Assembly: GCA_964194965.1 (NCBI GenBank)
Contig: CAXMQD010000251.1
Location: forward strand, 1 to 62,541
Length of the DNA: 62,541 nucleotides
Source of the DNA: an uncultured Acidimicrobiia bacterium
Lineage (GTDB): Bacteria > Pseudomonadota > Alphaproteobacteria > Kiloniellales > J153
Direction of reading: 5' to 3'
Part shown: positions 1 through 62,541 of the stretch, piece by piece
Layout of the letters: the number at the start of each line of letters is the position of its first letter
Position numbering within the stretch: the stretch's first letter is position 1
Position numbers and translations under genes: made by a program
Notes under the pieces: model-generated
The model's database searches: none
Seen by the model: the letters and a program-made list of their open reading frames with translations, nothing else
What the model was told of the DNA's origin: nothing

Positions 1-12
1 GACTTGGTGGAA

Positions 13-942
13 TTATGCCCGCAATGGCATCACGAGATTTCGCGCAATCATGTCCGCGCCGACGGCCTTTAGTTCGCCGATCAACAGCAACGCAGCGGGG
101 GACAGAACGCTTGTCCGGCGGTAGCTGATGCCGACGGTGCGCGTCAGTGTGATATCGGGAACCGGCAAGGCTTTCAGGCCGGTCTTTTTGCTGTCGCCGA
201 TTACCTGAGTCGGATGCCAACCGATGAAATCGCTTTTCCGGATGACGCTCACCGCGAACAATGTAGAGTTCGAGTCGATGGTCGGTTTGGGTACCGGCAA
301 CTTCTTCGCCAGATAGAACGAATCCAGGTGACGGCGGCCGAGATTATCCTGACCGGGCAAGATCCAGTCGTATTCAAGACAATCTTCGGCCGTGATCTTC
401 TTTTTCCTTAACAAGGGGTGCCCGACGCGGACGGCCGGATGGGTCTGATCGAGGTAGAGCGGCTCGTGAATCAAATCGAGGTTGTCGTCATTTTCCGGGA
501 CCATGGACAACGCCAAGTCGATCTCGCCTCGCGCCAGATCGGGGATCAGGTCGTCGTAAAGCTCCCCGATCAATTTGATTTCTACATCCGGGTGGCGGGA
601 CTGAAGTCGAACGCAGGCTTCCGGCACCAGCTCGAGCCTCATGCTGGAACCGGCGCCGACGACCACCCGACCCGTGTTTCCGTCTTTGAGCGCGAAAATG
701 GCGTCTCGCGCACGTTGGATTTCTCCTTTGATAAGGTCCGCGTGAGCAGCCAGCGCTTCACCGTAAATCGTCGGACTGACTCCGCGCGGCAGCCGATCCA
801 ATAGCTTGACGCCGAGGCTCAACTCCAATCGGCGAACCGCCTTGCTAAGCGCAGGTTGGGTCACGTGCAGTTTTTCCGCGGCCTTGCCGAAGCTGCGGTT
901 TTCAACCGTCGCCAGGAAATATTGCAACTGCCGGAGGTCCAT
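13..942 (-). CDS. LysR-family transcriptional regulator
   Basis: 309-aa ORF. The N-terminal wHTH 'MDLRQLQYFLATVENRSFGKAAEKLHVTQPALSKAVRRLE' is classic LysR. It is divergent from the sulfatase/ABC operon. Confidence 0.9.
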   Translation of the reverse strand: MDLRQLQYFLATVENRSFGKAAEKLHVTQPALSKAVRRLELSLGVKLLDRLPRGVSPTIYGEALAAHADLIKGEIQRARDAIFALKDGNTGRVVVGAGSSMRLELVPEACVRLQSRHPDVEIKLIGELYDDLIPDLARGEIDLALSMVPENDDNLDLIHEPLYLDQTHPAVRVGHPLLRKKKITAEDCLEYDWILPGQDNLGRRHLDSFYLAKKLPVPKPTIDSNSTLFAVSVIRKSDFIGWHPTQVIGDSKKTGLKALPVPDITLTRTVGISYRRTSVLSPAALLLIGELKAVGADMIARNLVMPLRA

Positions 943-994
943 GGCCGTGAATCCTTAGGCATTCCAAAAAGTTTCGGGTACGGCACCAAATATA

Positions 995-1013
995 ATTAGT
1001 AGTTAACCCTAAT
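995..1013. promoter_or_regulatory. Interrupted dyad ATTAG-N9-CTAAT (candidate LysR box) overlapping a TATAAT hexamer at 991-996
   Basis: Read directly in the 125-bp lysR/sulfatase divergent intergenic region. LysR sites are typically T-N11-A interrupted dyads. There is no experimental support. Confidence 0.3.
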
Positions 1014-1067
1014 CGGTGTCAACCTGCGAACCGCAATCATTCGAAACGGCAAAAAAATATTCCGAAA

Positions 1068-2549
1068 ATGAGTTCGGACAGACCCAACATTCTTTGGTAC
1101 TGCACCGATCAACAGCGATTCGACACGATCCAGGCGCTCGGGAATACCCACATCCGGACCCCAAATATCGATCGAATGGTTGCCGGTGGCGCCGCCTTCA
1201 AGCGCGCCTATGTGCAGAGCCAGATTTGCACGCCGAGCCGGGCCTCGTTTTTAACCGGCCGGTATCCAGCAACGAATCACGTACATCGCAACGGCAACGC
1301 ATATTTTCCCGAATCCGAGATTCTGGTCACAAAAATGCTTGCGGACGCCGGGTACGATTGCGGATTGATCGGCAAACTTCATTTGGCCGGTGCGGCCGGC
1401 GGATTGGAACGGCGGACCGATGACGGATACCGACTATTCCAATGGAGCCATCATCCGAGACCCAATCTCGACCCGGAACACCATGCCTACTACCAATGGC
1501 TGGTGAACGAAAAAAATGTCGATCCGCGGGAACTCTATTCATCGATCCGAACGTTCTGTTGCGCAGGCGTGCCCGCGGAATACCACCAATCGACCTGGTG
1601 CACGGAAATGGCGATCCGGTTTATCGATGAGAAACGCGATGGACCCTGGATGCTGTCCATAAACCCGTTCGATCCGCATCCGCCGTTCGACCCGCCGCAG
1701 GAATATTTGGATCGGTATGACCCAAAGGATTTACCTGGGCCGTTGTTCCGTGAGTCGGATTTGGAACGGCAGGGCATGTTCCGGAATGTCTGCCAGCAAT
1801 CGATCGATGCCGTTGATCCAAATGGCGTAAACCTAGATCCGCCCCCGGGCCAAAGCCACAATGACACGGCCACATTGCCGCCGAAGTCCTTCGACGGTTT
1901 TCGGGTCCAAGCCGCCTACTACGCGATGATCGAATTACTGGACGCGCAGTTCGGCCGGTTGGTGGACTACCTCGACAATATCGGCCAATTGGAAAACACG
2001 ATTATCGTCTTTCATAGCGATCACGGCGAAATGCTGGGCGATCACGGTCTGCTCTACAAGGGTTGCCGGTTTTTCGAAGGATTGGTGCATGTGCCGCTGG
2101 TGTTTTTTTGGAAGGGCCGAATTAGATCTGGTTTGATCAGCGATGCGCTGGTCGAGATTGTCGACGTGGCGCCGACGCTTCTCGAAGCCGCCGGAATGGA
2201 AATTCCCTATTACATGCAGGGCCGATCGTTATTCGGAATTCTGAGTGGCGACGCCGACCCCAACCACCACAAATCAAGTGTCGTAACGGAATTTAACGAT
2301 GCCCTCGGCTCGGCAGATAACTCGTTGCCGACTCACGGCACAATGAATTTCGACGGGCATTTCAAGACAATCGTTTATCACGGCCTCGATCTGGGCGAAT
2401 TGTTCGATCTAGAAGAAGACCCAGGCGAGTTCGTCAACCTTTGGGACGAACCGGACCACAAAGACCTCAAACTCAAGCTCCTGCACAACCACTTGGACGC
2501 GATCATGGCGACAAGTTCGGCGGGTATCGAGCGGATCCACAGATTCTAG
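1068..2549 (+). CDS. Cys-type sulfatase (S1 family), no signal peptide
   Basis: 493 aa. Starts 'MSSDRPNILWYCTDQQ'. The active-site motif 'CTPSRASFLTGRYP' fits C-x-P-x-R. The 'FHSDHGEMLGDHG' metal/substrate motif is present. Confidence 0.9.
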   Translation: MSSDRPNILWYCTDQQRFDTIQALGNTHIRTPNIDRMVAGGAAFKRAYVQSQICTPSRASFLTGRYPATNHVHRNGNAYFPESEILVTKMLADAGYDCGLIGKLHLAGAAGGLERRTDDGYRLFQWSHHPRPNLDPEHHAYYQWLVNEKNVDPRELYSSIRTFCCAGVPAEYHQSTWCTEMAIRFIDEKRDGPWMLSINPFDPHPPFDPPQEYLDRYDPKDLPGPLFRESDLERQGMFRNVCQQSIDAVDPNGVNLDPPPGQSHNDTATLPPKSFDGFRVQAAYYAMIELLDAQFGRLVDYLDNIGQLENTIIVFHSDHGEMLGDHGLLYKGCRFFEGLVHVPLVFFWKGRIRSGLISDALVEIVDVAPTLLEAAGMEIPYYMQGRSLFGILSGDADPNHHKSSVVTEFNDALGSADNSLPTHGTMNFDGHFKTIVYHGLDLGELFDLEEDPGEFVNLWDEPDHKDLKLKLLHNHLDAIMATSSAGIERIHRF

Positions 2550-2679
2550 CGGAGAATGGATGAAATCCACAGGGTCATGGATTGCCCATGGAGGTCCAAA
2601 AGTGAATTTGGCGGCAGGCAACATCGAACCCGTTGTCACCGCGTTGGTGACGGCAACTAAAAACAGGGAGACATACGCA

Positions 2680-4284
2680 ATGGCAAGTCGAATGTTTTCA
2701 CGGAAACCGCGATGGCGGCTTCAAAATCTCTTCGTATCCGCGGCGAGCGCGATTGCGGTCGCCGCCGCAGGCAGTCTCGCGCTGACCGATACGGCGCGTG
2801 CGGACAATGTCTGCCCGAAGCGCGGTGGTATCCTGAAAACCGTGGATATGCACTACAAATTGGTGGATCCGTCGCAACGGGCCAACCCCATCTATTTCAT
2901 GCGATTGGTGTATGATTCGCTTTTGGATATATCCGAGGATCTAGCCTTAACCCCAGGTTTGGCGGATTCCATGCCGCAGCAGGTCGATAAAACGACCTTC
3001 ATTTTCAAATTGCGCGAGGGCGTGAAGTTCCATGACGGAACGGAATTCAATGCCGAAGCGGTGAAGTTTAATGTAGACCGCTTGATCGCCGGCGAGGTTA
3101 AGTCCCCCTACACCGGAACCTGGAAGAAATTCACCAAGTCTGTGACCGCCGTCGATTCCATGACCGTGAAGTTCGAGTTGAACGAAGAGTGGCCGTCATT
3201 CCTCTGGGGCGTCGCAAGTTCACTTGGAATTGCGTCGCCGACTTCGGTCAAGAAATTGGGCAAGGATTACGGGATCAAGGGTGCGGCAGGCACAGGACCG
3301 TTTATGTTCGACAAGTTCCAACCGAAAAAGCAGCTCAATCTATCTCGCAACCCGAATTACTACCGCCAGGGCGAGCCCTGCTTGGACGGCTTCCAGGCCC
3401 GGACCATCAAATCGGGGAGCGTCCGGATATTGTCCCTCAAAAAAGGCGATCTGGATGTCATCAATACTTTTCCGGAATCCCAGTTTCCGCAGCTGGAAGC
3501 CGAAGACACGGTCATCGTCGAAGAGGGCAAGGCATCCACGTTGACATTGCTGCCCATGAACACCCGGCATCCGGCCCTGAAAGACAAAAGGGTTCGGCAG
3601 GCCATTCAATATGCCGTCAACGGGCAGGAGCTGATCGATAACGTGTACCGCGGCGCCGGCGTCATGATCGAAAGCGTATTTCCGCCGTGGCATCCCGGCT
3701 TTTCCAAAGCCGATACGACGCCGATCCGCCAGGATATCGAGAAGGCCAAATCGCTGTTGAAAGAGGCCGGCTACGGTCCGGGCGGTAAGAAACTGGTGTT
3801 GAATATGGAGACCGGTTCGGGTGGCGCCCACGTTCAGCGTGGCGTGCTTATACAAGCCCAATTGAAAGCGGTTGGCATCGATCTCAAGGTCGCGAATATT
3901 TCCGCCGGACAGATGTTCTCGAATATGCGCTCGGGGAACTATCAGTTAGCCCTGTGGCAAATGCTCGGCGGCCCCAATATGAAGGATTATGCTTGGGACC
4001 TGTATTCGGCAGAGGGTGGCAACAACGTCACCTATTACAACAAGGAAGGCGGATATCAGAACGCCCGGGTCGACGAATTGGCAAATGAAATCGTCGAAAC
4101 CGAAGACCCGTCCCAGGTGCAGGCACAGATCAAGGAGATGCAAAAACTGGTCTTTGAGGACGTCCCCTACATCTTCCTCAATTACCGCAATCACCGCACC
4201 GCGCGCCGGACTTATGTGAAGAACTTCAAAACCGGAAAACTTAAAGGCCGTGAAGACATCCGCCGCGTGTGGATCGATAAATAA
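2680..4284 (+). CDS. ABC transporter substrate-binding protein, family 5 (peptide/opine/nickel type)
   Basis: Track ORF is 2560..4284. I prefer the ATG at 2680 (AGGGAG 10 nt upstream), which gives the signal peptide 'MASRMFSRKPRWRLQNLFVSAASAIAVAAAGSLALTDTARA'. Length and 'NPNYYRQG' region are typical of DppA/OppA-like SBPs. Confidence 0.85.
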   Translation: MASRMFSRKPRWRLQNLFVSAASAIAVAAAGSLALTDTARADNVCPKRGGILKTVDMHYKLVDPSQRANPIYFMRLVYDSLLDISEDLALTPGLADSMPQQVDKTTFIFKLREGVKFHDGTEFNAEAVKFNVDRLIAGEVKSPYTGTWKKFTKSVTAVDSMTVKFELNEEWPSFLWGVASSLGIASPTSVKKLGKDYGIKGAAGTGPFMFDKFQPKKQLNLSRNPNYYRQGEPCLDGFQARTIKSGSVRILSLKKGDLDVINTFPESQFPQLEAEDTVIVEEGKASTLTLLPMNTRHPALKDKRVRQAIQYAVNGQELIDNVYRGAGVMIESVFPPWHPGFSKADTTPIRQDIEKAKSLLKEAGYGPGGKKLVLNMETGSGGAHVQRGVLIQAQLKAVGIDLKVANISAGQMFSNMRSGNYQLALWQMLGGPNMKDYAWDLYSAEGGNNVTYYNKEGGYQNARVDELANEIVETEDPSQVQAQIKEMQKLVFEDVPYIFLNYRNHRTARRTYVKNFKTGKLKGREDIRRVWIDK

Positions 4285-4297
4285 TGTACCTCCCGTA

Positions 4298-4342
4298 CCC
4301 CCGTTCGGCCGGATTTCCGTAGCCGGCCGAACGGGGCTTTTT
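4298..4342 (+). terminator. Rho-independent-type hairpin immediately after the SBP gene (intra-operon attenuator or terminator)
   Basis: Perfect 14-bp stem ccccgttcggccgg / ccggccgaacgggg with a ~10-nt loop, followed by cttttt. It lies 14 nt after the stop at 4284 and 33 nt before the permease start. Confidence 0.7.
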
Positions 4343-4374
4343 ATGAGCGCCTTTGTTCTGGTATTTAGATTGTC

Positions 4375-5322
4375 ATGTTGACGACCATCGTCATCCGGAG
4401 GCTGCTGCTCTCTATCCCAACGATTCTCGGGGTTGCAACCCTGGCCTTCATTCTCGGGCACCTGTCGCCGGGCGATCCGGCGATCGCGGCCATGGGATTG
4501 GACTTGGAAGGGTATTCGACGGTCGAGCCCGGCGAATTGGAGCGGGTTCGGAAGGAACTCGGCCTCGACAGGCCCTTGCTCGTTCAATACGCACAGTGGC
4601 TCGGCAAAGCCGTTCAGGGCGACTTCGGCCGGTCCTTTGTCAGCACCTCGGAAGTTTCCGACTTGGTGTTTGAAGCTCTGCCGACGACGTTGATGTTGCT
4701 GGTCATGACCATGACATCGGCGGCGGTCATCGGCATTGCCCTGGGTGTTATTTCCGCCGTCTACCGCGGTAAGAGCGGAGATTACATTGCCCGGATGATC
4801 GCCATTATCGGCGTTAGCACACCCACATTCTGGTTCGCCTTAGTTTTGATGCTGGTGTTCGCTTTCGCCATTCCCATATTTCCCATGACCGGCTCCGTCG
4901 AGGAGCACGGGATTTCCGCGCTGGTCCTGCCGACGGCGGCGATTGCCCTTCATCCCGCTGCGCTTATTGCCCGCATGATGCGCTCGAGCATGCTCGAAGT
5001 GTTGTCGCAGGATATGGTCCGGACCGCCACCGCCAAGGGCCTGAGCAAGTGGCGGGTATTTATGGTCCACGCCTTTCGTAACGCCATCAATCCGGTCATC
5101 ACGGTGATCGGTTTTCAGTTCGCCAACCTCATGGGCGGCGCGGTCGCCGTCGAGTTCATCTTTTCGCTGCCCGGACTCGGCAGCCTGTTGATCGAGGGGA
5201 TTTACGAGAAAGACATATTGGTCCTCCAGGGCGCGGTACTGGTTATCGGTGTCGGTTTCGCGCTCTCCAACTTGATCGTCGACCTGCTTTATATGGTCAT
5301 CGATCCGAGGATCCGGCTATGA
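4375..5322 (+). CDS. ABC transporter permease (DppB/OppB-like)
   Basis: 315 aa, multi-TM, BPD_transp_1-type region 'TATAKGLSKWRVFMVHAFRNAINPVIT'. Confidence 0.9.
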   Translation: MLTTIVIRRLLLSIPTILGVATLAFILGHLSPGDPAIAAMGLDLEGYSTVEPGELERVRKELGLDRPLLVQYAQWLGKAVQGDFGRSFVSTSEVSDLVFEALPTTLMLLVMTMTSAAVIGIALGVISAVYRGKSGDYIARMIAIIGVSTPTFWFALVLMLVFAFAIPIFPMTGSVEEHGISALVLPTAAIALHPAALIARMMRSSMLEVLSQDMVRTATAKGLSKWRVFMVHAFRNAINPVITVIGFQFANLMGGAVAVEFIFSLPGLGSLLIEGIYEKDILVLQGAVLVIGVGFALSNLIVDLLYMVIDPRIRL

Positions 5323-6197
5323 CCCCAGGCGGCGCGGACAAACACGGCAATTGGGGGCTGTTCGTGGACAGCTTCAAGCGGTTTCTTTCCAGTAAGTTGA
5401 ACAGGTTCAGCTTTGGCCTAACCATGTTTCTGTTGTTGATGGCGGTCGCCGCACCCGTGATTGCGCCTTACCCCTTCGACCAGGTCGATCCCGCGAACGG
5501 CTTGCTGTCGCCCAATTGGGACCATTTGATGGGCACCGACAACGCTGGCCGGGATATACTTTCGCGCGTCCTTTACGGTGCGCGCACCTCACTTTCCATG
5601 GGAATCCTTACCGTCCTGTTCGGTCTGGTCACGGGTGTCTTCATCGGCGCGCTGTCCGGATACGTGGGCGGCATGGTTGACGAATTGATTATGCGCGTCG
5701 TCGAAATCTTTATGTCAATTCCCGGGATTGTCATGGCGTTGGCGCTCGTGAGCGTGCTGGGTCCGAGCTTGCCGTTTATCGTTCTCGCTCTATCGATCCG
5801 GCGCATCACGCAGTTCGCGCGGGTCGCGCGCGGCGCCGTCCTCAGCGTAAAGAATCAAGATTACATCATCGCCTGCCACGCCGTCGGCATGAGCGACCTG
5901 CGGATCGTTTTCGGCCATGTCCTGCCCAATTGCATCGGGCCCATCATCGTTCTGGCGACGGTGTTGTTGGGGAACGTCATTTTGACGGAATCGACGTTGA
6001 GCTTTCTCGGCATGGGCATCCAGGAACCGACACCGAGCTGGGGCACCATGATTGCCCAGGGAAACGAATTTCTGACCTTCGCGCCGTGGCTGTCGATTTT
6101 TCCCGGCGGCTTCCTGTTTCTAACCATGGTCGCCTTCAATCTATTGGGTGACGGCGTTCGGGATCACCTCGACCCGCGCGGCGGTAGTGTTGTTTGA
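5319..6197 (+). CDS. ABC transporter permease (DppC/OppC-like)
   Basis: 292 aa. 4-nt overlap with the upstream permease. 'GTDNAGRDILSRVLYGARTSL' is typical of DppC/OppC. Confidence 0.9.
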   Translation: MTPGGADKHGNWGLFVDSFKRFLSSKLNRFSFGLTMFLLLMAVAAPVIAPYPFDQVDPANGLLSPNWDHLMGTDNAGRDILSRVLYGARTSLSMGILTVLFGLVTGVFIGALSGYVGGMVDELIMRVVEIFMSIPGIVMALALVSVLGPSLPFIVLALSIRRITQFARVARGAVLSVKNQDYIIACHAVGMSDLRIVFGHVLPNCIGPIIVLATVLLGNVILTESTLSFLGMGIQEPTPSWGTMIAQGNEFLTFAPWLSIFPGGFLFLTMVAFNLLGDGVRDHLDPRGGSVV

Positions 6198-6210
6198 AAG
6201 AGACCATGAA

Positions 6211-7743
6211 ATGACCAACAAACCTAACATCCTGCTCATCACTTCGGATCAACACCGTGGCGATTGTTTCGGGTTCGAAGGCCGCAACGTCAAAACGCCG
6301 CACCTGGATCGCATGGCTCGGGAGGGAATGCGCTTTTCGAATTGCATAACGCCCAATGCTGTCTGCCAGCCGTCCCGCGCGTCAATTCTGACCGGTTTGC
6401 TTCCCTGCACCCACGGCGTCAGCGACAACGGCATCGACCTAGAAACGGAGCAGGGCGAATTGGGCTTTGGACGCACGCTCGCAAAAGCCGGGTATCGTAG
6501 TGGGTATGTCGGCAAGACCCATTTCTCGACCCATCACACGTTCCAACCGACGGGCACGCCGGAATGCAAATATACCATCCCGACGATGCCCGACGATTGG
6601 ATGGGTCCTTACATGGGTTTCGATCATATGGAGACCATGATGCTCGGCCATTACGCGAATGGCCGGCCGACTCCGCCGCCGAACTCCCTGCATTACGAAC
6701 GCTGGCTCTACGCCGACGGCCGAGGGCACGATAAAATCAAACTTTGGGAGACTCACCTTCCGCCCGATGCGGGAGCGCCGCAAACTTGGAATTCGGCGCT
6801 GCCCGTGGCCTGGCATCACTCGACCTGGGTCGGAAACCAGACGGTTCGGTATCTGGAACAACACAACGACGAGCCCTTTGTTATGTGGGCGTCGTTTCCC
6901 GATCCGCACACGCCCTTCGATTGTCCGGAACCCTGGAGCCGCTTGCATCATCCGGACGAGGTCGAAATTCCCTATCACATGGATCGAGACCTTGACCGGC
7001 GGCCCTGGTGGCACGCGAAGAGCCTGCAAGGCACGCCGGTTATGCCCGACAAAGAACTGCAGATACACCGGGCGACTTATTCCCGCGTGACACCGCTCGG
7101 CGAAGAGAAACTGCGCCACACCATCGCGAACTACTATGGCATGATTTCTCTCATCGATCACAATGTGGGGCGCATCCTGACCGCACTCGACGAACAGGGA
7201 TTAAGCGACAATACCCTGGTGGTATTCACATCCGATCACGGTGAGTGGCTCGGCGATCACGGCCTGTTGTTGAAAGGCCCCATGCTTTACGAAGGTCTGC
7301 TGCGGGTTGGATGCATCGTCCGGGGGCCGGGCGTTGCAAAGGACCATGTATCCGACGCGCCCATCTCGACGCTTGATCTGGCCGCCACGTTCTATGATTA
7401 CGCGGGATTAAGTGCGCCGACCGACATCCACAGCCAAAGCCTCCGGGGAATGATCGAAGGCCATGACCAGGCGCGCGACTTCGCCCATAGCGAATGGGAT
7501 TTGCGACCGTCGCGCAGCGGCGTCGAATTGCACCTCCGGACGGTTCGCACCAAGTCCGCAAAACTGACGTTGGAGGAAATTTCCGGCGTTGGCGAAATGT
7601 ACGATCTAAACAACGATCCGCACGAAATGGATAACCGGTTCGGCGACCCCGGTTCCGCGGCACTTCAGAAAGAGCTCACCGATATGATTCGGTCCCGGCC
7701 GGACGATACGATTCCGGCCAAACAGCCGGTGGGGATGGCCTAA
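6211..7743 (+). CDS. Cys-type sulfatase, no signal peptide, embedded in the ABC operon
   Basis: Track ORF is 6148..7743. I prefer the ATG at 6211, giving 'MTNKPNILLITSDQHRGD'. Contains 'CQPSRASILTG' and 'FTSDHGEWLGDHG'. It starts 13 nt after the permease stop, and its stop is 2 nt before the ATPase start. Confidence 0.9.
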   Translation: MTNKPNILLITSDQHRGDCFGFEGRNVKTPHLDRMAREGMRFSNCITPNAVCQPSRASILTGLLPCTHGVSDNGIDLETEQGELGFGRTLAKAGYRSGYVGKTHFSTHHTFQPTGTPECKYTIPTMPDDWMGPYMGFDHMETMMLGHYANGRPTPPPNSLHYERWLYADGRGHDKIKLWETHLPPDAGAPQTWNSALPVAWHHSTWVGNQTVRYLEQHNDEPFVMWASFPDPHTPFDCPEPWSRLHHPDEVEIPYHMDRDLDRRPWWHAKSLQGTPVMPDKELQIHRATYSRVTPLGEEKLRHTIANYYGMISLIDHNVGRILTALDEQGLSDNTLVVFTSDHGEWLGDHGLLLKGPMLYEGLLRVGCIVRGPGVAKDHVSDAPISTLDLAATFYDYAGLSAPTDIHSQSLRGMIEGHDQARDFAHSEWDLRPSRSGVELHLRTVRTKSAKLTLEEISGVGEMYDLNNDPHEMDNRFGDPGSAALQKELTDMIRSRPDDTIPAKQPVGMA

Positions 7744-7745
7744 TC

Positions 7746-8741
7746 TTGGACGTTCGCACGCCAATTCTTGAACTGAAGGAACTCGAAACACATTTCGAAA
7801 CCCGCGATGGGATTGTGCGCGCAGTGGACAAAGTCAGTTACGCCGTCGGGGCCGGGGAGACCCTGGGCGTGGTCGGCGAGTCCGGATGTGGAAAAAGCGT
7901 TACGTCGCTTTCCATATTAAGACTGATCCCGACCCCGCCGGGCCGGATCGTCGGCGGTCAAGTCTGGTTCGAGGGCGAAGATCTGACCCAGGTTTCCGAA
8001 GACCGTATCCGCCAGGTGCGTGGCAACGACATCTCCATGATTTTCCAAGAGCCCATGACGTCCCTGAATCCCATGATGACGGTCGGCAGGCAAATCGCCG
8101 AGCCGTTGATCCGCCACCGGGGATTGTCGAAATCGGAAGCGGCCGGACGGGCCAAGGAAATGCTGCAATTGGTGCACATTCCCGATGCAGATCGCTGGCT
8201 CGATGGCTATCCACACGAAATGTCCGGCGGCATGCGGCAGCGGGTGATGATCGCCATGGCGCTGGCCTGTGATCCGAAAGTCCTGATTGCGGACGAACCG
8301 ACGACCGCCCTAGACGTCACCATTCAGGCGCAAATTCTGCTTTTGATACGGGAATTACAGGAGAAGCTCGGCACCGCCGTGGTCATGATTACTCACGATC
8401 TCGGCGTTATTGCGGAAACGGCGGACCGGGTCGTCGTCATGTACGCGGGCCGCAAGGTCGAGGAATCCGGTGTGGAAGACTTGTTCGCCAACCCACGCCA
8501 TCCCTATACGGTTGGATTGATGACCGCGGTCCCGCGGTTGGACAAAATTACATCAGGTATGGCGTACAACGAACGGTTGACTGAAATTCCCGGCGTTGTG
8601 CCGCCACTGCACGAATTGCCGGCGGGATGCGCCTTCGCCAGCCGCTGTTCATTCGCGACCGACCGTTGTCGCCAAGAAAAACCTGTATTCGAAGAGAAAT
8701 CTCCGGGCCATTGGGCCGCTTGTTTCGCGGAGATCGGTTGA
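7746..8741 (+). CDS. ABC transporter ATP-binding protein (DppD/OppD-like)
   Basis: 331 aa, TTG start. Walker A 'GESGCGKS', signature 'MSGGMRQR', Walker B '[11 protein letters not shown]', and a C-terminal oligopeptide-type Cys-rich tail. Confidence 0.9.
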
Positions 8742-9733
8742 TGGCCTTGGACTCGCAAAACCCGAAACCGCCGCTGTTGGAAGTCAACGACCTGAAGACC
8801 TATTTCCCGGTCCGAAAGGGCGTGCTGTCCACCATCCAAGGCTACGTTTACGCCGTCGACGGCGTCTCAATCACAGTGAACGATGGAGAAACGCTCGGGC
8901 TTGTGGGAGAAAGCGGTTCAGGGAAGTCGACGCTCGGAAAATCCGTGTTACGGATCGTCGAGCCGACCTCGGGAGAAATCAAGATTCGCGGTAAGAATAT
9001 CATCGGACTTTCCAAGTCGGAGATGTTCGCCTATCGCCGCGAAGTCCAAATGGTGTTTCAAGACCCCTACTCGTCGCTTAACCCACGCATTCCGGTCGGC
9101 AAAATCGTCGCCGAGGTCATGCGGGTGCATGGTATCGCCTCGGGTCGGGAGGCCCGTGAACGGGTCAATGACATCTTCGAGAAAGTTGGGCTCTGGCCGT
9201 CGCAAACACGAAACTACGCCAACGAATTTTCAGGCGGTCAGCGGCAACGGATCGGGATCGCCCGGGCCTTGGCGTTGAACCCCAGCTTGATCATCGCCGA
9301 TGAGCCTGTTTCCGCCCTCGACGTGTCCGTGCAGGCGCAGGTGATTAATCTGTTCATGGATTTGCAAGAAGAGTTTGGCATCTCTTATTTGTTTATCGCC
9401 CATGACCTCGCCGTCGTCGCGCAAATCTGTCATCGCATCGCGGTCATGTATCTGGGTCGCCTTGTTGAACTGGCGGACCGGGACACGCTGTTCAGAAACC
9501 CCCTGCACCCCTACACCCAGGCGCTATTGGCTTCGATCCCTATTCCCAATCCGAAAATAAAACCGACCACGGAGCGGCTCATTCAAGGGGACATCCCAAG
9601 CCCAAGCAATCCACCGAATGGGTGTCGTTTTCATACCAGGTGCCCGCTTGCCGAGCACCGTTGCCGCGTCGAAACGCCTGAGTTCAAGGAAATCGAAACC
9701 GGTCATTGGGCCGCCTGCCATCTGCAAAATTGA
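8741..9733 (+). CDS. ABC transporter ATP-binding protein (DppF/OppF-like)
   Basis: Track ORF is 8627..9733. I prefer the ATG at 8741, which overlaps the upstream TGA (ATGA coupling). Starts '[22 protein letters not shown]'. Contains 'GESGSGKS', 'FSGGQRQR' and 'IIADEPVSALD'. Confidence 0.9.
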   Translation: MALDSQNPKPPLLEVNDLKTYFPVRKGVLSTIQGYVYAVDGVSITVNDGETLGLVGESGSGKSTLGKSVLRIVEPTSGEIKIRGKNIIGLSKSEMFAYRREVQMVFQDPYSSLNPRIPVGKIVAEVMRVHGIASGREARERVNDIFEKVGLWPSQTRNYANEFSGGQRQRIGIARALALNPSLIIADEPVSALDVSVQAQVINLFMDLQEEFGISYLFIAHDLAVVAQICHRIAVMYLGRLVELADRDTLFRNPLHPYTQALLASIPIPNPKIKPTTERLIQGDIPSPSNPPNGCRFHTRCPLAEHRCRVETPEFKEIETGHWAACHLQN

Positions 9734-10233
9734 CTCTGCGCTATCTTCAGAAGTGCGATACCCGGCCCATCCTCTTCGGGGCGCAACGGCTTGCGGACGA
9801 CACCGGGATAGGCGACGCCACCCACTCCAGAGACGTGGTGGCGACAAAGGTTTCTTCCGTCATCGAGCATTCCCCCTAGGCCATTCTGACACAGCGTAAT
9901 CGGGGACCCTATTTGGGGGCCGCCTAAATTTCTAAGATGTTATGGTATTTGTATAATTTAGTTTTTCGGCAAACTGATTTCGCCTCCTGTCGCCCCATCC
10001 TAAAACCCCCAAACCGGGTTGCAGGATCACGCTGTCGATGAAAACATAGGTGTGCTACCGTCTTCGGCGGCTGGGATGAATCCTCTGGGAAGTCCCGGTT
10101 CAGATCACCGATAATAATTCGGAATAGTGCAGACCAATGTGGCGTGGCGGAAAAAGACCTTCATAAATGACCGTCCTATGGGTGCTCGGTGCAGTTTGGT
10201 GTGCCGGCCCGGCGTGAAAAATAGCGAGGCTCA

Positions 10234-13122
10234 ATGATGGCGGAGAAAACGGCCGCCAGAGGGTCGGGTGCCGTCGATACGTCGCCCTCTCTGGGCGACG
10301 AGGTCAAGTACACCACCTGCTACATGTGCGCTTGCCGGTGCGGGATCAAGGTCTACCTGCAGGACGGCGGCGTCCGCTACATCCAGGGAAATCGCGACCA
10401 TCCGGTAAACAAGGGCGTCCTATGCGCCAAAGGCGCGGCCGGCATCATGCAATTGAATTCGCCGGCGCGGCTGACCAAGCCCTTGCGGCGTGTCGGCGAT
10501 AGGGGCAGCGGAGAATTCGAAGAGATCGAGTGGGATGAGGCCCTCGATATCGCCACCGCATGGCTGGCCCGGGCCCGGGCAACCGATCCGCACAGGCTCG
10601 CCTTTTTCACCGGCCGCGATCAAAGCCAGTCCCTGACGTCGTGGTGGGCGCAACAGTTCGGCACGCCCAACTACGCCGCACACGGTGGGTTCTGCTCGGT
10701 CAACATGGCCGCCGCCGGCCTCTACACCGTGGGCAGTGCCTTCTGGGAATTCAGCGAACCGGACTGGGAACACACCCGTTATTTCATGATGTTCGGCGTC
10801 GCCGAGGATCACGATTCCAATCCCATCAAGATCGGACTTGGCAAACTCAAAGGCAAGGGCGTCAAGTTCGTCTCCGTCAACCCGATTCGAACCGGCTACT
10901 CCGCCATCGCCGACGAATGGCTGGCCATCACGCCGGGGACCGATGGGCTGTTCGTCTTATCTCTGGTCCACGAATTGTTGCGGGCCGGCAAGGTAGATGT
11001 CGAATACCTGCGCCGCTACACCAACGCCGGCTGGTTGGTGATCCAGGATCCGGGTGGGGCCGAGGACGGTCGTTTCGCCCGTGACGAAGACGGCCGGGTT
11101 CTCTGCTGGGACCACCGCGAGGGCGCGATTGCCGACGCCTTGGCGGGTGACGCGGCGCCGAGTCTCAAGGGCTCGATCAGCCTTCCGGACGGACGAAGCG
11201 CCCGGCCATCGTTCCACATCCTGGCCGAGCGGTACCTCGACGCGCAATACAGTCCCGACGCGGTGGCATCGCGGGTCGGGTTGACCGCCGAGACCATTCG
11301 CCGCATCGCCGCCGAACTGGCGCACGCCGCCTTCGAGCAAGATGTTGTTATCGAGCAGCCGTGGACCGACTGGACCGGTCGGCGCCACGACCGCATGATC
11401 GGCCGCCCGGTCAGCATCCATGCCATGCGCGGCATATCCGCCCATTCCAACGGCTTTCACACTTGCCGCGCCATCCACTTGTTGCAGATTCTGCTCGGCA
11501 GCATCGACACCCCCGGGGGCATGCGTTTCAAACCGCCGTACCCCAAATCGCTCGCTTCGCTTCCCCAACCCTTCGGCCTCAAGGAGGACATCAAACCGAA
11601 CACGCCGCTGCGCGGCCCGCATCTGGGCTTCCCGAAGTCGCCTAAGGGGTTGCTCATCGACGCCGGTGGCAAGCCCCGGCGAATCGACAAAGCCTTCTCC
11701 TGGGAAGCCCCTCTAGCGGTTCACGGGATGATGCACATGGTCATCACCAACGCATGGAAGGGAGACCCCTATCCGATCGACACCCTGTTCATGTACATGT
11801 CCAACATGGCGTGGAATTCGGCCATGAACACCACCGACACCATGCGCATGCTGACCGACAAGGATGCGGCGACAGGCCAGTACAAAATCCCCCGGTTCAT
11901 TTATTCCGACGCCTTCTACTCCGAAACCGTTGCCTACGCCGATCTGGTGCTGCCCGACACCACGTACCTGGAGCGATTTGACTGCATCTCCTTGCTCGAC
12001 CGCCCGATCAGCGACGCCGACGGCGTCGCCGATGCGATTCGCCACCCCGTGGTCGAACCCGACCGCGACGTGCGTCCTTTTCAGTCCGTGTTGCTCGATC
12101 TGGGTGCGCGTCTGGGCCTTGCCGGCATGATCGATAAGGATGGCCAACCCAAGTACCCCGGCGGCTACCGCGATTACATTATCAATCATGAACGCCGCCC
12201 CGGCATCGGCCCCCTGGCGGGCTGGCGCGGCGCCGGCGGCGATGAGACCGCTCGGGGCGATCCCAATCCAGATCAGATCGACCGCTACATCGAGAACCAG
12301 TGCTTCTGGCGCCAGGAGCTGGCGCCCGAGAACAAGTACTTCCGCAACGTCAATCGCGACTATCTGGCCTATGCCGTCAAGATGGGCTTCGTGGTCGATA
12401 ACCAGCCGATCATTTGTCAGATCTACAGCGAGGAATTGCAGAGCTTCCGCCTCGCCGCCCAAGGGCACGGCCCCTTGCAGCCCCCGGCGGAGCACCGCGA
12501 CCGCATCGAAAAATACTTCGATCCCTTGCCCATCTGGTATCCGCCATTCGAAGACCAGTTGGCCGGCGATTACCCCTTGCACGCGGTCACTCAGCGGCCC
12601 ATGGCGATGTATCATTCTTGGGGCTCGCAGAACGCCTGGCTCCGGCAGATTCACGGCAGCAACCGCCTCTACGTGCCGTGTGCCGCCGCCGAGAAATTGG
12701 GGATCGGGGATGACGACTGGGTCTGGCTGATCAGCCGCAGCGGGCGCATCAAGGTTCAGGTCCAGCTAATGGAAGGGGTGAACCGCGACACGGTATGGAC
12801 CTGGAATGCCATCGGCAAGCGGGCCGGGGCGTGGAACCTGGACCCCGGGGCGCCCGAAGCCCGACAGGGGTTCTTGCTCAACCATCTGATCGACGAACTG
12901 CTGCCAGAGCGCGACGGGGGCCACCGCTATTCCAATTCCGATCCGGTGACCGGACAGGCGGCATGGTACGACCTGATGGTTCGCATGGAACCGGCCGAAG
13001 GGGCGGAGGCGACGGAGCCGACGGAGCCGCAGTTCCCGGTGCTTCCCTTGCCCGCGGGAATGACGGAACGGCCGCGGATCATAAGCTTCGGTGCCGAATT
13101 CCATAAACCACGGCGCACCTGA
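10234..13122 (+). CDS. soeA: Molybdopterin (bis-MGD) oxidoreductase catalytic subunit without Tat signal; SoeA-like (candidate sulfite dehydrogenase (quinone) subunit A)
   Basis: 962 aa. N-terminal FS0 motif C-x2-C-x3-C-x27-C in 'CYMCACRCGIKV...VLCAKG'. No RRxFLK twin-arginine motif before it. GAGG lies 6-7 nt upstream of the ATG. Followed by FeS and NrfD-like subunits. Confidence 0.75.
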   Translation: MMAEKTAARGSGAVDTSPSLGDEVKYTTCYMCACRCGIKVYLQDGGVRYIQGNRDHPVNKGVLCAKGAAGIMQLNSPARLTKPLRRVGDRGSGEFEEIEWDEALDIATAWLARARATDPHRLAFFTGRDQSQSLTSWWAQQFGTPNYAAHGGFCSVNMAAAGLYTVGSAFWEFSEPDWEHTRYFMMFGVAEDHDSNPIKIGLGKLKGKGVKFVSVNPIRTGYSAIADEWLAITPGTDGLFVLSLVHELLRAGKVDVEYLRRYTNAGWLVIQDPGGAEDGRFARDEDGRVLCWDHREGAIADALAGDAAPSLKGSISLPDGRSARPSFHILAERYLDAQYSPDAVASRVGLTAETIRRIAAELAHAAFEQDVVIEQPWTDWTGRRHDRMIGRPVSIHAMRGISAHSNGFHTCRAIHLLQILLGSIDTPGGMRFKPPYPKSLASLPQPFGLKEDIKPNTPLRGPHLGFPKSPKGLLIDAGGKPRRIDKAFSWEAPLAVHGMMHMVITNAWKGDPYPIDTLFMYMSNMAWNSAMNTTDTMRMLTDKDAATGQYKIPRFIYSDAFYSETVAYADLVLPDTTYLERFDCISLLDRPISDADGVADAIRHPVVEPDRDVRPFQSVLLDLGARLGLAGMIDKDGQPKYPGGYRDYIINHERRPGIGPLAGWRGAGGDETARGDPNPDQIDRYIENQCFWRQELAPENKYFRNVNRDYLAYAVKMGFVVDNQPIICQIYSEELQSFRLAAQGHGPLQPPAEHRDRIEKYFDPLPIWYPPFEDQLAGDYPLHAVTQRPMAMYHSWGSQNAWLRQIHGSNRLYVPCAAAEKLGIGDDDWVWLISRSGRIKVQVQLMEGVNRDTVWTWNAIGKRAGAWNLDPGAPEARQGFLLNHLIDELLPERDGGHRYSNSDPVTGQAAWYDLMVRMEPAEGAEATEPTEPQFPVLPLPAGMTERPRIISFGAEFHKPRRT

Positions 13123-13123
13123 C

Positions 13124-13840
13124 ATGACCAGTCTGCCAAAGACACCGCCGCCCAAACGCCTCGGCCTGGTCATCGACCTGGACACCTGCGTCGGTTGCCA
13201 TGCCTGCGCCGTCGCGTGCAAGGAATGGAACACCGGCGGCTACCACGCCCCTCTGACCGACCGGAACCCCTACCAGGCCGGGGCCGACGGCGTTTGGTTG
13301 AACCGCATTCACAGCTTCGAGGTCGGCGACGCGCGGACCGTCAACTTCCCCAAGTCCTGTCTCCATTGCGAGGACGCGGCCTGCGTCACCGTCTGCCCCA
13401 CGGGGGCCTCCTACAAACGGGAGGAGGATGGCATCGTTCTCGTCGATGAAGACCTGTGCATCGGATGCAAACTGTGTTCCTGGGCCTGTCCCTACGGCGC
13501 CCGCGAGTTCGACACCGACCAAGGCGTGATGAAGAAATGTACGCTCTGCATCGATCGTATCTATAACCAGAACCTGGAAGAGATCGAACGGCAGCCGGCC
13601 TGCGTGATCACCTGCCCGGTCAACGCCCGCCACTTCGGCGATCTCGCCGATCCCGGATCCGAGGTCTCGAAGCTGGTCGAGGAAAGGGGCGGCTACGACC
13701 TGATGGCGGAGATGGGATACAAGCCGACCAACAAGTATCTGCCCCCCCGGAAGCCCGTAAAGGCGCCCCAGGCGACCATGGCCGAGCCCGCGCCCGATCA
13801 GCCGTTTCTAAGCTGGCTCGACTCCGTCCTGTCGCCTTAG
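13124..13840 (+). CDS. soeB: 4x[4Fe-4S] ferredoxin-type electron-transfer subunit; SoeB-like
   Basis: Track ORF is 13091..13840 (GTG). The ATG at 13124 lies 1 nt after the soeA stop. Cys clusters are 'CVGCHACAVACKEWN', 'CLHCEDAACVTVCP', 'CIGCKLCSWACPYGA' and 'CTLCIDR...ACVITCP'. The start is uncertain by 11 codons. Confidence 0.8.
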   Translation: MTSLPKTPPPKRLGLVIDLDTCVGCHACAVACKEWNTGGYHAPLTDRNPYQAGADGVWLNRIHSFEVGDARTVNFPKSCLHCEDAACVTVCPTGASYKREEDGIVLVDEDLCIGCKLCSWACPYGAREFDTDQGVMKKCTLCIDRIYNQNLEEIERQPACVITCPVNARHFGDLADPGSEVSKLVEERGGYDLMAEMGYKPTNKYLPPRKPVKAPQATMAEPAPDQPFLSWLDSVLSP

Positions 13841-13858
13841 CACGACCGCGTCGCCGTC

Positions 13859-14800
13859 ATGCATCCAGGGTTTTCCGTCATCCTATTTACCGCCACGACC
13901 GGGGCGGGCTACGGCATGTTGGTCCTGCTCGGGTTGCTTGGGTTCGCCGGACTGGTGCCGGCGGATTTCTGGTTCGGCTTGACCGCCTTCGGGGTTGCCC
14001 TCGGGGCCATCACCGTCGGCTTGTTGTCGTCCACGTTCCACCTCGGCCATCCCGAAAGGGCTTGGCGGGCGTTCAGTCAATGGCGTTCGTCCTGGTTGTC
14101 CCGGGAAGGGGTTTTGGCCGTGGTCACCTATGGGCCGGCCGGCTTGTTCGCCCTGAGCTGGGTTTTCCTGGCCGACAACGGAAACCTCCTAGGCCCGGTG
14201 ACGGCTGTTCTTGCGGCCGTCACCGTCTTCTGCACGGCCATGATATATCGCTCCCTCACCACCATCCACCAGTGGTGCAACGCCTGGGTGGTTCCCAATT
14301 ACCTGGCCTTGGGACTGATGACCGGGGCGGTTTGGTTGAACCTGCTGTTGGCCGCCTTCGGCCTGGCGAATTCGAAATTCGCCCTGTTTACGGCCGCCGT
14401 CGTGGCGGTGGCGGCGGCCCTGAAACTTGCCTATTGGAATTTCATCGATACCACGGCCCACCCAAGCACGCCGGAAAGCGCCACCGGCCTCGGCGGCCTG
14501 GGCAAGGTGCGTCTGTTCGCGGGGCCGCACACGGAAGAGAACTTCCTGATGAAGGAAATGGGCTACAGGATCGCCCGCAAGCACAGCCGAAAGCTGCGCC
14601 GGATCGCCATCACGGCCGCGTTCGCGGTCCCTCTGGGCCTGACCCTGATCGCGGCGCTGATTCCGCCGGGCCTCCTCCCGGTCGCCTGCGCGGGGCTCGC
14701 CGCCACCTCCGCCAGTATCGGCGTCCTAATCGAACGCTGGCTGTTCTTTGCCGAGGCCAAACACGTGGTCACCTTGTTTTACGGCGGCGAACGCGCTTAA
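13859..14800 (+). CDS. soeC: NrfD/DmsC-like polytopic membrane anchor subunit; SoeC-like
   Basis: 313 aa, about 8 hydrophobic segments, and follows the FeS subunit after 18 nt. The 14062..14886 ORF in another frame is Arg/Gly/Pro-rich and rejected. Confidence 0.75.
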   Translation: MHPGFSVILFTATTGAGYGMLVLLGLLGFAGLVPADFWFGLTAFGVALGAITVGLLSSTFHLGHPERAWRAFSQWRSSWLSREGVLAVVTYGPAGLFALSWVFLADNGNLLGPVTAVLAAVTVFCTAMIYRSLTTIHQWCNAWVVPNYLALGLMTGAVWLNLLLAAFGLANSKFALFTAAVVAVAAALKLAYWNFIDTTAHPSTPESATGLGGLGKVRLFAGPHTEENFLMKEMGYRIARKHSRKLRRIAITAAFAVPLGLTLIAALIPPGLLPVACAGLAATSASIGVLIERWLFFAEAKHVVTLFYGGERA

Positions 14801-15021
14801 GTCCTAGAGACGGACATCTCCTCCCCCGCTTTCGAAGGATGCCGATGCGGGATTTAGGGCCAGCGCTGGCCTGGCGAATTCCCTGATTTGAAGGATATTT
14901 TAGGAACCCTTGGATAGACTAGGTGCGGCATGACCTAAGAAATTTACACTTCAAAAATTGTTTTTTTTGGGGACCCGCTAGATCATGATCGATCTCTCGT
15001 CCCAGCCAAAAGGGGAATTAG

Positions 15022-16047
15022 GTGTCCGATACCAAATTAGCTGAGCGGCTCGAGATTTTTTCGACCTGTCCGCAGTCCAAGGATGTGGGCCGCGACGCCT
15101 ATATCCAGCGGGTGGTGGATGTGTCGCAGTGGAGTGAATCCTTGGGCTGCACAGGGATTTTGGTCTATACCGACAACGGGATTGCCGACCCTTGGCTGGT
15201 TTCGCAAATCATCATCCAGAATACCCAGCGCTTGGCCCCCCTCTTGGCAATTCAGCCCATCTATATGTCGCCCTACACCGCGGCCAAAATGGTCTCGACG
15301 CTGGCCTTGCTGCATGGGCGGCGGGTCTATCTCAACATGCTGGCCGGGGGCTTCAAAAATGACCTGGCCACGCTCAACGATATGACGCCACATGATGATC
15401 GCTATGTGCGGACCATCGAATATACGTTGATTATCAAACGTCTCCTGGAAAGCGGGCAGCCGGTAAGTTTCAAGGGAAAGTACTACACGATTAAGAACTT
15501 GAAAATGACGCCGGAGCTGCCGCCCGAATTGTTCCCCGGAATTATGATCTCGGGCTCGTCGGACGCGGGCATGGCGGCGGCGCGGGCCATCGGGGCCACG
15601 GCGGTGAGGTATCCCAAGCCGCCCGGCGAAGAACTTGGCGTCGCGCCAGATTTATCCGTCCGCTGTGGGGTCAGGATCGGCATCATCGCGCGCCAGGACC
15701 GCGACGAAGCTTGGCGTGTCGCGCGCGAGCGTTTCCCCGACGCCCGCCGGGGCCAGATCGCGCACGGTCTCGCCATGAAATCGAGCGATTCGGTGTGGCA
15801 CAAGCAGTTGTCTCAATTGGAGGTCGAGACGGCGGAAGAGGACAACCCCTATTGGCTGGGCCCGTTCCAAAATTACAAGACCTTCTGTCCCTACCTGGTC
15901 GGGACCTACGAGCGGGTCGCTCGGGAGGTCGGCGATTATATTGCCAAGGGCTACCGGACCTTCATCCTGGACATTCCCCCGTCCTATGAAGAACTCGAGC
16001 ATACGGGCAAGGTTTTCAAGAGAGCCTTGGAACTCGAGGTCGCATGA
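15022..16047 (+). CDS. Luciferase-like (LLM class) flavin-dependent monooxygenase, SsuD/MsuD-related by eye
   Basis: 341 aa, GTG start with AAGGGGA upstream. 'GCTGILVYTDNGIADPWLVSQIIIQNTQRLAPLLAIQP...TAAKMVSTLALLHGRRVYLNMLAGG' parallels the SsuD TIM-barrel core. The stop overlaps the next gene's start. Confidence 0.8.
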   Translation: MSDTKLAERLEIFSTCPQSKDVGRDAYIQRVVDVSQWSESLGCTGILVYTDNGIADPWLVSQIIIQNTQRLAPLLAIQPIYMSPYTAAKMVSTLALLHGRRVYLNMLAGGFKNDLATLNDMTPHDDRYVRTIEYTLIIKRLLESGQPVSFKGKYYTIKNLKMTPELPPELFPGIMISGSSDAGMAAARAIGATAVRYPKPPGEELGVAPDLSVRCGVRIGIIARQDRDEAWRVARERFPDARRGQIAHGLAMKSSDSVWHKQLSQLEVETAEEDNPYWLGPFQNYKTFCPYLVGTYERVAREVGDYIAKGYRTFILDIPPSYEELEHTGKVFKRALELEVA

Positions 16048-17723
16048 CCCGGCTGTTGCAGGACTGGGCAACGCGCCAGGTTGAACGACGGCCAGATGCG
16101 ACCGCGGTGGTCATGCGGGGCCGACGCTTGAGTTACAGCGAGGTCGAGCAAGCGAGCAATCGCCTGGCGCGCATGCTCCATAACGTCGGTTGCACCAAAG
16201 GCGACCGGGTCTGCCTTCTAGCTCCCAAATCTCCCGACGCCATCGTGGCCATCCACGCCATCCTCAAGGCCGGTTGCCTAGTTGTGCCGATGGACGCGCA
16301 GAGCCCGGCGCCTAGGTTGGCGAAGATCATCGAAGCCTGCGGTCCACGCCTTATATTGGCGAGCGCGGCGACGATCGCTCGGCTCGGGGAGCTGCGGTCG
16401 ATCTCCGATCGTGCGCGATGCGCACGGATCGGCTATCTGGAGGTCGGCATCCCAGATTGCGCCGGAATCGAGGTCGCTTTTCGGCCCGAAGATGTCGCGG
16501 GCGAGTCCCCCGAGCCGGAAGATCGCGGCTCCGACGGCGCGGACCCTGCTTACCTTCTTTTTACCTCGGGCTCCACGGGCACGCCCAAGGGTGTGGTCGT
16601 CACCCACGCGAACGTGGTTGGCTTCGTCGATTGGGCAGGTGACTATTTCGACCTCGGGCCATCGGATCGGATCTCGCAACATCCGCCGCTTCATTTCGAT
16701 TTGTCGATCTTCGACATCTTCGGCGCGTCCGCGGCCGGGGCGGAGCTGCACCTAGTGCCGCCGGAGATGAACCTGCGGCCCGACAGGCTGACCGAGTTTA
16801 TTCGCGATAGTGCGCTCACCCAGTGGTTCTCGGTGCCTTCCGTGCTCGGATATCTCGCCAAATTCGACGTGGTCGGCCAGGGCGATTTTCCGTTGCTCAA
16901 GCGCTTGCTTTGGTGCGGCGAAGTCCTGTCGACCCCGACCCTGGTTCACTTCATGCGGCGCTTGCCCCACGTGCAGTTCACTAATCTCTACGGGCCGACC
17001 GAGGCGACCATCGCGAGCAGCTATTACACCGTGCCGAGCTGCCCCGAGGACCCGGCCGCGGCGATTCCCATCGGCCGGCCGTGCGGCGGCGAGGATCTCC
17101 TCGTCTTGGACGGCAATCTCGATCCGGTCGGCCCAGGGGTCGCCGGCGATCTCTATATCCGCGGCATCGGTCTCAGTCCCGGTTACTGGGAGGATCGCAA
17201 TCTGACTCGAGCCGCCTTCCTCGACGGCCCCCCGGTCCGGTCCCGCCACGCCCGGATTTACAAGACCGGCGACTTGGCACGGATTGGAGAAAACGGGCTG
17301 ATCTATTTTCTCGGCCGAGCGGATTCCCAGATCAAAAGCCGAGGCTATCGAATCGAGCTGGGCGAGATCGAGGCGGCTTTGGAGACCGTCGGTCAACTGT
17401 CGGCCGTTGCGGTCATCGCCATTGACGCCGGCGGCTTCGAGGGCGCGACGATCTGTTGTGCCTATGAGCCCCAGAACGGTGCCGAGGTTTCAGCGAGAAG
17501 CCTGCGTGCTGCGCTCGGCACAAAGTTGCCGAGTTACATGATTCCGACACGGTGGTTGACGTTCGACACCTTGCCGAAGACCGCCAATGGCAAAGTCGAC
17601 CGCCAGCGCCTGCGAGAGGAAGCGAAAGGTTGGCCGCTGGGCCGGACCGCGGCAGCGGCGGCGCCGGGTCCTCGGGCGGGGAAGGGGGCGCTCGCCAGTT
17701 CAGGGGCCGATGAAGGCGTATGA
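16044..17723 (+). CDS. Stand-alone amino-acid adenylation enzyme (DltA / NRPS A-domain-like)
   Basis: 559 aa. Motifs: A3 'LLFTSGSTGTPKGVVVTH', A4 'HFDLSIFDIF' (Asp that binds the alpha-amino group), A5 'NLYGPTEAT', A7 'YKTGDLAR', A8 'GRADSQIKSRGYRIELGEIE', A10 'LPKTANGKVDR'. No C, T or TE domain is fused. Confidence 0.9.
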   Translation: MTRLLQDWATRQVERRPDATAVVMRGRRLSYSEVEQASNRLARMLHNVGCTKGDRVCLLAPKSPDAIVAIHAILKAGCLVVPMDAQSPAPRLAKIIEACGPRLILASAATIARLGELRSISDRARCARIGYLEVGIPDCAGIEVAFRPEDVAGESPEPEDRGSDGADPAYLLFTSGSTGTPKGVVVTHANVVGFVDWAGDYFDLGPSDRISQHPPLHFDLSIFDIFGASAAGAELHLVPPEMNLRPDRLTEFIRDSALTQWFSVPSVLGYLAKFDVVGQGDFPLLKRLLWCGEVLSTPTLVHFMRRLPHVQFTNLYGPTEATIASSYYTVPSCPEDPAAAIPIGRPCGGEDLLVLDGNLDPVGPGVAGDLYIRGIGLSPGYWEDRNLTRAAFLDGPPVRSRHARIYKTGDLARIGENGLIYFLGRADSQIKSRGYRIELGEIEAALETVGQLSAVAVIAIDAGGFEGATICCAYEPQNGAEVSARSLRAALGTKLPSYMIPTRWLTFDTLPKTANGKVDRQRLREEAKGWPLGRTAAAAAPGPRAGKGALASSGADEGV

Positions 17724-18646
17724 GAATCTTGCTTGTCGCCGAAGAGTCGGCCGGAATGCGGTGTCTCAAGGAGTTGGTCAAGGCCGAACATCAGATTGTC
17801 GGTGTCGTGGCCTCGCCGGATCGCGGTACCGCCAAGGCTCCGAGCGTCTGGCGCACGGCCCAGGCCATGGGGCTGCGGCGCTGGCCCGTCGAAAACGTCA
17901 GGCGAGATACGTTTACACCTACGATGGCGGCGGAAGACCTCGACGTTATTCTCAACGTTCATTCGCTCTACGTGATCCACGAATCGGTTTTGGCGTGCGC
18001 CCGGCTGGGCGCCTTCAACCTGCATCCTGGGCCGCTGCCGCGCTATGCCGGGCTCAATGCGCCGAGCTGGGCGATTTACAACGGCGAGAAAACCCATAGT
18101 GTCACGCTGCACAAGATGGCGGCCGGGATCGATACCGGGGCGATCGTGTTCGAGACTCCCTTCGACATCGCCGAGGAGGACACGGGCCTCACGGTCATGA
18201 CCAAGTGCATTAAACTGGGGATCCCGCTCATCGGACGCTTGCTGGAGACACTTGATAGGGATCCGACCTCGCTGCCGCTAGCACCCCAGGACCTGTCGCA
18301 CCGGCGTTATTTTGGGCGCGAGGTGCCGCGGAACGGGCGCCTATGTTGGGCGCGGCCGGCCGAGCGGATCATTCGTTTTGTCCGAGCTTCCGACTACTAT
18401 CCCTTTGCCTCGCCTTGGGGCCACCCGACAGCGCGACTGAACGGCCGCGACATCGGCATCGTGAAGGCCGGACTTACGGGGCGAGCGGCCGAAGGGCCGC
18501 CGGGGACCGTTACCTCGAGCGATCCCGACGGCGTGACGATCGCGTGCGTGGATGAAGCCATTTCGGTTCGTGCGATCCGCCTCGAGGCCGAGGTGGTGGC
18601 GGCAGCCGAGGTGTTCCAGGTCGGCCAGCGGCTGCACGATGGCTGA
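17720..18646 (+). CDS. Formyltransferase (Fmt / ArnA-N-terminal-like, N10-formyl-THF dependent)
   Basis: 308 aa, ATGA overlap with the adenylase gene. 'FNLHPGPLPRYAG' carries the catalytic Asn and His, and 'GIDTGAIV' the Asp. A C-terminal Fmt-like domain is present. Confidence 0.85.
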   Translation: MRILLVAEESAGMRCLKELVKAEHQIVGVVASPDRGTAKAPSVWRTAQAMGLRRWPVENVRRDTFTPTMAAEDLDVILNVHSLYVIHESVLACARLGAFNLHPGPLPRYAGLNAPSWAIYNGEKTHSVTLHKMAAGIDTGAIVFETPFDIAEEDTGLTVMTKCIKLGIPLIGRLLETLDRDPTSLPLAPQDLSHRRYFGREVPRNGRLCWARPAERIIRFVRASDYYPFASPWGHPTARLNGRDIGIVKAGLTGRAAEGPPGTVTSSDPDGVTIACVDEAISVRAIRLEAEVVAAAEVFQVGQRLHDG

Positions 18647-18664
18647 ATCGAATCGCAATAATTT

Positions 18665-18934
18665 TTGGGACACTGTACGATCTTGACCGACGAACAGAAC
18701 TTGAAAAGGCTGGAAGCGATCTTTTCCGAGCAATTGAATATCGCGGTGCCCGCGCGCGACACGGACTTGATCGGTGAAGGCTATCTCGACTCGGTGATGT
18801 TCGTGGATCTTCTTTTGGTTTTGGAGCAAGAGTTCGGAATCACTATTCCACTCGAGCAGTTGGAATTCGACAACTTCCAAACCATCAACAAGATCGCGGA
18901 CTTTGTCGAAAGTCAGGCCGTGGGCCTGGAATGA
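18665..18934 (+). CDS. Acyl/aminoacyl carrier protein (DltC-like)
   Basis: 89 aa (TTG at 18665; alternative TTG at 18683). Phosphopantetheine-site motif 'GEGYLDSVMFVDLLLVLEQEFGI' closely parallels DltC 'EEGLLDSFGTVELLLAIENRF'. Confidence 0.8.
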   Translation: MGHCTILTDEQNLKRLEAIFSEQLNIAVPARDTDLIGEGYLDSVMFVDLLLVLEQEFGITIPLEQLEFDNFQTINKIADFVESQAVGLE

Positions 18935-18991
18935 TCGTGACTCTTCGAGCTTGCACGGCACTGGTCCGGCCCCGGTCTGGAATCTGACTCC

Positions 18992-20041
18992 ATGTCAATC
19001 GAATACACCAATCTGAGCCTGGAGCGCCTCGACGATGTCAAGGGCCTGATGCTGCCGATATGGGAAAGACGATGGGGCGAGGACTTCGCGCGGGCGTTCT
19101 TTCGCTGGCGGTTCTTCGAGCGCCCCCTCTGGGACGCGGCTCTTGCGTATGATGGAACCTGCCTTGTAGCCTTCCTCGATTCCTTTATCCGTCGGTGTCG
19201 TGTCGGCACGCAGATCATTCCCATCCGCCAGACCGCCGATTGGTTTTGTCACCCCGATTACCGGCCGGTCGTCGGCATCAAGATCATGCGGATGATGATG
19301 GACAAGCCCGAGCCCATGCTGGTCGTGGGCGGCAACAAGAACACGCAGAACGTCTTGCCGCGTCTGCGTTGGCACTCGCTACCGGACGTGCCGCGATTCG
19401 TTCTTCCGACCGGGTCCGGCGTCATGTTCAAAGGCCTCTCGCGTCTACTCCGAATCCCAACGTCGGCATTTCCGTCGGCACTGGGGCGACTGCCTTCCTT
19501 CCGCGTGTTCGGCGGTCGCCGAGGGGCGGCTCCGAACGGAACCGGCTCGGTCTTCCGTCTTCGCGACTCGGAGTCGCTGCCCGAGATCGCCCCGCCCCCC
19601 GACAGCTGTGCCCTCGGCGCGGTCCTCGACCGGGAGGAGGTTGATTGGCTGAACAAGGCTCCCGATGCCATGGGCGACTTCGTCTGGCTGGTTTTTTCGA
19701 TCGACGGGTCGCCCATGGGGTTGTCGCTGAGCAGGGTTTACGAAGAAAAGCCCTTCCGCACGGCCAAGCTGCTGCATTTGCAGGCAACCGACCCTTCGGC
19801 CGCCGCCTACGACTGGATGATCAAAGAGACGGCGGCCTTCCTCGCCGAGTGTGGGGCACAGTGGATCACCGCGCAGTTCGGGGACCCGTTAGTTCTCCAG
19901 GCCCTCGAGAAGACAGGGTACAGGAAAAAGCGGGACGACCAGAAGGCGTTCTGGTGGAATCACGGACAGAAACCGCCCAACGGACCCTATCATCTGACTT
20001 GGGTGTGCGGAGATGAAAGCGTGATGCCCTTTCCGGATTGA
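18992..20041 (+). CDS. Hypothetical protein with two GNAT-like halves (candidate acyl/aminoacyl transferase)
   Basis: 349 aa. By eye both halves have the GNAT pattern: 'ALAYDGTCLVAFLDSF...TADWFCHPDYRPVVGIKIM', and 'WLVFSIDGSPMGLSLSR...AAFLAECGAQWITAQ...LEKTGYRK'. The family assignment is not verified. Confidence 0.55.
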   Translation: MSIEYTNLSLERLDDVKGLMLPIWERRWGEDFARAFFRWRFFERPLWDAALAYDGTCLVAFLDSFIRRCRVGTQIIPIRQTADWFCHPDYRPVVGIKIMRMMMDKPEPMLVVGGNKNTQNVLPRLRWHSLPDVPRFVLPTGSGVMFKGLSRLLRIPTSAFPSALGRLPSFRVFGGRRGAAPNGTGSVFRLRDSESLPEIAPPPDSCALGAVLDREEVDWLNKAPDAMGDFVWLVFSIDGSPMGLSLSRVYEEKPFRTAKLLHLQATDPSAAAYDWMIKETAAFLAECGAQWITAQFGDPLVLQALEKTGYRKKRDDQKAFWWNHGQKPPNGPYHLTWVCGDESVMPFPD

Positions 20042-20282
20042 GCGCCGCGCGCCAGATCCCGAGGCGCCCGCCAAAACGATTTGAGTTCCGAGCGCTTCCC
20101 GGCCGTCGTGCATGGCACGATCACCCTTCTCCTTCATGGAATCTGCCGTGAGGAGCGGATCGCGCCTGGAGAGTCGCAAACAAGCGAGCAATGCCGGGAA
20201 GCTTACGCCGAAAATCTTGGTAAGTCGTCTCTATGAGTCAATACTAAGAACCTTGGGTATGAGGACACGGGGAGGATCATCG

Positions 20283-21566
20283 ATGGACCTGACGAAGCTG
20301 GGTGCGCGCGAGGCCGCGGCCCTGATCGTCGAGGGACGACTCACCGCGGTGGGTCTGACGGAAGCGTGTCTGGAGCGCATCGCCGCGCGCGACGGGGAGG
20401 TCCGCGCCTGGGCGCATCTCGACCCCGAGGCCGCGCTCGCGCAGGCGCGCGCCTGCGACGCTCGCGCGCCCGTTGGGCCGCTCCACGGCGTGCCCGTAGG
20501 CATAAAGGACATCATGGACACCGCCGATATGCCGACCGAGTACGGCTCGCCGATCTACCGCGATCATCGGCCCGCGACGGATGCGATTTGCGTCGCCAAG
20601 GTCCGCGCCGCGGGCGGGGTGGTTCTGGGCAAGACCGTGTCGACCGAATTCGCCCACCGTCAACCCAACATCCAAACGCGCAACTCCCACGATCCCGCCC
20701 GGACTCCCGGCGGCTCGTCGAGTGGATCGGCCGCCGCGGTCGCCGACTTCATGGTGCCGCTCGCCTTCGGCACCCAGACCGGCGGCTCGATCATTCGTCC
20801 GGCATCGTTCTGCGGCGTCTACGGCTACAAGCCGACCTATGACACTATTGCGACCGCCGGGGTCAAGCCGCTCGCCCCCGGGCTCGACACCGTCGGCACT
20901 TTCGCGCGCAACCTGGATGACATTGCCTGGTTCGGGGCGGCGCTGTCGAACGACGAGCCAAGCGATATTCCGGTGTGGTCGGGTGCCGCGCCGCGGGTGG
21001 GCTTGACCCGCGGCTACGAATGGTCCCAGGCCGAGGCGGCGACGGTCGAGGCCGTCGAAACTGCCGCCGCCCGTCTCGAGGAAGCGGGCGCAGAGGTCAC
21101 GGAGGTTGTTCTGCCCAACGCCTTCGCGGAGCTCGCCGACGCGCAAATAACGATCATGCGCGTCGAGGCGACTCAGGCCCTGGCCTGGGAGCGCGCCAAC
21201 CACTCGGATCGGCTGAGCGCGCCCCTGCGCGGCTTGTTGGACCGGGGCGCGGGAATCTCCGTTGAGGTTCACGACAGCGCCGTGACGCTCGCCCGGAAGT
21301 GCCGCGCGCGCCTAGCCGAGGCGTTCGCCGGTAACGACGTGTTACTCACCGCCAGCGCTCGCGGCGAAGCCCCGGTCGGGCTCGAGTCGACCGGCGATCC
21401 GGTTTTCAATCGCAACTGGACCCTGCTCCATGTCCCCTGCGTGACGATTCCCTTCGGCCGAGGACCGAACGGCATGCCGGTCGGTGTGCAGCTCGTGGCT
21501 CGGCCGGGCGCGCACCAACGTCTGCTCGGCGCGGCAAAGTGGATCGCCACCCGGCTCGGTGTATGA
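20283..21566 (+). CDS. Amidase-signature family amidase (GatA-like)
   Basis: Track ORF is 20112..21566. I prefer the ATG at 20283 with GGGGAGGA upstream, giving 'MDLTKLGAREAAALIVEG'. 'GIKDIMDT' carries the Lys, and 'GGSSSGSAAAVA' is the AS signature. Confidence 0.85.
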   Translation: MDLTKLGAREAAALIVEGRLTAVGLTEACLERIAARDGEVRAWAHLDPEAALAQARACDARAPVGPLHGVPVGIKDIMDTADMPTEYGSPIYRDHRPATDAICVAKVRAAGGVVLGKTVSTEFAHRQPNIQTRNSHDPARTPGGSSSGSAAAVADFMVPLAFGTQTGGSIIRPASFCGVYGYKPTYDTIATAGVKPLAPGLDTVGTFARNLDDIAWFGAALSNDEPSDIPVWSGAAPRVGLTRGYEWSQAEAATVEAVETAAARLEEAGAEVTEVVLPNAFAELADAQITIMRVEATQALAWERANHSDRLSAPLRGLLDRGAGISVEVHDSAVTLARKCRARLAEAFAGNDVLLTASARGEAPVGLESTGDPVFNRNWTLLHVPCVTIPFGRGPNGMPVGVQLVARPGAHQRLLGAAKWIATRLGV

Positions 21567-21612
21567 GCACTTCCGCGCCGCATTCATAGGCGCGTCATCG
21601 GTATTAGCCGAA

Positions 21613-22794
21613 CTATTTGATCACACGCTGTTCCACCGCCTGGGCCGCGATCGCCGCCCAGTCGTAGGTCACGCCGAGGCCGGGACCTTGGGGTACCGGC
21701 ACGCAGCCCTCGGCGTCGATGCTGTCCAGCTGATCGGCGTAGCCGTCGGCGTAGACCGGCAGGGACCAGGGGTTCGCCGTGCGCGGATGCACCAGGTTCA
21801 TTTCGTAGTAGTTGCTCCTGGGGAGCGCCGCCATGAGGTGGCGCATGGCCGGTCCGCAGGAGTGGACCTCGGTATCCAGGCCCAGGGCCTCGGCGGCGAT
21901 CGCGGTCTTGAGGCACCCGGTCAGGCCCCCGTCGTAATCCGGGTCGGCCCGGGCGAAGTCGCTGGCGCCGGCCACCAGCAGGTCGATAGTGGTCTCGGGG
22001 TTGCGCAGGTGCTCGGTGATCAGGATCGGCGTGCGCAGGTGCTCCTTGAGCTTCTTGTGGCCGTGAATCGACACGCCGCCGTCCGCATAGGGATCTTCCA
22101 GCCAGTACAGGCCGTACTCGTCGCAGACCCGTCCGACCTTGATCGCATCGGCGAAGGTTTTGAGGTGGCAGGCCGCGTCGTACATGATCGCCATGCGGTC
22201 CCCGACTCGCTCGGCCACGGCCCGGATCATGGCGATCTCCCGGTCCGGGTCGCCCTCGGGCCAGCCGTGCATCTTGAAGGCCCGGTAGCCGAGCGCCAGG
22301 CAGGTCTCGGCGAAGTCGCCATAGGCCTCTGGGCTGGACAGGCCGTCGGCCTGGTGGTCGCCGATCATGGTGCTGGCATAGGTCGGCAGGCGGCTGCGGG
22401 CGCCGCCCAGCATTTGGGTGACCGAGACCCCCTGAAACTTGCCGGCCAGATCCCAGAGTGCGATATCCAGGGGGCCGATCCCGACCTCGCCGATATGCTT
22501 GGTGGCAAGCCGGAGCGCGCGATAGTGCCGCTCTCGCTGGAGCGCGTCCTTGCCGATCAGGCCATAAGCCAGGGTCTCGCAGGCGCCGATCGTCGCCGTG
22601 GTGCGGCCGCGCGGCGTCACGTAGGTGCCGACCAATCCATCGCCGGCGAAGACCCTGACCGCCAGACGCAATTGCGCCGTGCCCGGTCCCGGAACATAGC
22701 TGACCCCGAGCCCGCCGGGGCCGGAGGCCAGGTTTTCGATTCGGATTTCGAAGGCGGTCAGCTCGATCCGTTCGATGACCGGTGCGTTCGTCAT
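21613..22794 (-). CDS. Enolase-superfamily (mandelate racemase/muconate lactonizing) acid-sugar dehydratase-like enzyme
   Basis: Track ORF is 21613..22809 (TTG). The ATG at 22794 has GGAG 9 nt upstream. Contains 'FKMHGW', 'IMYDAACH', 'YWLEDP' and 'ITEH', the metal-ligand pattern of the MR subgroup. The antisense 476-aa ORF is rejected. Confidence 0.85.
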   Translation of the reverse strand: MTNAPVIERIELTAFEIRIENLASGPGGLGVSYVPGPGTAQLRLAVRVFAGDGLVGTYVTPRGRTTATIGACETLAYGLIGKDALQRERHYRALRLATKHIGEVGIGPLDIALWDLAGKFQGVSVTQMLGGARSRLPTYASTMIGDHQADGLSSPEAYGDFAETCLALGYRAFKMHGWPEGDPDREIAMIRAVAERVGDRMAIMYDAACHLKTFADAIKVGRVCDEYGLYWLEDPYADGGVSIHGHKKLKEHLRTPILITEHLRNPETTIDLLVAGASDFARADPDYDGGLTGCLKTAIAAEALGLDTEVHSCGPAMRHLMAALPRSNYYEMNLVHPRTANPWSLPVYADGYADQLDSIDAEGCVPVPQGPGLGVTYDWAAIAAQAVEQRVIK

Positions 22795-22830
22795 GGCGCG
22801 GTGCTCCAAGGGAAGGTGATCGGATGGGAT

Positions 22831-23793
22831 TCAGTTGCCGGTGACGCTATCGATGTGGCCGAACAGCCGCGCCAGGCGGTCTTGGAGATCCTGGGGCAGG
22901 GGAGGCCGCGATAAGGCGTTCAGATTTGCCTCCAGGTGCGCCGGGTTGCCGGTTCCGGTCAAGACCACGTCCACGCCGGGCTCGTGGCGGCAGAACCGGT
23001 AGGCGGCCTCGGTGAGGCTCAGGCAATGGCGGTCGGAGAGCAGGAAGCCGAGAGGGTCGCTCCGGTCGAGCCCGTTCTCGGCCACCAGACCTTTCTCGAT
23101 CAGGCCGTCGATCAGTTCCCGGAGCGCAGGCGCTTGCGACAAGGCCCGCCGGACCGCGAACATGTTCAGCGTGCCCACATTGTTCTCCCGGGTCAGGGTA
23201 AATACCCGATTCCGGGCCGAGGGGTTCAGCAGATTGAAACCGACCATGACCACGTCCCAGGCATCGTCCTTCAGCGCCGCTTGCAACATGCGGTGTTGCG
23301 GATCGGCGGGGAAGCGCTCGGTCAAGCCGATGAACCGGAATTTGCCCTGCTCGCGCAGGCGCCGGAGCTCCGGCAGCAAGGTCTCGTGAGTCCGCCGATA
23401 GTGGTCCGGATGCACCGCGTGGAGGCAGTAGATGTCCACGTAGTCCGTGCCCAGGCGTCTCAGGCTGGCCTCCAGCTTTTCGCTCAAACTGGCGGGATCG
23501 ACGACCGCGCCGTCGCGCGCGGCCGCGGTCTTGGTGGTCAGCACTGCGCCGTGGCGCCGGCCCTTCAGTGCCTTGCCGATCACTTCCTCGGTGCCGTAGA
23601 GATCCGCCGTGTCGATCAGGTTGGCGCCCCGGTCGAGGGCGCCGTGAATGATCCGGATGGCGCGGCTGTCGTCGCCGGAATCGGTCAGGGACAGGCGGCT
23701 GCGCCCCCCGCCGCCCAGTCCAGCGACGCCGACCTCTAGACCGGTGCGGCCCAAGATCGTGCGCGCAACGGGCAGCTCGGTAGGGGGCATCAT
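22831..23793 (-). CDS. Aldo/keto reductase
   Basis: Track ORF is 22831..23829. The ATG at 23793 has AAGGAGA upstream. Contains 'LGRTGLEVGVAGLGG', 'NLIDTADLYGTEEVIG' and 'YVDIYCLH'. Confidence 0.85.
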   Translation of the reverse strand: MMPPTELPVARTILGRTGLEVGVAGLGGGGRSRLSLTDSGDDSRAIRIIHGALDRGANLIDTADLYGTEEVIGKALKGRRHGAVLTTKTAAARDGAVVDPASLSEKLEASLRRLGTDYVDIYCLHAVHPDHYRRTHETLLPELRRLREQGKFRFIGLTERFPADPQHRMLQAALKDDAWDVVMVGFNLLNPSARNRVFTLTRENNVGTLNMFAVRRALSQAPALRELIDGLIEKGLVAENGLDRSDPLGFLLSDRHCLSLTEAAYRFCRHEPGVDVVLTGTGNPAHLEANLNALSRPPLPQDLQDRLARLFGHIDSVTGN

Positions 23794-23920
23794 GTTTTCT
23801 CCTTGGTCGCCAGGATTCGCGGCAAACAATCGCCGGGCATGACCACCGGGTCGCCGTAACTCCCAGTGATGCGTGGAGAGTGCTGATCCGACACGAGGAA
23901 CCGGACGTTCGGTTGTCCGG

Positions 23921-25063
23921 TCATGGTTTTCGGTTACTCATTGCGGAGGCTCTGTCTTGAGATCGATTCAGAGATGCGGCGAGGCTCACACCAAGCCCGG
24001 GCCGATCCGGCACCGGGATCCTGCCTGCCGTTGGCCTAAACGATTCGCCTGCGACGATCTCGTCAAAAAGCGGCGTTTCGTCGAACTGCATCTCCAGGAT
24101 GAGGAATCCGGATACCGCCGCGCTTACCTGGACGCTGTGGCCATGGCAGATCGGCCCCGAGGGATTGTGCGGCGAGCAGGCGACACCGCTGCGCTCCGCC
24201 AGCTCCGCGATCTCCAGCACCGTGGCGAGCCCGCCGGCGTACTTCACATCGGGCATTATCACGTCGTAGAGCCCGGCCTCGAGGAACGGCGCGAAGCCGG
24301 CAACGCCGGTCCGGAGCTCGCACCCGGCGGTGCGGATGCCTTTTCCGTTGGCCCGCGCGCGGAACTGGCGGATACGAGCAAATTCCGGTGTTTCCTCGGG
24401 AAACGGGCATTCGATCCAGTAGAGGCCGAGCGCCTCGGCCTCGGCCAGAAGCTGGTTGGCGGTCTCCGGCCCGAGCCGCCAGTGGCAGTCGACCAACAGC
24501 CGGGCGTCCCGGCCGATCGCCTGACGCACCGCGGCGATGCGGGCGAGACCGTCCGCCAGGAGTCGCCGGGCTTCGGCCGCCGGAGTGGCTGGCGTCAGCC
24601 GGTCGAAGGGCGCGATCTTGACCGCGTCGAACCCGGCGGCGCGGGCCAGCCCGGCGCTCGCCGCGAAACCCTCCGGCGTGCGATCCGTGGTGCGCCGGTT
24701 GACGTTGGCGTAGACCGCGACCTCGCTCAGAGGCTCGGCCGCCAGAAGCGCCGCCACCGGTTTTCCGGCGCGCTGGGCTTCGATGTCCCACAGGGCTTGA
24801 TCCAACCCGCATGCAACGGCGGTCTGCGCCAGGTCGCCCGACTCCCGCCACGACGCCGGGAGGCTCGCCACCGAAGCCGGGCGCCCCAGATGCTCCGGCC
24901 GCCAGCGCTCGAAGCACGCGCGTAGCGCGTCCTGCCGTCCGCCGAGCGTCGCCTCGCCCGTGCCGACCCGGCCATCGGAGGTCTCGACCTCGACGAACGT
25001 CCAGACGGTTTTGTCGGTGACGGTCAGCTCGTGCAAACGGAGCTCTGAGATCGATTCTGTCAT
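23921..25063 (-). CDS. Enolase-superfamily enzyme (second paralog-class member, dehydratase/cycloisomerase-like)
   Basis: 380 aa. 'WTFVEVETSDGRVGTGEA' is the capping domain. 'AVKIAPF', 'LLVDCHWR', 'YWIECP', 'AGCE' and 'DVKYAGG' form the barrel ligand pattern. Three overlapping Arg/Pro-rich ORFs in other frames are rejected. Confidence 0.8.
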   Translation of the reverse strand: MTESISELRLHELTVTDKTVWTFVEVETSDGRVGTGEATLGGRQDALRACFERWRPEHLGRPASVASLPASWRESGDLAQTAVACGLDQALWDIEAQRAGKPVAALLAAEPLSEVAVYANVNRRTTDRTPEGFAASAGLARAAGFDAVKIAPFDRLTPATPAAEARRLLADGLARIAAVRQAIGRDARLLVDCHWRLGPETANQLLAEAEALGLYWIECPFPEETPEFARIRQFRARANGKGIRTAGCELRTGVAGFAPFLEAGLYDVIMPDVKYAGGLATVLEIAELAERSGVACSPHNPSGPICHGHSVQVSAAVSGFLILEMQFDETPLFDEIVAGESFRPTAGRIPVPDRPGLGVSLAASLNRSQDRASAMSNRKP

Positions 25064-25148
25064 GGACCGCGTTGTAAAAGTGCAAGTCCGCCTGGCGGCC
25101 GCCTCCGGTCGTTCAGACGCGGCTTGCGATCGCTGGCACCCGCCGCCC

Positions 25149-26246
25149 TCACACCACCCTTTCGGCGGTGGGGTCGAAGATGTGCATATTGTTCATGTTG
25201 ATGGTGAACGCCATGGTTTCGCCCACCGCGCTGACCGCCTTGGGCGCGGAACGGGCGCTGATCTCTATGCCGCCAAGTTCGATGATGACCATGGTGTCCA
25301 TGCCCATGGGCTCCAACACGTGGACCTCGGCCTCCAAGTCCAACTGGTTTTCGACCGTATGAACCTTGCGTTCGGTCAGGTGCTCCGGACGGATACCGAA
25401 TATCATATCCCTGCCGACGAAGGGACGGTAGCGGTCCTGATACCCGGTTGGGACCGGGAAGATCAGATCGTCGCCGATTCGCACGCCGACGCTCGAGCCA
25501 TTGGACTCCAGCCTGCAGGGCACGAAGTTCATGGCCGGCGAGCCGATGAAGCCGGCAACGAAGAAGGTGGCGGGCTCGTCGTACATTTGTTGGGGCGTGC
25601 CGACTTGCTCGATGATGCCGTCGTTCATGACCACGATGCGGTCCGCCAGGGTCATGGCTTCCACTTGGTCATGGGTGACGTAAACCACGGTCGTGCGCAC
25701 CCGGCGATGGATCTTCTTGATCTCGGTGCGCATTTGCACCCTGAGCTTGGCATCCAGGTTGCTCAAGGGTTCGTCGAACAGGAACACCTGGGGGTCGCGC
25801 ACGATGGCCCGGCCCATGGCGACCCGCTGACGTTGGCCACCGGAAAGCTGCTTCGGCTGCCGGTCGAGCAGCTCCGAGATGTTCAGAATCTCCGCGGCGT
25901 TGCGCACCCGCTGCTCGATCTCGTTCTTGGGTGTCCGGCGCAGCTTGAGCCCGAACGACATGTTATCGTACACGGTCATGTGAGGATAGAGGGCGTAGTT
26001 CTGGAACACCATGGCGATGTCCCGATCCTTGGGCGGCACGTCGTTGATCAGCCGCTCGCCGATGATAATCTCGCCGGAGGTAATCTCCTCCAGGCCGGCG
26101 ATCATGCGCAGTGTCGTGGACTTACCACAGCCCGATGGTCCAACCAGGACCACGAACTCGTTGTGGGCGATGTCCAGATCGATGCTCCGCACCGCCGGCT
26201 TATCGCCGTAAATTTTCTCCAGATCTTTTAGAATGATGCGGGCCAT
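25149..26246 (-). CDS. Sugar ABC transporter ATP-binding protein (MalK/UgpC-like, CUT1)
   Basis: Track ORF is 25149..26477. I prefer the ATG at 26246, giving '[44 protein letters not shown]'. Contains '[14 protein letters not shown]' and '[11 protein letters not shown]', plus a C-terminal MalK-type regulatory domain. Confidence 0.9.
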
Positions 26247-26311
26247 CGGGTCTCTTCCCTCGGTTCTACGCCTCGGTTTTCCGGACGTCTTGCCGGCGTT
26301 GCCATATACCG

Positions 26312-27763
26312 TCACACATAGATCGGTGCCTCGCCTGGCGCCGGCGTGTAGCCGGGCGAGCCTTGGGCGACGATGGCCTCTTGACCGCCGCCCGAGGCGA
26401 TGCGCAGGGCCTGATCCGCCTTGGCCTTCCGGTCGATCTCGTCCGGATCCAAAAGCGCGCGCAATGCCGATTCGCACGACGCCAACACCGCGCCATGGCT
26501 GGGGTCGCCGGCCAGATCGTTGAGCTCCTTCGGGTCGCTTTCCAGGTCGAACAGCTGGGCCGGGTAGTCCACGTGATGGACATATTTGTGGCGGCCCTTG
26601 CGAATCATGAAGCTCGCCGATTTGGCGCCCGCGCTATGCTGCTGGGACAAGATGACCCGGTCCGGCGTGGCGCCGTCGGCGAGCGCGAAGAGCGACGATC
26701 CGGGCAGGTCCCGATCTTCGTCGGTGGGCGCGACGCCGGTCGCCTCCAGGACGGTCGGAAAGATGTCCAATAGTTGGACCGGCGTCTCCACAACTCGGCC
26801 CGGCGGCAAGTCGGGGCCGGCCATGATCATGGGCACGCCTACTGACTCTTCGGTCATGTTGCACTTGCTGAACAAGCCCTTCTCGCCCATGGATTCGCCA
26901 TGGTCCGAGGAATAGATGATCCGCGTGTTTTCGGTCAGGCCGTTACGCTCGAGCGCCGTCATCAATTGACCGATGTTGTCGTCCAGATAGCTGATCATGC
27001 CCAGATAGGCGGCGGTCACCCGGCGCGCCGTGGCCTCGTCGAAGGGCTCCTCGATGCCGAAGAACCGGCGGAAGTCCTTGTAGGCGGGATGTTCCGGCCG
27101 CTGGTTCGGCCAATAAGCCTCGGGCCAGGGGATTTGGTCGTGCGGATAGAGGTCGTAGAACCGCTTGGGCGCGAGCCAGGGCGGGTGTGGACAGACCAGG
27201 GAGACGAAGGTGGCCCAGGGTTTATCGTTATGCTTGCCGGCTTCGTTGTCCAGCCAGTCGACCGCGCGGGCGGTGATCTGCCGGTCATATTCGGTGTAAG
27301 TCGATTCGCCGCCACCGGATTCGTTTACCAGCATCCTGAACTTGCGGGAGACCGGCATGGGATCGCGGATGATGGTGAACAGCATGCCCACCCCGCCGAT
27401 CACGTGGAGCGGCACAATCTCCTCGTCGAAGCCGTTGGGGTCCTCGGTGTCCCGATAGTGCAGCTTGCCGATGGAGGTGGCTCGATGGCCCTGGTCCATG
27501 AGCCGATGGCCCCAGGAGGGGGTCGTCCCGTGATAGGGCCGCGCGTTGTCCCAGATCTCGATCTCGTGCACGTGGCGCCCGGTCGCCAGACTGGCGCGCG
27601 AGGGAACGCAGATCGGGCCGTTGCAGTAGGCGTTTCGGAACAGCGTGCCTCTAGCCGCCAGGCGATCCAGGTTCGGGGTCAGGGCCACCGGATGACCGGC
27701 GCAGCCCATCGCCCGGCGGGTGTGCTGGTCGGAGAGAATAAACAGCATGTTCATAGGTTTCAT
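26312..27763 (-). CDS. Cys-type sulfatase, cytoplasmic, paralog group B
   Basis: Track ORF is 26312..27982. I prefer the ATG at 27763, giving '[25 protein letters not shown]'. Contains '[22 protein letters not shown]' and '[13 protein letters not shown]'. The C-terminal tail '[13 protein letters not shown]...[13 protein letters not shown]' is shared with four neighbours. Confidence 0.9.
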
Positions 27764-28007
27764 GGTGCGGACAGCCCCAAAAAAAAGATCTTGCCGAGCA
27801 GAGTCCTCCCGACCTCCTCGATCCCAGACCGTGGCAAGGGCACCATAAACCGGAGACCAGCGCAAGCTCGGAGCGCCACGAATCGGTCTTCGACCTTTCC
27901 CATGGGTGCCCACATGCGCTAGACAGGTAGGCGAAGGATCGAAGATCGTGTTATCCTGATGACGCGAACAATATCGGTCCAAAAATTACCGAGAGGGAGG
28001 ATTCACG

Positions 28008-29435
28008 ATGAAGATCGGCAAATTTATACCTGCTGGCTTGTTGGCTCTGACCGTAGGCACCGCGCCGGCCTCCGCCGAGGTCAACTGGCGCCAGTTCGAG
28101 GGCACGACGCTGAACATGCTCGGTTTCGCCGTCAGCTACATCGACGCCTGGTTCCGGCCCATGGCCAAGCAGTTCGAGAAGGAGACCGGCATCAAATTAC
28201 GCCTCGAGGTGCTGCAAGCCGGTCAGATGCGCAAGAAGCAGGACATCATGCTGGCCGGCGAGGACGAAACCCTCGACGTCATCATGCTGCAGATGGACAA
28301 CCGGGGCGGCAAGCTGACGCTGGCCGGGCATCTGGAGCCGCTGGAGTCCTACCTCGCCGATCCCAGCCTGACGCCAGCTGATTTCAACTATCCGGACGAC
28401 TGGCTCGGCGGATGTATCAACACCGAAAAGGTGATCAAGGGCCAGCCGCTCAACAACATCGTGTGGTCGGCCCAGGCACAGCTTCTGCACATTCGCACGG
28501 ACTTGTTCAAGAAGTACGGCGTCAAGGTGCCGACCACCATGGAAGAGCTGGAGGATGCCGCCAAGAAGCTCACCATCGACGAGGACGGCGACGGCAAGCC
28601 GGAGATCTACGGCTTCCTGTCGCGCGGCCACGGCCGGCTGACCACGGCCAGCTTCGCCTCCTATCTGTTCAACTTCGGCGGTTCCTGGTTCGTGACCAAT
28701 CCGGACGGCACCCGTGTCGCCAACATCAATTCGAAGGAATCGATCGACGCCTTCGAGTTCTATGGCCGCATGATTCGCGATTACGCGCCGACCTCGGCGC
28801 TTAACACCAAGCCGCCCCAAAACGCCGCGCTCTATGCCGCCGGCAAGGTGGCCATGCTGTCGGCGCTCAATTTCTGGCACTCCTTGGCCAGCGATCCCAA
28901 GAAGTCGCGCATCGCCGGCAATACCACCACCATTTTGGTTCCGGCCGGGCGCGCGGGCAGCTTTCCAAACCTGCCCACCACGTCGCTCGCCATCTCCAAG
29001 CATTCGGAAAAAAAGAAGGCGGCTTGGCTCTACATCGCCTGGATGACCCAAAAGCGCATCATGCTGAAGGGCCAGAACGCCGCGGTGCCCATGTGCCGGC
29101 GTTCGGTGTGGAACGATCCGTCCTACACGCCGCCGACCCCGGCCTGGGGCAAGTCGGCCGAGGTCGCCGCCGACTTCGGCATCGCCATCGCCAAACCACA
29201 GGCCATCGCCATCGGGCAGATGCGCGACGCGGCCGGCGAGATTATGAACGTGGCGATCCGTGACGGTTCCCGCGCCGCCATCCAGGCCGAGGCCGACAAG
29301 CAGGCCGCGTTCATGAACGAGCTCATGAAGAAGACCGAGAAGGGCGTCAACTTTGCCGGCGTGCTACCGGCCTTCGCCAAGAAGTTGACCATGGAGGATC
29401 AGTTGCTTCCGATCGAGGCCGAAGGCTTGAATTAG
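28008..29435 (+). CDS. Extracellular solute-binding protein family 1 (CUT1 sugar ABC SBP)
   Basis: 475 aa. Signal peptide 'MKIGKFIPAGLLALTVGTAPASA'. GAGGGAGG lies upstream. Divergent from the sulfatase/ATPase operon. Confidence 0.85.
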   Translation: MKIGKFIPAGLLALTVGTAPASAEVNWRQFEGTTLNMLGFAVSYIDAWFRPMAKQFEKETGIKLRLEVLQAGQMRKKQDIMLAGEDETLDVIMLQMDNRGGKLTLAGHLEPLESYLADPSLTPADFNYPDDWLGGCINTEKVIKGQPLNNIVWSAQAQLLHIRTDLFKKYGVKVPTTMEELEDAAKKLTIDEDGDGKPEIYGFLSRGHGRLTTASFASYLFNFGGSWFVTNPDGTRVANINSKESIDAFEFYGRMIRDYAPTSALNTKPPQNAALYAAGKVAMLSALNFWHSLASDPKKSRIAGNTTTILVPAGRAGSFPNLPTTSLAISKHSEKKKAAWLYIAWMTQKRIMLKGQNAAVPMCRRSVWNDPSYTPPTPAWGKSAEVAADFGIAIAKPQAIAIGQMRDAAGEIMNVAIRDGSRAAIQAEADKQAAFMNELMKKTEKGVNFAGVLPAFAKKLTMEDQLLPIEAEGLN

Positions 29436-29443
29436 GCCGAAAA

Positions 29444-29470
29444 CGCGGGAGGCCATTGCGGCCTCCCGCG
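29444..29470 (+). terminator. Intercistronic GC-rich stem-loop after the SBP gene (attenuator or mRNA-stability element)
   Basis: 11-bp perfect stem cgcgggaggcc / ggcctcccgcg with a 5-nt loop, 8 nt after the stop at 29435. The tail tgctcttc is T-poor, so it is not a canonical terminator. Confidence 0.4.
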
Positions 29471-29511
29471 TGCTCTTCATGTCGCCGCTCTCGGAGGAGG
29501 GGATCGAACCC

Positions 29512-30456
29512 ATGTCGAACCAGGCTCTCCCGCAAAGCCCCGCCGCCGCCGTCACGGTGAACGGTGGTCGCGCCGGCGCGCTGTTCGACTGGATCGACAG
29601 AAACCTGCCAATCGTCTTCAATATTCCCACGGTGGTGTTCTTGGCCGGGCTCATAGCCTTCCCGGTCGGGCTGGTGATCGTGACCAGCTTTAGCAACTGG
29701 CAGCTCATTACCAACCAGGAAGCTACGGCGGTCGGCCTGGAGAACTACATAAAAGTCTGGACCGACGAGCGGTGGCTCAGCGCCATCTGGCACACCTTCT
29801 ATTACGCCCTGGCGACGGTGGTCGGACAACTGGTCCTCGGCATGGCAACGGCGCTCTTGTTCAACCGCTCCTTCGCCGGAAAGGCGTTCTATCGCTCGAT
29901 CTGGATGATGCCCATGATCGCCATGTCCACGGCGATCAGCTTGGTGTGGATCCTGTTTTTCGACAACGCCTACGGGGTGCTCAACTATTCCCTGGAGCAC
30001 CTCGGCCTCGGTCCGATCGAATGGACCTCCAGTCCCGAATGGGCCATGCCGTCGCTGATTCTAGTCGGCATCTGGCACCACACGCCCTTCATGACCCTGA
30101 TTCTGCTGGCCGGTCTGCAGTCGCTGCCCATCGACCCCTTCGAGGCGGCGCGCATCGACGGCGCGTCGCGCTGGCAGATACTGATGCACATTACCCTGCC
30201 GTTGATGCAGGGCCATATCATCGTGGCGTTGATTCTGCGCTCGATATTCGCGGTCAAGGAGTTCGACACGATTCTAGCGATCACCGAGGGCGGTCCGCGC
30301 TACGCCACCGAGACGATGAATATGAACATCTATTTCAACGCCTTCGAATACGGCTACATGGGCGAGGCGGCGGCCAAGGGCGTCATATTCTTCGGCTTCA
30401 TTCTGTTGATCCAGGTGATCTTGGTAAAATTGAGAAAGCGGCAATGGTCGTACTGA
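29512..30456 (+). CDS. Sugar ABC transporter permease (MalF/UgpA-like)
   Basis: Track ORF is 29470..30456. I prefer the ATG at 29512 with GGAGGAGGGG upstream. Contains the EAA-type loop 'AARIDGASRWQILMHITLPLM'. Confidence 0.9.
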   Translation: MSNQALPQSPAAAVTVNGGRAGALFDWIDRNLPIVFNIPTVVFLAGLIAFPVGLVIVTSFSNWQLITNQEATAVGLENYIKVWTDERWLSAIWHTFYYALATVVGQLVLGMATALLFNRSFAGKAFYRSIWMMPMIAMSTAISLVWILFFDNAYGVLNYSLEHLGLGPIEWTSSPEWAMPSLILVGIWHHTPFMTLILLAGLQSLPIDPFEAARIDGASRWQILMHITLPLMQGHIIVALILRSIFAVKEFDTILAITEGGPRYATETMNMNIYFNAFEYGYMGEAAAKGVIFFGFILLIQVILVKLRKRQWSY

Positions 30457-31286
30457 AAAAGCTGTTATCCCGCCGGGGCTACAAGATCCTCGAGGCGCTG
30501 ACCACCCAGGTGATGATGATCGCCATTGTGGGGCCGTTCTTCTTTATTTTCTTCTTCATGTTTTGGAACTCGCTGAAGCCGGATTATCTGTTCTTCGAAC
30601 CGGGGACCTGGGTCTTCGAACCGATGTGGAGCAATTACATCGATGTCTATGAACAAAGCGATCTGGTGAGGAACATCGGCAACAGCCTTATCATCTCCAG
30701 CCTGGCGACCTTGATCGGATTGGCGTGTGGCTTGCTCACCGCCTATACGGTGGCGCGCTACGGTCTCCAGAAGCTCGCCATGGCGATCCTGCTGACTCGC
30801 ATGGTCCCCTATATCACCGCTCTGGTGCCGTTCTGGATCGTTTACAAACACGTGGGTCTGCTCAACACCTACACTGGACTGATCCTCTCCCATCTGGTGA
30901 TCACCATCCCCTTCGGGGTCTGGATCATGATCGGCTTCATCGAAGACATCCCGAAGGACCTGGAAGAGGCTGCCTGGATCGACGGCGCCTCGCGCACCCA
31001 GGCCTTCCTCAAGGTGGTCCTGCCGCTCGCCACGCCGGGCATGGTGGCCACGGCGATCCTCTGCTTCATCTTCTCCTGGAACAACTTCCAGTTGGCGCTG
31101 GTCCTGGGCGGTTTCGACGTCACCACGGCGCCGGTCTCGGTGTTCAAGTACGCCGATCCGGAGGCCGGCGGCAGCGGTCAGATGATGGCCGCGGCGACCA
31201 TGGTCACTATTCCGGTCTTCTTCATCGTGCTGGCGATCCAGAAGCAGCTCGCCGCCGGACTCACCGTGGGCGGCATCAGCAAGTAG
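30444..31286 (+). CDS. Sugar ABC transporter permease (MalG/UgpE-like)
   Basis: Only the C-terminal 280 aa of track ORF 29772..31286 is protein-like. The ATG at 30444 overlaps the upstream gene by 13 nt. Contains 'EAAWIDGASRTQAFLKVVLPLATPG'. Confidence 0.9.
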   Translation: MVVLKKLLSRRGYKILEALTTQVMMIAIVGPFFFIFFFMFWNSLKPDYLFFEPGTWVFEPMWSNYIDVYEQSDLVRNIGNSLIISSLATLIGLACGLLTAYTVARYGLQKLAMAILLTRMVPYITALVPFWIVYKHVGLLNTYTGLILSHLVITIPFGVWIMIGFIEDIPKDLEEAAWIDGASRTQAFLKVVLPLATPGMVATAILCFIFSWNNFQLALVLGGFDVTTAPVSVFKYADPEAGGSGQMMAAATMVTIPVFFIVLAIQKQLAAGLTVGGISK

Positions 31287-31296
31287 CGCGGCGGGA

Positions 31297-32793
31297 TCAG
31301 CCGTATCGGGCGGATTGTCCGGGAGGCGGCGTGTAGACGATAGTGCCTTGTTTGGCGATCGCCTCGGTTCCGCCATGGCGCTCGGCCTGGGCCCGCTGGT
31401 CGGCTTTGGCACGGGCGTCCACCGCCTCGGGGTCGACGAAGGCGCGCAGCGCCGATTCCAGGTCCCGGTCCCGGCCATCGGCGGTGCCTTCGGCGACCCG
31501 GTCGTGGGCCTCGATGGGGTCGGCCTCCAGGTCGTAGAGCTGGCTGGCCATGCCGACGTGGTAAATCAGCTTGTCGGCCCCGTCCCGCCACAGGAACCCA
31601 CCGGCTCGGGAGGCCGAGGCATGGAACTCGGCGAAGCCGACGCGGGGCGTTTCCCGCCCGGTCATGGCCGGCCACAGTGAGATGCCCGGCAAATCCCGGT
31701 CCTCCGCCTCCTGGGTCACGCCGGCTCCCTCTAGGATGGTGGGGAAGAGATCCACCGCCGAGGCGATCTGATCCACCGCGCGCCCGGCCGGGATACCGGG
31801 CCCCGCCGCGATCAGTGGCACCCGTACCGCCGGTTCCATCAAGTGGTTCTTGCCGAAGAGGCCGTGATGCCCATAGCTCTCGCCGTGGTCGGAGGTGTAG
31901 ATCACCCGGGTATCGCCCAAGAGATCGAGCCGCTCCGCCGCCGCCATGACTTGGCCGATCTGTTCGTCCAGATGGGTGACCAGGGCGAAGTAGCCGGCGG
32001 CGATGCGCCTCAAGACCGCTTCGTCGTCCATGGTCTGGAACAGCTTCAGCTTGCGGATGTGCTCCAGGGCCGGGTGGCGCGGCATTTCGTCGGGGCGGAA
32101 CAGCACCGGTAAGGGGATCCGGTCGTGGGGGTAGAGATCGTAAAGCCGCTGGGGCACCAGGAACGGCGGGTGCGCGCTCACATAGGAAACCAGCAGCACC
32201 CAGGGCGCGGTCTGGCCGGCCGCCTCTTGCTCCAGCCAGGCGATGGCCTCGCGGGTGATCTCCCGGTCGTAGTCTTGGTACTCGCTCTCGCCAACGCCGG
32301 AGCGCTCCCAATAAAGCTCCCACTGGCCCGGCATGGCCGGTTGCTCGCCGCTCCAGCGCAACAAACCGGTCAAGCCGCCGATTCCGTCGACGATATGCAT
32401 GGGCACGATCTCTCGGACGAAGCCGTTGTCGTCTTCGGTGCTCCGGTAATGCAGCTTGCCGATCGAGACGGTCGGATGGCTTCGTTCCTTCAGCCGGTGG
32501 CCCCAGCTCGCCACCCGCCCGTCGTAGGCGATGCTGTTGTCCCAATACCCGGTTTGATGGGGATAGCGCCCGGTGGCGAGGCTGGCCCGGGCCGGACAGC
32601 ACAAGGGGCTGGCCGAGTAGGAATTGGCGAAGCGTGCGCCCCGGGCCGCGATCTGGTCCAGGTTCGGGGTCTGCACGACCGGATGCCCATAGCAGCCGAG
32701 CAGGTCGCCGGTGTGGTTGTCCGACAGGAAGAAGATGAGGTTTGCAGGCTTGGTCATGGGTCCGTTCGGTGATTCATTACTCCCAGACATCAT
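31297..32793 (-). CDS. Cys-type sulfatase, cytoplasmic, paralog group A
   Basis: 498 aa (alternative start at 32757, 'MTKPANLIFFLSDNH'). Contains '[22 protein letters not shown]' and 'YTSDHGESYGHHG', with the tail 'DPEAVDARAKADQ...VYTPPPGQ'. Confidence 0.9.
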   Translation of the reverse strand: MMSGSNESPNGPMTKPANLIFFLSDNHTGDLLGCYGHPVVQTPNLDQIAARGARFANSYSASPLCCPARASLATGRYPHQTGYWDNSIAYDGRVASWGHRLKERSHPTVSIGKLHYRSTEDDNGFVREIVPMHIVDGIGGLTGLLRWSGEQPAMPGQWELYWERSGVGESEYQDYDREITREAIAWLEQEAAGQTAPWVLLVSYVSAHPPFLVPQRLYDLYPHDRIPLPVLFRPDEMPRHPALEHIRKLKLFQTMDDEAVLRRIAAGYFALVTHLDEQIGQVMAAAERLDLLGDTRVIYTSDHGESYGHHGLFGKNHLMEPAVRVPLIAAGPGIPAGRAVDQIASAVDLFPTILEGAGVTQEAEDRDLPGISLWPAMTGRETPRVGFAEFHASASRAGGFLWRDGADKLIYHVGMASQLYDLEADPIEAHDRVAEGTADGRDRDLESALRAFVDPEAVDARAKADQRAQAERHGGTEAIAKQGTIVYTPPPGQSARYG

Positions 32794-32884
32794 AGGGCAA
32801 ATCGGCTGCGACGGGAACGGCCCGGACTGATATACTAAGACCCGAACGCAAATCCCAGAGTCCTTCGCCGACGACGAGACGATC

Positions 32885-34342
32885 GTGCCCTTGAAGCCGC
32901 AAAACCTTCTGTTCCTGCTGTCCGATCAGCATTCGAGAAAGGCCCTTGGTTGTAGCGGCCATCCGTTGGTGCGAACCCCCAACCTGGACCGCCTGGCCGC
33001 GCGCGGTACCCGGTTCCGCAACGCCTATTGCAACTCGCCGATCTGCGTGCCCTCCCGTGCCAGTTTGGCGACGGGCCGCTACGTCTTCGACATCGGCTAC
33101 TGGGACAACGCCAGGCCGTATGAAGGCTCCGCGCCGTCTTGGGGACACCGGCTCGCCCATCACGGCCATCGGGTGGAGTCTATCGGCAAGCTCCATTTCC
33201 GCTCGACCGCGGATCCGACCGGATTCGCCGAGCAGCACCTTCCCATGCACGTGGTCGGCGGCGCGGGCGACCTCCTTGGCTCGCTCCGGGACGGCACCGC
33301 GATGCTCGCCAAGTATCGGGGCTATCACGAGAACGCGGGCCCGGGGGAATCCACCTATACCGCCTACGACCGGAAAATCACGGCCGCGGCCGTCGACTGG
33401 CTGGGCAACCAGGCGCCCCGATATCAAGACCGGCCCTGGGTGCTGTTCGCCTCCCTGGTCTGTCCGCACCCGCCGTTGTTGGCGCCGGCGGCTTTTTACG
33501 CGCTCTATCCGCCGGACCGGATGCCGTGGCCGACCGACCATGACCCCGGCCGGCGCCCGGAACATCCGGCTCTGGGTGATCTTCGCCGCTTCATGGGCAT
33601 CGACGAACCATTCTCCGAGGACGTGGTGCGCCGCTCGATCTCGGCCTATTTCGGACTTTGCAGCTTCCTGGACGACAACCTGAGCCAGATCCTGGACGCG
33701 CTCGAGGCGTGCGGTCTGGCCGAGACCACTCGGGTCATATATTCCAGCGACCACGGTGAATCCAACGGCAACCAGGGCCTCTGGGGCAAGAGCAACATGT
33801 ACGAAGACTCCGCCGGGGTGCCGCTGATCGTGGCCGGGGAGGGAGTGCCCGAAGGGCTGACCGTGAACACGCCGGTCTCTTTGGTCGACGTTTACCCCAG
33901 CGTTCTGGATTGCGTCGGTCTCGAGCGGCTGGACGACGATCGCCATCTGCCCGGTCGCTCGCTGTTCGATCTGGCCGCGGGCGCCGACCCGGAGCGTCTG
34001 GTGTTCGGCGAGTTCCACGCCGCCGCCTCCAACACCGGGATCTTCATGGTGCGGCGGGGCGATATGAAGTACGTCCATTACGTGGGCTACCCGCCCCAAC
34101 TCTTCGACCTGGCCGAGGATCCGGAGGAGACCGCCGATCTGGCCGCCGACCCGGCCTACGACCAGGTACGCGAGGATCTGGATCGCGTGCTTCGGGAAAT
34201 CGTCGATCCCGAGGCGGTCGATGCCCGGGCCAAGGCCGACCAGGCGGCGCGCATCGCCGCGGCGGGGGGCCGGCGGGCGATCCTGGAGAAGGGCTCCTTC
34301 GGCTACACCCCGGCGCCGGGCGAAGCCGCGGTCTATCGTTAG
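32885..34342 (+). CDS. Cys-type sulfatase, cytoplasmic, paralog group B
   Basis: 485 aa, GTG start. Starts 'MPLKPQNLLFLLSDQHSRKALGCSGHP'. Contains '[22 protein letters not shown]' and '[13 protein letters not shown]', with the tail 'DPEAVDARAKADQ...[13 protein letters not shown]'. Confidence 0.9.
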   Translation: MPLKPQNLLFLLSDQHSRKALGCSGHPLVRTPNLDRLAARGTRFRNAYCNSPICVPSRASLATGRYVFDIGYWDNARPYEGSAPSWGHRLAHHGHRVESIGKLHFRSTADPTGFAEQHLPMHVVGGAGDLLGSLRDGTAMLAKYRGYHENAGPGESTYTAYDRKITAAAVDWLGNQAPRYQDRPWVLFASLVCPHPPLLAPAAFYALYPPDRMPWPTDHDPGRRPEHPALGDLRRFMGIDEPFSEDVVRRSISAYFGLCSFLDDNLSQILDALEACGLAETTRVIYSSDHGESNGNQGLWGKSNMYEDSAGVPLIVAGEGVPEGLTVNTPVSLVDVYPSVLDCVGLERLDDDRHLPGRSLFDLAAGADPERLVFGEFHAAASNTGIFMVRRGDMKYVHYVGYPPQLFDLAEDPEETADLAADPAYDQVREDLDRVLREIVDPEAVDARAKADQAARIAAAGGRRAILEKGSFGYTPAPGEAAVYR

Positions 34343-34350
34343 GTGGGACC

Positions 34351-35850
34351 ATGACCGCGCCCCGCAACCTGGTCTACTTCCAATCCGACAACCACAACCG
34401 GTCGTACCTGGGCTGCTACGGTCATGGTTTGGCGCGGACCCCGGTGCTCGACCGCATCGCGGGCCGGGGCGTTCGCTTCGCCAATGCCTATGCGGCCAGC
34501 GCGCTCTGCTGCCCGGCCCGGGCCAGCCTGGCCACCGGCCGCTATCCGCATCAGACCGGCTATTGGGACAACGCCATCGTTTATGACGGCCGAGTGCCGA
34601 GCTGGATGCACCGCCTGCGCGGCCAGGGCCACCATGTGGCCTCCGTCGGCAAACTGCACTACCGCTCCAGCGAAGACGACAACGGATTTTCCGAGGAGCT
34701 CCTTCCCATGCACATCTTGGGCGCAAAGGGCGGGGTTTCCATGCTGCTACGAGCCATCGACGGCGAACCGGAGAACCTGGGGCAGTGGCAGCTCTATTTG
34801 GAGAAATCCGGCGTCGGCGAGACGCAATATCAGGACTTCGACCGAAAGATCAGCGACCGGGCGATCCGCTGGCTCCGGGAGGACGGCCGGGGCCGGGGCC
34901 GAGACCGGGACCGGGACCGTCCCTGGGTCTTGCACGTCTCCTACGTGAGCCCCCATCCGCCGTTCCTGGTGCCCAAGCGCCTGCTCGAGCTTTTTCCCCC
35001 GGACCAGATCGACTTGCCGCCCCTGTCCTCACCCGAGGCCCGCCCGGACCATCCGGCACTCCGGCATTTGAGAAGGGTGATGGCTTGGGGCGATCTTCGA
35101 CCCGAGGATCTGCGGCGAATCGGCGCCGGTTATCTGGCGCTGATCGCCCACCTCGACGAGCAGGTCGGGCGGGTCATGGCGGCGCTGGAGGACCTGGGGC
35201 TGCTGGAGACGACCCGGGTCCTCTACACCAGCGACCATGGCGAGATGGCGGGTTCTCACGGGCTCCTGGGCAAGTGCAACCTCTATGAGGGCGCCATCGG
35301 CGTGCCCCTGCTGATCGCCGGACCCGAGGTTCCGGCCGGCCGGGTCGTCACCGAGAATGTCTCCCACGTGGACCTCTTCCCGACTCTGGTAAAAGGCGCG
35401 GGCGGCCAGCTCTTGGACCAGGACGCCGACCTGCCGGGCCGCTCCCTCTGGCCTGCCGTTGCCGGCGACGACCGGGCGCGCGGGGTTTTTGCCGAGTACC
35501 ACGCGGCCGGCTCCCGCGCTGGCGCCTTCATGGTGCGGGACGGTCACATGAAACTGATCTATTACGTGAATCTGCCGCCACAACTATTTTGTCTTCTGAA
35601 CGATCCCCAGGAAACTCGCGACCTGGCCCCGGACCCAGACCAGCGGGACACCCTGGCCCGGCTCGAAGGCCTGTTGCGCGCCATATGCGATCCCGAAGCC
35701 GTGGACCGGCGCGCCAAGGCCGATCAGCGGGCCAAGATGGACCACTGGGGCGGAGCCGAGGCGATCAAGGCCGAGGGGATGCTCGTCTACACCCCGCCGC
35801 CGGGCGCGGACCCGGATATCCAAGGCCGCACCGGCGAGACGTCAGGCTAA
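34351..35850 (+). CDS. Cys-type sulfatase, cytoplasmic, paralog group A, with Arg/Asp low-complexity insertion
   Basis: Only the part of track ORF 33910..35850 from the ATG at 34351 (AGGTGGGA upstream) is sulfatase-like. Starts 'MTAPRNLVYFQSDNHNRSYLGCYGHG'. Contains '[22 protein letters not shown]' and 'YTSDHGEMAGSHG'. Confidence 0.9.
   Translation: MTAPRNLVYFQSDNHNRSYLGCYGHGLARTPVLDRIAGRGVRFANAYAASALCCPARASLATGRYPHQTGYWDNAIVYDGRVPSWMHRLRGQGHHVASVGKLHYRSSEDDNGFSEELLPMHILGAKGGVSMLLRAIDGEPENLGQWQLYLEKSGVGETQYQDFDRKISDRAIRWLREDGRGRGRDRDRDRPWVLHVSYVSPHPPFLVPKRLLELFPPDQIDLPPLSSPEARPDHPALRHLRRVMAWGDLRPEDLRRIGAGYLALIAHLDEQVGRVMAALEDLGLLETTRVLYTSDHGEMAGSHGLLGKCNLYEGAIGVPLLIAGPEVPAGRVVTENVSHVDLFPTLVKGAGGQLLDQDADLPGRSLWPAVAGDDRARGVFAEYHAAGSRAGAFMVRDGHMKLIYYVNLPPQLFCLLNDPQETRDLAPDPDQRDTLARLEGLLRAICDPEAVDRRAKADQRAKMDHWGGAEAIKAEGMLVYTPPPGADPDIQGRTGETSG
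34886..34921 (+). repeat. In-frame hexanucleotide-like tract (GGCCGG/GACCGG units) encoding GRGRGRDRDRDR
   Basis: The tract ggccggggccggggccgagaccgggaccgggaccgt lies inside the 34351 sulfatase. The closest paralog (31297) has 'EQEAAGQTAPWVLL' where this gene has 'EDGRGRGRDRDRDRPWVLH'. Confidence 0.6.
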
Positions 35851-35881
35851 GTGCCGCCGATCTCCGGCAGGGGCCGGCCGA

Positions 35882-37336
35882 TCAGTCGAAGAGCGGCGCC
35901 TGTCCCGGCGCCGGCGTATAACCGAAGTCGCCGCGGGTCCGGATCGCCTCAAGCCCGCCGTTGGCCTCGATACGGGCCTGCTGGTCGCGGAACGCGCGCT
36001 CGTTGACCGCTTCCGGATCGAGGATAGCGCGCAGCTTGGCCTCGCACTGCGCGACGACGCCTCGGTGATCCACGCTGGTGCCCAGGTCGCGGGCCTCCCG
36101 GGGATCGGCCTCCAGGTCGAAGAGCTGGGGGACCTCGCCCACGTAGTGGACGTACTTCCATTTGCCGTCGCGGATCATGAAGAATCCCGTGGACGAGCCT
36201 GCCGCGTGGTATTCGCTCAGCACCGTGCGCTCGGGTCTCTCGCCGGCGGCCATGCGCAGCAGCGAGTGCCCGGGCATGTGATGTTGCTCCTCTTCGGTGA
36301 GCGCGAGACCGGCACCTTCCAGGATCGTCTGGTGGCAATCGACCAGGGAGACCGGCTCGGCCACAACATGGCCCGCCGGCACATCTGGACCGGCCAGGAT
36401 CATGGGTATCTTGGCCGCTTCCTCGTACATCACCGATTTGCCCCAAAGACCTCGGTGGCCGATATTGTCGCCGTGGTCGGAGGTGTAAAGGATGCGCGTG
36501 GTTTCGTTGTGGCCATTGGCTTTGAGCGCATCGAGCACCAGGCCGATGTTGTGATCCAGCAGCGAGACCATGCCGAAATAGGCCGAGCGCGCGACCCGGA
36601 CCGTCTGGTCGTCGAAATAGGGGTCGTAGGCCAGCACCTGACTTAAAGTCTCGATCACCGGGTGGGTCGGCCGCTCGTCGCGACCGTAGAATCGCGGCCA
36701 AGGCAGGGAGTCCGGCGGATAGAGGTCGTAATATTCCTGCGGCGCGATCAGCGGGAAATGCGGCAGCACGAAACCGACGAACAACACCCACGGTCGGTCG
36801 CCGTATTTGGGCGCCTCTTCGGCGAGCCAGCGGCGGGCCTCTTCGGCGGTGCTGGCGTCGTAGCGGATATAAGTGGAATCGCCGGGTCCGGATTGCGCCG
36901 CGAGCTGCTTGGCGCCGCCGCGCTCTACGAGGTCCCGGCGCTCCAGCCCGAGCAGATCGCCCAGGCCGTCCACGACGTTGAGCGTGTCGATCTCATGGGT
37001 GAAGCCGTTGGCGTCCTCGGAGTCGCGATAGTGCAGCTTTCCGATCGCGGTCACCTCGTGGCCGGCATCGATTAACCGCTGCCCCCAGCCCTGCGGGTCG
37101 CCGGTGTAGGGATGGGCGTTGTCCCAATTGCCGATCTGGTGGACGTAGCGCCCCGTCGCCAGGCTCGCCCGGGCCGGCACGCAGATCGGGCAGTTGGTAT
37201 AGGCCTGATCGAAGCGCGTGCCGCCGGCGGCCAGACTGTCAAGAACCGGAGTCCGCACGATGGGGTCTCCGTAACAGCCCGTGATCTCCTGAGTGTGCTC
37301 GTCAGAAAAAATGAACAGCAGATTCCTTGGTGTCAT
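35882..37336 (-). CDS. Cys-type sulfatase, cytoplasmic, paralog group B
   Basis: 484 aa. Starts 'MTPRNLLFIFSDEHTQEITGCYGDP'. Contains '[22 protein letters not shown]' and 'YTSDHGDNIGHRG', with the tail 'DPEAVNERAFRDQ...GYTPAPGQAPLFD'. Confidence 0.9.
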   Translation of the reverse strand: MTPRNLLFIFSDEHTQEITGCYGDPIVRTPVLDSLAAGGTRFDQAYTNCPICVPARASLATGRYVHQIGNWDNAHPYTGDPQGWGQRLIDAGHEVTAIGKLHYRDSEDANGFTHEIDTLNVVDGLGDLLGLERRDLVERGGAKQLAAQSGPGDSTYIRYDASTAEEARRWLAEEAPKYGDRPWVLFVGFVLPHFPLIAPQEYYDLYPPDSLPWPRFYGRDERPTHPVIETLSQVLAYDPYFDDQTVRVARSAYFGMVSLLDHNIGLVLDALKANGHNETTRILYTSDHGDNIGHRGLWGKSVMYEEAAKIPMILAGPDVPAGHVVAEPVSLVDCHQTILEGAGLALTEEEQHHMPGHSLLRMAAGERPERTVLSEYHAAGSSTGFFMIRDGKWKYVHYVGEVPQLFDLEADPREARDLGTSVDHRGVVAQCEAKLRAILDPEAVNERAFRDQQARIEANGGLEAIRTRGDFGYTPAPGQAPLFD

Positions 37337-37560
37337 AGATGAGTCCCCATTCGTGTCATCGTAGCGCGATTACCGGCCGCCTATTCTGGCGCCTCTTGTC
37401 TCTCGATTCGAGAATCCGCTGAAACTACGCGTGGAACACCGATTTTTCAACGAACCATGTGTGCCGAACGTCCAGCAACAAGGCTTGATGCACGGTATCC
37501 GAGATCTTGCTCGGCGCGGAATCTCGCCTGTGCCGGTCCCTCGCCGACCGGCCGCCCCGT

Positions 37561-38289
37561 TTAACGCTTGTTGGCTTGTCGCCAGGCTTTGAACTTTACC
37601 TGCGTTTCTTCCATCGTTGCCGGGTAAAGTCCGACGATGGATTCACCCTTCAGCACTTGTTCTTCGACAAAATCTTCAAAAGCTGTCATCTCGTGCGCTT
37701 CTTTGGTGATGTCGTTGGCCATGTGGGCGGGGATGACGACAACGCCTTCACCATCGCCAACGACGATGTCGCCCGGGAATACCGGCGCGTCACCACACCC
37801 TATTGGCACGTTAATATCAACGGCGCGGTGCAGGGTCAGGTTAGTCGGCGCGGACGGACGATTATGGTAAGCCGCGAACGGCAGCTCCGCGATGGTTGGG
37901 GAATCCCGAAAACCACCATCTGTGACAATACCCGAAACACCGCGTTTCATCAGGCGGGTGATCAGAATGCTGCCGGCTGACGCGGCGCGCGCGTCCTTGC
38001 GGCTGTCGATAACCATGACATGACCGGGCGGACAATCTTCCACCGCTTTGCGCTGCGGATGGGCTGGGTCCCTGAAAACCTCGATACTGTCCAGGTCTTC
38101 ACGCGACGGCATATAACGCAGGGTAAAGGCTTCGCCGACCATATTGTCTTTCTGAGGGCCGACCGGCCGGACATCCTGGATGAACATGTTCTTGAGTCCG
38201 CGTTTGAACAGTGCCGTCGACAGGGTTGCGGTGCTGACGTGTGCGAGCCGCGCGCGGTTCTCGGCGCTCAATGTTTCAGTCATAGCCAA
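37561..38289 (-). CDS. RraA-family protein (HMG/CHA-aldolase-like; candidate 2-keto-3-deoxy-acid aldolase)
   Basis: 242 aa. 'GHVMVIDSRKDARAASAGSILITRLMKRGVSGIVTDGGFRD' matches the RraA/dimethylmenaquinone-methyltransferase fold signature. It is 20 nt downstream of the IlvD/Edd gene. Confidence 0.8.
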   Translation of the reverse strand: MAMTETLSAENRARLAHVSTATLSTALFKRGLKNMFIQDVRPVGPQKDNMVGEAFTLRYMPSREDLDSIEVFRDPAHPQRKAVEDCPPGHVMVIDSRKDARAASAGSILITRLMKRGVSGIVTDGGFRDSPTIAELPFAAYHNRPSAPTNLTLHRAVDINVPIGCGDAPVFPGDIVVGDGEGVVVIPAHMANDITKEAHEMTAFEDFVEEQVLKGESIVGLYPATMEETQVKFKAWRQANKR

Positions 38290-38309
38290 TTTTCTCCGCT
38301 TTTCGATCG

Positions 38310-40049
38310 TCAGAATATATCTGGTTCAGGGACCCGATTGCCAAAATCTGTCGTCAGGAAATCAAAATCGCAACCATCTTGGGCCTGGCCGATATGCTGC
38401 GAAAACATGAAACCGTAACCCCTTTCATATCGCGCGGGCGGTGGGACCAACTGTGCCCGGCGGTCGTTCAATTCCTGGTCACTCAGTTCCATCTGGATCA
38501 GGCGTTTCTCCACATCGACGATCACGATATCTCCGGTTCGGATCAGCGCCAAAGGTCCGCCGACGTAGGATTCGGGAGCTACATGCAAAACACAGGCGCC
38601 ATAACTGGTGCCGCTCATGCGGGAATCGGATATCCTCATCATGTCGCGCACGCCCTGCTTCACCAGCTTTTTCGGAATCGGCAACATGCCCCATTCGGGC
38701 ATGCCCGGCCCGCCTTCGGGGCCGGCGTTGCGCAGGATTAGGATCGTATCCGGCGTCGCGGCAAGGTCTTCATCGTCAATGGCTGCTTTCATGGTCGGGT
38801 AATCGTCAAACACCAGCGCCGGGCCGGAATGTTTGAGGAATCGTTTGTCGAGCGCCGACACTTTCATCACGCAGCCGTCGGGTGCAAGGTTACCTTTCAG
38901 CACGACCAATGCCCCAGACTCGTATATCGGATTGTCCAAGTTTCGGATGACGTCGTCATTATAGACTTTCGCATCCGCGAGATGCTCGCCAACCGGTTTG
39001 CCGCTGACCGTCAGACACGCTGTATCTAGATAAGATTCGATCCGCTTCAACATCGCCGGCAGGCCCCCAGCGTAGTAGAAATCTTCCATCAAGTAGGTGT
39101 CGCCGTTGGGGCGGATGTTGGCAATGACCGGGACCTCGCGCCCGATCCTGTCGAAATCGTCCAACCCGATATCGAACCCGGCGCGCCGGCCCATTGCGAC
39201 CAAATGGATAATGGCATTGGTCGAACAACCCATCGCCATGGCGGCGACGATGCTGTTTTCAAAAGACTTTCGAGTCAGGATATCGCTGGGCTTCAGGTCT
39301 TCCCACACCATTTCGACAATGCGCCGCCCGGTTCTGGCAGCCAATCTCTTGTGGTTGGAATCCGGCGCCGGGATGGAGGCACCGCCGGATAAGACAAGTC
39401 CCAGACTTTCGGCGATGGAGGTCATGGTGCTGGCCGTTCCCATGGTCATGCAATGGCCGTAGGATCGGGAAATACCTCGCTCTATTTCGGACCAGTCATC
39501 GTTGGTGATATTGCCCGCCCGAAGTTCATCCCAGTATTTCCACGTGTCCGATCCGCTGCCCAGCGGCGCCCCTTTCCAGTTGCCACGCAACATCGGCCCC
39601 GCTGGGAAAAAGATCGTCGGTACGTCCATGGAAATCGCGCCCATCAGCAATCCCGGCGTGGTTTTATCGCAGCCGCCCATGAGAACGGCGCCGTCGACCG
39701 GGTGAGAACGGATCAGTTCCTCACATTCCATCGCCAGGAGATTTCGATACAGCATGGTCGTCGGTTTGACGAAAGTTTCCGCCAACGAGATCGCGGGAAG
39801 TTCCAGGGGGAACCCTCCCGCCTGCAGAACGCCGCGCTTGATCGTATCGATGCGCTGTTTGAAATGCGCATGGCAGGGATTGAAATCGGACCAGGTGTTG
39901 ATGATGCCGATGACCGGCTTACCCATCCAGTCCTCCGCATCGTAGCCCATCTGCATGGCGCGCGAGCGATGCCCGAAGGCACGAATGTCTTCGGTTCCGA
40001 ACCAGCGTGCGCTACGCAGATCTTCGTATTTTCTACTTTTTGTTGTCAC
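38310..40049 (-). CDS. IlvD/Edd-family sugar-acid dehydratase
   Basis: Track ORF is 38310..40079 (TTG). The GTG at 40049 has GGAGG 5 nt upstream. Contains 'LRSARWFG', 'PVIGIINTWSDFNPCHAHF' and 'GGCDKTTPGLLMGA' (Fe-S cluster Cys). Confidence 0.9.
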   Translation of the reverse strand: MTTKSRKYEDLRSARWFGTEDIRAFGHRSRAMQMGYDAEDWMGKPVIGIINTWSDFNPCHAHFKQRIDTIKRGVLQAGGFPLELPAISLAETFVKPTTMLYRNLLAMECEELIRSHPVDGAVLMGGCDKTTPGLLMGAISMDVPTIFFPAGPMLRGNWKGAPLGSGSDTWKYWDELRAGNITNDDWSEIERGISRSYGHCMTMGTASTMTSIAESLGLVLSGGASIPAPDSNHKRLAARTGRRIVEMVWEDLKPSDILTRKSFENSIVAAMAMGCSTNAIIHLVAMGRRAGFDIGLDDFDRIGREVPVIANIRPNGDTYLMEDFYYAGGLPAMLKRIESYLDTACLTVSGKPVGEHLADAKVYNDDVIRNLDNPIYESGALVVLKGNLAPDGCVMKVSALDKRFLKHSGPALVFDDYPTMKAAIDDEDLAATPDTILILRNAGPEGGPGMPEWGMLPIPKKLVKQGVRDMMRISDSRMSGTSYGACVLHVAPESYVGGPLALIRTGDIVIVDVEKRLIQMELSDQELNDRRAQLVPPPARYERGYGFMFSQHIGQAQDGCDFDFLTTDFGNRVPEPDIF

Positions 40050-40593
40050 TGTTGCCTCCGGTGTCGATAGCTGGTCCAATTTTCTCGGTTGCGGATCGAG
40101 GTTCGGGTGAACGCGCCAGGCGGTAAAAATTTCTTCGCCACCTACGAATGTGATCCTTCAACAGGGGTGGCCTCGGTCCCATGGGCTCACCCCGCACGAC
40201 ATTTGCATTCTGCGGGCCGAGTAGAAATCCGTGATTTTCGAAGCGGAAAGGCTAGAGAACTTGGCTGCTTAGAACATATGAACCGGCGACTCGTGGGTCA
40301 ATGTGCCAAAACACCCTGTTTTCCCTGCTTAGCAGGAATTTCGGGGGAGCCGGCTTCGTCCCGTACCGTGGCGCTGGTTCGATCGTCTCTCGCCACCAGC
40401 CACACCGGTTTAATGGGTCGAAAAAATTACAGCTTTGATTTGGATCAATCAGGCTAGGCCCGGACCCGCGCTAGGGGAGTGGGATGGCCGTCAGGTTGGG
40501 ATTGACGGTTTCGCGGCAAATTCACGCCCGTCTTTTCGCGATCCGAATATCTTCGGGCGCTCGGTGCATCGCGCCAGACCGTCGGCGAAGGAC

Positions 40594-41496
40594 TCATCTT
40601 GTCCTGATGGTTTGACGTGCTCCGTTGGGCGGCCGCGTGGTCGGGCCCGCGAGCGGCGGTATCATAGGACCGGTCAACGGCGGTATCATAGGACCGGTCA
40701 ATGGCGGCACCATGGGTCCGATCAGCGGCGGCAGGATGCGGTCGCGCGGCCGCGGCGCCACGTTGTGCCGGCGGGTCAGGACCGCACCGCGCAACCCTTG
40801 CGCCACGCCCCAGGGCCCCGCGCTGCGGACCGTGACGTGGTTGAAGGGAGCCGACGTCTCCGCCTCGGCGACTAGCGCGCCGGCGCGGCGCAGCGAGACC
40901 CGGAGGCGGCCGCGGAAATCCTGCTTCCCGACCCGGCACAGGATCGCCGTGGCGGGAAACTCGATCGCGGTCCGCAGTAGCCCGGCGATCTTCCGGCGCC
41001 GGGACCGTCCGTCCGTCCCGATCAGATCGCAATGGCCGGCGTATTTGAGCGCCGTCGAGCCGGTCAAGACCAGCCGGAACACCTCGGGCGGCTCGGCGGT
41101 GGCGGGCGGGGCCGGGAGGGGCGCCGGGTCGGGCCGCGCCGCCCCGGGGCCGCGGATAACCTCCGGCAGGTCCAACCCGGCGCTTTCGGGCTCCCGCCTA
41201 GCGGCCAGATCCTGGTGGATCCAACCGACCTTGCCGACCGCGCCGAAGACCCCGACCCGGATCCAGGTGCCCCCGCGCTCGAACTCGATCAGCTTGCGCC
41301 CGGCCTCGAGCCGCAGAATCTCCGGCGCGGCGTCCTCCGGCGCCGCCCGCAGGGACGCCGCTTCGGCCTCGACGAAGAGGATGTCGCCGGGGGTCGCGGG
41401 CGCGGCCCCGGCGCCCAGGGCCGTCAACGCCAGCGTCAGGGCTGCCATGGCACACCGTCTGGTTAACGCCCGCCGGATTAGGTGTCGCGACATCAT
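40594..41496 (-). CDS. Secreted hypothetical protein with SH3b-like segment and C-terminal PPLxGPMx repeats
   Basis: Track ORF is 40594..41643. I prefer MM at 41496/41493, which gives the signal peptide 'MMSRHLIRRALTRRCAMAALTLALTALGAGA'. 'ASLRAAPEDAAPEILRLEAGRKLIEFERGGTWIRVGV...GWIH' looks SH3b-like. The SD is weak and competing frames are open. Confidence 0.5.
   Translation of the reverse strand: MMSRHLIRRALTRRCAMAALTLALTALGAGAAPATPGDILFVEAEAASLRAAPEDAAPEILRLEAGRKLIEFERGGTWIRVGVFGAVGKVGWIHQDLAARREPESAGLDLPEVIRGPGAARPDPAPLPAPPATAEPPEVFRLVLTGSTALKYAGHCDLIGTDGRSRRRKIAGLLRTAIEFPATAILCRVGKQDFRGRLRVSLRRAGALVAEAETSAPFNHVTVRSAGPWGVAQGLRGAVLTRRHNVAPRPRDRILPPLIGPMVPPLTGPMIPPLTGPMIPPLAGPTTRPPNGARQTIRTR
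40655..40726. repeat. 24-bp tandem repeat x3 (two near-identical copies, one diverged; degenerate flanks at 40643-40750)
   Basis: The copies are ggcggtatcataggaccggtcaac, ggcggtatcataggaccggtcaat and ggcggcaccatgggtccgatcagc. On the minus strand they encode 'PPLIGPMVPPLTGPMIPPLTGPMIPPLAGP'. Confidence 0.8.
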
Positions 41497-41685
41497 GAGA
41501 AGTCCGGAATGCCGTAGGTCAAGCAACACATCATAGCCCGAGAATAGCGAAGCCGGGCAATCATCGAATGACCGCTGGCCATTGTCACGTAATCTGGACT
41601 GGCCGGCAGGCGGGATGGATTTTAAACTGGTTCGATGCGCCACGGGCCTTGAAAACCAAATTATTCAACGGGAGGAATTAACACC

Positions 41686-42696
41686 ATGAAGCCATTGAAA
41701 TGGGGGGTCGTGAGTACCGCCAAGATCGGTCTCGAGAAAGTGCTCCCGGCCATGGCGGCGAGCCCGGATTGCGAGATCGTGGCGATCGCGTCCCGGGACC
41801 GGGCGCGGGCCGAGGCGGCGGCTCGGAAGCTGGGCATCCCCAAGGCGCATGGCAGCTACGAGGTCCTGTTCGCCGATGCGGAGGTGGAGGCCGTTTACAA
41901 CCCCTTGCCCAATCACCGGCATGTGCCTGTCTCGATCCAGGCGATCGAGGCCGGCAAACATGTGCTCTGCGAAAAGCCGCTCGGCATGACCGCCGGCGAG
42001 CTGGCGCCCCTGATCGCGGCGCGGGACCGGGCTGGCGTCATCGTCGCCGAGGCTTTCATGGTACGCCACCATCCGCAGTGGATTCGCGCCCGGACCCTCA
42101 TCCGCGAGGGCGCCATCGGCGAGCTTCGAGCGGTTCAGGCCGCGTTTTCCTATTTCAACGACGACGCCGGCAACATCCGCAACCAGACGGAGACGGGCGG
42201 CGGCGCGCTCTATGACATTGGTGTCTATCCCATCGTCACCGCGCGTTACCTGTTTGGCGCCGAGCCCCGGCGGGTCCTAGGGCTGATCGAGCGGGACCCG
42301 GCCTTCGGCACCGACCGCCTGACCACCGGGGTCCTGGATTTCGAGGCCGGCCAGGCCAGCTTCGTGTGCTCGACCCAGATGGCGCCGTATCAGCGGGTCC
42401 AGGTCTTCGGCACCCGGGGGCGGATCGAAATCGAAATTCCCTTCAACGCGCCCCCGGACCGGCCGTGCCGGCTATATGTCGACAACGGTGGTGCCCTGGA
42501 CGGATCGTCGGCCCGGACCGAAACCTTCGAAACTTGCGATCAGTACCGCCTGCAGGGCGAGGCCTTCGCCCGCTGGGTCCGCGACGGCGAGGCCGTCGAA
42601 TTCTCGCTCGAGGACTCGGTTGACAACATGAACGTAATCGACGCCTTGTTCGAATCGGCACGCGATCGCCGCTGGATCGATATCCGGAGAGGCTAG
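41686..42696 (+). CDS. Gfo/Idh/MocA-family NAD(P)-dependent oxidoreductase
   Basis: 336 aa. Contains 'KWGVVSTAKIGLEKVLPAM' and 'HVLCEKPLGMT' (EKP motif). GGGAGGA lies upstream. Confidence 0.9.
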   Translation: MKPLKWGVVSTAKIGLEKVLPAMAASPDCEIVAIASRDRARAEAAARKLGIPKAHGSYEVLFADAEVEAVYNPLPNHRHVPVSIQAIEAGKHVLCEKPLGMTAGELAPLIAARDRAGVIVAEAFMVRHHPQWIRARTLIREGAIGELRAVQAAFSYFNDDAGNIRNQTETGGGALYDIGVYPIVTARYLFGAEPRRVLGLIERDPAFGTDRLTTGVLDFEAGQASFVCSTQMAPYQRVQVFGTRGRIEIEIPFNAPPDRPCRLYVDNGGALDGSSARTETFETCDQYRLQGEAFARWVRDGEAVEFSLEDSVDNMNVIDALFESARDRRWIDIRRG

Positions 42697-42705
42697 GAGA
42701 GAGCG

Positions 42706-43503
42706 GTGGCGGATGACACCAGAGTGAGAGACGCGGCCGAATACTATTTCACTGCGCATAAGTCGCGTGCGTCATACGGCATTCTGCCCGACGTGGCGCA
42801 GCCCAAAAGTCTCGAAGAAGCCTATGCGGTTCAGGAAGCGTTCCAAGCTTTGCTCAGGGAACAGGGTCGTGGCGCGATCGTCGGCTACAAGCTCGGGATT
42901 ACTTCTCGGATCATGCAGGACCTGATGGGCATCGATCAGCCCTGTTTGGGCGGCATCTTCGAGACCACGATCCATCGCTCGCCCGCCACCGTGCGCGCCG
43001 CGGATTTCGTGAGCCTCGGCATCGAGTGCGAAATTGCGGTGCGGCTTGGCGCCGATCTCGGACCCAGGGGTGCCCCCTACGACAGGGACGGCGTCGCGGC
43101 GGCCGTGGCCGCCTGCGCTCCGGCGATAGAGCTTATCGAGGACCGCGCCGCCGACTATACGACGGTGATGGCGCTTCCCCTGATCGCGGAGAATTCTTGG
43201 AACGGCGGCATCGTATTGGGGCGGGAAGTCGCGGACTGGAGGGCGCTCGATTTTGAGAATCTGCGCGGCGATATGGCGATCAACGGCCAAACGGTCGGCG
43301 AAGGCCATGGGCGGGATGTCATGGGCCACCCCTTCGAGGCTCTAGCCTGGCTCGCCAACGCGCTGATCGCGCGTGGCAAACATCTCCACGAAGGCATGGT
43401 GGTGATGACCGGCAGCATCGTCGCGACCAAGCGCCCGAAACCGGGCGACAAGATCGCGGTATCGGTCGAGGGTTTGGGGACCGCGGCCATGACAGTGGTC
43501 TAA
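42706..43503 (+). CDS. 2-keto-4-pentenoate hydratase-like (MhpD/FAH-fold hydratase/decarboxylase family)
   Basis: 265 aa, GTG start. Contains 'EEAYAVQEAFQALL...IVGYKLGITS' and 'GIECEIAVRLG', typical of the family. Confidence 0.75.
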   Translation: MADDTRVRDAAEYYFTAHKSRASYGILPDVAQPKSLEEAYAVQEAFQALLREQGRGAIVGYKLGITSRIMQDLMGIDQPCLGGIFETTIHRSPATVRAADFVSLGIECEIAVRLGADLGPRGAPYDRDGVAAAVAACAPAIELIEDRAADYTTVMALPLIAENSWNGGIVLGREVADWRALDFENLRGDMAINGQTVGEGHGRDVMGHPFEALAWLANALIARGKHLHEGMVVMTGSIVATKRPKPGDKIAVSVEGLGTAAMTVV

Positions 43504-43692
43504 GATCAAGTCTCGCCAATACCGGCCGGGATGCGGCCAGGGCGCCGCCGTGCCCGAGAGGGACGGTGGCCCCGAGGACGCCCACCGACGTCAGGAATGC
43601 GCGACGACTCCAGTCCCGCTTGGTTCGCTTCATCACGGGTCCCCGAATTACCGGGCGTCTCTACCAGTCAATATCTCGGATCCTTGGCATCA

Positions 43693-45369
43693 TTACCGGG
43701 GCCACTCCTCTTCGGCCGCCGCCCACCAGTGGCGCCAGGCCGGGATGTCGTAGCCGAAACGTTTTCCGGTCACTGCGCTAAGCGCGCCGATGATGTCGCC
43801 CCGGAGCCACGTGGGATCCGCGTCCCGGTCCAGGCGGCGGATCAGGCTCGCCACCGTCGCGGCGTCGCTTTGACCGGCCCAGCTCACCGCGAACAGGGCC
43901 ATGGGCAGGGAATCGAACCACTTCTGCGGCCTATTCGAGGCCCGAGTCCAGGGCCGTTCCAGTAGTGCGCCAGGCACCCTTCCCCGGCCGGCGACACCCA
44001 TTCCCCACAGCAGAATATGGCGGCCGAGATCGACGGCCCTTGGCGTCAAATTGCCGCCGAACATGGCCACCGTTTGGTCCGGAAACGGCGCGTCCAGTGC
44101 GGTTTCGAAGAATTCGGGTGGCGGTCCGGCGCGGGCCCATCGGTATGCTAGGTCGCGCAACCGGGTGCGGTAGGCATCGGGTTTGGAAATGGCTTCGCTA
44201 ATCGTCTTCTTGGCCGCGGCCCAGTCGACGTCCTGGGGGGCCGGTCGCGATGGCCAGGCCGGCGGCGGACCCGGCGGCGGGCCCGGCGGCGGGAGTAGGG
44301 ACGAAGCGGCGGGCGGGCCCCACAAGATGCCGCGCCCATCCGAACCGGACCCGCTCACAAAGACTCGCCCCCGATAGACCGCGACATCGACGGGCCGCCC
44401 GCCCGCGAGGTCCTGCACCCGGCGCCACCGGCGGCCGTCCTTGCTGTGCCACAGGGCGCCTCCGGCAGCGATGGAATTCGCGGCGTCGCCGACGCCCCAA
44501 AACCCATCGGCGCCGGCGGCGAAGGCCCGTAGCGGTGGCATCGTTTCGGCGCCGGCGAGGCGCTTGCTGACGCGCCCGTCCGTATGCCAAAAAGCCGCGC
44601 CGCCGGCCTCGCGAACCAGCCCGTAGACGCCGTCCTCGGCGGCAACCAGGTCGAGCGTCCTCGCCGTCTCGGGCCAGCCCGGGACCTCGGTCACGGCGCC
44701 GCCGTCGAGAACCAGTAATGCGAACCGCGGCGCGCCGTTGCGGCGCTCGACAAGAGCGCCGAACAGGCGCCCGCCGAAGCCTGCCAATGCGATGATGCGG
44801 GAGACTTGCCGCGCTGGTGTTGGATGGTCGTAAATCTGCCGCCAGCGCAGGCCGCCGTCGGTCGATTGGTGGAGCCCCGTCCGCCAGGCCGATGTCGCCG
44901 CGTAAAGGCGCCCGCCCAGGCTTTCCAGGGCGTGGACGTGAAACATCGGCGGGTCGCCGGGCATCACCCGCAATTGCCATCGGTCCCCGTCGGTGACCGC
45001 GATATGGCCCCAGCCGACGGATGGGCGCGGGTCCTCGTAGGGCCAGTAAAGCAGCCCGCCGGCGGTCATGGGCGTGCCCACGTCCTGGGTGAACAGGTGG
45101 CGCTCGAACCGAACATCGCCGGCCGCGAGACCGAGGCTGTAGAGGTCGGCCGAATTGTGATCGGGATAACGAACGCTGTTGGCGAACCACAACCGCCCCC
45201 GGTAGCCGATCAGTGCGGACAGGGTCGGCCAAGGACCGACGGCCGCCAGGACTTCCAAGACGGGCGCCGTGCCGCTCGGCGGTGGTGCGGCGGAGCCGGC
45301 GAGTCCGCGCCCGTTGGCCAATGAAAGCAGGACGACGGCGGCAACCAGCAATCGGCGGGTGTATTTCAT
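43693..45369 (-). CDS. Secreted Asp-box (BNR) beta-propeller-like protein with Pro-rich linker and helical C-terminal domain
   Basis: Only the part of track ORF 43693..45909 from the ATG at 45369 is plausible. Signal peptide 'MKYTRRLLVAAVVLLSLANG'. Asp-boxes 'STDGGLRW' and 'SKDGRRW'. Linker 'PPPGPPPGPPP'. The ATG overlaps the TGA of the upstream SUMF1-like gene. Confidence 0.65.
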   Translation of the reverse strand: MKYTRRLLVAAVVLLSLANGRGLAGSAAPPPSGTAPVLEVLAAVGPWPTLSALIGYRGRLWFANSVRYPDHNSADLYSLGLAAGDVRFERHLFTQDVGTPMTAGGLLYWPYEDPRPSVGWGHIAVTDGDRWQLRVMPGDPPMFHVHALESLGGRLYAATSAWRTGLHQSTDGGLRWRQIYDHPTPARQVSRIIALAGFGGRLFGALVERRNGAPRFALLVLDGGAVTEVPGWPETARTLDLVAAEDGVYGLVREAGGAAFWHTDGRVSKRLAGAETMPPLRAFAAGADGFWGVGDAANSIAAGGALWHSKDGRRWRRVQDLAGGRPVDVAVYRGRVFVSGSGSDGRGILWGPPAASSLLPPPGPPPGPPPAWPSRPAPQDVDWAAAKKTISEAISKPDAYRTRLRDLAYRWARAGPPPEFFETALDAPFPDQTVAMFGGNLTPRAVDLGRHILLWGMGVAGRGRVPGALLERPWTRASNRPQKWFDSLPMALFAVSWAGQSDAATVASLIRRLDRDADPTWLRGDIIGALSAVTGKRFGYDIPAWRHWWAAAEEEWPR

Positions 45370-46226
45370 GGTTTTGGGTCTCCGGCGCAGCGGAAACCGA
45401 CCATGTCGAGTCCGATGTTGGGCGGGTTGCCGTGACGGTAGGCGGTGCGCAGGCCGTAGGGATTGTTGCCCCACCCGCCGCCGCGCAGCACCACCCATTC
45501 CGGTCGCCCGGGGAACCGGCCCGCCGTCCACTCCCAGACATTGCCCGCCATATCGAGAATTCCGAACGGCGAGGCGCCGCGCGAATATCCGCCGACCGGA
45601 GCGGTGCGCCGGTAACCGTCGGCGGCATCGGGGGCGCAGCACGCCACGGTCCCGAAATTGGCCCGCCGCTCGGTCTCGGTGCCGGGTGGACTCATGCCCC
45701 AGGGGTAGCGGCGGTTTTCCGCGCCCCGGGCGGCGAACTCCCACTCGGCCTCGCTCGGCAGCCTGAGTCCGTGCCAGGCGCAGAACGCGGCCGCGTCGCG
45801 GGCCGAGACCTGGACGACGGGATGGTCCCTGATTCCGTCGATCGAACTGCCGGTGCCGTTGGGGTAGCGCCAGGCGGCGCCCGGCACCCGCTCCCAGGTT
45901 CGGTCCCAAACATAACCGTAACCGCTTTTCTCGGCATCCGTGCGGTGGCCGGTGGCGGCAACAAACACGGAGAACTGGTGGTTGGTGACTTCCAGGCGCA
46001 TGAGCGAAAATGCCCCGACGTTCGCCGGTTTCGGTGTCTCGTTGGCGTCGCCCTCAGCATCGCCCATGACGAAAGACCCACCCGGAATCGGCGCCATGCC
46101 AGGCGCCGGAACCGGATCGGAGATACCCGTGTGGGCCGCACTCCGCGGGTTCCATGCGTGCAGGGGACCCAGCGCGACGAGGGCACAGGCAGCCAGAAAT
46201 AAAAGACCGCGCTTCATCCGCCGCAT
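45366..46226 (-). CDS. SUMF1/FGE-domain protein, secreted (possible lipoprotein), lacking the FGE catalytic Cys pair
   Basis: 286 aa. 'MRRMKRGLLFLAACALVAL' has a lipobox-like LAAC. Contains 'RLPSEAEWEFAARG' and 'DMAGNVWEWT'. The C-terminus reads 'LRGGGWGNNPYGLRTAYRHGNPPNIGLDMVGFRCAGD', where true FGEs have 'GGSYxCHxSYCxRYR'. Confidence 0.8.
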   Translation of the reverse strand: MRRMKRGLLFLAACALVALGPLHAWNPRSAAHTGISDPVPAPGMAPIPGGSFVMGDAEGDANETPKPANVGAFSLMRLEVTNHQFSVFVAATGHRTDAEKSGYGYVWDRTWERVPGAAWRYPNGTGSSIDGIRDHPVVQVSARDAAAFCAWHGLRLPSEAEWEFAARGAENRRYPWGMSPPGTETERRANFGTVACCAPDAADGYRRTAPVGGYSRGASPFGILDMAGNVWEWTAGRFPGRPEWVVLRGGGWGNNPYGLRTAYRHGNPPNIGLDMVGFRCAGDPKP

Positions 46227-46378
46227 TCTATTTGCAATCGCGAACGCCTGGCCATCACGTTGTCGGCCGGACCCGCAATTTCGCGTGAGTTCAGCGGTTT
46301 CGCGGCGAAGAGCGGCGGGTCTCGTGGTCCGGATGCGGTTTTCGGTCGGGACAGGTCACGACTTTTGGCCGTTCCGGG

Positions 46379-47170
46379 TTAGTAAACGCCCGCCGTGGCG
46401 CCGCCGTCGATGGAGATGGCGACGCCCTGGACGTGCCGCGCTTCCGCGGAGCAGAGGTACGTGACGAGAGCGGCAACGTCTTCCGGCTGCCCCAAGCGGC
46501 GAATGCCTTCCGCCTTCACTTTGCGGGCCTCGACCTCGGCCAGCGTTTCGCCGCTGCGCTGCGCCTCGGTCTGGAGAATCTCGGTCAGGCGCTCGGTCAC
46601 GGTCATGCCGGGGTGGATCGCGTTGACGTTCACGTCGTCGCGCTTGCCCAGCCCGGCCAGCGCCTTGGTAAAATTCGCCAGGGCTGCGTTGACGGCGCCG
46701 CCGATCATGAAATCCGGGTCCGGTGATCGTGCGAAGCCGCCGACGATATTGACCACCGACCCCTTGTTTTCGGCCAGGGATGGCCAGAACTCGCGGGTGA
46801 GGCGGACGGCGGCGCTGAACTTCAACGCAAAGCCGTCCTCCCACACCGCGTCCTCGAGTTCCATGAAAAGCCCGCCCTTGGTGGCACCGGCGCAATGGAC
46901 GAAAATATCGACACCGCCCAGCGCTTCCCGCGCCTGTTTCGCCGCCGCCACGCAGACCTCGAAACCGCGCAGATCGCCAGCGACAACCTCGGCCCGGCGG
47001 CCCAGCGCGGTGATTTCGCCGGCGACCGCGCCCAGTGTGCCGGCCGATCGCGCCAGCAGTGCCAGATCCGCGCCTTCGCGGGCCAGGCGCAGCGCCACCG
47101 CCTTGCCGATGCCCTTGCTGGCGCCGCTGACGACGGCGCGTTTTCCCGCAAACCTCTCCGGCATAACCAC
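46379..47170 (-). CDS. Short-chain dehydrogenase/reductase (SDR)
   Basis: 263 aa. 'GKRAVVSGASKGIGKAVA' is the TGxxxGxG-type motif. Contains 'NAIHPGMT'. Starts 3 nt after the hydratase stop. Confidence 0.85.
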   Translation of the reverse strand: MVMPERFAGKRAVVSGASKGIGKAVALRLAREGADLALLARSAGTLGAVAGEITALGRRAEVVAGDLRGFEVCVAAAKQAREALGGVDIFVHCAGATKGGLFMELEDAVWEDGFALKFSAAVRLTREFWPSLAENKGSVVNIVGGFARSPDPDFMIGGAVNAALANFTKALAGLGKRDDVNVNAIHPGMTVTERLTEILQTEAQRSGETLAEVEARKVKAEGIRRLGQPEDVAALVTYLCSAEARHVQGVAISIDGGATAGVY

Positions 47171-47173
47171 TCC

Positions 47174-47968
47174 TCAGATTAATTCGACGGCCAGTCGGCC
47201 CATCGCCTCGAAATCGACGACCGCCCGGTCGCCCTTTCCAATCGGCTGCGGCGCGGTCAGCGAGCCGGTGAGCAGGTAGGTACCGGCGCGGAAGAATAGG
47301 CCGCGCGCGGCCAGATCATTGACCGTATCAACCAGCGTTGCAACCGGGTCGGCCCGGTTCTCCCCGGTAAACACGGGGCTGAAGCGGCGTCCGTTAAGGT
47401 CCATCTCGACGCCGAGGGTCAGCAGGTCGAGGTCGCGCCAATGGGCGATTTCGGCGCCTATTGCAATGGCGCCGCCATTGCCATTGTCGGCGATACCAAG
47501 ACGCATCGCCGCAAGCTGGTCGAGGGCGGCCGTGAACTTGGGCGCGATCCGTGTGCTCGTGATGTCGAAGGCGACGTGAAACGCGACGCGGTCGGCCATG
47601 TCGTCGCGTGTGTAGGGTGCTTGTGCGAGGGGCATGTCATCGAGGAATCGAAACGCGTATTCGCATTCGAGTTTTGCTTCCGGAAGCTCGGCCGCCGGAA
47701 AACGCGCATCGCCGAAGCGCAGCGTCGCATGAAGTATCATGCCTGGGATGGGGCCGTCGAACCCTTCGGCGCGCTGTACCGCCTCGACGACCGCCCCGAC
47801 CTTCCATCCGTCAATCCGTTCGCCGGTTTTGCGGACCATTTCTTCCTGGATCGCGTAGGCCTGGGCGCGGTCGCCGGGAAGCGTCGCGGCGTCGATTGCG
47901 CCGATCAATGTCCGGGTCCGCCATGCCGAGGCCAGAAGTGTCGCGATTGGGTCGGTTTCCACGCTCAT
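47174..47968 (-). CDS. 2-keto-4-pentenoate hydratase-like enzyme (second copy of this family in the window)
   Basis: Track ORF is 47174..48034. I prefer the ATG at 47968, giving 'MSVETDPIATLL'. Contains 'AQAYAIQEEMVRKTGERIDGWKVG' and 'KLECEYAFRF'. Confidence 0.75.
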   Translation of the reverse strand: MSVETDPIATLLASAWRTRTLIGAIDAATLPGDRAQAYAIQEEMVRKTGERIDGWKVGAVVEAVQRAEGFDGPIPGMILHATLRFGDARFPAAELPEAKLECEYAFRFLDDMPLAQAPYTRDDMADRVAFHVAFDITSTRIAPKFTAALDQLAAMRLGIADNGNGGAIAIGAEIAHWRDLDLLTLGVEMDLNGRRFSPVFTGENRADPVATLVDTVNDLAARGLFFRAGTYLLTGSLTAPQPIGKGDRAVVDFEAMGRLAVELI

Positions 47969-48030
47969 GATGGTGGTTCCCCGTGCGTGCCCCGCCGTGA
48001 CGCCTGCGTGACGTGGCGCCCCTTGCTTCG

Positions 48031-48852
48031 TCACGCCATCATTGCCGCGCGAACGTCCTCATTGTCCATCTCACGGCCGAGATAGGCTTCGATGACCGCG
48101 TGATCGTCCTTGACTTCCTGAGGCGTGCCTTCGGCGATTTTCTGGCCATGGTCGAGAACGGTGATCCTTTCGCATATGTCCATTACCACCCTGAGGATGT
48201 GTTCGACGATGATGACGGTCAATTGGTAACGCTTCTGCAGCGCGGTTACGATTTCCAACAGATTGTCCACATTGAGCGGAGACAAACCCGCCGCCGGTTC
48301 GTCCAGCATCAGAAGTTTCGGCCGCATCGCCATCGCCCGGCCCAACGCCAAAAGCCGTCTCTGGCCGCCCGAAAGTTCCGAGGCCGGAATTTCCGCGAAA
48401 TCGGCAAGTCCGATGAAAGCGAGGATCTCCATCATCTCGTCCTTGATCCGCTTTTCCTCGGTGGCCACCTTGTGAGTGGCGAATATCGCCTGCAGGGGAG
48501 AATAATCGACCAGCGTGTGCTGACCGACCCGAAGGTTGTCGAGCACGGTCATTTCATTGAAGTTCCGCAACAACTGAAAGGTTCGCGCCACGCCAAGCTC
48601 GGCAATCCGATGGGGCGCCAGCGCGGTGACGTCTTGACCGGAGAAAATTATCGACCCGGAATCCGGCGGGTAGATGCTGGAAACCAGATTGAAAAACGTG
48701 CTTTTGCCGGATCCGTTGGGGCCGATCAGACCGCGCATCTCGCCCTGACGTAACTGGAAATTCAGGTCGGAAATTGCCTGCAGTCCGCCAAAATTCTTGC
48801 ACAGCCCCTTCGTTTCCAGAAGCATGGCCGGTGTTTCCGTGGGATCGGCCAT
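48031..48852 (-). CDS. Branched-chain-amino-acid-type (HAAT) ABC transporter ATP-binding protein, LivG-like
   Basis: 273 aa. Contains 'GLIGPNGSGKSTFFN', 'LSGGQRRLLALGRA' and 'LMLDEPAAG'. Abuts the LivM-like stop. Confidence 0.9.
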   Translation of the reverse strand: MADPTETPAMLLETKGLCKNFGGLQAISDLNFQLRQGEMRGLIGPNGSGKSTFFNLVSSIYPPDSGSIIFSGQDVTALAPHRIAELGVARTFQLLRNFNEMTVLDNLRVGQHTLVDYSPLQAIFATHKVATEEKRIKDEMMEILAFIGLADFAEIPASELSGGQRRLLALGRAMAMRPKLLMLDEPAAGLSPLNVDNLLEIVTALQKRYQLTVIIVEHILRVVMDICERITVLDHGQKIAEGTPQEVKDDHAVIEAYLGREMDNEDVRAAMMA

Positions 48853-49884
48853 TCAGTCGCCCGCCTTGACCGAGATGTCGCGGCTTTTTTCCCGCGCGCT
48901 AACAAAACGCTTGCTGACCAAAAAACGATCGATGATGCCCCCGATTCCCTTGGGCATGAACATGACCGTTCCGACTATGACAGAACCAAACATAAGATAT
49001 TGGTAATAGTACCATTCCCGCGTTAGATCGAAAATTATCGTGACCACGGTCGCCCCGATGATGCCGCCCCAGATATTTCCCAGTCCGCCCAGGACCACCA
49101 TCAGCAAAAGGGTGACCATCTCGATCACCGTGAAATTGTTGGGATGGATGTATCCCGGCGACATATGGGCGAACAGCGAGCCGGCGCAGCCCGCGTAGGC
49201 GGCGCCAAGCACAAACGCGATCAGTTTGTAACGCTTCACGTTCACGCCCGCCGCGGCGGCGGCGATGGTATCTTCACGAATGGCGGTAAAAGCGCGGCCG
49301 GTCGAGGATTTCAATATCGCGAAGGACATGTAGATCGCCAGCAGCGCGATCGGCATAACGATATAAAAATACTCGAAATACAAGTTGAACTTGAATCCAA
49401 AAATTTCCGGGGCAGGGATGCCGCCAAACCCGGATGTCGAGCCGAGGTAATCGGTCACGGCCGCGTAGATCCGAACCGACTCGGCAAATCCGAGCGTCGC
49501 CAACGCAAGGTAGGCGCCTTCAAGACGAAACGACGGCACACCGATGATAACGCCGGCCAGCATCGTAATAAGTATCGACGCTGGCAGGGCGAGAAGAAAC
49601 GGGAACCCGAAATTCACCGCGAGCACGGCCGACGAATAGGCGCCCACCGCATAGAGCCCGATATGGCCGATCGTAACCTGCCCGGCGAACCCCTTCACTA
49701 TATTCAGGCCGGTGACCAGAATGATCATGATCCCGATCAGGTTCATCAGGAAAATATGATACTGATTTTGGGCGAGGAACGGAAACGTGCTCAGCAACCC
49801 GAACGACACCGCCCAAGGCAGCGCCGGATGGATCGCCCTCATCCAGGCGATGAGGGCTTGAAGCGATGCAAAGACCTTGCTCAA
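48853..49884 (-). CDS. HAAT ABC transporter permease, LivM-like
   Basis: 343 aa, polytopic. 'LVTGLNIVKGFAGQVTIGHIGLYAVGAY' is typical of LivM. Confidence 0.9.
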   Translation of the reverse strand: MSKVFASLQALIAWMRAIHPALPWAVSFGLLSTFPFLAQNQYHIFLMNLIGIMIILVTGLNIVKGFAGQVTIGHIGLYAVGAYSSAVLAVNFGFPFLLALPASILITMLAGVIIGVPSFRLEGAYLALATLGFAESVRIYAAVTDYLGSTSGFGGIPAPEIFGFKFNLYFEYFYIVMPIALLAIYMSFAILKSSTGRAFTAIREDTIAAAAAGVNVKRYKLIAFVLGAAYAGCAGSLFAHMSPGYIHPNNFTVIEMVTLLLMVVLGGLGNIWGGIIGATVVTIIFDLTREWYYYQYLMFGSVIVGTVMFMPKGIGGIIDRFLVSKRFVSAREKSRDISVKAGD

Positions 49885-50041
49885 TTCGCGCTCCCGCCTG
49901 GCCTAGGCCCTATCTTCTTTTGTCTATTCATCAATGCCAGTAGTGATGGCGATGGATTATTGCGTTCGGCACCCGGGCAACCGAGGGCGGCGTCCATAGT
50001 CCGCCCTCGGCATGCTCGTTCCCGCAATGCGCGTTCGATGG

Positions 50042-51262
50042 TTACAGACCGAAATCGGCCGGCATGGTGACGCGATCCAGCACCTTGACTTCAAAGTCCT
50101 TGCCGCCCTTCACATAGGAGATGAGGACCGGGGTCCGGTTCCCGTCGCGGCATTGCGGTGTCGATGCCGCGCAGAAACTGATCGGGCCGGAAGCAAGGCC
50201 TTCATAGTTCTGGATACCGGCAATCGCATCGCGAATGGCGGTGCGATCCGCGGCCAGGCTGTCGTCGGTCAATTTTAGGTCCGCATTGCCCAGTGCCTGT
50301 TTGACGATCTGCAGCAAGTCCCAAGCTTGGCTGAAGTCGTGGTCCACGCTCTGGATACCATAGCGGTCTCGGACCATCTTGTTGAAATCCTGCGCGATTT
50401 GACGTGTGTCCGAGTCCGAATAGGCGGCGGAATAAAACACGCCCTTGATGGCTTCCCCGGCGAGAATAGGAGCTTGCGCGACCGAAACTGCCGACGACCC
50501 CGCCCGGCTGACGCTAGCCGGAATGCCAACCTCGTAAGACTGAACTAGGAACCGCGCGATCGCCTCGGCTTGACCGGCGATATAAATGGCGTCCGGATTC
50601 AGTTCTTTGATCGCCAACAGGTTGGAACGAAAATCGATTTCCTTTTCCTGACCTTGAGCGACGTAAACCGGCTCGACCTTATACAAGTCGCGCATCAAGT
50701 CGATGAGGCCGAGCGTCTCCGATCGCGCCGCTTCGTCGGCCACGTAGACATAGGCCACTTTGGTGCCAACATTGTCGCCGATATACTTGGCCAGCACGCC
50801 CTTGTAGAAGCGTGCGGAAATCGGCACGCGAAAAATCCACGCGGAGTCCTTTTGGGTGATCGTGGCGCTGGTCGAATGCGGAATGATCTGCGGTGTCTCG
50901 CCTTGCGCCGTCACGGCCACGATTGGAAGCGTAACCGACGAGCAAGACGATCCGATCAGCAGGTGCACTTGCTCTTGATATACCAGACGGTTGGCGTTTG
51001 CGACACCCTTGTCGGACTTGCACTCGTCATTGAGCAGCGTCAGTTTGATCGTGTTGCCGTTGATGCCGCCGGCGGCGTTGACCGCCGCAAATTCGTCCTC
51101 GATCATCTGGCCTTGTTTTTCGCCGTTGTCGGAGATCATGCGCAGCGTTACGCCAATTCTGATTTCGCCGGACATCGCCGTGGTGCTGGCCAACAGCCCT
51201 GCCGCTAACACCGAGGCGGCGGCTGCGGCGGTGAACACTCTTGTCATGATTTTCACTCCCAT
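50042..51262 (-). CDS. Periplasmic binding protein, LivJ/K-like (type I PBP)
   Basis: 406 aa (alternative start at 51247). Signal peptide 'MTRVFTAAAAASVLAAGLLASTTAMSG'. 'IRIGVT...AVNAAGGINGNTIKL' is typical of the family. Confidence 0.85.
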   Translation of the reverse strand: MGVKIMTRVFTAAAAASVLAAGLLASTTAMSGEIRIGVTLRMISDNGEKQGQMIEDEFAAVNAAGGINGNTIKLTLLNDECKSDKGVANANRLVYQEQVHLLIGSSCSSVTLPIVAVTAQGETPQIIPHSTSATITQKDSAWIFRVPISARFYKGVLAKYIGDNVGTKVAYVYVADEAARSETLGLIDLMRDLYKVEPVYVAQGQEKEIDFRSNLLAIKELNPDAIYIAGQAEAIARFLVQSYEVGIPASVSRAGSSAVSVAQAPILAGEAIKGVFYSAAYSDSDTRQIAQDFNKMVRDRYGIQSVDHDFSQAWDLLQIVKQALGNADLKLTDDSLAADRTAIRDAIAGIQNYEGLASGPISFCAASTPQCRDGNRTPVLISYVKGGKDFEVKVLDRVTMPADFGL

Positions 51263-51309
51263 GGTTTTGTGACCGGTTCGTCACAGGTTCAAGATTAGAG
51301 GTCGCCAAT

Positions 51310-52194
51310 TCACGCCTTTACCTTCACGATAACCCCCATCAAACCGGAGGGCTTGATCATCAATACGACGATCAGAAGGATAAAAGCGTAGATATCCTTG
51401 TGGCTTCCCGAAATATACGCGGCACCAAACGTTTCGGCGACACCGAGAAGCAGGCCGCCGAGGATGGCTCCGGGCAAACTGCCGAATCCACCGATAACGG
51501 CGGCGGAAAATGCCTTGATGAGCATCAGGTAGCCCATTTCGACGCTGACAAAATTGATCGGTCCGATGAGCACGCCACCGGCCGCGCCAAGTGCGCAGGC
51601 GACGCCGAAGATCACCGAAATCATCAGCGGCACATTGATGCCCATGAGCGACGCGATCTCCTTGTTTGCCGCCACCGCGCGCACCGCCAATCCAAGTTTC
51701 GTGCGTTGCAGAAAGAGGTTCAGGATCGCCATCAGCGTAATCGCGACGACGGCGATCCAAAGATAGCTTCTGGGCAGCGTGATACCGCCCAACTCCACCG
51801 CCGGCCCATAGATCGGATCGTAACCGAAACTGGTCGCGCCCCAAGTCAGAAACGCGAGGTTCTGCAGTATGATAGCCATGCCAAAGCCGACGATGATCAT
51901 GCCCATGCCGGCAACCGTGTAACCCCCGCCCGAGCGCGTCAGCCGCCGGTAAAAAACCCGTTCGATGAAGATCCCGATTGCCGCGGTGGCGATCATTGTC
52001 GCGATCAAGGCTATGGGGTAGGGAAGCCCAATGGTGTTGAAAAATACCAGGCCAATGAAGGCCCCCAGCATGAATATCTCGCCGTGAGCGAAATGAACGA
52101 TGTCGAGCCCGGAATAAATAAGAGAAATGCCGAGCGCCACGATGCCGTAAACGACGCCTATGGAGAGACCGACAATGAGGAAATCGAAAAACAT
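51310..52194 (-). CDS. HAAT ABC transporter permease, LivH-like
   Basis: 294 aa. 'GLSIGVVYGIVALGISLIYSGLDIVHFAHGEIFMLGAF' is the LivH signature region. The same-strand ORF 51281..52207 in another frame is rejected. Confidence 0.9.
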   Translation of the reverse strand: MFFDFLIVGLSIGVVYGIVALGISLIYSGLDIVHFAHGEIFMLGAFIGLVFFNTIGLPYPIALIATMIATAAIGIFIERVFYRRLTRSGGGYTVAGMGMIIVGFGMAIILQNLAFLTWGATSFGYDPIYGPAVELGGITLPRSYLWIAVVAITLMAILNLFLQRTKLGLAVRAVAANKEIASLMGINVPLMISVIFGVACALGAAGGVLIGPINFVSVEMGYLMLIKAFSAAVIGGFGSLPGAILGGLLLGVAETFGAAYISGSHKDIYAFILLIVVLMIKPSGLMGVIVKVKA

Positions 52195-52215
52195 CGAACC
52201 GGCCCAACTATCTTT

Positions 52216-52956
52216 TCAACTCAGCGCCGCGACATTCGTGTCCGCGACGGTACCGCCCAGATAGGATTGCCGAACATTATCGTCGTCGATCAGATCGCTT
52301 GCCTTGCCCTCGATATGAATGACTCCGTCCCGAATGACATATCCGTAGTCGGACAAAAGCAATGCCATCCTGACATTTTGCTCGACCAACAGTATTGTCA
52401 TGTTCATCTCTTTGCGGATCATATTTACGACGCGAAAAATTTCCAGAACGACTTTTGGAGCCAATGCGGAACTCGGCTCGTCAAGCATGATCATCTTCGG
52501 CCGTGCCATCAGACCCCGGCCGATGACCAGCATCTGAACCTCGCCCCCCGACAGCGTCCCGGCCATCTGGTTTTGCCGCTGCTCGAGCCGGGGGAACAGC
52601 GCATAGACCCGTTCCAGGTCCTGCCGAACGCCCGCCTTGTCGGACCGGCTGAACGCCCCGACCTTCAAATTATCCAAAACCGTCATGCCGGGATAGGAGT
52701 CCTTGCCTTGCGTGACCTGGACCAATCCTCTTCGGACGACTTCATGGGGTTTCAAATCTTGGATCGGCTCGCCGTCAAACAGGATTTCCCCGGCCCACAC
52801 CGGAATGAGCCCGGACGTTGCCTTGAGGAGAGTCGATTTCCCGGTCCCATTGCCTCCCAAAAGCGCGACAATCGATCCGTTCGGCACCGACATGTTGATG
52901 CCGCGCAGGACCTTTAGCTTTCCGTAACCCGACTCGACACCCTTAAGCTCGAGCAA
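52216..52956 (-). CDS. HAAT ABC transporter ATP-binding protein, LivF-like
   Basis: Track ORF is 52216..52992. The in-frame TTG at 52956 has GGGAGG 6 nt upstream and gives the typical 'MLELKGVESGYG' N-terminus. Contains 'GGNGTGKSTLL', 'LSGGEVQMLVIGR' and 'IMLDEPS'. Confidence 0.85.
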   Translation of the reverse strand: MLELKGVESGYGKLKVLRGINMSVPNGSIVALLGGNGTGKSTLLKATSGLIPVWAGEILFDGEPIQDLKPHEVVRRGLVQVTQGKDSYPGMTVLDNLKVGAFSRSDKAGVRQDLERVYALFPRLEQRQNQMAGTLSGGEVQMLVIGRGLMARPKMIMLDEPSSALAPKVVLEIFRVVNMIRKEMNMTILLVEQNVRMALLLSDYGYVIRDGVIHIEGKASDLIDDDNVRQSYLGGTVADTNVAALS

Positions 52957-53031
52957 AAGACGCCTCCCGAGTGCCGGTTGCCGGCACCGCATTTTCCCGG
53001 ATGTGAATTTTCGGCGCTGAGATTGGAGCGA

Positions 53032-53055
53032 GTCAATGCGAGCGTCAATGCGAGC
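53032..53055. repeat. Perfect 12-bp tandem duplication GTCAATGCGAGC x2 in the promoter-proximal region of the Liv-type operon
   Basis: Read directly as gtcaatgcgagc gtcaatgcgagc, preceded by a partial gcga. It lies about 75-100 nt upstream of the LivF-like start on the minus strand. Confidence 0.6.
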
Positions 53056-53207
53056 GGGGCAAATACCGGCGACAAAGGGCGTTTCCGCACCTACAAGCGC
53101 ATTTGAGGCATCAAATCTCGCTAATGAGGCGCCGGTTACCGGTCGGTCGACCTCGATATTCGCATCAATCTCGGTCCGGATATTCTAGTCGGGGCGCATT
53201 GGCTGCC

Positions 53208-54044
53208 TTAGAATGCGCGGCCATATCGATCCAGAATCGTCTGCACGACGATGTCGGGATCGCGCGTCCACCAGTCCCGCTGGGAAAATATCTCCACCTC
53301 GATCGGGCCGCGATATCCCGCTGTCTCGGCCCAGTGGCGGATAGACGGAAGATCGATCAGGCCATCGCCGGGCATGCCGCGATCGAGCCGGACATCGGTC
53401 GTATCGGCCAACCAGTCGCTAACGTGAAAGGCGATGATCCGCTTGCCGGCTCGAGCGATTTCCCGTTGCAGATCCGGTTCCCACCATACCGCGTAGGTAT
53501 CGAGCGCAATCCCCATCACGTCGTCGGCGTCGAGCTGGTCGAGCCAGGTGTTGGCTTCGCGCAATGTCGAGATCACCGACCGGTTGCCGCAGACCATCGG
53601 ATGCAGGGGCTCCAGCGCCAGCCGAACACCGGTGGCGCGCGCGGGAGAAACCAACATGGCCAGTCCCTCCAGCGCCCGGTCCCGGGCAAACCGCAAATCG
53701 GTCTCATCCTCACCCAAGCCACCGGTGATCGTGACCAACGATTTGGCCCCGATTTCGGCCGCCCAATCGAGCCAGCGGCGGTTGTCGCCGAGCGCGGCGT
53801 GAAACCCAGCCGGGCCGCGATGGGTCAGGAGACCGCCGGGGCACAGCGCGACCGCTTCAACGCCATGGTCGCGCAGAATCGACGCCGCGTCAGTAACTCC
53901 GATCGCGTCGAGTTTGTCGCGCCACACCGCGGTCTTGGTGATGCCGTTGCGGGCCAGACATTCCACCGATTGGCGAAAGTCGCACTGCGCCATCAGCGTG
54001 ACCTGGTGCACGCAAAGCCGCGTGGGATCGGCCGTGATGTTCAA
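53208..54044 (-). CDS. Sugar phosphate isomerase/epimerase (xylose-isomerase-like TIM barrel)
   Basis: Only the C-terminal ~279 aa of track ORF 53208..54665 is protein-like. The TTG at 54044 overlaps the upstream SDR stop. Contains 'RLCVHQVTLM...', 'LALEPLHP' and 'IIAFHVSDW'. Confidence 0.75.
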   Translation of the reverse strand: MNITADPTRLCVHQVTLMAQCDFRQSVECLARNGITKTAVWRDKLDAIGVTDAASILRDHGVEAVALCPGGLLTHRGPAGFHAALGDNRRWLDWAAEIGAKSLVTITGGLGEDETDLRFARDRALEGLAMLVSPARATGVRLALEPLHPMVCGNRSVISTLREANTWLDQLDADDVMGIALDTYAVWWEPDLQREIARAGKRIIAFHVSDWLADTTDVRLDRGMPGDGLIDLPSIRHWAETAGYRGPIEVEIFSQRDWWTRDPDIVVQTILDRYGRAF

Positions 54045-54775
54045 TAGGTCGCCCTGCCGCCGGTGACGTCGAAAACCTGACCGGTCGTGAACGAACACCG
54101 CGGGCTCGCCACCCAGGCGGCCATATCGGCGATTTCCCCGACCGAGCACAACCGCCCCATGGGGATGCGTGCTTTTCGATCCGCGATATATTCGGCGGAC
54201 ATTCCGTCGAGGAGATCGGTTTCGGTCATGGCCGGCGCGATGCAGTTGACGGTGATGTCCGACGGCAACAACTCGCGCGCCAATCCCTTCGCGAAACCGA
54301 TAACGCCGGCCTTGGCGGCGCCATAGGCGCAGGCGCCCGGGTTGCCTTCCTTGCCGGCGACCGATGAAACGATCACGATCCGCCCGGTTCCGCGTGCCCG
54401 CATGTGATCGATGACCTGCCGGGTGCAAATAAAGACGCCCGTGAGATCGACGTCGAGGACGCGGCGCCACTCGTCGAGCGAATATTCCCAGGCCGGCTTG
54501 GTCGGGCCGTTTATGCCGGCATTGGCGACTATCGTGGTCACCGAACCCAGTGCCGCCAGGCTCTGGGCAAATCCTTCCGCGACCGAATCCTCGTCGGTCA
54601 CATCGACCCGGACGAAATGAGCGAAGGCCGGATCGGCGTCGCCGGGACCGGGGTCGAGATCCCATCCCGAGACCTTGGCGCCGAGTTCGGCGAACCGGCG
54701 GGAAATTGCGAGCCCAATGCCTTTCGCCGCGCCGGTCACCACGATATTGTTGCCTTTCAGATCAAAGCTCATCAT
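54041..54775 (-). CDS. SDR-family oxidoreductase (FabG-like)
   Basis: 244 aa. Contains 'VVTGAAKGIGLAI', 'NAGI' and 'YGAAKAGVIGF' (YxxxK). Confidence 0.9.
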   Translation of the reverse strand: MMSFDLKGNNIVVTGAAKGIGLAISRRFAELGAKVSGWDLDPGPGDADPAFAHFVRVDVTDEDSVAEGFAQSLAALGSVTTIVANAGINGPTKPAWEYSLDEWRRVLDVDLTGVFICTRQVIDHMRARGTGRIVIVSSVAGKEGNPGACAYGAAKAGVIGFAKGLARELLPSDITVNCIAPAMTETDLLDGMSAEYIADRKARIPMGRLCSVGEIADMAAWVASPRCSFTTGQVFDVTGGRATY

Positions 54776-54847
54776 ACCAACCTCGTGTCATTTATGTCCG
54801 CGAGGGCCAGGTCGTGCCGGACCGGCGCGGGTGCATTTGGGGGCAAC

Positions 54848-55282
54848 ATGTCGGACTTCCACGTCGAGATCGGCCACAGTGTCTCGTTCACCAAGACGGT
54901 TTCGGAAAGCGACGTTTATGGTTTTGCCGGCATTACCGGAGATTTTTCCCCGAACCATGTCAACAAATCATATATGGAAAAAACGGGTTACGGAAAGCTG
55001 ATGGCGCACGGCGCGCTGATCGTCGGGTTTATGTCGACGGCCTCGACCATGGCGATTTCCCAAACCCGGCAATCGGACGAGGTGCCGGTTTCGCTCGGAT
55101 ACGACCGAATTCGGTTCCTGAAACCGGTATTTTTCGGTGACACGATTACCGTCAGCTACGAGATTACCGCCATAGATCCGGAGCGCCGGCGCGCGACCGG
55201 TGATATCAAGGTCACCAACCAGGACGACGAGCTGGTTTGTGTCGGCCAGCATATTCTCAAATGGGTGCCCAGCAGGCCTTAG
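54848..55282 (+). CDS. MaoC-like (R)-hydratase/dehydratase, hot-dog fold
   Basis: Only the part of track ORF 54404..55282 from the ATG at 54848 is plausible (144 aa). Contains 'FAGITGDFSPNHVN...MAHGALIVGFMS'. Confidence 0.8.
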   Translation: MSDFHVEIGHSVSFTKTVSESDVYGFAGITGDFSPNHVNKSYMEKTGYGKLMAHGALIVGFMSTASTMAISQTRQSDEVPVSLGYDRIRFLKPVFFGDTITVSYEITAIDPERRRATGDIKVTNQDDELVCVGQHILKWVPSRP

Positions 55283-55323
55283 GCGGCGCAGCGTGCCTAT
55301 CGGAAATTTCTGCGTGTCGCCGC

Positions 55324-56286
55324 CTAGTCCGGTTCGCATGGCGGGTTCTGGCGCAGGTAGCGGCTCTCGAGGCCTTTCACGATCGCGGCAAGTGTATCGA
55401 GCGTCGGGGTCGGGACGCCGGTTTCCCGGCCCTTGGAAATCACCGAGCCGTAAATGAAATCGACTTCGCTGGGCCGTTGGTTCAGGAGATCGACACAGAG
55501 CGACGATTTGTTGTCGCCGGTGCCGCCGGGCTCGGAAATAGTTTTCAATCCCTCGACCGCCTCATCGCGATCGAGATGAATGCCGTGGCTTTTCGCAACC
55601 GCCAACGCTTCATCGAGCGCGCGCCGCGACGTTGCCTTCAATTCCGGCACCGCGAGACATTCGGCCGAGGTCATATTGGTGGCCCCGGACAGCGCGCTCA
55701 GGGCGATATTGCCGATCAGCTTCTTCCAGATGTCATGGATGATGTGCTCGCTGGCATGGGTTTCGAGGCCCGCGGCGCTGAACGCCTCCGCAATGTTCTC
55801 CGCGCGCGCGCTGATACCGCCGCCCAACTCGCCGATGTACGAGGGGACACGCGAAAAGTCCCGAATGATTCCGGGCCCAAGCAAACAGCCCGCCATGGTT
55901 GTCAATCCGCCCAGCACGTTGTCCTTGCCGATTACCTCGGCGATCGCTTCCTCGTTGCCGAGTCCGTTTTGGAAGCTGATGGCCACGGCGCCCCCGCCGA
56001 TCAGGTGTTGGATCGCCCGGGCGGCGTCACGGCTGCCGTGCGCCTTGCACTGGAACAGCACCACATCGGTCGAGGTGACGGTGGACGCGTCGGCGGTCAC
56101 CGCGATTTTTTCGGTTCTATCGCCGGCAAAGCCGATGATTTTCAGGCCATGGCTGCGGATCGCATGGACATGCTCGGCATTGGTGTCGATCAACGTTACC
56201 GCCAATCCGCCATTCTGTAGAATAGAGCCGAACAGCGCACCCATGCCGCCGGCGCCGACGATCGCCACACTTGGTTTCCAGGCCAT
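55324..56286 (-). CDS. Ketopantoate reductase family (ApbA/PanE-like) 2-dehydropantoate 2-reductase-like oxidoreductase
   Basis: 320 aa. 'VAIVGAGGMGALFGSIL' is the Rossmann motif. Contains 'KSSLCVDLLNQRPSEVDFIYGSV'. Confidence 0.8.
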   Translation of the reverse strand: MAWKPSVAIVGAGGMGALFGSILQNGGLAVTLIDTNAEHVHAIRSHGLKIIGFAGDRTEKIAVTADASTVTSTDVVLFQCKAHGSRDAARAIQHLIGGGAVAISFQNGLGNEEAIAEVIGKDNVLGGLTTMAGCLLGPGIIRDFSRVPSYIGELGGGISARAENIAEAFSAAGLETHASEHIIHDIWKKLIGNIALSALSGATNMTSAECLAVPELKATSRRALDEALAVAKSHGIHLDRDEAVEGLKTISEPGGTGDNKSSLCVDLLNQRPSEVDFIYGSVISKGRETGVPTPTLDTLAAIVKGLESRYLRQNPPCEPD

Positions 56287-56367
56287 GGCCCCCGCGCTTA
56301 TTTAATACCAGTGATCCTTAGTAATGGCCGATCTGCCACCCGCCGGACAAGCCGACACCATCAACAA

Positions 56368-56398
56368 CTTGACTGTGATGCATGATAATTCGTAATTT
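56368..56398 (+). promoter_or_regulatory. Candidate sigma70-type promoter for the LacI-family gene (TTGACT -35, TAATTT/GTAATT -10) with a degenerate operator in the spacer
   Basis: TTGACT at 56368-56373. The spacer contains TGATGCATGA, one mismatch from the palindrome half-sites listed below. The -10-like hexamer lies 18-19 nt downstream. Inference only. Confidence 0.3.
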
Positions 56399-56426
56399 TG
56401 GGCGAATAAGCCATCATGCAGTCCGT

Positions 56427-56438
56427 TTGATGCATCAA
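56427..56438. promoter_or_regulatory. Perfect 12-bp palindrome TTGATGCATCAA (candidate LacI-family operator), copy 1
   Basis: Read directly. It lies 17 nt upstream of the LacI-family ORF start, and an identical copy sits at 59776-59787. Confidence 0.5.
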
Positions 56439-56454
56439 GTGTCGGATACGGAGT

Positions 56455-57483
56455 TTGACTGTGAAATCGGACGGCAAAGCGCGCATCATCGACATTGCAC
56501 TGCAGGCTGGGGTTAGCACGGCCACCGTGGACCGCGTTTTGAACAATCGGCCCGGTGTGCGCCAGAAAACCATCGACCGGGTCGTCGAAACCGTCAAATG
56601 GCTGGAAAAAGGCCCGCGGCGGCCCACCGTCATCCCGACCATCACATCCGACCTGACCGTCGACGTGATCATCGCCGGCGGTGCCGGATTCTCCAACGAC
56701 GTGTTGGTGCGGGAAATTAAACGGACCGCAAAAGAGCGTGGCGTCACGGTTCGATTGGCATTGCCGCGGCGCATGGACCCGGTGGCGTTAACCGGCGCGT
56801 TGAGAGCCTGTCAGAAGACCGGAAGCTCCGGCGTCATCGTTCAGGTCCTGGAACACCCGAGCGTTCGGGCGGCGATTGGAGAACTCGCGGCGGGCGGCAT
56901 CCCGGTCATCACCATCCTGACCGATCTGCCGAGGGCCGAAACTGTTGGTTATGTCGGCCTCGACAACCGGGCGGCGGGGCGTACCGCGGGACTCCTGATG
57001 GGCCGGCTGTGTTCGCAACCAGGGACGATCGCAATATTCTGGGGCGGTCAACTCTATCGCAGCCATGAGGAGCGCGAGATGGGGTTCCGCACCGTGCTTC
57101 GCAGCGAGTTCGAACATTTGAAAGTGCTAGATGCGATTCGCGGATATGACGATCCGCGCAAAAACTACGAAATGGCCGCGGAATTGCTTGCCAGGCACGA
57201 TGACCTGCAGGGCGTCTATAGCGTCGGCAGCGGAAACAGGGGCATCGAAAAGGCCATGCTGGAAAGCGGCCGCAAGGACGAAGTGACCTATGTGGCGTTC
57301 AACCTCACGCCGCTGACAAAACAATGCCTGCTCAGCGGTGTCATAGATGCGGTGGTGCATCAAGATATGGCGCGCGCGGCGGAAAATGCGATCAGCGCGG
57401 TCGTGGACCACATCGCCGGGCGGCCGACTCAAATCGACAACATACCCATTGAGATCATTATGCGCGAAAGTATCCGCGACTAG
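56455..57483 (+). CDS. LacI-family transcriptional regulator
   Basis: 342 aa (TTG; alternative GTG at 56461). HTH 'ARIIDIALQAGVSTATVDRVLNNRPGVRQKT', followed by a periplasmic-binding-fold effector domain. Confidence 0.9.
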   Translation: MTVKSDGKARIIDIALQAGVSTATVDRVLNNRPGVRQKTIDRVVETVKWLEKGPRRPTVIPTITSDLTVDVIIAGGAGFSNDVLVREIKRTAKERGVTVRLALPRRMDPVALTGALRACQKTGSSGVIVQVLEHPSVRAAIGELAAGGIPVITILTDLPRAETVGYVGLDNRAAGRTAGLLMGRLCSQPGTIAIFWGGQLYRSHEEREMGFRTVLRSEFEHLKVLDAIRGYDDPRKNYEMAAELLARHDDLQGVYSVGSGNRGIEKAMLESGRKDEVTYVAFNLTPLTKQCLLSGVIDAVVHQDMARAAENAISAVVDHIAGRPTQIDNIPIEIIMRESIRD

Positions 57484-57509
57484 GATTCGGCACCGGGGAA
57501 CACATAGGT

Positions 57510-58694
57510 ATGGCTACAAATCAATCGATCGAACTTGGCATGGTGGGCGGTGGACCGGGGTCCGGGATCGGCCCGGCCCATCGCTACGGCGCCAGTATGG
57601 ACCGTGCCTTCGAGCTGGTCGCGGGCGTGTTTTCCAGGAATCCGGACAAGAACGCGCAGATGGGCGTATCCCTCGGGCTGAACCCGGACCGGGTCTACGC
57701 CGATTTCGAAACGATGGCGGTGGCGGAGGGCAAGCTGGCCGGTGGCATCAAAGCAGTGAGCATCGTCACCCCGAACGATAGCCATGTTCCGGCCTGCCTC
57801 GCATTCATCGAACAGGGGATTCACATCATCTGCGACAAACCGCTGGCGACATCGTTCGAGGATTCGGTCGTCGCGTACCGCGCGGCACGGTCTCGCGAGG
57901 TCATATTCGGCCTATCCCACATCTATGCCAGTTATGCCATGGCGCGCGAGGCGCGCGAACGGATCAAGGCCGGAGAGCTGGGTAAACTGCGGATGGTCCA
58001 ATTGGAATACGCCTCCGGAAGCCGGACCAGGCTGGTCGAGGCGGAAGGCGATACCAAGGCGCAGTGGCGCATGAATCCGCAAATCGCCGGCCCGTCTTCG
58101 GTCCTGGGCGATATCGGCACTCATGCCCACCAACTTGCACGGTTCATCACCGGCCTGGAACTGGAAGCCGTATCCGCCGACATCCAGATCATGGTGCCGG
58201 GGCGGACCGGCGACGACAACGCCAATGTGAATCTGCGCTTCGAGGGCGGTGTCCGCGGACAACTCTGGGCCAGTTACGTCGCGGCCGGCTTCGGCAACGG
58301 TTTGCGCGTCCGCGTATTCGGCGATCGCGGTAGTTTGGAATGGCTGCAGGAACGGCCCGACGAGCTATGGATCCGGCCGGATTCCGAGCCCCAGCGGCTG
58401 TTGCGGCGCGGCGAAGCCTGGCTGAGCGAGGCCGCGCGCCGCGCCAGCAGAATGAAAATCGGCCATCCGCAGGGCATCCTGGAAGCCTTCGCCAATTTCT
58501 ACGGCGATGTCGCGGCGGCCATTCATGACAAGGACTCCGGACACGATACCGGGGGCCGGCAACCGGACTTCGCCACCGCCCGCGACGGCGTTCTCGGCAT
58601 GAAATTCGTCGAGGCGGCGGTGGAATCGAATGCGGACAACGGTGGCTGGGTCGATGCGACGGTCGATTTCGCGGCGATCGAACGAAGCGCATGA
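57510..58694 (+). CDS. Gfo/Idh/MocA-family oxidoreductase
   Basis: 394 aa. Contains 'IELGMVGGGPGSGIG' and 'HIICDKPLATS'. Confidence 0.85.
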   Translation: MATNQSIELGMVGGGPGSGIGPAHRYGASMDRAFELVAGVFSRNPDKNAQMGVSLGLNPDRVYADFETMAVAEGKLAGGIKAVSIVTPNDSHVPACLAFIEQGIHIICDKPLATSFEDSVVAYRAARSREVIFGLSHIYASYAMAREARERIKAGELGKLRMVQLEYASGSRTRLVEAEGDTKAQWRMNPQIAGPSSVLGDIGTHAHQLARFITGLELEAVSADIQIMVPGRTGDDNANVNLRFEGGVRGQLWASYVAAGFGNGLRVRVFGDRGSLEWLQERPDELWIRPDSEPQRLLRRGEAWLSEAARRASRMKIGHPQGILEAFANFYGDVAAAIHDKDSGHDTGGRQPDFATARDGVLGMKFVEAAVESNADNGGWVDATVDFAAIERSA

Positions 58695-59695
58695 TAAAAT
58701 TGGCGCTTATCGGGGCCGGCGTGATCGGCCGAATCCACGCCCGCAATATCAGTCACAGCACCACCTGTTCTCTCGCCCATGTGGTCGATGTCGATCGCGG
58801 GCGCGCCAGCGAACTTTGCCGCTCGTTCGGCGGCCGCGCCGACGATTCGGTCGACCGCGCCCTATCGGACGACACGGTCGATGCGGTTATCATCGCGTCG
58901 TCCACGGATGCTCACAAAGGCCATGTTCTGGCCGCCGCGCGGGCCGGAAAAGCGATCCTCTGCGAAAAGCCGATCGCCGATTCGCTCGACGATGCCCGGC
59001 ATTGCGTCGAGGAAATCGAACGGGCCGGCGTGATCGCCGCGATGGGGTTCAATCGCCGGCTCGATGCGGCCCATCGGGACCTGCACGACCGGCTGTCGGC
59101 CGGCGACATCGGCAAAATCGAAATGCTGCGGCTGGTGTCCCGCAGTGCCGCCCCGCCGCGGCCCGAGACGGCGGCGCATTCGGGTGGCATGATCCGGGAA
59201 AAGGGCGCGCATTTTTTCGATCTGGCCTGCTGGCTGGCCGGTTCCGACCCGGTAGAGGCCACCGCCATGGGCGGCTGTCTGATCGATCCGCGGTTCGCCG
59301 ATTTCGACGACGTCGATACCGCCATCGTGACGCTTCGGTTGGAGAGCGGGAGCTTGGCCGGGTTCGATTTCGGCCGGCGCACCGCCTATGGCGTCGATGA
59401 GCTGATCGAGGTGTTCGGAAGTGACGGGCTGCTGCTCGCCGACCGGCAGCCGGTGCCGGGAGCGATTCAGCGCGCTGGCGCGCGCCTTTCGGCGCCAGGC
59501 CTCGACCACGACTGGTACCAACGGTTCGCCCCGACTTATGTCGACGAATTGGCGGCCTTCGCCGCCGCGGTCCGCGGCGAGGCGGAAGTGCACGCCTCCA
59601 TGACCGATGGCCTGCGGGCGCAAGCCATCGCCGAGGCGGCGATCGTTGCGCTTCGGGAACGGCGCACGGTGGCGATCGCCCCGGCCTGGCGGTAA
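58691..59695 (+). CDS. Gfo/Idh/MocA-family oxidoreductase (inositol-2-dehydrogenase-like)
   Basis: 334 aa, ATGA overlap with the upstream gene. Contains 'MIKLALIGAGVIGRIHA' and 'AILCEKPIADS'. Confidence 0.85.
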   Translation: MIKLALIGAGVIGRIHARNISHSTTCSLAHVVDVDRGRASELCRSFGGRADDSVDRALSDDTVDAVIIASSTDAHKGHVLAAARAGKAILCEKPIADSLDDARHCVEEIERAGVIAAMGFNRRLDAAHRDLHDRLSAGDIGKIEMLRLVSRSAAPPRPETAAHSGGMIREKGAHFFDLACWLAGSDPVEATAMGGCLIDPRFADFDDVDTAIVTLRLESGSLAGFDFGRRTAYGVDELIEVFGSDGLLLADRQPVPGAIQRAGARLSAPGLDHDWYQRFAPTYVDELAAFAAAVRGEAEVHASMTDGLRAQAIAEAAIVALRERRTVAIAPAWR

Positions 59696-59775
59696 AGGGG
59701 ATGTTGCCAAGCGGCACCGGCGCCATCGACAATCCGCGCTAAAGGATTGCCGTGGTTTTCCGATTCAACGGCAAT

Positions 59776-59787
59776 TTGATGCATCAA
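59776..59787. promoter_or_regulatory. Perfect 12-bp palindrome TTGATGCATCAA (candidate LacI-family operator), copy 2
   Basis: Read directly in the 267-bp gap before the 59963 gene. An additional half-site-like TTGATG lies at about 59797. Confidence 0.5.
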
Positions 59788-59962
59788 TTTCACTGATTGA
59801 TGTATTTTCTGCTCGATTCCGGATTGCGGAATGCATGGCAATCGAGATTTCGATGTTCATTATTCAGTTCTTCGGGAAATATGAATCAAAGAAATTGCGC
59901 GGCCCGGCGGGGCGCAGCCCGGCGGGGCGCGGCCCAGCGGGCGGTGCAACCGGGAAACTCAA

Positions 59963-60850
59963 ATGAAAAATGTCGGCGTAATTGGCCTGGGAGACATGGG
60001 TTCTGGGTTGGCGAAAAACCTTATCGAGGCGGGTTTCACCGTGCGGGGATGCGACCTCAGTGAAAAACGAATAGCCGCGTTTCAGGCCTTGGGCGGCGAG
60101 CCCCTCCCGTCGGCCGCGGACGTCGGCGCCCAATCCGATGCGGTCTTTGTCATGGTCATGACGGGTGACCAGGCCAAGGCCGTCATTCTCGGTGACGGAC
60201 TGGCCGCCACCATGAAACCCGGCGGCGTGGTTCTGCTAACGGCGACGATCAAGGCCTCCGAGGCCCGTGAAATAGGCGCCGCGCTGGACGGCACCGGTAT
60301 CGAGCTCATCGATTCTCCGGTCAGTGGCGGCTTTCCCGGCGCGCAATCGGGAACCTTGACCATGATGGCGGCGGGAAGCGACACGGCGCTGGCGCAAGTC
60401 CGTCCGGTCATGGAGGCGGTCGGCAAGAATATCCACCGGGTCGGCGCCGAGGCCGGCATGGGCCAAACCGTCAAAGCCTGCCTGCAATCGCTGATTGGCT
60501 CGATCTTCACGGCTACCTGCGAGGCCTCCGCGCTGGCGGCGAAAGCCGGCGTCAAGGGACAGGTGCTGTACGACGTGTTCAGCACCTCCGGAGCCGGTTG
60601 CGGTGTTGCCAACACGGCGCTTTCGAACATCATCGACCGCCAGTTCGTCGGCACCGGCAGCCACATCTCGACGATGTACAAGGACCTGACCATCGCGATG
60701 GACATGGCCCGCGACCTCGGCGTGCCGCTGTTCACCGCGGCAACGGCGATGCAGCTGTTTCAAGCCGGTAAGACCAAGCATCCCGAGGCCGACAACTGGG
60801 TCGTCGCAAGGGTCATGGAAGACATCGTCGGCGCCGAGCTGGCGCGCTAA
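59963..60850 (+). CDS. NAD(P)-dependent 3-hydroxyisobutyrate-dehydrogenase-family oxidoreductase (LtnD/tartronate-semialdehyde-reductase-like)
   Basis: 295 aa. Contains 'VGVIGLGDMGSGLAKNL', 'DSPVSGG' and 'GQTVKACLQ'. Confidence 0.85.
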   Translation: MKNVGVIGLGDMGSGLAKNLIEAGFTVRGCDLSEKRIAAFQALGGEPLPSAADVGAQSDAVFVMVMTGDQAKAVILGDGLAATMKPGGVVLLTATIKASEAREIGAALDGTGIELIDSPVSGGFPGAQSGTLTMMAAGSDTALAQVRPVMEAVGKNIHRVGAEAGMGQTVKACLQSLIGSIFTATCEASALAAKAGVKGQVLYDVFSTSGAGCGVANTALSNIIDRQFVGTGSHISTMYKDLTIAMDMARDLGVPLFTAATAMQLFQAGKTKHPEADNWVVARVMEDIVGAELAR

Positions 60851-60865
60851 ACGGAGCGAATATCG

Positions 60866-61729
60866 ATGAAACTAGGCGTCATTACCGACGGCATCAGCCG
60901 CGACTTGGAGCATGCACTGACCGTTATGGACGAGTTCGGCCTTAAATATGCCGAACTACAGTTCCTTTGGGACAAGGAGGTCGGCGACCTGGACACCGGG
61001 GAGCGCAAGCGGGCGCTGGAGCTGGTCACGAAACACGGCAAGAAGGTGTCGTGCATCTCGCGTCATGTTTTCGGCGGCATACCGATGAGCACCAAAGCCG
61101 GCGACCCGCTGCACACCAAGCACATGGACGGCCTCAAGCGCTGCATCGAGATGGCGCACGAGTTCGCCTCCCCATTGGTGCGGATCATGAGCGGCAAGAA
61201 GGAGATGATCCTGTGGGGCGCCCATGGCGCCGAGGCGTGGAATGTCGCCAAGGGCGCCTGGGACGCCCTGCCGCCGCTGATCGCCCCCGCCGTCGAGCTC
61301 GCCAAGTCCGAGGGGGTCGTCCTGGTGGTCGAGACCGGCAATGGCACCATGATCAATTCCTGCTGGACCGGACGCAAGCTGATCGACGATCTTGGCGCCA
61401 AGGACACGCTGAAGATCCTCTGGGACCCGGCCAACAATTGCTGGGCGCACGAGACTGCCTACCCCGACGGCTACGACACCATGAAGGGCGGTTATCTCGG
61501 CCACGTCCACATCAAGGACGTGCAGGCCGACACGCCGAAAGCGTTCCTCGAAGTCCGTCCCATGGGCGAGGGCCAACTCGCGGATCAGTTTCAGCCGATG
61601 GCCGATGCCCTGCGCGCCGACGGCTATGACGGCGCGATCTCGTTTGAAAGCGTCTACCATCCCGGAGACGGAGATTTCGAGGCCGGTTTCAGGACCTGCA
61701 TCGGCAAGTTCAAGGAGCATTACGGCTGA
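60866..61729 (+). CDS. Sugar phosphate isomerase/epimerase (xylose-isomerase-like TIM barrel)
   Basis: 287 aa, 15 nt after the upstream gene. Contains 'VLVVETGNG' and 'GHVHIKDV'. The antisense 254-aa ORF is rejected. Confidence 0.8.
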   Translation: MKLGVITDGISRDLEHALTVMDEFGLKYAELQFLWDKEVGDLDTGERKRALELVTKHGKKVSCISRHVFGGIPMSTKAGDPLHTKHMDGLKRCIEMAHEFASPLVRIMSGKKEMILWGAHGAEAWNVAKGAWDALPPLIAPAVELAKSEGVVLVVETGNGTMINSCWTGRKLIDDLGAKDTLKILWDPANNCWAHETAYPDGYDTMKGGYLGHVHIKDVQADTPKAFLEVRPMGEGQLADQFQPMADALRADGYDGAISFESVYHPGDGDFEAGFRTCIGKFKEHYG

Positions 61730-61977
61730 TCGGCGCGCGCCCGATTGCCCTGTCCCATCCCTAAATTCGACCCAGACCCGATCGCCAACGACCGCTTGTG
61801 GGCGTTAATTGCCGGCACCCCGTCGCGCGAGACTTGAATGGGAGATGAGGCGGCGGAAGCCTGGCTGGTCGAGGTGCCCTGTGGCCCTCCTAGGCCGGAC
61901 CGGGGTTTCGGCAATCCGCCCGCCCGTGTATTACTCGCGCAGGCGGCGCGATTGGAATCCGGGAAGCAAGTAATCCG

Positions 61978-62541
61978 ATGACCGAGATACACCAGAGCAA
62001 CCGTTACGAGGGCGGCGACCTGGTGGTCGAGTCGCTCAAGAATCTGGGCGTCGGGCAAATCTTTTCGGTCTCGGGCGGGGCCATCAATTCGGTTTATCGC
62101 GCCGCCGCCCACGATCTGCCGCTCGTCCACACCCGCCACGAGGCCGCCGCCGGCTTCATGGCCGAGGCGGTGGCGCGTCAGACCGGGGTACCCGGGGTCG
62201 CCGCGGTGACCGTGGGACCGGGCCTCACCAACACCGTCACCCCGGCCTTCGTCGCCGGTCGTGCGGGGACGCCGCTGCTGATCCTCGGCGGCCAGGTGCC
62301 GACCCCGATGTTCGACCGCGGCGCGGTCCTGGCCGGCAATCACCTAGAGATCATGGCGCCGGTCACCAAGTGGTCGGCGCGGGTGCTGCAGACCGAGCGC
62401 ATCCCCGAGTACATCGAGGCGGCCTGGCGCCACATGCTGACCGGGCGTCCGGGTCCGGTGTTCCTCGAAGTGCCCTCCGACGTGCTCGCCGCCCAGGTCG
62501 CCCGCGTGCCGCCCGCGCAGTACCAAGTGCCGCGCCCGGGC
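61978..62541 (+). CDS. Thiamine-pyrophosphate-binding enzyme (acetolactate-synthase-like), 3'-truncated by the window end
   Basis: Not in the ORF track because it has no stop codon. My own translation from the ATG at 61978 begins 'MTEIHQSNRYEGGDLVVESLKNLGVGQIFSVSGGAINSVYRAAAHDLPLVHTRHEAAAGFMAEAVARQTG...TVGPGLTNTVT...PLLILGGQ'. This is the canonical TPP_enzyme_N domain. Confidence 0.8.
   Translation, partial: MTEIHQSNRYEGGDLVVESLKNLGVGQIFSVSGGAINSVYRAAAHDLPLVHTRHEAAAGFMAEAVARQTGVPGVAAVTVGPGLTNTVTPAFVAGRAGTPLLILGGQVPTPMFDRGAVLAGNHLEIMAPVTKWSARVLQTERIPEYIEAAWRHMLTGRPGPVFLEVPSDVLAAQVARVPPAQYQVPRPG

Follow-up and report, generated by a model that had tools for sequence, protein, structure and literature searches.

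A five-gene operon with a DltA-like adenylase, a formyltransferase and a tandem-GNAT protein, a candidate system for carrier-protein-dependent aminoacylation

In hydroxamate logic, a hydroxylase acts first and is followed by PvdF/CchA-type or IucB-type capping, and 10-formyl-THF dehydrogenase works through an internal phosphopantetheine arm. The adenylase DltA of B. subtilis, with its D-alanine code, displays the residues DLMTMCTVAK in its pocket (sequence checked against PDB 3e7w). Formyl can also be delivered to a thiol, as described for the Fmt-like LctF, which transfers it from 10-formyl-THF to CoA, whereupon formyl-ACP forms (PMC11730586). On the glycan side, N-acetyl-D/L-alanyl and N-acetylglycyl amino sugars occur in bacterial polysaccharides (PMC3210612).

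The window, i.e. the whole 62-kb stretch of DNA that was analysed, contains five co-directional genes on the + strand (15022-20041), which code for an LLM-family flavin oxygenase, an adenylase, a formyltransferase, a carrier protein and a protein of 349 aa, and which form a real operon. An AT-rich intergenic region of 221 nt (14801-15021, + strand), where no sigma-70 consensus was found, parts this operon from upstream genes coding for a three-subunit Mo-bisPGD/Fe-S/DmsC-like oxidoreductase (10234-14800), and a terminator-like hairpin precedes it at 14755-14770. The best NCBIfam match of the oxidoreductase is PhsA (213 bits, for a cut-off of 694), and its label as SoeABC is putative. A preliminary description of this DNA had delimited six ORFs on the + strand, all of which are present where it placed them, and both ATGA overlaps that it reported, at 16044-16047 and 17720-17723, can be seen by direct reading of the sequence. 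The motifs that it quoted (HFDLS, GYLDSVMF, and FNLHPG and GIDTGAI of the formyltransferase) are all found in the translations, and five of the six ORFs could be assigned Pfam domains, the 349-aa ORF being without match. Its statement that DltB, DltD and condensation domains are missing is borne out by a Pfam scan of 52 ORFs that cover the predicted genes of the window, among which no thioesterase domain was found either. The cassette is surrounded by sulfatases, ABC transporters and sugar-acid enzymes, and no glycan-synthesis genes lie within the window.

The adenylase (16044-17723, + strand, 559 aa; AMP-binding and AMP-binding_C) is a stand-alone NRPS-type enzyme whose start overlaps the stop of the LLM gene as ATGA. 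It reaches 378.5 bits against the amino-acid adenylation domain model TIGR01733 (cut-off 317.4), which supports the earlier view of a dissociated thiotemplate system around an adenylase of the amino-acid type, and its scores stay under the cut-offs of the DltA models. We extracted its ten-residue Stachelhaus code, DLFFLCLIAK, where Asp235 and Lys517 are present and the remaining positions are hydrophobic. The code shares D, L, C301, I/V330, A331 and K with that of B. subtilis DltA, and by these residues the pocket resembles the D-alanine code. It is identical in the window and in three related loci (L004, L025 and L026), although these adenylases are only 55-64% identical, and other cassettes display the variants DLFLTCLVAK and DLHFLCLIAK. 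The free-standing carrier protein (18665-18934, + strand, 89 aa, or 83 aa from an alternative TTG start at 18683; PP-binding, E 4e-12) has a DS phosphopantetheine site whose Asp-Ser pair is invariant in 8 orthologues, and its best NCBIfam match is DltC, with 41 bits for a cut-off of 68. The cassette probably loads a small amino acid onto this carrier.

Overlapping the adenylase stop as ATGA, the next gene codes for an Fmt/ArnA-type 10-formyl-THF formyltransferase (17720-18646, + strand, 308 aa; Formyl_trans_N and Formyl_trans_C), which has orthologues of 50-61% identity in L001, L025 and L026. Its best PDB matches are ArnA (97 bits) and Fmt (83 bits), the GDP-perosamine and dTDP-Qui3N N-formyltransferases are also among its best solved relatives, and it matches the hydrolase domain of 10-formyl-THF dehydrogenase with an E of about 5e-16, whereas the F domain of LgrA is absent from its PDB matches at E<=1e-5. 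The enzyme lies closer to ArnA and Fmt than to the F domains of NRPSs, and its substrate may instead be a sugar amine or a thiol. In sister cassettes, an Acetyltransf_3 GNAT takes its place at the same position, which fits a function in amino-group capping.

The last gene of the operon (18992-20041, + strand) codes for the 349-aa protein, which has no match in Pfam or NCBIfam and in which GNAT halves are not demonstrable by profile HMMs. However, its AlphaFold (AF2) model (pLDDT 89.3, pTM 0.89), searched with Foldseek against the PDB, finds N-myristoyltransferases and Eis-like tandem GNATs as top matches (E about 1e-11, TM 0.5-0.58), so that the two GNAT-like halves noticed earlier are confirmed at the level of the predicted structure. 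Among 5.8 billion proteins the family has 16 close clusters, and a profile extends it to 465 representatives; distant members match the Acetyltransf_1 and Acetyltransf_9 models, and this double-GNAT transferase family had not been classified before. Its gene always adjoins an ACP gene. Moreover, one distant member is the C-terminal domain behind the ACP of a PKS module (P0085), and another is fused to Polysacc_deac_1 (P0090). These fusions fit a transferase that offloads acyl-S-carriers, and such is the presumed function of the tandem-GNAT protein.

Other genomes conserve these genes together as a block, in which those for the LLM oxygenase, adenylase (A), ACP and tandem GNAT recur and the capping position is occupied by either a formyltransferase (Fmt) or a small GNAT. 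L025 and L026 possess LLM-A-Fmt-ACP plus a tandem-GNAT homologue, their fifth genes matching the family profile with 82% and 95% hhalign probability, respectively; in L026 the Fmt gene follows the tandem-GNAT gene instead of standing between A and ACP. In L003, L006 and L020, LLM-A-GNAT-ACP is divergent from the tandem-GNAT gene, and in L004 it is the small GNAT gene that is divergent from LLM-A-ACP-tandem GNAT. In several lineages, LLM and A are linked by stop/start overlaps, as are the genes for the capping enzyme and ACP. Finally, three diverged contig lineages (L001, L017 and L021, from partial contigs) have A-less cassettes, LLM-Fmt-ACP-tandem GNAT, whose four genes all show purifying selection (dN/dS 0.07-0.29). 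An adjacent adenylase for the loading step is thus not a universal feature, and in view of these lineages an N-formyl-aminoacyl-S-carrier is best treated as a presumptive intermediate.

The sixth gene of the original proposal, an amidase-signature hydrolase (Pfam Amidase, E 1e-77), did not hold as a member of the cassette. Its ORF spans 20112-21566, but the likely start is the ATG at 20283 (20283-21566, + strand), which has its own GGAGG ribosome-binding site, NCBIfam alignments beginning near residue 57; the resulting gap of about 241 nt agrees with the 242 reported. The amidase adjoins the cassette only in L007 and L008, contigs of 95-100% identity, and is missing from every diverged cassette, which probably places it outside a unit of five co-conserved genes, as a neighbour. 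In one 95% identical relative, an IS1595 element truncates the cassette, which indicates that the latter is dispensable.

Many of the related loci make polysaccharides, as they include Wzx/Wzy, glycosyltransferases, a deacetylase and NeuB, and the genes found around the cassettes are Wzx, Wzy, Bac_transf, GT2, DegT, Wzz, Poly_export and NeuB. A deacetylase gene adjoins the cassette in L004 and L026, and in the latter a sugar-1-P nucleotidylyltransferase fused to a flavin reductase lies directly upstream of LLM. From these related loci, a polysaccharide amino sugar is the likely class of acceptor, a point on which the preliminary description had made no choice.

On the basis of the gene set, its domains, the tandem-GNAT fold and the conservation of the block, all of which are established, we infer the following route. 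The DltA-like adenylase would activate an alpha-amino acid of small size or hydrophobic character (alanine, in D or L form, and glycine being the best candidates) and thioesterify it onto the 89-aa carrier; the formyltransferase would cap the alpha-amino group of the carrier-bound amino acid with formyl from 10-formyl-THF, a small GNAT capping with acetyl instead in sister cassettes. The LLM protein, which is always present, may oxygenate either the acceptor or the tethered residue as a two-component, FMNH2-dependent enzyme. The tandem GNAT, in the cytoplasm, would then take the completed acyl group off the phosphopantetheine thioester and attach it to the acceptor nucleophile; this is most likely a free amine, on an amino sugar or a de-N-acetylated sugar of a glycan precursor linked to a nucleotide or lipid, and the products would be N-(N-formyl-aminoacyl) amino sugars.

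Alternatively, the cassette may make a diffusible small molecule and not a decorated glycan, for instance an N-formyl aminoacyl amide or dipeptide, or an N-hydroxy-N-formyl (hydroxamate) amino-acid derivative. In this reading, the tandem GNAT would substitute for a condensation domain, coupling a small amine to the acyl group on the carrier, and LLM might act as an N- or C-hydroxylase ahead of capping. The lack of glycan genes in the window and the family member that terminates a PKS module are consistent with this, as are LLM homologues (43-48% identity) in plasmid clusters of Tritonibacter and Rhizobium together with genes for AMP-binding, PP-binding, P450, PPTase and acyl-CoA dehydrogenase, clusters that look like small-molecule pathways. 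By analogy, the association of an invariant oxygenase with a formyl- or acetyl-transferase also recalls hydroxamate logic. Nevertheless, the majority of diverged cassettes lie within polysaccharide loci, family members are fused or adjacent to polysaccharide deacetylases, and the operon itself includes no exporter, PPTase or regulator. Moreover, the hydrophobic pocket is unsuited to Orn or Lys, the usual hydroxamate precursors, and we know of no N-hydroxylase in the LLM family. We therefore regard this possibility as unlikely.

It is improbable that the formyltransferase belongs with ordinary sugar-modifying enzymes such as ArnA, WbkC and VioF, and that it N-formylates a nucleotide-linked amino sugar with no part for the carrier, its only tie to the aminoacyl-carrier system being a shared operon. 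Its best solved relatives would suit this function, glycan loci with DegT aminotransferases hold related cassettes, and the displaced Fmt gene of L026 could be read in the same way. However, Fmt overlaps by codons with the upstream A in the window and with the downstream ACP in L025 and the type II loci, a GNAT of the protein or alpha-amine type (Acetyltransf_3) substitutes for it at the same position, and type II loci keep Fmt with ACP and tandem GNAT in a context where sugar genes are absent.

More doubtful still is a formylation of a thiol, either the carrier phosphopantetheine or CoA, to give a formyl-S-carrier from which the tandem GNAT would pass the formyl on. The A-less cassettes point in this direction, and so do the resemblance to 10-formyl-THF dehydrogenase and, as an analogy, the LctF precedent; yet these contigs are partial, so that an adenylase may be encoded elsewhere in the same genomes. 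The window, L025 and L026 all couple the same carrier to an amino-acid adenylase whose pocket is strictly conserved, an arrangement that would serve no purpose in mere formyl transfer, and an N-acetyltransferase (Acetyltransf_3) fills the capping position in sister cassettes.

The LLM gene (15022-16047, + strand, 341 aa; Bac_luciferase, E 5e-31) starts behind an AAGGGG ribosome-binding site, and its product, from a subfamily of >5000 members, is SsuD-like in sequence but is no SsuD equivalog. The suggestion that it is a desulfonating monooxygenase giving sulfite to the adjacent SoeABC, its adjacency to the adenylase being accidental, is barely credible and already largely refuted by synteny: although SsuD is its nearest characterised relative (E 1e-34; PDB 1m41, 107 bits), the neighbourhood is sulfatase-rich and the Mo-oxidoreductase lies directly upstream, LLM reaches only 117 bits against NCBIfam SsuD cut-offs of 510-518, replaces Cys54, His228 and Arg297 of SsuD by Ile, Gly and Tyr (Arg226 being retained), is tied to the adenylase by its stop codon and separated from the putative SoeABC by the 221-nt gap, and is found at 50-73% identity beside A and ACP genes in all related loci that were inspected, SoeABC being absent from each of them.

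We found no paper or curated family describing this gene combination, in line with the earlier impression that it matches no characterised pathway, and its related versions are widespread and so far, apparently, unstudied. We give about an even chance to our preferred reading, an operon for carrier-protein-dependent aminoacylation that would operate without tRNA and without an NRPS condensation domain, a glycan amino sugar being the most likely acceptor. Among known systems, the cassette may be likened to carrier-dependent acylation of the Dlt, Alm and Nod types.

All six open reading frames of the preliminary description are present, all on the + strand: an LLM/Bac_luciferase protein (15022-16047, Pfam and NCBIfam), an NRPS-type amino-acid adenylase (A, 16044-17723), a formyltransferase (Fmt, 17720-18646), an 89-aa carrier with a PP-binding domain (ACP, 18665-18934), a 349-aa protein without a family match (18992-20041), and an amidase-signature protein (20112-21566, Pfam and NCBIfam). 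Both ATGA stop/start overlaps can be read in the sequence, and the motifs HFDLS, GYLDSVMF, FNLHPG and GIDTGAI occur in the translations. An AT-rich gap of 221 nt lies between the operon and the preceding genes, the last of which has a terminator-like hairpin close to its end. For the amidase, the most probable start codon is ATG 20283; it is accompanied by a separate GGAGG site, and the gap before it would be ~241 nt. Outside the window, an amidase accompanies the cassette only in two contigs that are nearly identical to it (L007, 100%; L008, 95%), and it is missing from L001, L003, L004, L006, L020, L025 and L026, the loci compared for co-conservation. The amidase therefore appears to lie outside the conserved unit, and of the six-gene cassette originally proposed five genes stand.

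Since neither Pfam nor NCBIfam profile HMMs match the 349-aa protein, structure prediction was needed. It has few close relatives: a set of 5.8 billion proteins yielded 16 clusters, none of which has a name or a Pfam domain. An AlphaFold2 model made from the 16 sequences (pLDDT 89.3, pTM 0.89) has N-myristoyltransferases and Eis-like tandem GNATs as its first Foldseek matches in the PDB (E ~1e-11, TM 0.5-0.58, 340-400 columns). These matches bear out the two GNAT-like halves that had been suspected from the sequence: the chain is predicted to contain two GNAT folds, the two-lobe arrangement of tandem members of the GNAT superfamily. The family comprises 465 representatives at E<=1e-3 and 109 at E<=1e-30 in an exhaustive profile search, with at least one further protein from a word-indexed search using a 46-sequence profile, and some distant members reach Pfam Acetyltransf_1 or Acetyltransf_9 in their N-terminal half. 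From its N-terminus (MSIEYTNLS) and a model in which the entire chain folds as a compact two-lobe GNAT, the window protein is taken to be cytoplasmic.

Two distant family members carry additional domains. P0090 joins the tandem-GNAT domain to a Polysacc_deac_1 domain, and P0085 is a PKS module (KS-AT-DH-KR-ACP) in which the tandem-GNAT domain is C-terminal, directly after the ACP, and could serve as a novel chain-release domain. The latter is a type I PKS encoded at locus L019 (6565-13062; tandem-GNAT domain at residues 1838-2161), where the neighbouring genes code for an extra ACP, an AMP-ligase, an SDR and a MacB-type exporter. From this fusion to a PKS ACP and the constant adjacency of an ACP gene, we infer that the donor of the tandem GNAT is an acyl-S-carrier protein.

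Homologues of the tandem GNAT (GNAT2) occur in four architectures among the loci examined. Type I, found in the window and in the identical metagenome contig L007, is LLM-A-Fmt-ACP-GNAT2 followed by the amidase. Type II (L001/L002/L010, L017/L018 and L021) is LLM-Fmt-ACP-GNAT2 without an adenylase, and is flanked by a hemerythrin gene and FdhD. Type III (L003, L020, and L006 from a Gemmatimonadota MAG) is LLM-A-GNAT-ACP, where the GNAT belongs to Acetyltransf_3, with GNAT2 divergent and an ATP-grasp gene next in L003 and L020. In type IV (L004/L005), a small GNAT gene is divergent from LLM-A-ACP-GNAT2, with ATP-grasp and Polysacc_deac_1 genes nearby. The neighbourhood comparison that the preliminary description had called for therefore shows that the block recurs in other genomes, in types II-IV as well as at two further loci, L025 and L026. 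These two were reached from the LLM: three of its homologues were looked up, chosen for lying on long contigs, and all three adjoin adenylase and carrier genes. The order is LLM-A-Fmt-ACP and then a 400-aa protein in L025, LLM-A-ACP followed by a 372-aa protein and Fmt in L026, and A-ACP-LLM in L023/L024. Neither the 400-aa nor the 372-aa protein matches a Pfam model; they align with the tandem-GNAT profile over ~290 columns at hhalign probabilities of 82% and 95%, respectively. Together with the LLM-homologue loci, these alignments argue that the window cassette is a member of a broad LLM-A-(Fmt or GNAT)-ACP-tandem-GNAT cassette family.

The adenylase-less cassettes (L001 7649-11044, L017 7633-11044, L021 3244-6670) are bordered at one end by hemerythrin and molybdate-transport-like genes. 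The opposite flank holds FdhD, MobA-like and NarJ-like genes in L001 and FdhD only in L017, while a partial gene after the L021 cassette matches FdhD by tblastn; a Mo-enzyme operon precedes the window cassette too, which may reflect a functional link or chance. The ATP-grasp protein (~390 aa; L003 11405-12583, L020 5030-6214, L004 3516-4703) matches ATPgrasp_Ter weakly and is 45-69% identical between these loci. Its gene goes with GNAT-capped cassettes and is missing from the Fmt-capped ones, including the window.

Patterns of the close family, run over the GTDB species representatives, a set that excludes the organism of the window, hit one locus only, that of the Gemmatimonadota MAG, and neither megablast of the cassette nor tblastn of the tandem GNAT against plasmids gave a match. 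In L008, similarity to the window begins abruptly inside the Fmt gene (window position ~18334): the LLM and adenylase genes are absent, and Fmt lacks its 5' two-thirds. An IS1595-family transposase adjoins the breakpoint (SMVA01068628.1, 8358-9340), and indels, perhaps due to sequencing errors, break the frames of the tandem-GNAT and amidase genes. The state of L008 indicates that the cassette is accessory and can be lost.

The adenylase scores as an NRPS-type amino-acid adenylation enzyme (TIGR01733, 378.5 bits against a cut-off of 317.4), with Asp235 and Lys517 in place, and these two residues indicate an alpha-amino acid substrate. Aligned to GrsA-PheA (whose sequence gave the canonical DAWTIAAICK at the expected positions), its Stachelhaus code reads DLFFLCLIAK. 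The same code is found in L004, L025 and L026, whose adenylases and that of the window are 55-64% identical, with DLFLTCLVAK in L003, L006 and L020, and DLHFLCLIAK in L013, L016 and L024. Bacillus subtilis DltA has DLMTMCTVAK (in a sequence near-identical to PDB 3e7w, its 4 differences all lying outside the pocket). In DltA, selectivity for D-Ala is governed by Cys301, and the bulky hydrophobic lining of the window pocket, together with a DltA-type Cys301, suggests a small side chain, Ala or Gly. The best solved relatives of the adenylase are the A domains of LgrA, and AlmE (PDB 4oxi) matches it at 167 bits.

Many of the diverged cassettes sit within glycan loci. The neighbours include Bac_transf, DegT aminotransferase, Polysacc_deac_1, GT2, Wzx and Wzy genes in L026; Wzz, Poly_export, Polysacc_synt, sulfotransferase and deacetylase genes in L004; GT2, Polysacc_synt and methyltransferase genes in L003 and L006; a UDP-sugar dehydrogenase/WecG fusion and a carbamoyltransferase in L024; and NeuB and YfhO in L016, where a 22%-identical family member has its own A and ACP pair. 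The preliminary description had left the acceptor open, and these related loci make an amino sugar of a glycan the likely class. The window itself holds no glycan-synthesis genes; the cassette is surrounded there by six sulfatases, by ABC transporters, by sugar-acid enzymes that include members of the enolase superfamily, and by a three-subunit Mo-oxidoreductase. The sulfatase-rich catabolic island (1068-9733 and 25149-37336) suggests the use of sulfated carbohydrates. Interspersed among its six Sulfatase-family genes (1068-2549, 6148-7743, 26312-27982, 31297-32793, 32885-34342 and 35882-37336) are one ABC system of Opp type and one for sugar, two MR/MLE enolase-superfamily genes, an aldo-keto reductase and an IlvD/Edd-type dehydratase. 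Three further window ORFs of some size have coding-like GC3 and no Pfam match at E<=1e-4: 43693-45909 (-, 738 aa), 40625-41536 (+, 303 aa) and 46395-47279 (+, 294 aa).

In the proposed mechanism, the adenylase would load Ala, Gly or a similar amino acid on the carrier, the formyltransferase would N-formylate the loaded residue (sister systems would N-acetylate it), the LLM would oxygenate the tethered residue or the acceptor, and the tandem GNAT would release the acyl group from its thioester onto an acceptor, most probably a sugar amine. To our knowledge, the enzymes attaching N-acyl-amino acids to amino sugars are largely unassigned. Amino sugars bearing N-acetyl- or N-formyl-amino acid acyl groups are found in many bacterial O-antigens and capsules, and N-acetyl-D/L-alanyl and N-acetylglycyl derivatives are known from marine Gram-negative polysaccharides (PMC3210612), so the proposed product class exists in nature. 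A lead worth noting is the tetronate gene set wbeK-O of Vibrio cholerae O1, which may encode an ACP together with an AMP-ligase and an LLM-like protein. Of these genes, wbeL, with a putative ATP-binding domain, is required for tetronate (PMC3441752). The finding is real, and its original interpretation is retained as the best hypothesis. In its general form, that the cassette is one member of a widespread machinery in which the tandem-GNAT family installs N-capped, possibly oxygenated, carrier-borne aminoacyl groups on amino sugars, with the carrier replacing tRNA or CoA, we advance it tentatively, as possible rather than probable.

Four other explanations compete with it, and the last of them alone is close to refuted. 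The cassette might make a small molecule instead: while many diverged cassettes lie in glycan loci, the window cassette does not, and LLM homologues 43-48% identical to that of the window occur in clusters that look like uncharacterised small-molecule pathways. These are on plasmids of Tritonibacter mobilis (L014, NZ_CP015232.1) and Rhizobium (L015, CP041206.1), and contain AMP-binding genes, a cytochrome P450 and a PPTase, together with a carrier protein gene in Rhizobium and an acyl-CoA dehydrogenase and efflux genes in Tritonibacter.

The formyltransferase bears on the next two explanations. Formyl_trans_N and Formyl_trans_C are both above the Pfam cut-off, as in Fmt/ArnA-type enzymes, with the Asn/His/Asp catalytic residues kept in FNLHPG and GIDTGAI, and the nearest solved relatives are ArnA (97 bits), Fmt (83 bits), sugar N-formyltransferases and the hydrolase domain of 10-formyl-THF dehydrogenase; none of the NCBIfam equivalog cut-offs for Fmt, ArnA and PRK06988 is reached. 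The protein could formylate the carrier itself, as the Fmt-like LctF can formylate a pantetheine thiol (PMC11730586), and this bears on type II, where no adenylase adjoins. The type II cassettes are not decaying remnants, a reading rejected in view of purifying selection on all four genes (dN/dS 0.07-0.29 at dS 0.4-0.7). Alternatively, it could be an independent sugar N-formyltransferase, the class found among its solved relatives. Over both we tentatively prefer that the enzyme caps an amino group and works together with the carrier, because the gene sits between those of the adenylase and the carrier, because its stop/start codons overlap its neighbours, and because an Acetyltransf_3 N-acetyltransferase takes the same position in type III.

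A desulfonating LLM tied to an adjacent SoeABC, the alternative of the preliminary description, is discarded on synteny and residue evidence: the LLM resembles SsuD only at the family level, as judged from about 117 bits (116.7 against 518.2) where the SsuD NCBIfam cut-offs are 510-518, and from the replacement of Cys54 by Ile, His228 by Gly and Arg297 by Tyr, Arg226 alone being kept. The presumed SoeABC (10234-14800) is a three-subunit Mo-bisPGD / 4Fe-4S / DmsC-like oxidoreductase whose naming and substrate stay putative, as no NCBIfam equivalog is reached (best PhsA, 213 bits against 694). The constant pairing with A and ACP genes, and a flavin-reductase fusion just upstream in L026, make a two-component oxygenase within the cassette pathway the best reading of the LLM. 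In that fusion (L026 8440-9906), the partner of the HpaC-like flavin reductase is a sugar-1-phosphate nucleotidylyltransferase. With 5391 proteins at E<=1e-40, many of them 65-71% identical, the LLM subfamily greatly exceeds the close GNAT2 family in size.

If the amino-sugar hypothesis is true, the cassette would contain a free-standing formyltransferase that works on an aminoacyl-S-carrier, the first of its kind, and an SsuD-like LLM in a new role, and it would provide the missing enzymology of the N-acyl-alanyl and N-acyl-glycyl amino sugars of many bacterial polysaccharides. It is a concrete candidate with four components: a DltA-like adenylase with a conserved pocket, a carrier, a capping enzyme that would be interchangeable (formyl or acetyl), and a transferase from a family without a Pfam or NCBIfam model. 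It would extend the carrier-mediated envelope aminoacylation of Dlt and Alm to a cytoplasmic, GNAT-based route, and thousands of genes labelled 'alkanesulfonate monooxygenase' or 'hypothetical protein' would gain an annotation. The PKS-fused family members also suggest a new type of chain-release domain.

Searches of the literature, Pfam and NCBIfam found no publication or curated model for this gene combination, in agreement with the initial view that it is not a characterised pathway. The cassette belongs to none of the Dlt, AlmEFG, LgrA or NodB/NodA/NodF systems, since its adenylase and carrier score below the DltA and DltC cut-offs, it has no DltB, DltD or AlmG-type enzyme, its F, A and PCP functions lie on separate proteins, and its transferase is a tandem GNAT without a curated family. 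As in DltABCD, a free adenylase would put a small amino acid on a free carrier of ~80-90 aa, for a cell-envelope polymer; the pocket residues Asp235, Leu236, Cys301, Val/Ile330, Ala331 and Lys517 are common to DltA and the window adenylase, and DltC is the best NCBIfam match of the carrier. However, both fall short of the equivalogs (275.6 bits against 559.85 for TIGR01734 and 289 against 476 for PRK04813; 41.3 against 68 for PRK05087 and 34.7 against 52.35 for TIGR01688). Moreover, no MBOAT (DltB) or DltD domain is found by Pfam in the 52 window ORFs, which cover the predicted genes; transfer would instead be by the cytoplasmic tandem GNAT, LLM and formyltransferase steps are added, and the host is a high-GC organism whose neighbouring genes are of Gram-negative type.

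AlmEFG, which adds glycine to lipid A in Vibrio cholerae, likewise pairs a DltA-like enzyme (AlmE) with a carrier (AlmF), the two serving to aminoacylate an envelope glycolipid of that Gram-negative bacterium. Its AlmG is a membrane enzyme of the lipid A acyltransferase type, not a GNAT. The cassette lacks such an enzyme, no acyltransferase besides the tandem GNAT being found in or near the operon with a set of models that holds none specific to AlmG, and AlmEFG lacks a formyltransferase and an LLM. The F-A-PCP module of LgrA offers the proposed chemistry, N-formylation of an aminoacyl-S-carrier by an Fmt-like enzyme with 10-formyl-THF. The window has instead three separate proteins, with an adenylase lacking C, T or TE domains and no Condensation domain anywhere in the window, and its formyltransferase, complete with an Fmt/ArnA-like C-terminal domain, does not group with NRPS F domains, LgrA being absent from its PDB matches at E<=1e-5, of which ArnA and Fmt are the best.

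The likeness to NodB/NodA/NodF is functional only: there, a deacetylase frees a sugar amine that a dedicated transferase N-acylates from an acyl-S-carrier, and a parallel to NodB may be seen in tandem-GNAT family members fused to or adjoining Polysacc_deac_1. NodA is not of the GNAT family in sequence, and what it transfers is a fatty acyl group, the product of NodE and NodF. Finally, no sequence similarity of the window tandem GNAT to the Fem, MprF or NMT Pfam families was detected, and FemX and MprF are absent from the best 50 structural matches shown. Like the window protein, FemX/FemABX, the synthase domain of MprF and N-myristoyltransferase have two GNAT lobes and acylate or aminoacylate an amine or hydroxyl from an activated donor, but the donor in the cassette would be an aminoacyl-S-carrier rather than a tRNA or CoA.

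Follow-up and report, generated by a model that had tools for sequence, protein, structure and literature searches.

A 62,541-nt stretch of genomic DNA, termed the window, carries five formylglycine sulfatase genes clustered with a CUT1-type ABC importer and sugar-acid-type enzymes. On balance, the cluster appears to be a conserved module for the catabolism of a small carbohydrate-type solute with variable sulfation, i.e. a mono- or disaccharide, a polyol or a sugar acid. The solute would be captured by a periplasmic binding protein and taken in by the importer with its sulfate esters still attached. Its sulfates would then be removed by up to five cytoplasmic sulfatases that differ in the position they attack or in which of several related substrates they take. 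These enzymes share one catalytic core and carry orthogroup-specific residues where choline sulfatase holds the leaving group. The desulfated skeleton would finally enter an oxidative, non-phosphorylative sugar-acid route via an aldo-keto reductase (AKR) and two enolase-superfamily enzymes (MR1 and MR2).

Gene organization

The first-pass annotation had placed five sulfatase genes around a binding protein-permease-permease set and a divergently encoded MalK-like ATPase. All nine genes were confirmed at their coordinates (Table 1). The five sulfatases belong to PF00884 (E 1e-38 to 1e-47; 131-162 bits, Pfam cutoff 25), and the importer domains were recovered with Pfam and NCBIfam. The very short spacers reported earlier proved identical when re-measured: 8 nt separate B2 from A2, and 31 nt lie between A2 and B3, the convergent pair. 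The spacer between permease B and A1 is 10 nt. The 280-aa call for permease B overlaps permease A by 13 nt; an alternative start exists. None of the ORFs from 21.6 to 40 kb scanned with Pfam was recognised as encoding a glycoside hydrolase, a lyase, a TonB receptor or a regulator, as the annotation had said. Its inventory left out the enolase-superfamily, AKR, RraA-like and IlvD-type genes abutting the array, and its unit boundaries were too narrow. B1, the ATPase, MR2, AKR and MR1 form a close-packed leftward run to position 21613, in which MR1 is the final gene. The gaps of 65, 85, 91 and 21 nt are compatible with a single operon, and the five genes are likely to constitute one.

Table 1. 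Features of the sulfatase-importer cluster and its surroundings in the window (nt positions)
Feature	Position	Strand	Evidence and remarks
Sulfatase B1 (CVPSR)	26312..27763	-	PF00884, alignment, tree
Sulfatase A1 (CCPAR)	31297..32793	-	PF00884, tree; gene-caller start 32757 (486 aa)
Sulfatase B2 (CVPSR)	32885..34342	+	PF00884, tree
Sulfatase A2 (CCPAR)	34351..35850	+	PF00884, tree; 8 nt past B2
Sulfatase B3 (CVPAR)	35882..37336	-	PF00884, tree; convergent with A2
ABC ATPase, MalK/UgpC type, C-terminal OB/TOBE	25149..26246	-	PF00005, PF17912, PF08402, NCBIfam
Solute-binding protein, periplasmic, CUT1, SBP_bac_1, 475 aa	28008..29435	+	Pfam, Sec signal peptide
Permease A (MalF/UgpA-like)	29470..30456	+	PF00528, NCBIfam GlcT/UgpA/MalF similarity, gene calls in L001; gene-caller start 29479
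Permease B (MalG/UgpE-like)	30444..31286	+	PF00528, gene calls in L001-L006
MR1, enolase superfamily (mandelate racemase subgroup)	21613..22809	-	MR_MLE_N and MR_MLE_C; gene-caller start 22794 (393 aa)
Aldo-keto reductase (AKR)	22831..23829	-	PF00248
MR2, second enolase-superfamily enzyme	23921..25063	-	Pfam MR_MLE
RraA-like aldolase-family protein	37561-38289	-	Pfam; upstream of B3, same strand
IlvD-type L-arabinonate dehydratase	38310-40079	-	Pfam, NCBIfam; upstream of B3, same strand
B1/binding-protein divergent intergenic region, 244 nt	27764..28007	.	Measured gap
Second module: LysR, two sulfatases, Opp/Dpp-type ABC importer	13..9733	.	Pfam

The cluster genes would be co-regulated. B1 and the binding-protein gene are transcribed divergently, and the 244 nt between them presumably hold a bidirectional promoter and control region. 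This interval matched no Rfam family and no sigma-70 consensus. No regulator gene was found inside the cluster; a LysR gene sits at the equivalent intergenic position in L014/L031.

The sulfatases

The FGly motif CxPxR is intact in all five sulfatases (CVPSR, CVPAR or CCPAR). Their alignment shows D12, C52, R56, N73, K100, H102, H193, D287-H288 and K300 to be invariant. The two active-site subtypes described earlier are evident in it, a CCPAR type (A1, A2) and a CVP[SA]RASLATGR... type (B1-B3). So is the common C-terminal tail, in which DP...A..DQ...GG..AI...G...YTP.PG is invariant. Pairwise identity is 45-59% overall: 50-58% among B1-B3, 59% between A1 and A2, and 45-50% across the two groups. 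The two other sulfatases of the window share merely 30-36% identity with the array enzymes.

The assignment to the cytoplasm, made in the first-pass annotation, agrees with the reading frames. All five N-termini lie 4-17 residues ahead of the first strand of the fold, leaving no room for a signal peptide, so the enzymes are cytoplasmic. The distance from the upstream in-frame stop to the start is only 18 codons in B2 and 11 codons in B3. The ORFs scanned throughout the 62.5-kb window contained neither an FGE-sulfatase nor a radical-SAM maturase (anSME) domain; a formylglycine maturase gene may be located elsewhere in the genome.

A resemblance to choline sulfatases had been noted by eye. By sequence match, choline-O-sulfatase is indeed the closest characterised relative, corresponding to S1_12 in the SulfAtlas scheme (PMC5066984). 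The best match is BetC/COSe of Sinorhizobium meliloti (PDB 6fny, 6g5z, 7pth), with 197 bits for a single sequence, 278 bits for a profile and an alignment of near full length. COSe and the array sulfatases are both cytoplasmic, and they share the Cys-type FGly and the sulfate-site residues. The equivalents of the COSe FGly Cys, Asn75, His201 and Lys309 are consensus in every orthogroup, with His201 at 0.8 in A2. The conserved C-terminal extension of the array enzymes begins where the COSe tail begins, which in COSe completes the active site of the neighbouring subunit. The aromatic choline clamp of COSe, however, is missing. It is formed by Tyr123, Trp129, Trp142/143 and His145, with Asn146 as gate residue (PMC9063841). 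At COSe positions 123, 129, 142, 143, 145 and 146, the five orthogroups carry I/V, D/M/G, G/R/T, K/A/Q, R/K/E/A and G/Q/L/D, respectively. Residues aligned with the leaving-group hairpin of COSe vary from one orthogroup to another, with D, M or G at 129, K, A or Q at 143 and R, K or E at 145. Inside a given orthogroup most of them are fixed, several B1 and A1 positions being variable.

COSe is the one sulfatase of a bet operon, whereas the array has five paralogues, a CUT1 sugar-type transporter and no bet operon; betA, betB and betI (choline dehydrogenase, betaine aldehyde dehydrogenase and BetI) were not found in the window. The five sulfatases score 242.8-292.1 bits against the NCBIfam equivalog TIGR03417, below its cutoff of 433.45. 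An identity as choline sulfatase was rejected on the missed cutoff, the absent clamp residues and the lack of bet genes. Close relatives in the 90%-identity cluster of B2 bear the JGI label 'choline-sulfatase', which flags a systematic mis-annotation of close homologues by public pipelines.

Importer and sugar-acid enzymes

The CUT1 set is complete, comprising an exported SBP_bac_1 protein, two MalF/MalG-type permeases and a MalK/UgpC ATPase with OB/TOBE domain. Pfam and NCBIfam matches and the fold of the binding protein all bear out the CUT1 type proposed earlier. The ATPase scores 515 bits against the NCBIfam UgpC subfamily, above the cutoff of 432, the permeases score far under the UgpA and UgpE cutoffs, and the binding protein matched no NCBIfam model. 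The binding protein has a clear Sec signal peptide, MKIGKFIPAGLLALTVGTAPASA (MKIGKF...ASA), followed by EV, and is exported to the periplasm. Its AF2 model (pLDDT 86) found 5iai, 6dtq, 1eu8, 4rya and SmoF as best Foldseek matches. These are sugar-, polyol- and oligosaccharide-binding CUT1 proteins with query-normalised TM-scores of 0.67-0.76; the sequence resembles such proteins as well.

MR1 is a putative acid-sugar dehydratase. It shows both domains of the superfamily (N- and C-terminal), the three carboxylates that bind metal and the general-base residues; MR2 is placed in the superfamily by its domains. Residues K179-x-H181, D211, E238, E266 and H316 of MR1 are invariant in 15 homologues, and the best PDB match is 4hcd/1rvk (149 bits). 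No NCBIfam equivalog was reached by MR1 (best score 108, cutoff 500). None of the characterised specificities among these models (galactonate, mannonate, fuconate, rhamnonate, talarate/galactarate, arabinonate) was reached by MR1 or MR2. MR2 resembles galactonate and mannonate dehydratases (PDB 3rr1, 4ggb) and scores 149 bits against the NCBIfam galactonate dehydratase, below the cutoff of 311. The AKR is a candidate aldose 1-dehydrogenase or reductase; its best PDB match, weak at 74 bits, is L-galactose dehydrogenase 9w6y. No conserved kinase or aldolase partner was seen in the module. The IlvD-type protein passes the L-arabinonate dehydratase equivalog (1051 bits, cutoff 882). It is possibly part of the module together with the RraA-like protein, a membership that is uncertain because neither gene has conserved adjacency to the transporter in the other genomes compared.

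Conservation and paralogue age

In the tree, the five sulfatases fall into five orthogroups (B1, B2, B3, A1, A2). Each has orthologues of 62-73% identity in other Alpha- and Gammaproteobacterial MAGs. The cluster had been described as a local expansion; this did not hold, as each paralogue groups with orthologues of other genomes, Gammaproteobacteria included, and the duplications are therefore old, not recent. B1 orthologues occur in 10 genome loci of the tree, and further metagenome loci have B1 as best match. B1 is the core sulfatase and the orthogroup retained most widely. A1 has members in L007, L027 and L019; B3 is otherwise found only in L007 and L027. B2 takes in the Gammaproteobacterial L014, L016 and L028, of which L016 and L028 also appear in A2.

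An orthologous binding protein was found in 40 independent loci, counts referring to the DNA available per locus. At least one sulfatase of the array clade is present in 26 of them, MR1 in 11, an AKR in 6 and an MR2-like gene in 4. Between zero and five clade sulfatases lie beside the transporter per genome, which fits a variably sulfated substrate. L007 and L027 have the five sulfatases in the order seen in the window; L007 has an SMP-30 lactonase upstream. AKR, MR2-like, MR1, B1, B2, A2 and the sulfatase types of the second module (Sulf996/6124) recur in rearranged order in a Gammaproteobacterial MAG (L028) and a metagenome contig (L048), and the left part of this set in L047 and L050, both cut short on the right. 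MR1 is thus a conserved partner of the transporter, and its orthologues adjoining the transporter are 60-69% identical. AKRs beside the cluster (L014, L028, L045, L047, L048, L050) are 34-40% identical, and MR2 homologues (L028, L047, L048, L050) 35-37%.

The second module is probably linked to the array. Its sulfatases (996-2549 and 6124-7743) start with MSSDRPNILWY... and MTNKPNILLI... and have no signal peptides. Homologues of 51-63% identity adjoin ATPase-B1-SBP in L016, L028, L047, L048 and L050, and B1-SBP in L045.

Other arrangements occur. L017 and L018 have other sulfatases at the same position, and in the cultured Mycoplana sp. BE70 a Sulfotransfer_2 gene is divergent from SBP-permease-permease-sulfatase-ATPase. 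One complete genome (L011/L030) has SBP-permease-permease-MR1 and no sulfatase within 10 kb. Binding-protein homologues of 58-64% identity in L020, L025, L053-55 and L057 are without sulfatase neighbours. In some Gammaproteobacteria, the transporter is linked more tightly to MR1 than to any sulfatase. MR1 belongs to a large family (1915 matches), members of which are found elsewhere alongside TauD/2OG oxygenases or TRAP transporters and no sulfatases. The relatives are mostly marine and sponge-associated MAGs, e.g. Entotheonella, which also has the binding protein, and APA_bin.

Alternative functions

With choline-O-sulfatase as closest characterised enzyme, the solute could be a small sulfate ester other than a carbohydrate. 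Examples would be an osmolyte similar to choline-O-sulfate, an amino-alcohol carrying sulfate, or the sulfated head group of a lipid or sterol from a host. CUT1 transporters carry glycerol-3-phosphate and sulfoquinovosyl-glycerol too, and many relatives are sponge-associated. The replaced clamp in all five enzymes, the lack of betA, betB and betI nearby, the acid-sugar-type nature of the conserved partners and the sugar- and polyol-binding structural neighbours of the binding protein nevertheless make this unlikely. Sulfur scavenging, i.e. use of organic sulfate esters as a source of sulfate under limitation and not for carbon catabolism, has a low probability. The Pseudomonas AtsA/AtsRBC system likewise pairs a cytoplasmic Cys-type sulfatase with an ABC importer, and LysR-type regulators adjoin related clusters. 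Against it, the relatives are chiefly marine or sponge-associated, and sulfate is plentiful in seawater, so that scavenging seems unnecessary. The cluster forms one close-packed run with the carbon-catabolic MR1, AKR and MR2, the transporter is of the CUT1 and not the SsuA/TauA type, and five specialised paralogues would exceed the need. It is very improbable that the enzymes are mainly phosphate or phosphonate mono- or diester hydrolases acting on an imported organophosphate. There are weaker matches to phosphonate monoester hydrolases (PMHs; 2w8s, 2vqr, 4upk), and the ATPase falls into the glycerol-3-phosphate (UgpC) subfamily. True sulfatases, however, match far better (COSe 278 bits, PMHs about 160 bits, profile), neither the permeases nor the binding protein support an Ugp system by NCBIfam scores, and phosphate-regulon genes are not present.

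The preferred catabolism of a sulfated carbohydrate-type solute may be taken further, to a proposal that is possible but doubtful: a widespread, uncharacterised pathway in marine bacteria would degrade a small sugar, polyol or sugar acid bearing several sulfate groups. This pathway would include five new position-specific cytoplasmic sulfatase specificities beside choline sulfatase, and MR1 would act on an acid sugar that carries sulfate, where the group it eliminates could be a beta-sulfate and not water. Possible sources of the substrate are sponges, corals or algae, which might release it.

Comparison with known systems

The proposed strategy of import first and desulfation inside is conserved across several lineages (Alpha- and Gammaproteobacteria, SAR324 and Deltaproteobacterial MAGs). 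This points to a marine and sponge-associated pool of small sulfated metabolites with an as yet undescribed turnover. The binding protein, the five core-sharing orthogroups and the two orphan enolase-superfamily enzymes form a tractable study set, from which new sulfatase specificities could be assigned.

Carbohydrate sulfatases characterised so far belong mostly to Bacteroidota PULs, as secreted or periplasmic enzymes. These loci likewise cluster multiple sulfatases of differing specificity with uptake genes for sulfated glycans. They differ in having SusC/SusD, TonB receptors, glycoside hydrolases or lyases, and S1 sulfatases that are exported from the cytoplasm, none of which the array has. 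The window has no SusC/SusD pair accompanied by secreted CAZymes and sulfatases. Having no SusC/D or TonB components, the array therefore does not follow PUL logic, in line with the first-pass annotation.

Pseudomonas aeruginosa and P. putida combine a cytoplasmic Cys-type S1 sulfatase, AtsA, with a binding-protein-dependent importer of sulfate esters, AtsRBC. This ats system differs in scavenging sulfur under sulfate starvation, in its SsuA/TauA-like binding protein and aromatic substrates, and in having one S1_4 sulfatase and no linked carbon-catabolic genes.

The ats2 cluster of Bifidobacterium breve has a single sulfatase, matured by anSME, and a transporter different from that of the array. 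It belongs to a Gram-positive gut organism and has no enolase-superfamily partners. B. breve UCC2003 nevertheless follows the same logic of intact import and internal desulfation: GlcNAc-6-sulfate set free by other organisms is taken up whole and loses its sulfate within the cell (PMC7326374).

The sulfatase array and its transporter

The sulfatase domain is present in all five open reading frames for which the first-pass annotation had proposed it (Pfam PF00884, 131-162 bits), and the gene content and coordinates described there are upheld. A full-length alignment of the five sulfatases separates the two active-site subtypes already noticed, CCPAR in A1 and A2 and CVP[SA]R in B1-B3, and the C-terminal tail common to all five is invariant. 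Identities amount to 50-58% within group B, 59% between A1 and A2, and 45-50% between the groups; towards the two other sulfatases of the window they reach only 30-36%. Spacers of 8, 31 and 10 nt are likewise borne out. The array ATPase scores above the NCBIfam UgpC subfamily cutoff. No regulator lies inside the cluster. A scan for sigma-70 promoters and terminators in 21.4-40.3 kb gave sites no more numerous than chance expectation, a repeat search in three intergenic regions found weak inverted repeats only and no clear operator, and no Rfam family reached threshold in the whole window.

Features of the array, its flanks and the second sulfatase module (positions in the window)
Feature	Position	Strand	Assignment
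Second sulfatase and transporter module	13-9733
LysR regulator of second module	13-954	-
Two sulfatases of second module, without signal peptide	996-2549 and 6124-7743
MR1, second enolase-superfamily enzyme	21613-22809	- (ATPase strand)	Pfam
AKR, aldo-keto reductase	22831-23829	- (ATPase strand)	Pfam
MR2, enolase-superfamily enzyme	23921-25063	- (ATPase strand)	Pfam
ABC ATPase with MalK OB/TOBE domains	25149-26246	-	Pfam
Sulfatase B1	26312-27763	-	PF00884 (Pfam)
Binding protein (SBP)	28008-29435		SBP_bac_1 (Pfam)
Two permeases			BPD_transp_1 (Pfam)
Sulfatase A1	31297-32793	-	PF00884 (Pfam)
Sulfatase B2	32885-34342	+	PF00884 (Pfam)
Sulfatase A2	34351-35850	+	PF00884 (Pfam)
Sulfatase B3	35882-37336	-	PF00884 (Pfam)
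RraA-like protein, L-arabinonate dehydratase equivalog, Gfo/Idh/MocA oxidoreductase, FAH-family protein	37561-43503

A cytoplasmic location of the sulfatases had been proposed, and their N-termini agree with it. All five start 4-17 residues ahead of the first beta-strand of the fold. Upstream of the start, B2 has only 18 and B3 only 11 in-frame codons. The frames of B1 and A1 reach further upstream, and no hydrophobic stretch resembling a signal is present there. The binding protein carries a typical Sec signal (MKIGKFIPAGLLALTVGTAPASA|EV), residues 24-475 being the mature protein. Together, these N-termini indicate that the five sulfatases are cytoplasmic and the importer binding-protein dependent. 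The AlphaFold model of the binding protein (pLDDT 86) matches CUT1 binding proteins with TM-scores of 0.67-0.76. Among them are the EFI target protein 5iai from Agrobacterium radiobacter and 4rya, annotated for sorbitol; others bind maltose, trehalose, beta-glucosides or sulfoquinovosyl-glycerol. The fold match supports a carbohydrate-type ligand and does not pinpoint the compound.

The unit is wider than first delimited. Left of the ATPase, three further genes follow on the same strand with gaps of 85, 91 and 21 nt, encoding MR2, AKR and MR1; thus B1-ATPase-MR2-AKR-MR1 form one tightly spaced gene run, compatible with a single leftward operon. A 244-nt region separates it from the divergent SBP-permease-permease genes. 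MR1 and MR2 belong to the mandelate racemase subgroup, and neither reached a characterised NCBIfam dehydratase equivalog. Across 15 homologues, MR1 keeps its metal ligands as well as the catalytic Lys-x-His and His. A search on the closest MR1 structure (Atu3453, 1rvk, 4hcd) yielded nothing usable as to its function. Assignment of MR1 or MR2 as 3,6-anhydrogalactonate cycloisomerase or L-fuconate dehydratase is unsupported: neither name turns up in the PDB hits at E <= 1e-20, many of these entries having generic names only. The best solved relative of AKR is L-galactose dehydrogenase, a weak match (74 bits).

On the right, B3 is preceded on its own strand by genes for an RraA-like protein and an enzyme of the IlvD family; the latter passes the NCBIfam L-arabinonate dehydratase equivalog (1051 bits, cutoff 882). 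Further right, a Gfo/Idh/MocA oxidoreductase and a FAH-family protein are encoded. The set resembles a pentose or aldonate route of the non-phosphorylative (Weimberg/Dahms) type; it is not conserved beside the transporter in other genomes.

Relation to choline sulfatase

The sulfatases had been placed by eye in the choline-sulfatase-like branch. As to the closest characterised relative this holds: choline sulfatase, S1_12 in SulfAtlas (PMC5066984), is the top match in both NCBIfam and PDB. Identity with choline sulfatase does not hold, the scores of 243-292 bits lying below the equivalog cutoff of 433 (TIGR03417) and the choline clamp being replaced. In the Sinorhizobium meliloti enzyme (SmeCOSe), the clamp consists of Trp129 and His145, with Tyr123 and Trp142/143; Asn146 acts as a gate, and a C-terminal tail reaches into the active site of the neighbouring subunit (PMC9063841). 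According to a profile alignment and an alignment of 41 sequences, the sulfate-site residues are conserved in all orthogroups. The clamp positions are replaced, with residues that vary among orthogroups. The equivalent of position 129 is D in B2 and B3, M in B1 and G in group A; that of 143 is K in B1 and B2, A in B3 and Q in group A; that of 145 is R in B2, K in B3 and E in group A. Most replacements are fixed per orthogroup, B1 at 145 and A1 at 129 being variable. Enzymes of shared chemistry that differ in leaving-group recognition would show such a pattern. The basic residues of group B and the acidic one of group A might reflect substrates bound in different charge states. The tail conserved in the five proteins and the COSe extension begin at the same alignment position; an AlphaFold model of B1, built on the alignment of the five, reached pLDDT 63, too low for a fold search or a judgement of this tail. 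Close relatives of B2 in the same 90%-identity cluster bear the JGI label 'choline-sulfatase', an over-annotation given the missing choline clamp and a score that does not reach the equivalog cutoff.

Occurrence and age of the gene set

The exact binding protein is present on seven metagenome contigs with unchanged gene order. Its family is compact, with 131 proteins at E <= 1e-20, the majority more than 50% identical. GTDB genomes and JGI metagenomes yielded 40 independent loci with an orthologue. The genome hits comprise Rhodospirillales, Hyphomicrobiaceae, several Gammaproteobacteria (Immundisolibacterales, Ectothiorhodospiraceae, a Station ALOHA MAG), SAR324, a Deltaproteobacterial MAG, Entotheonella, Geminicoccaceae and a cultured Mycoplana. 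A tblastn search of PLSDB plasmids with the binding protein gave matches of at most 33% identity, so no close relative is annotated in cultured plasmids.

At least one sulfatase of the array clade was found in 26 of the 40 loci within the DNA available. MR1 (60-69% identity) occurs in 11 loci, usually directly after permease B, an AKR in six and an MR2-like gene in four. Two Rhodospirillales MAGs (L007, L027) contain the same five sulfatases in the order of the window; L007 has an SMP-30 lactonase and a LysR regulator in addition. One Gammaproteobacterial lineage, seen in a MAG (L028) and a metagenome contig (L048), has a different order: AKR, MR2-like, three sulfatases of the Sulf6124 and Sulf996 types (homologues of the two other window sulfatases), ATPase, B1, SBP, permeases, B2, A2 and MR1. 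Contigs L047 and L050 are of this lineage and end early on the right, leaving the left part alone visible. Recurrence of the same genes in differing orders indicates that the set travels together and argues for functional coupling. Counter-examples exist: SBP-permease-permease-MR1 occurs in one complete genome (OZ251545) without any sulfatase within 10 kb, and homologues of the binding protein at 58-64% identity are often found on their own. The genes next to one such orphan (L020) were uninformative. L017 and L018 lack a clade sulfatase, and other sulfatases occupy the same position. MR1-family enzymes are also found in contexts without sulfatases. In L033/L034 (5954-9179), one of 66% identity directly follows a TauD-family dioxygenase and a 2OG-Fe(II) oxygenase, a context distinct from the array which could likewise involve sulfate-ester or sulfonate chemistry.

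In the cultured soil isolate Mycoplana sp. BE70 (L026), a Sulfotransfer_2 gene (8848-9588) is divergent from a minimal SBP-permease-permease-sulfatase-ATPase cluster. This strain could be an experimental handle.

A neighbour-joining tree of 41 sulfatases from the compared loci, rooted with choline sulfatase, contradicts the local expansion assumed at first. Each window paralogue groups with orthologues from other genomes, Gammaproteobacterial members being included in B1, B2 and A2, and the five orthogroups form one clade apart from the Sulf996 and Sulf6124 types. Orthologues are 62-73% identical, paralogues only 45-59%. By tree and identities, the array is a set of distinct enzymes that is old and has been maintained; it is no recent local expansion.

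Other features of the window

The second module additionally has a binding protein (SBP_bac_5) of the Opp/Dpp type, along with two permeases and two oligo_HPY ATPases. Homologues of its two sulfatases adjoin the main cluster in L016, L028, L045, L047, L048 and L050, and the L028/L048 arrangement ties this module to the same theme. A DmsABC-like molybdopterin oxidoreductase is encoded at 10225-14800 (catalytic subunit with Fe4S4 and molybdopterin domains, 4Fe-4S subunit, DmsC-like anchor). A luciferase-like monooxygenase, an AMP-binding enzyme, a formyltransferase, a 349-aa protein without family match and an amidase follow at 15022-21566; L039, a near-identical contig, is the only one in which the latter two are conserved together with the cluster. 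The luciferase-like monooxygenase and AMP-binding genes (15-17.7 kb) are not homologous to the similar genes beside the Entotheonella binding protein, and a link between them was dismissed.

A GC-rich ORF at 40594-41643 has no family match and contains a 24-nt tandem repeat (40654-40731, 3.2 copies) encoding PPLTGPMI-type repeats; it may not be a real gene. The ORF at 43693-45400 (minus strand), with a 12-nt tandem repeat at 44259-44293, encodes a likely secreted product (MKYTRRLLVAAVVLLSLANG...) with a proline-rich stretch and no Pfam match. The region 48031-62541 encodes a Liv-type ABC transporter of the branched-chain amino acid family and, after it, a LacI regulator, two Gfo/Idh/MocA oxidoreductases, two TIM-barrel proteins resembling xylose isomerase, SDR and 3-hydroxyisobutyrate-dehydrogenase-like enzymes and the start of a TPP enzyme. 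This gene set looks like inositol or sugar catabolism.

Proposed function and known systems

In the proposed mechanism, a small sulfated solute of carbohydrate type would bind in the periplasm and enter the cell intact. There its sulfates would be removed by as many as five cytoplasmic sulfatases that differ in positional or substrate preference, and AKR, MR1 and MR2 would process the product. A relative has a lactonase, and the window genome encodes pentonate-type enzymes close by. No FGE or anSME gene was found in the window. Across genomes, zero to five sulfatases of the array clade and up to three of the other types stand beside the transporter; this varying number fits a substrate family with variable sulfation.

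Importer-fed cytoplasmic sulfatases are already known. Pseudomonas AtsA, with AtsRBC, is such an enzyme. BetC is also a cytoplasmic sulfatase fed by an importer. The same applies to the GlcNAc-6-sulfate sulfatase of Bifidobacterium breve, which is intracellular and supplied by an importer (PMC7326374). A literature search on cytoplasmic sulfatases with ABC importers, sponge symbiont sulfatases and clusters of sulfatase and mandelate racemase genes retrieved no description of the module. New are the conserved set of five S1_12-like orthogroups without choline clamp, its coupling to a CUT1 importer and to orphan enolase-superfamily enzymes, and its broad occurrence in marine and host-associated bacteria.
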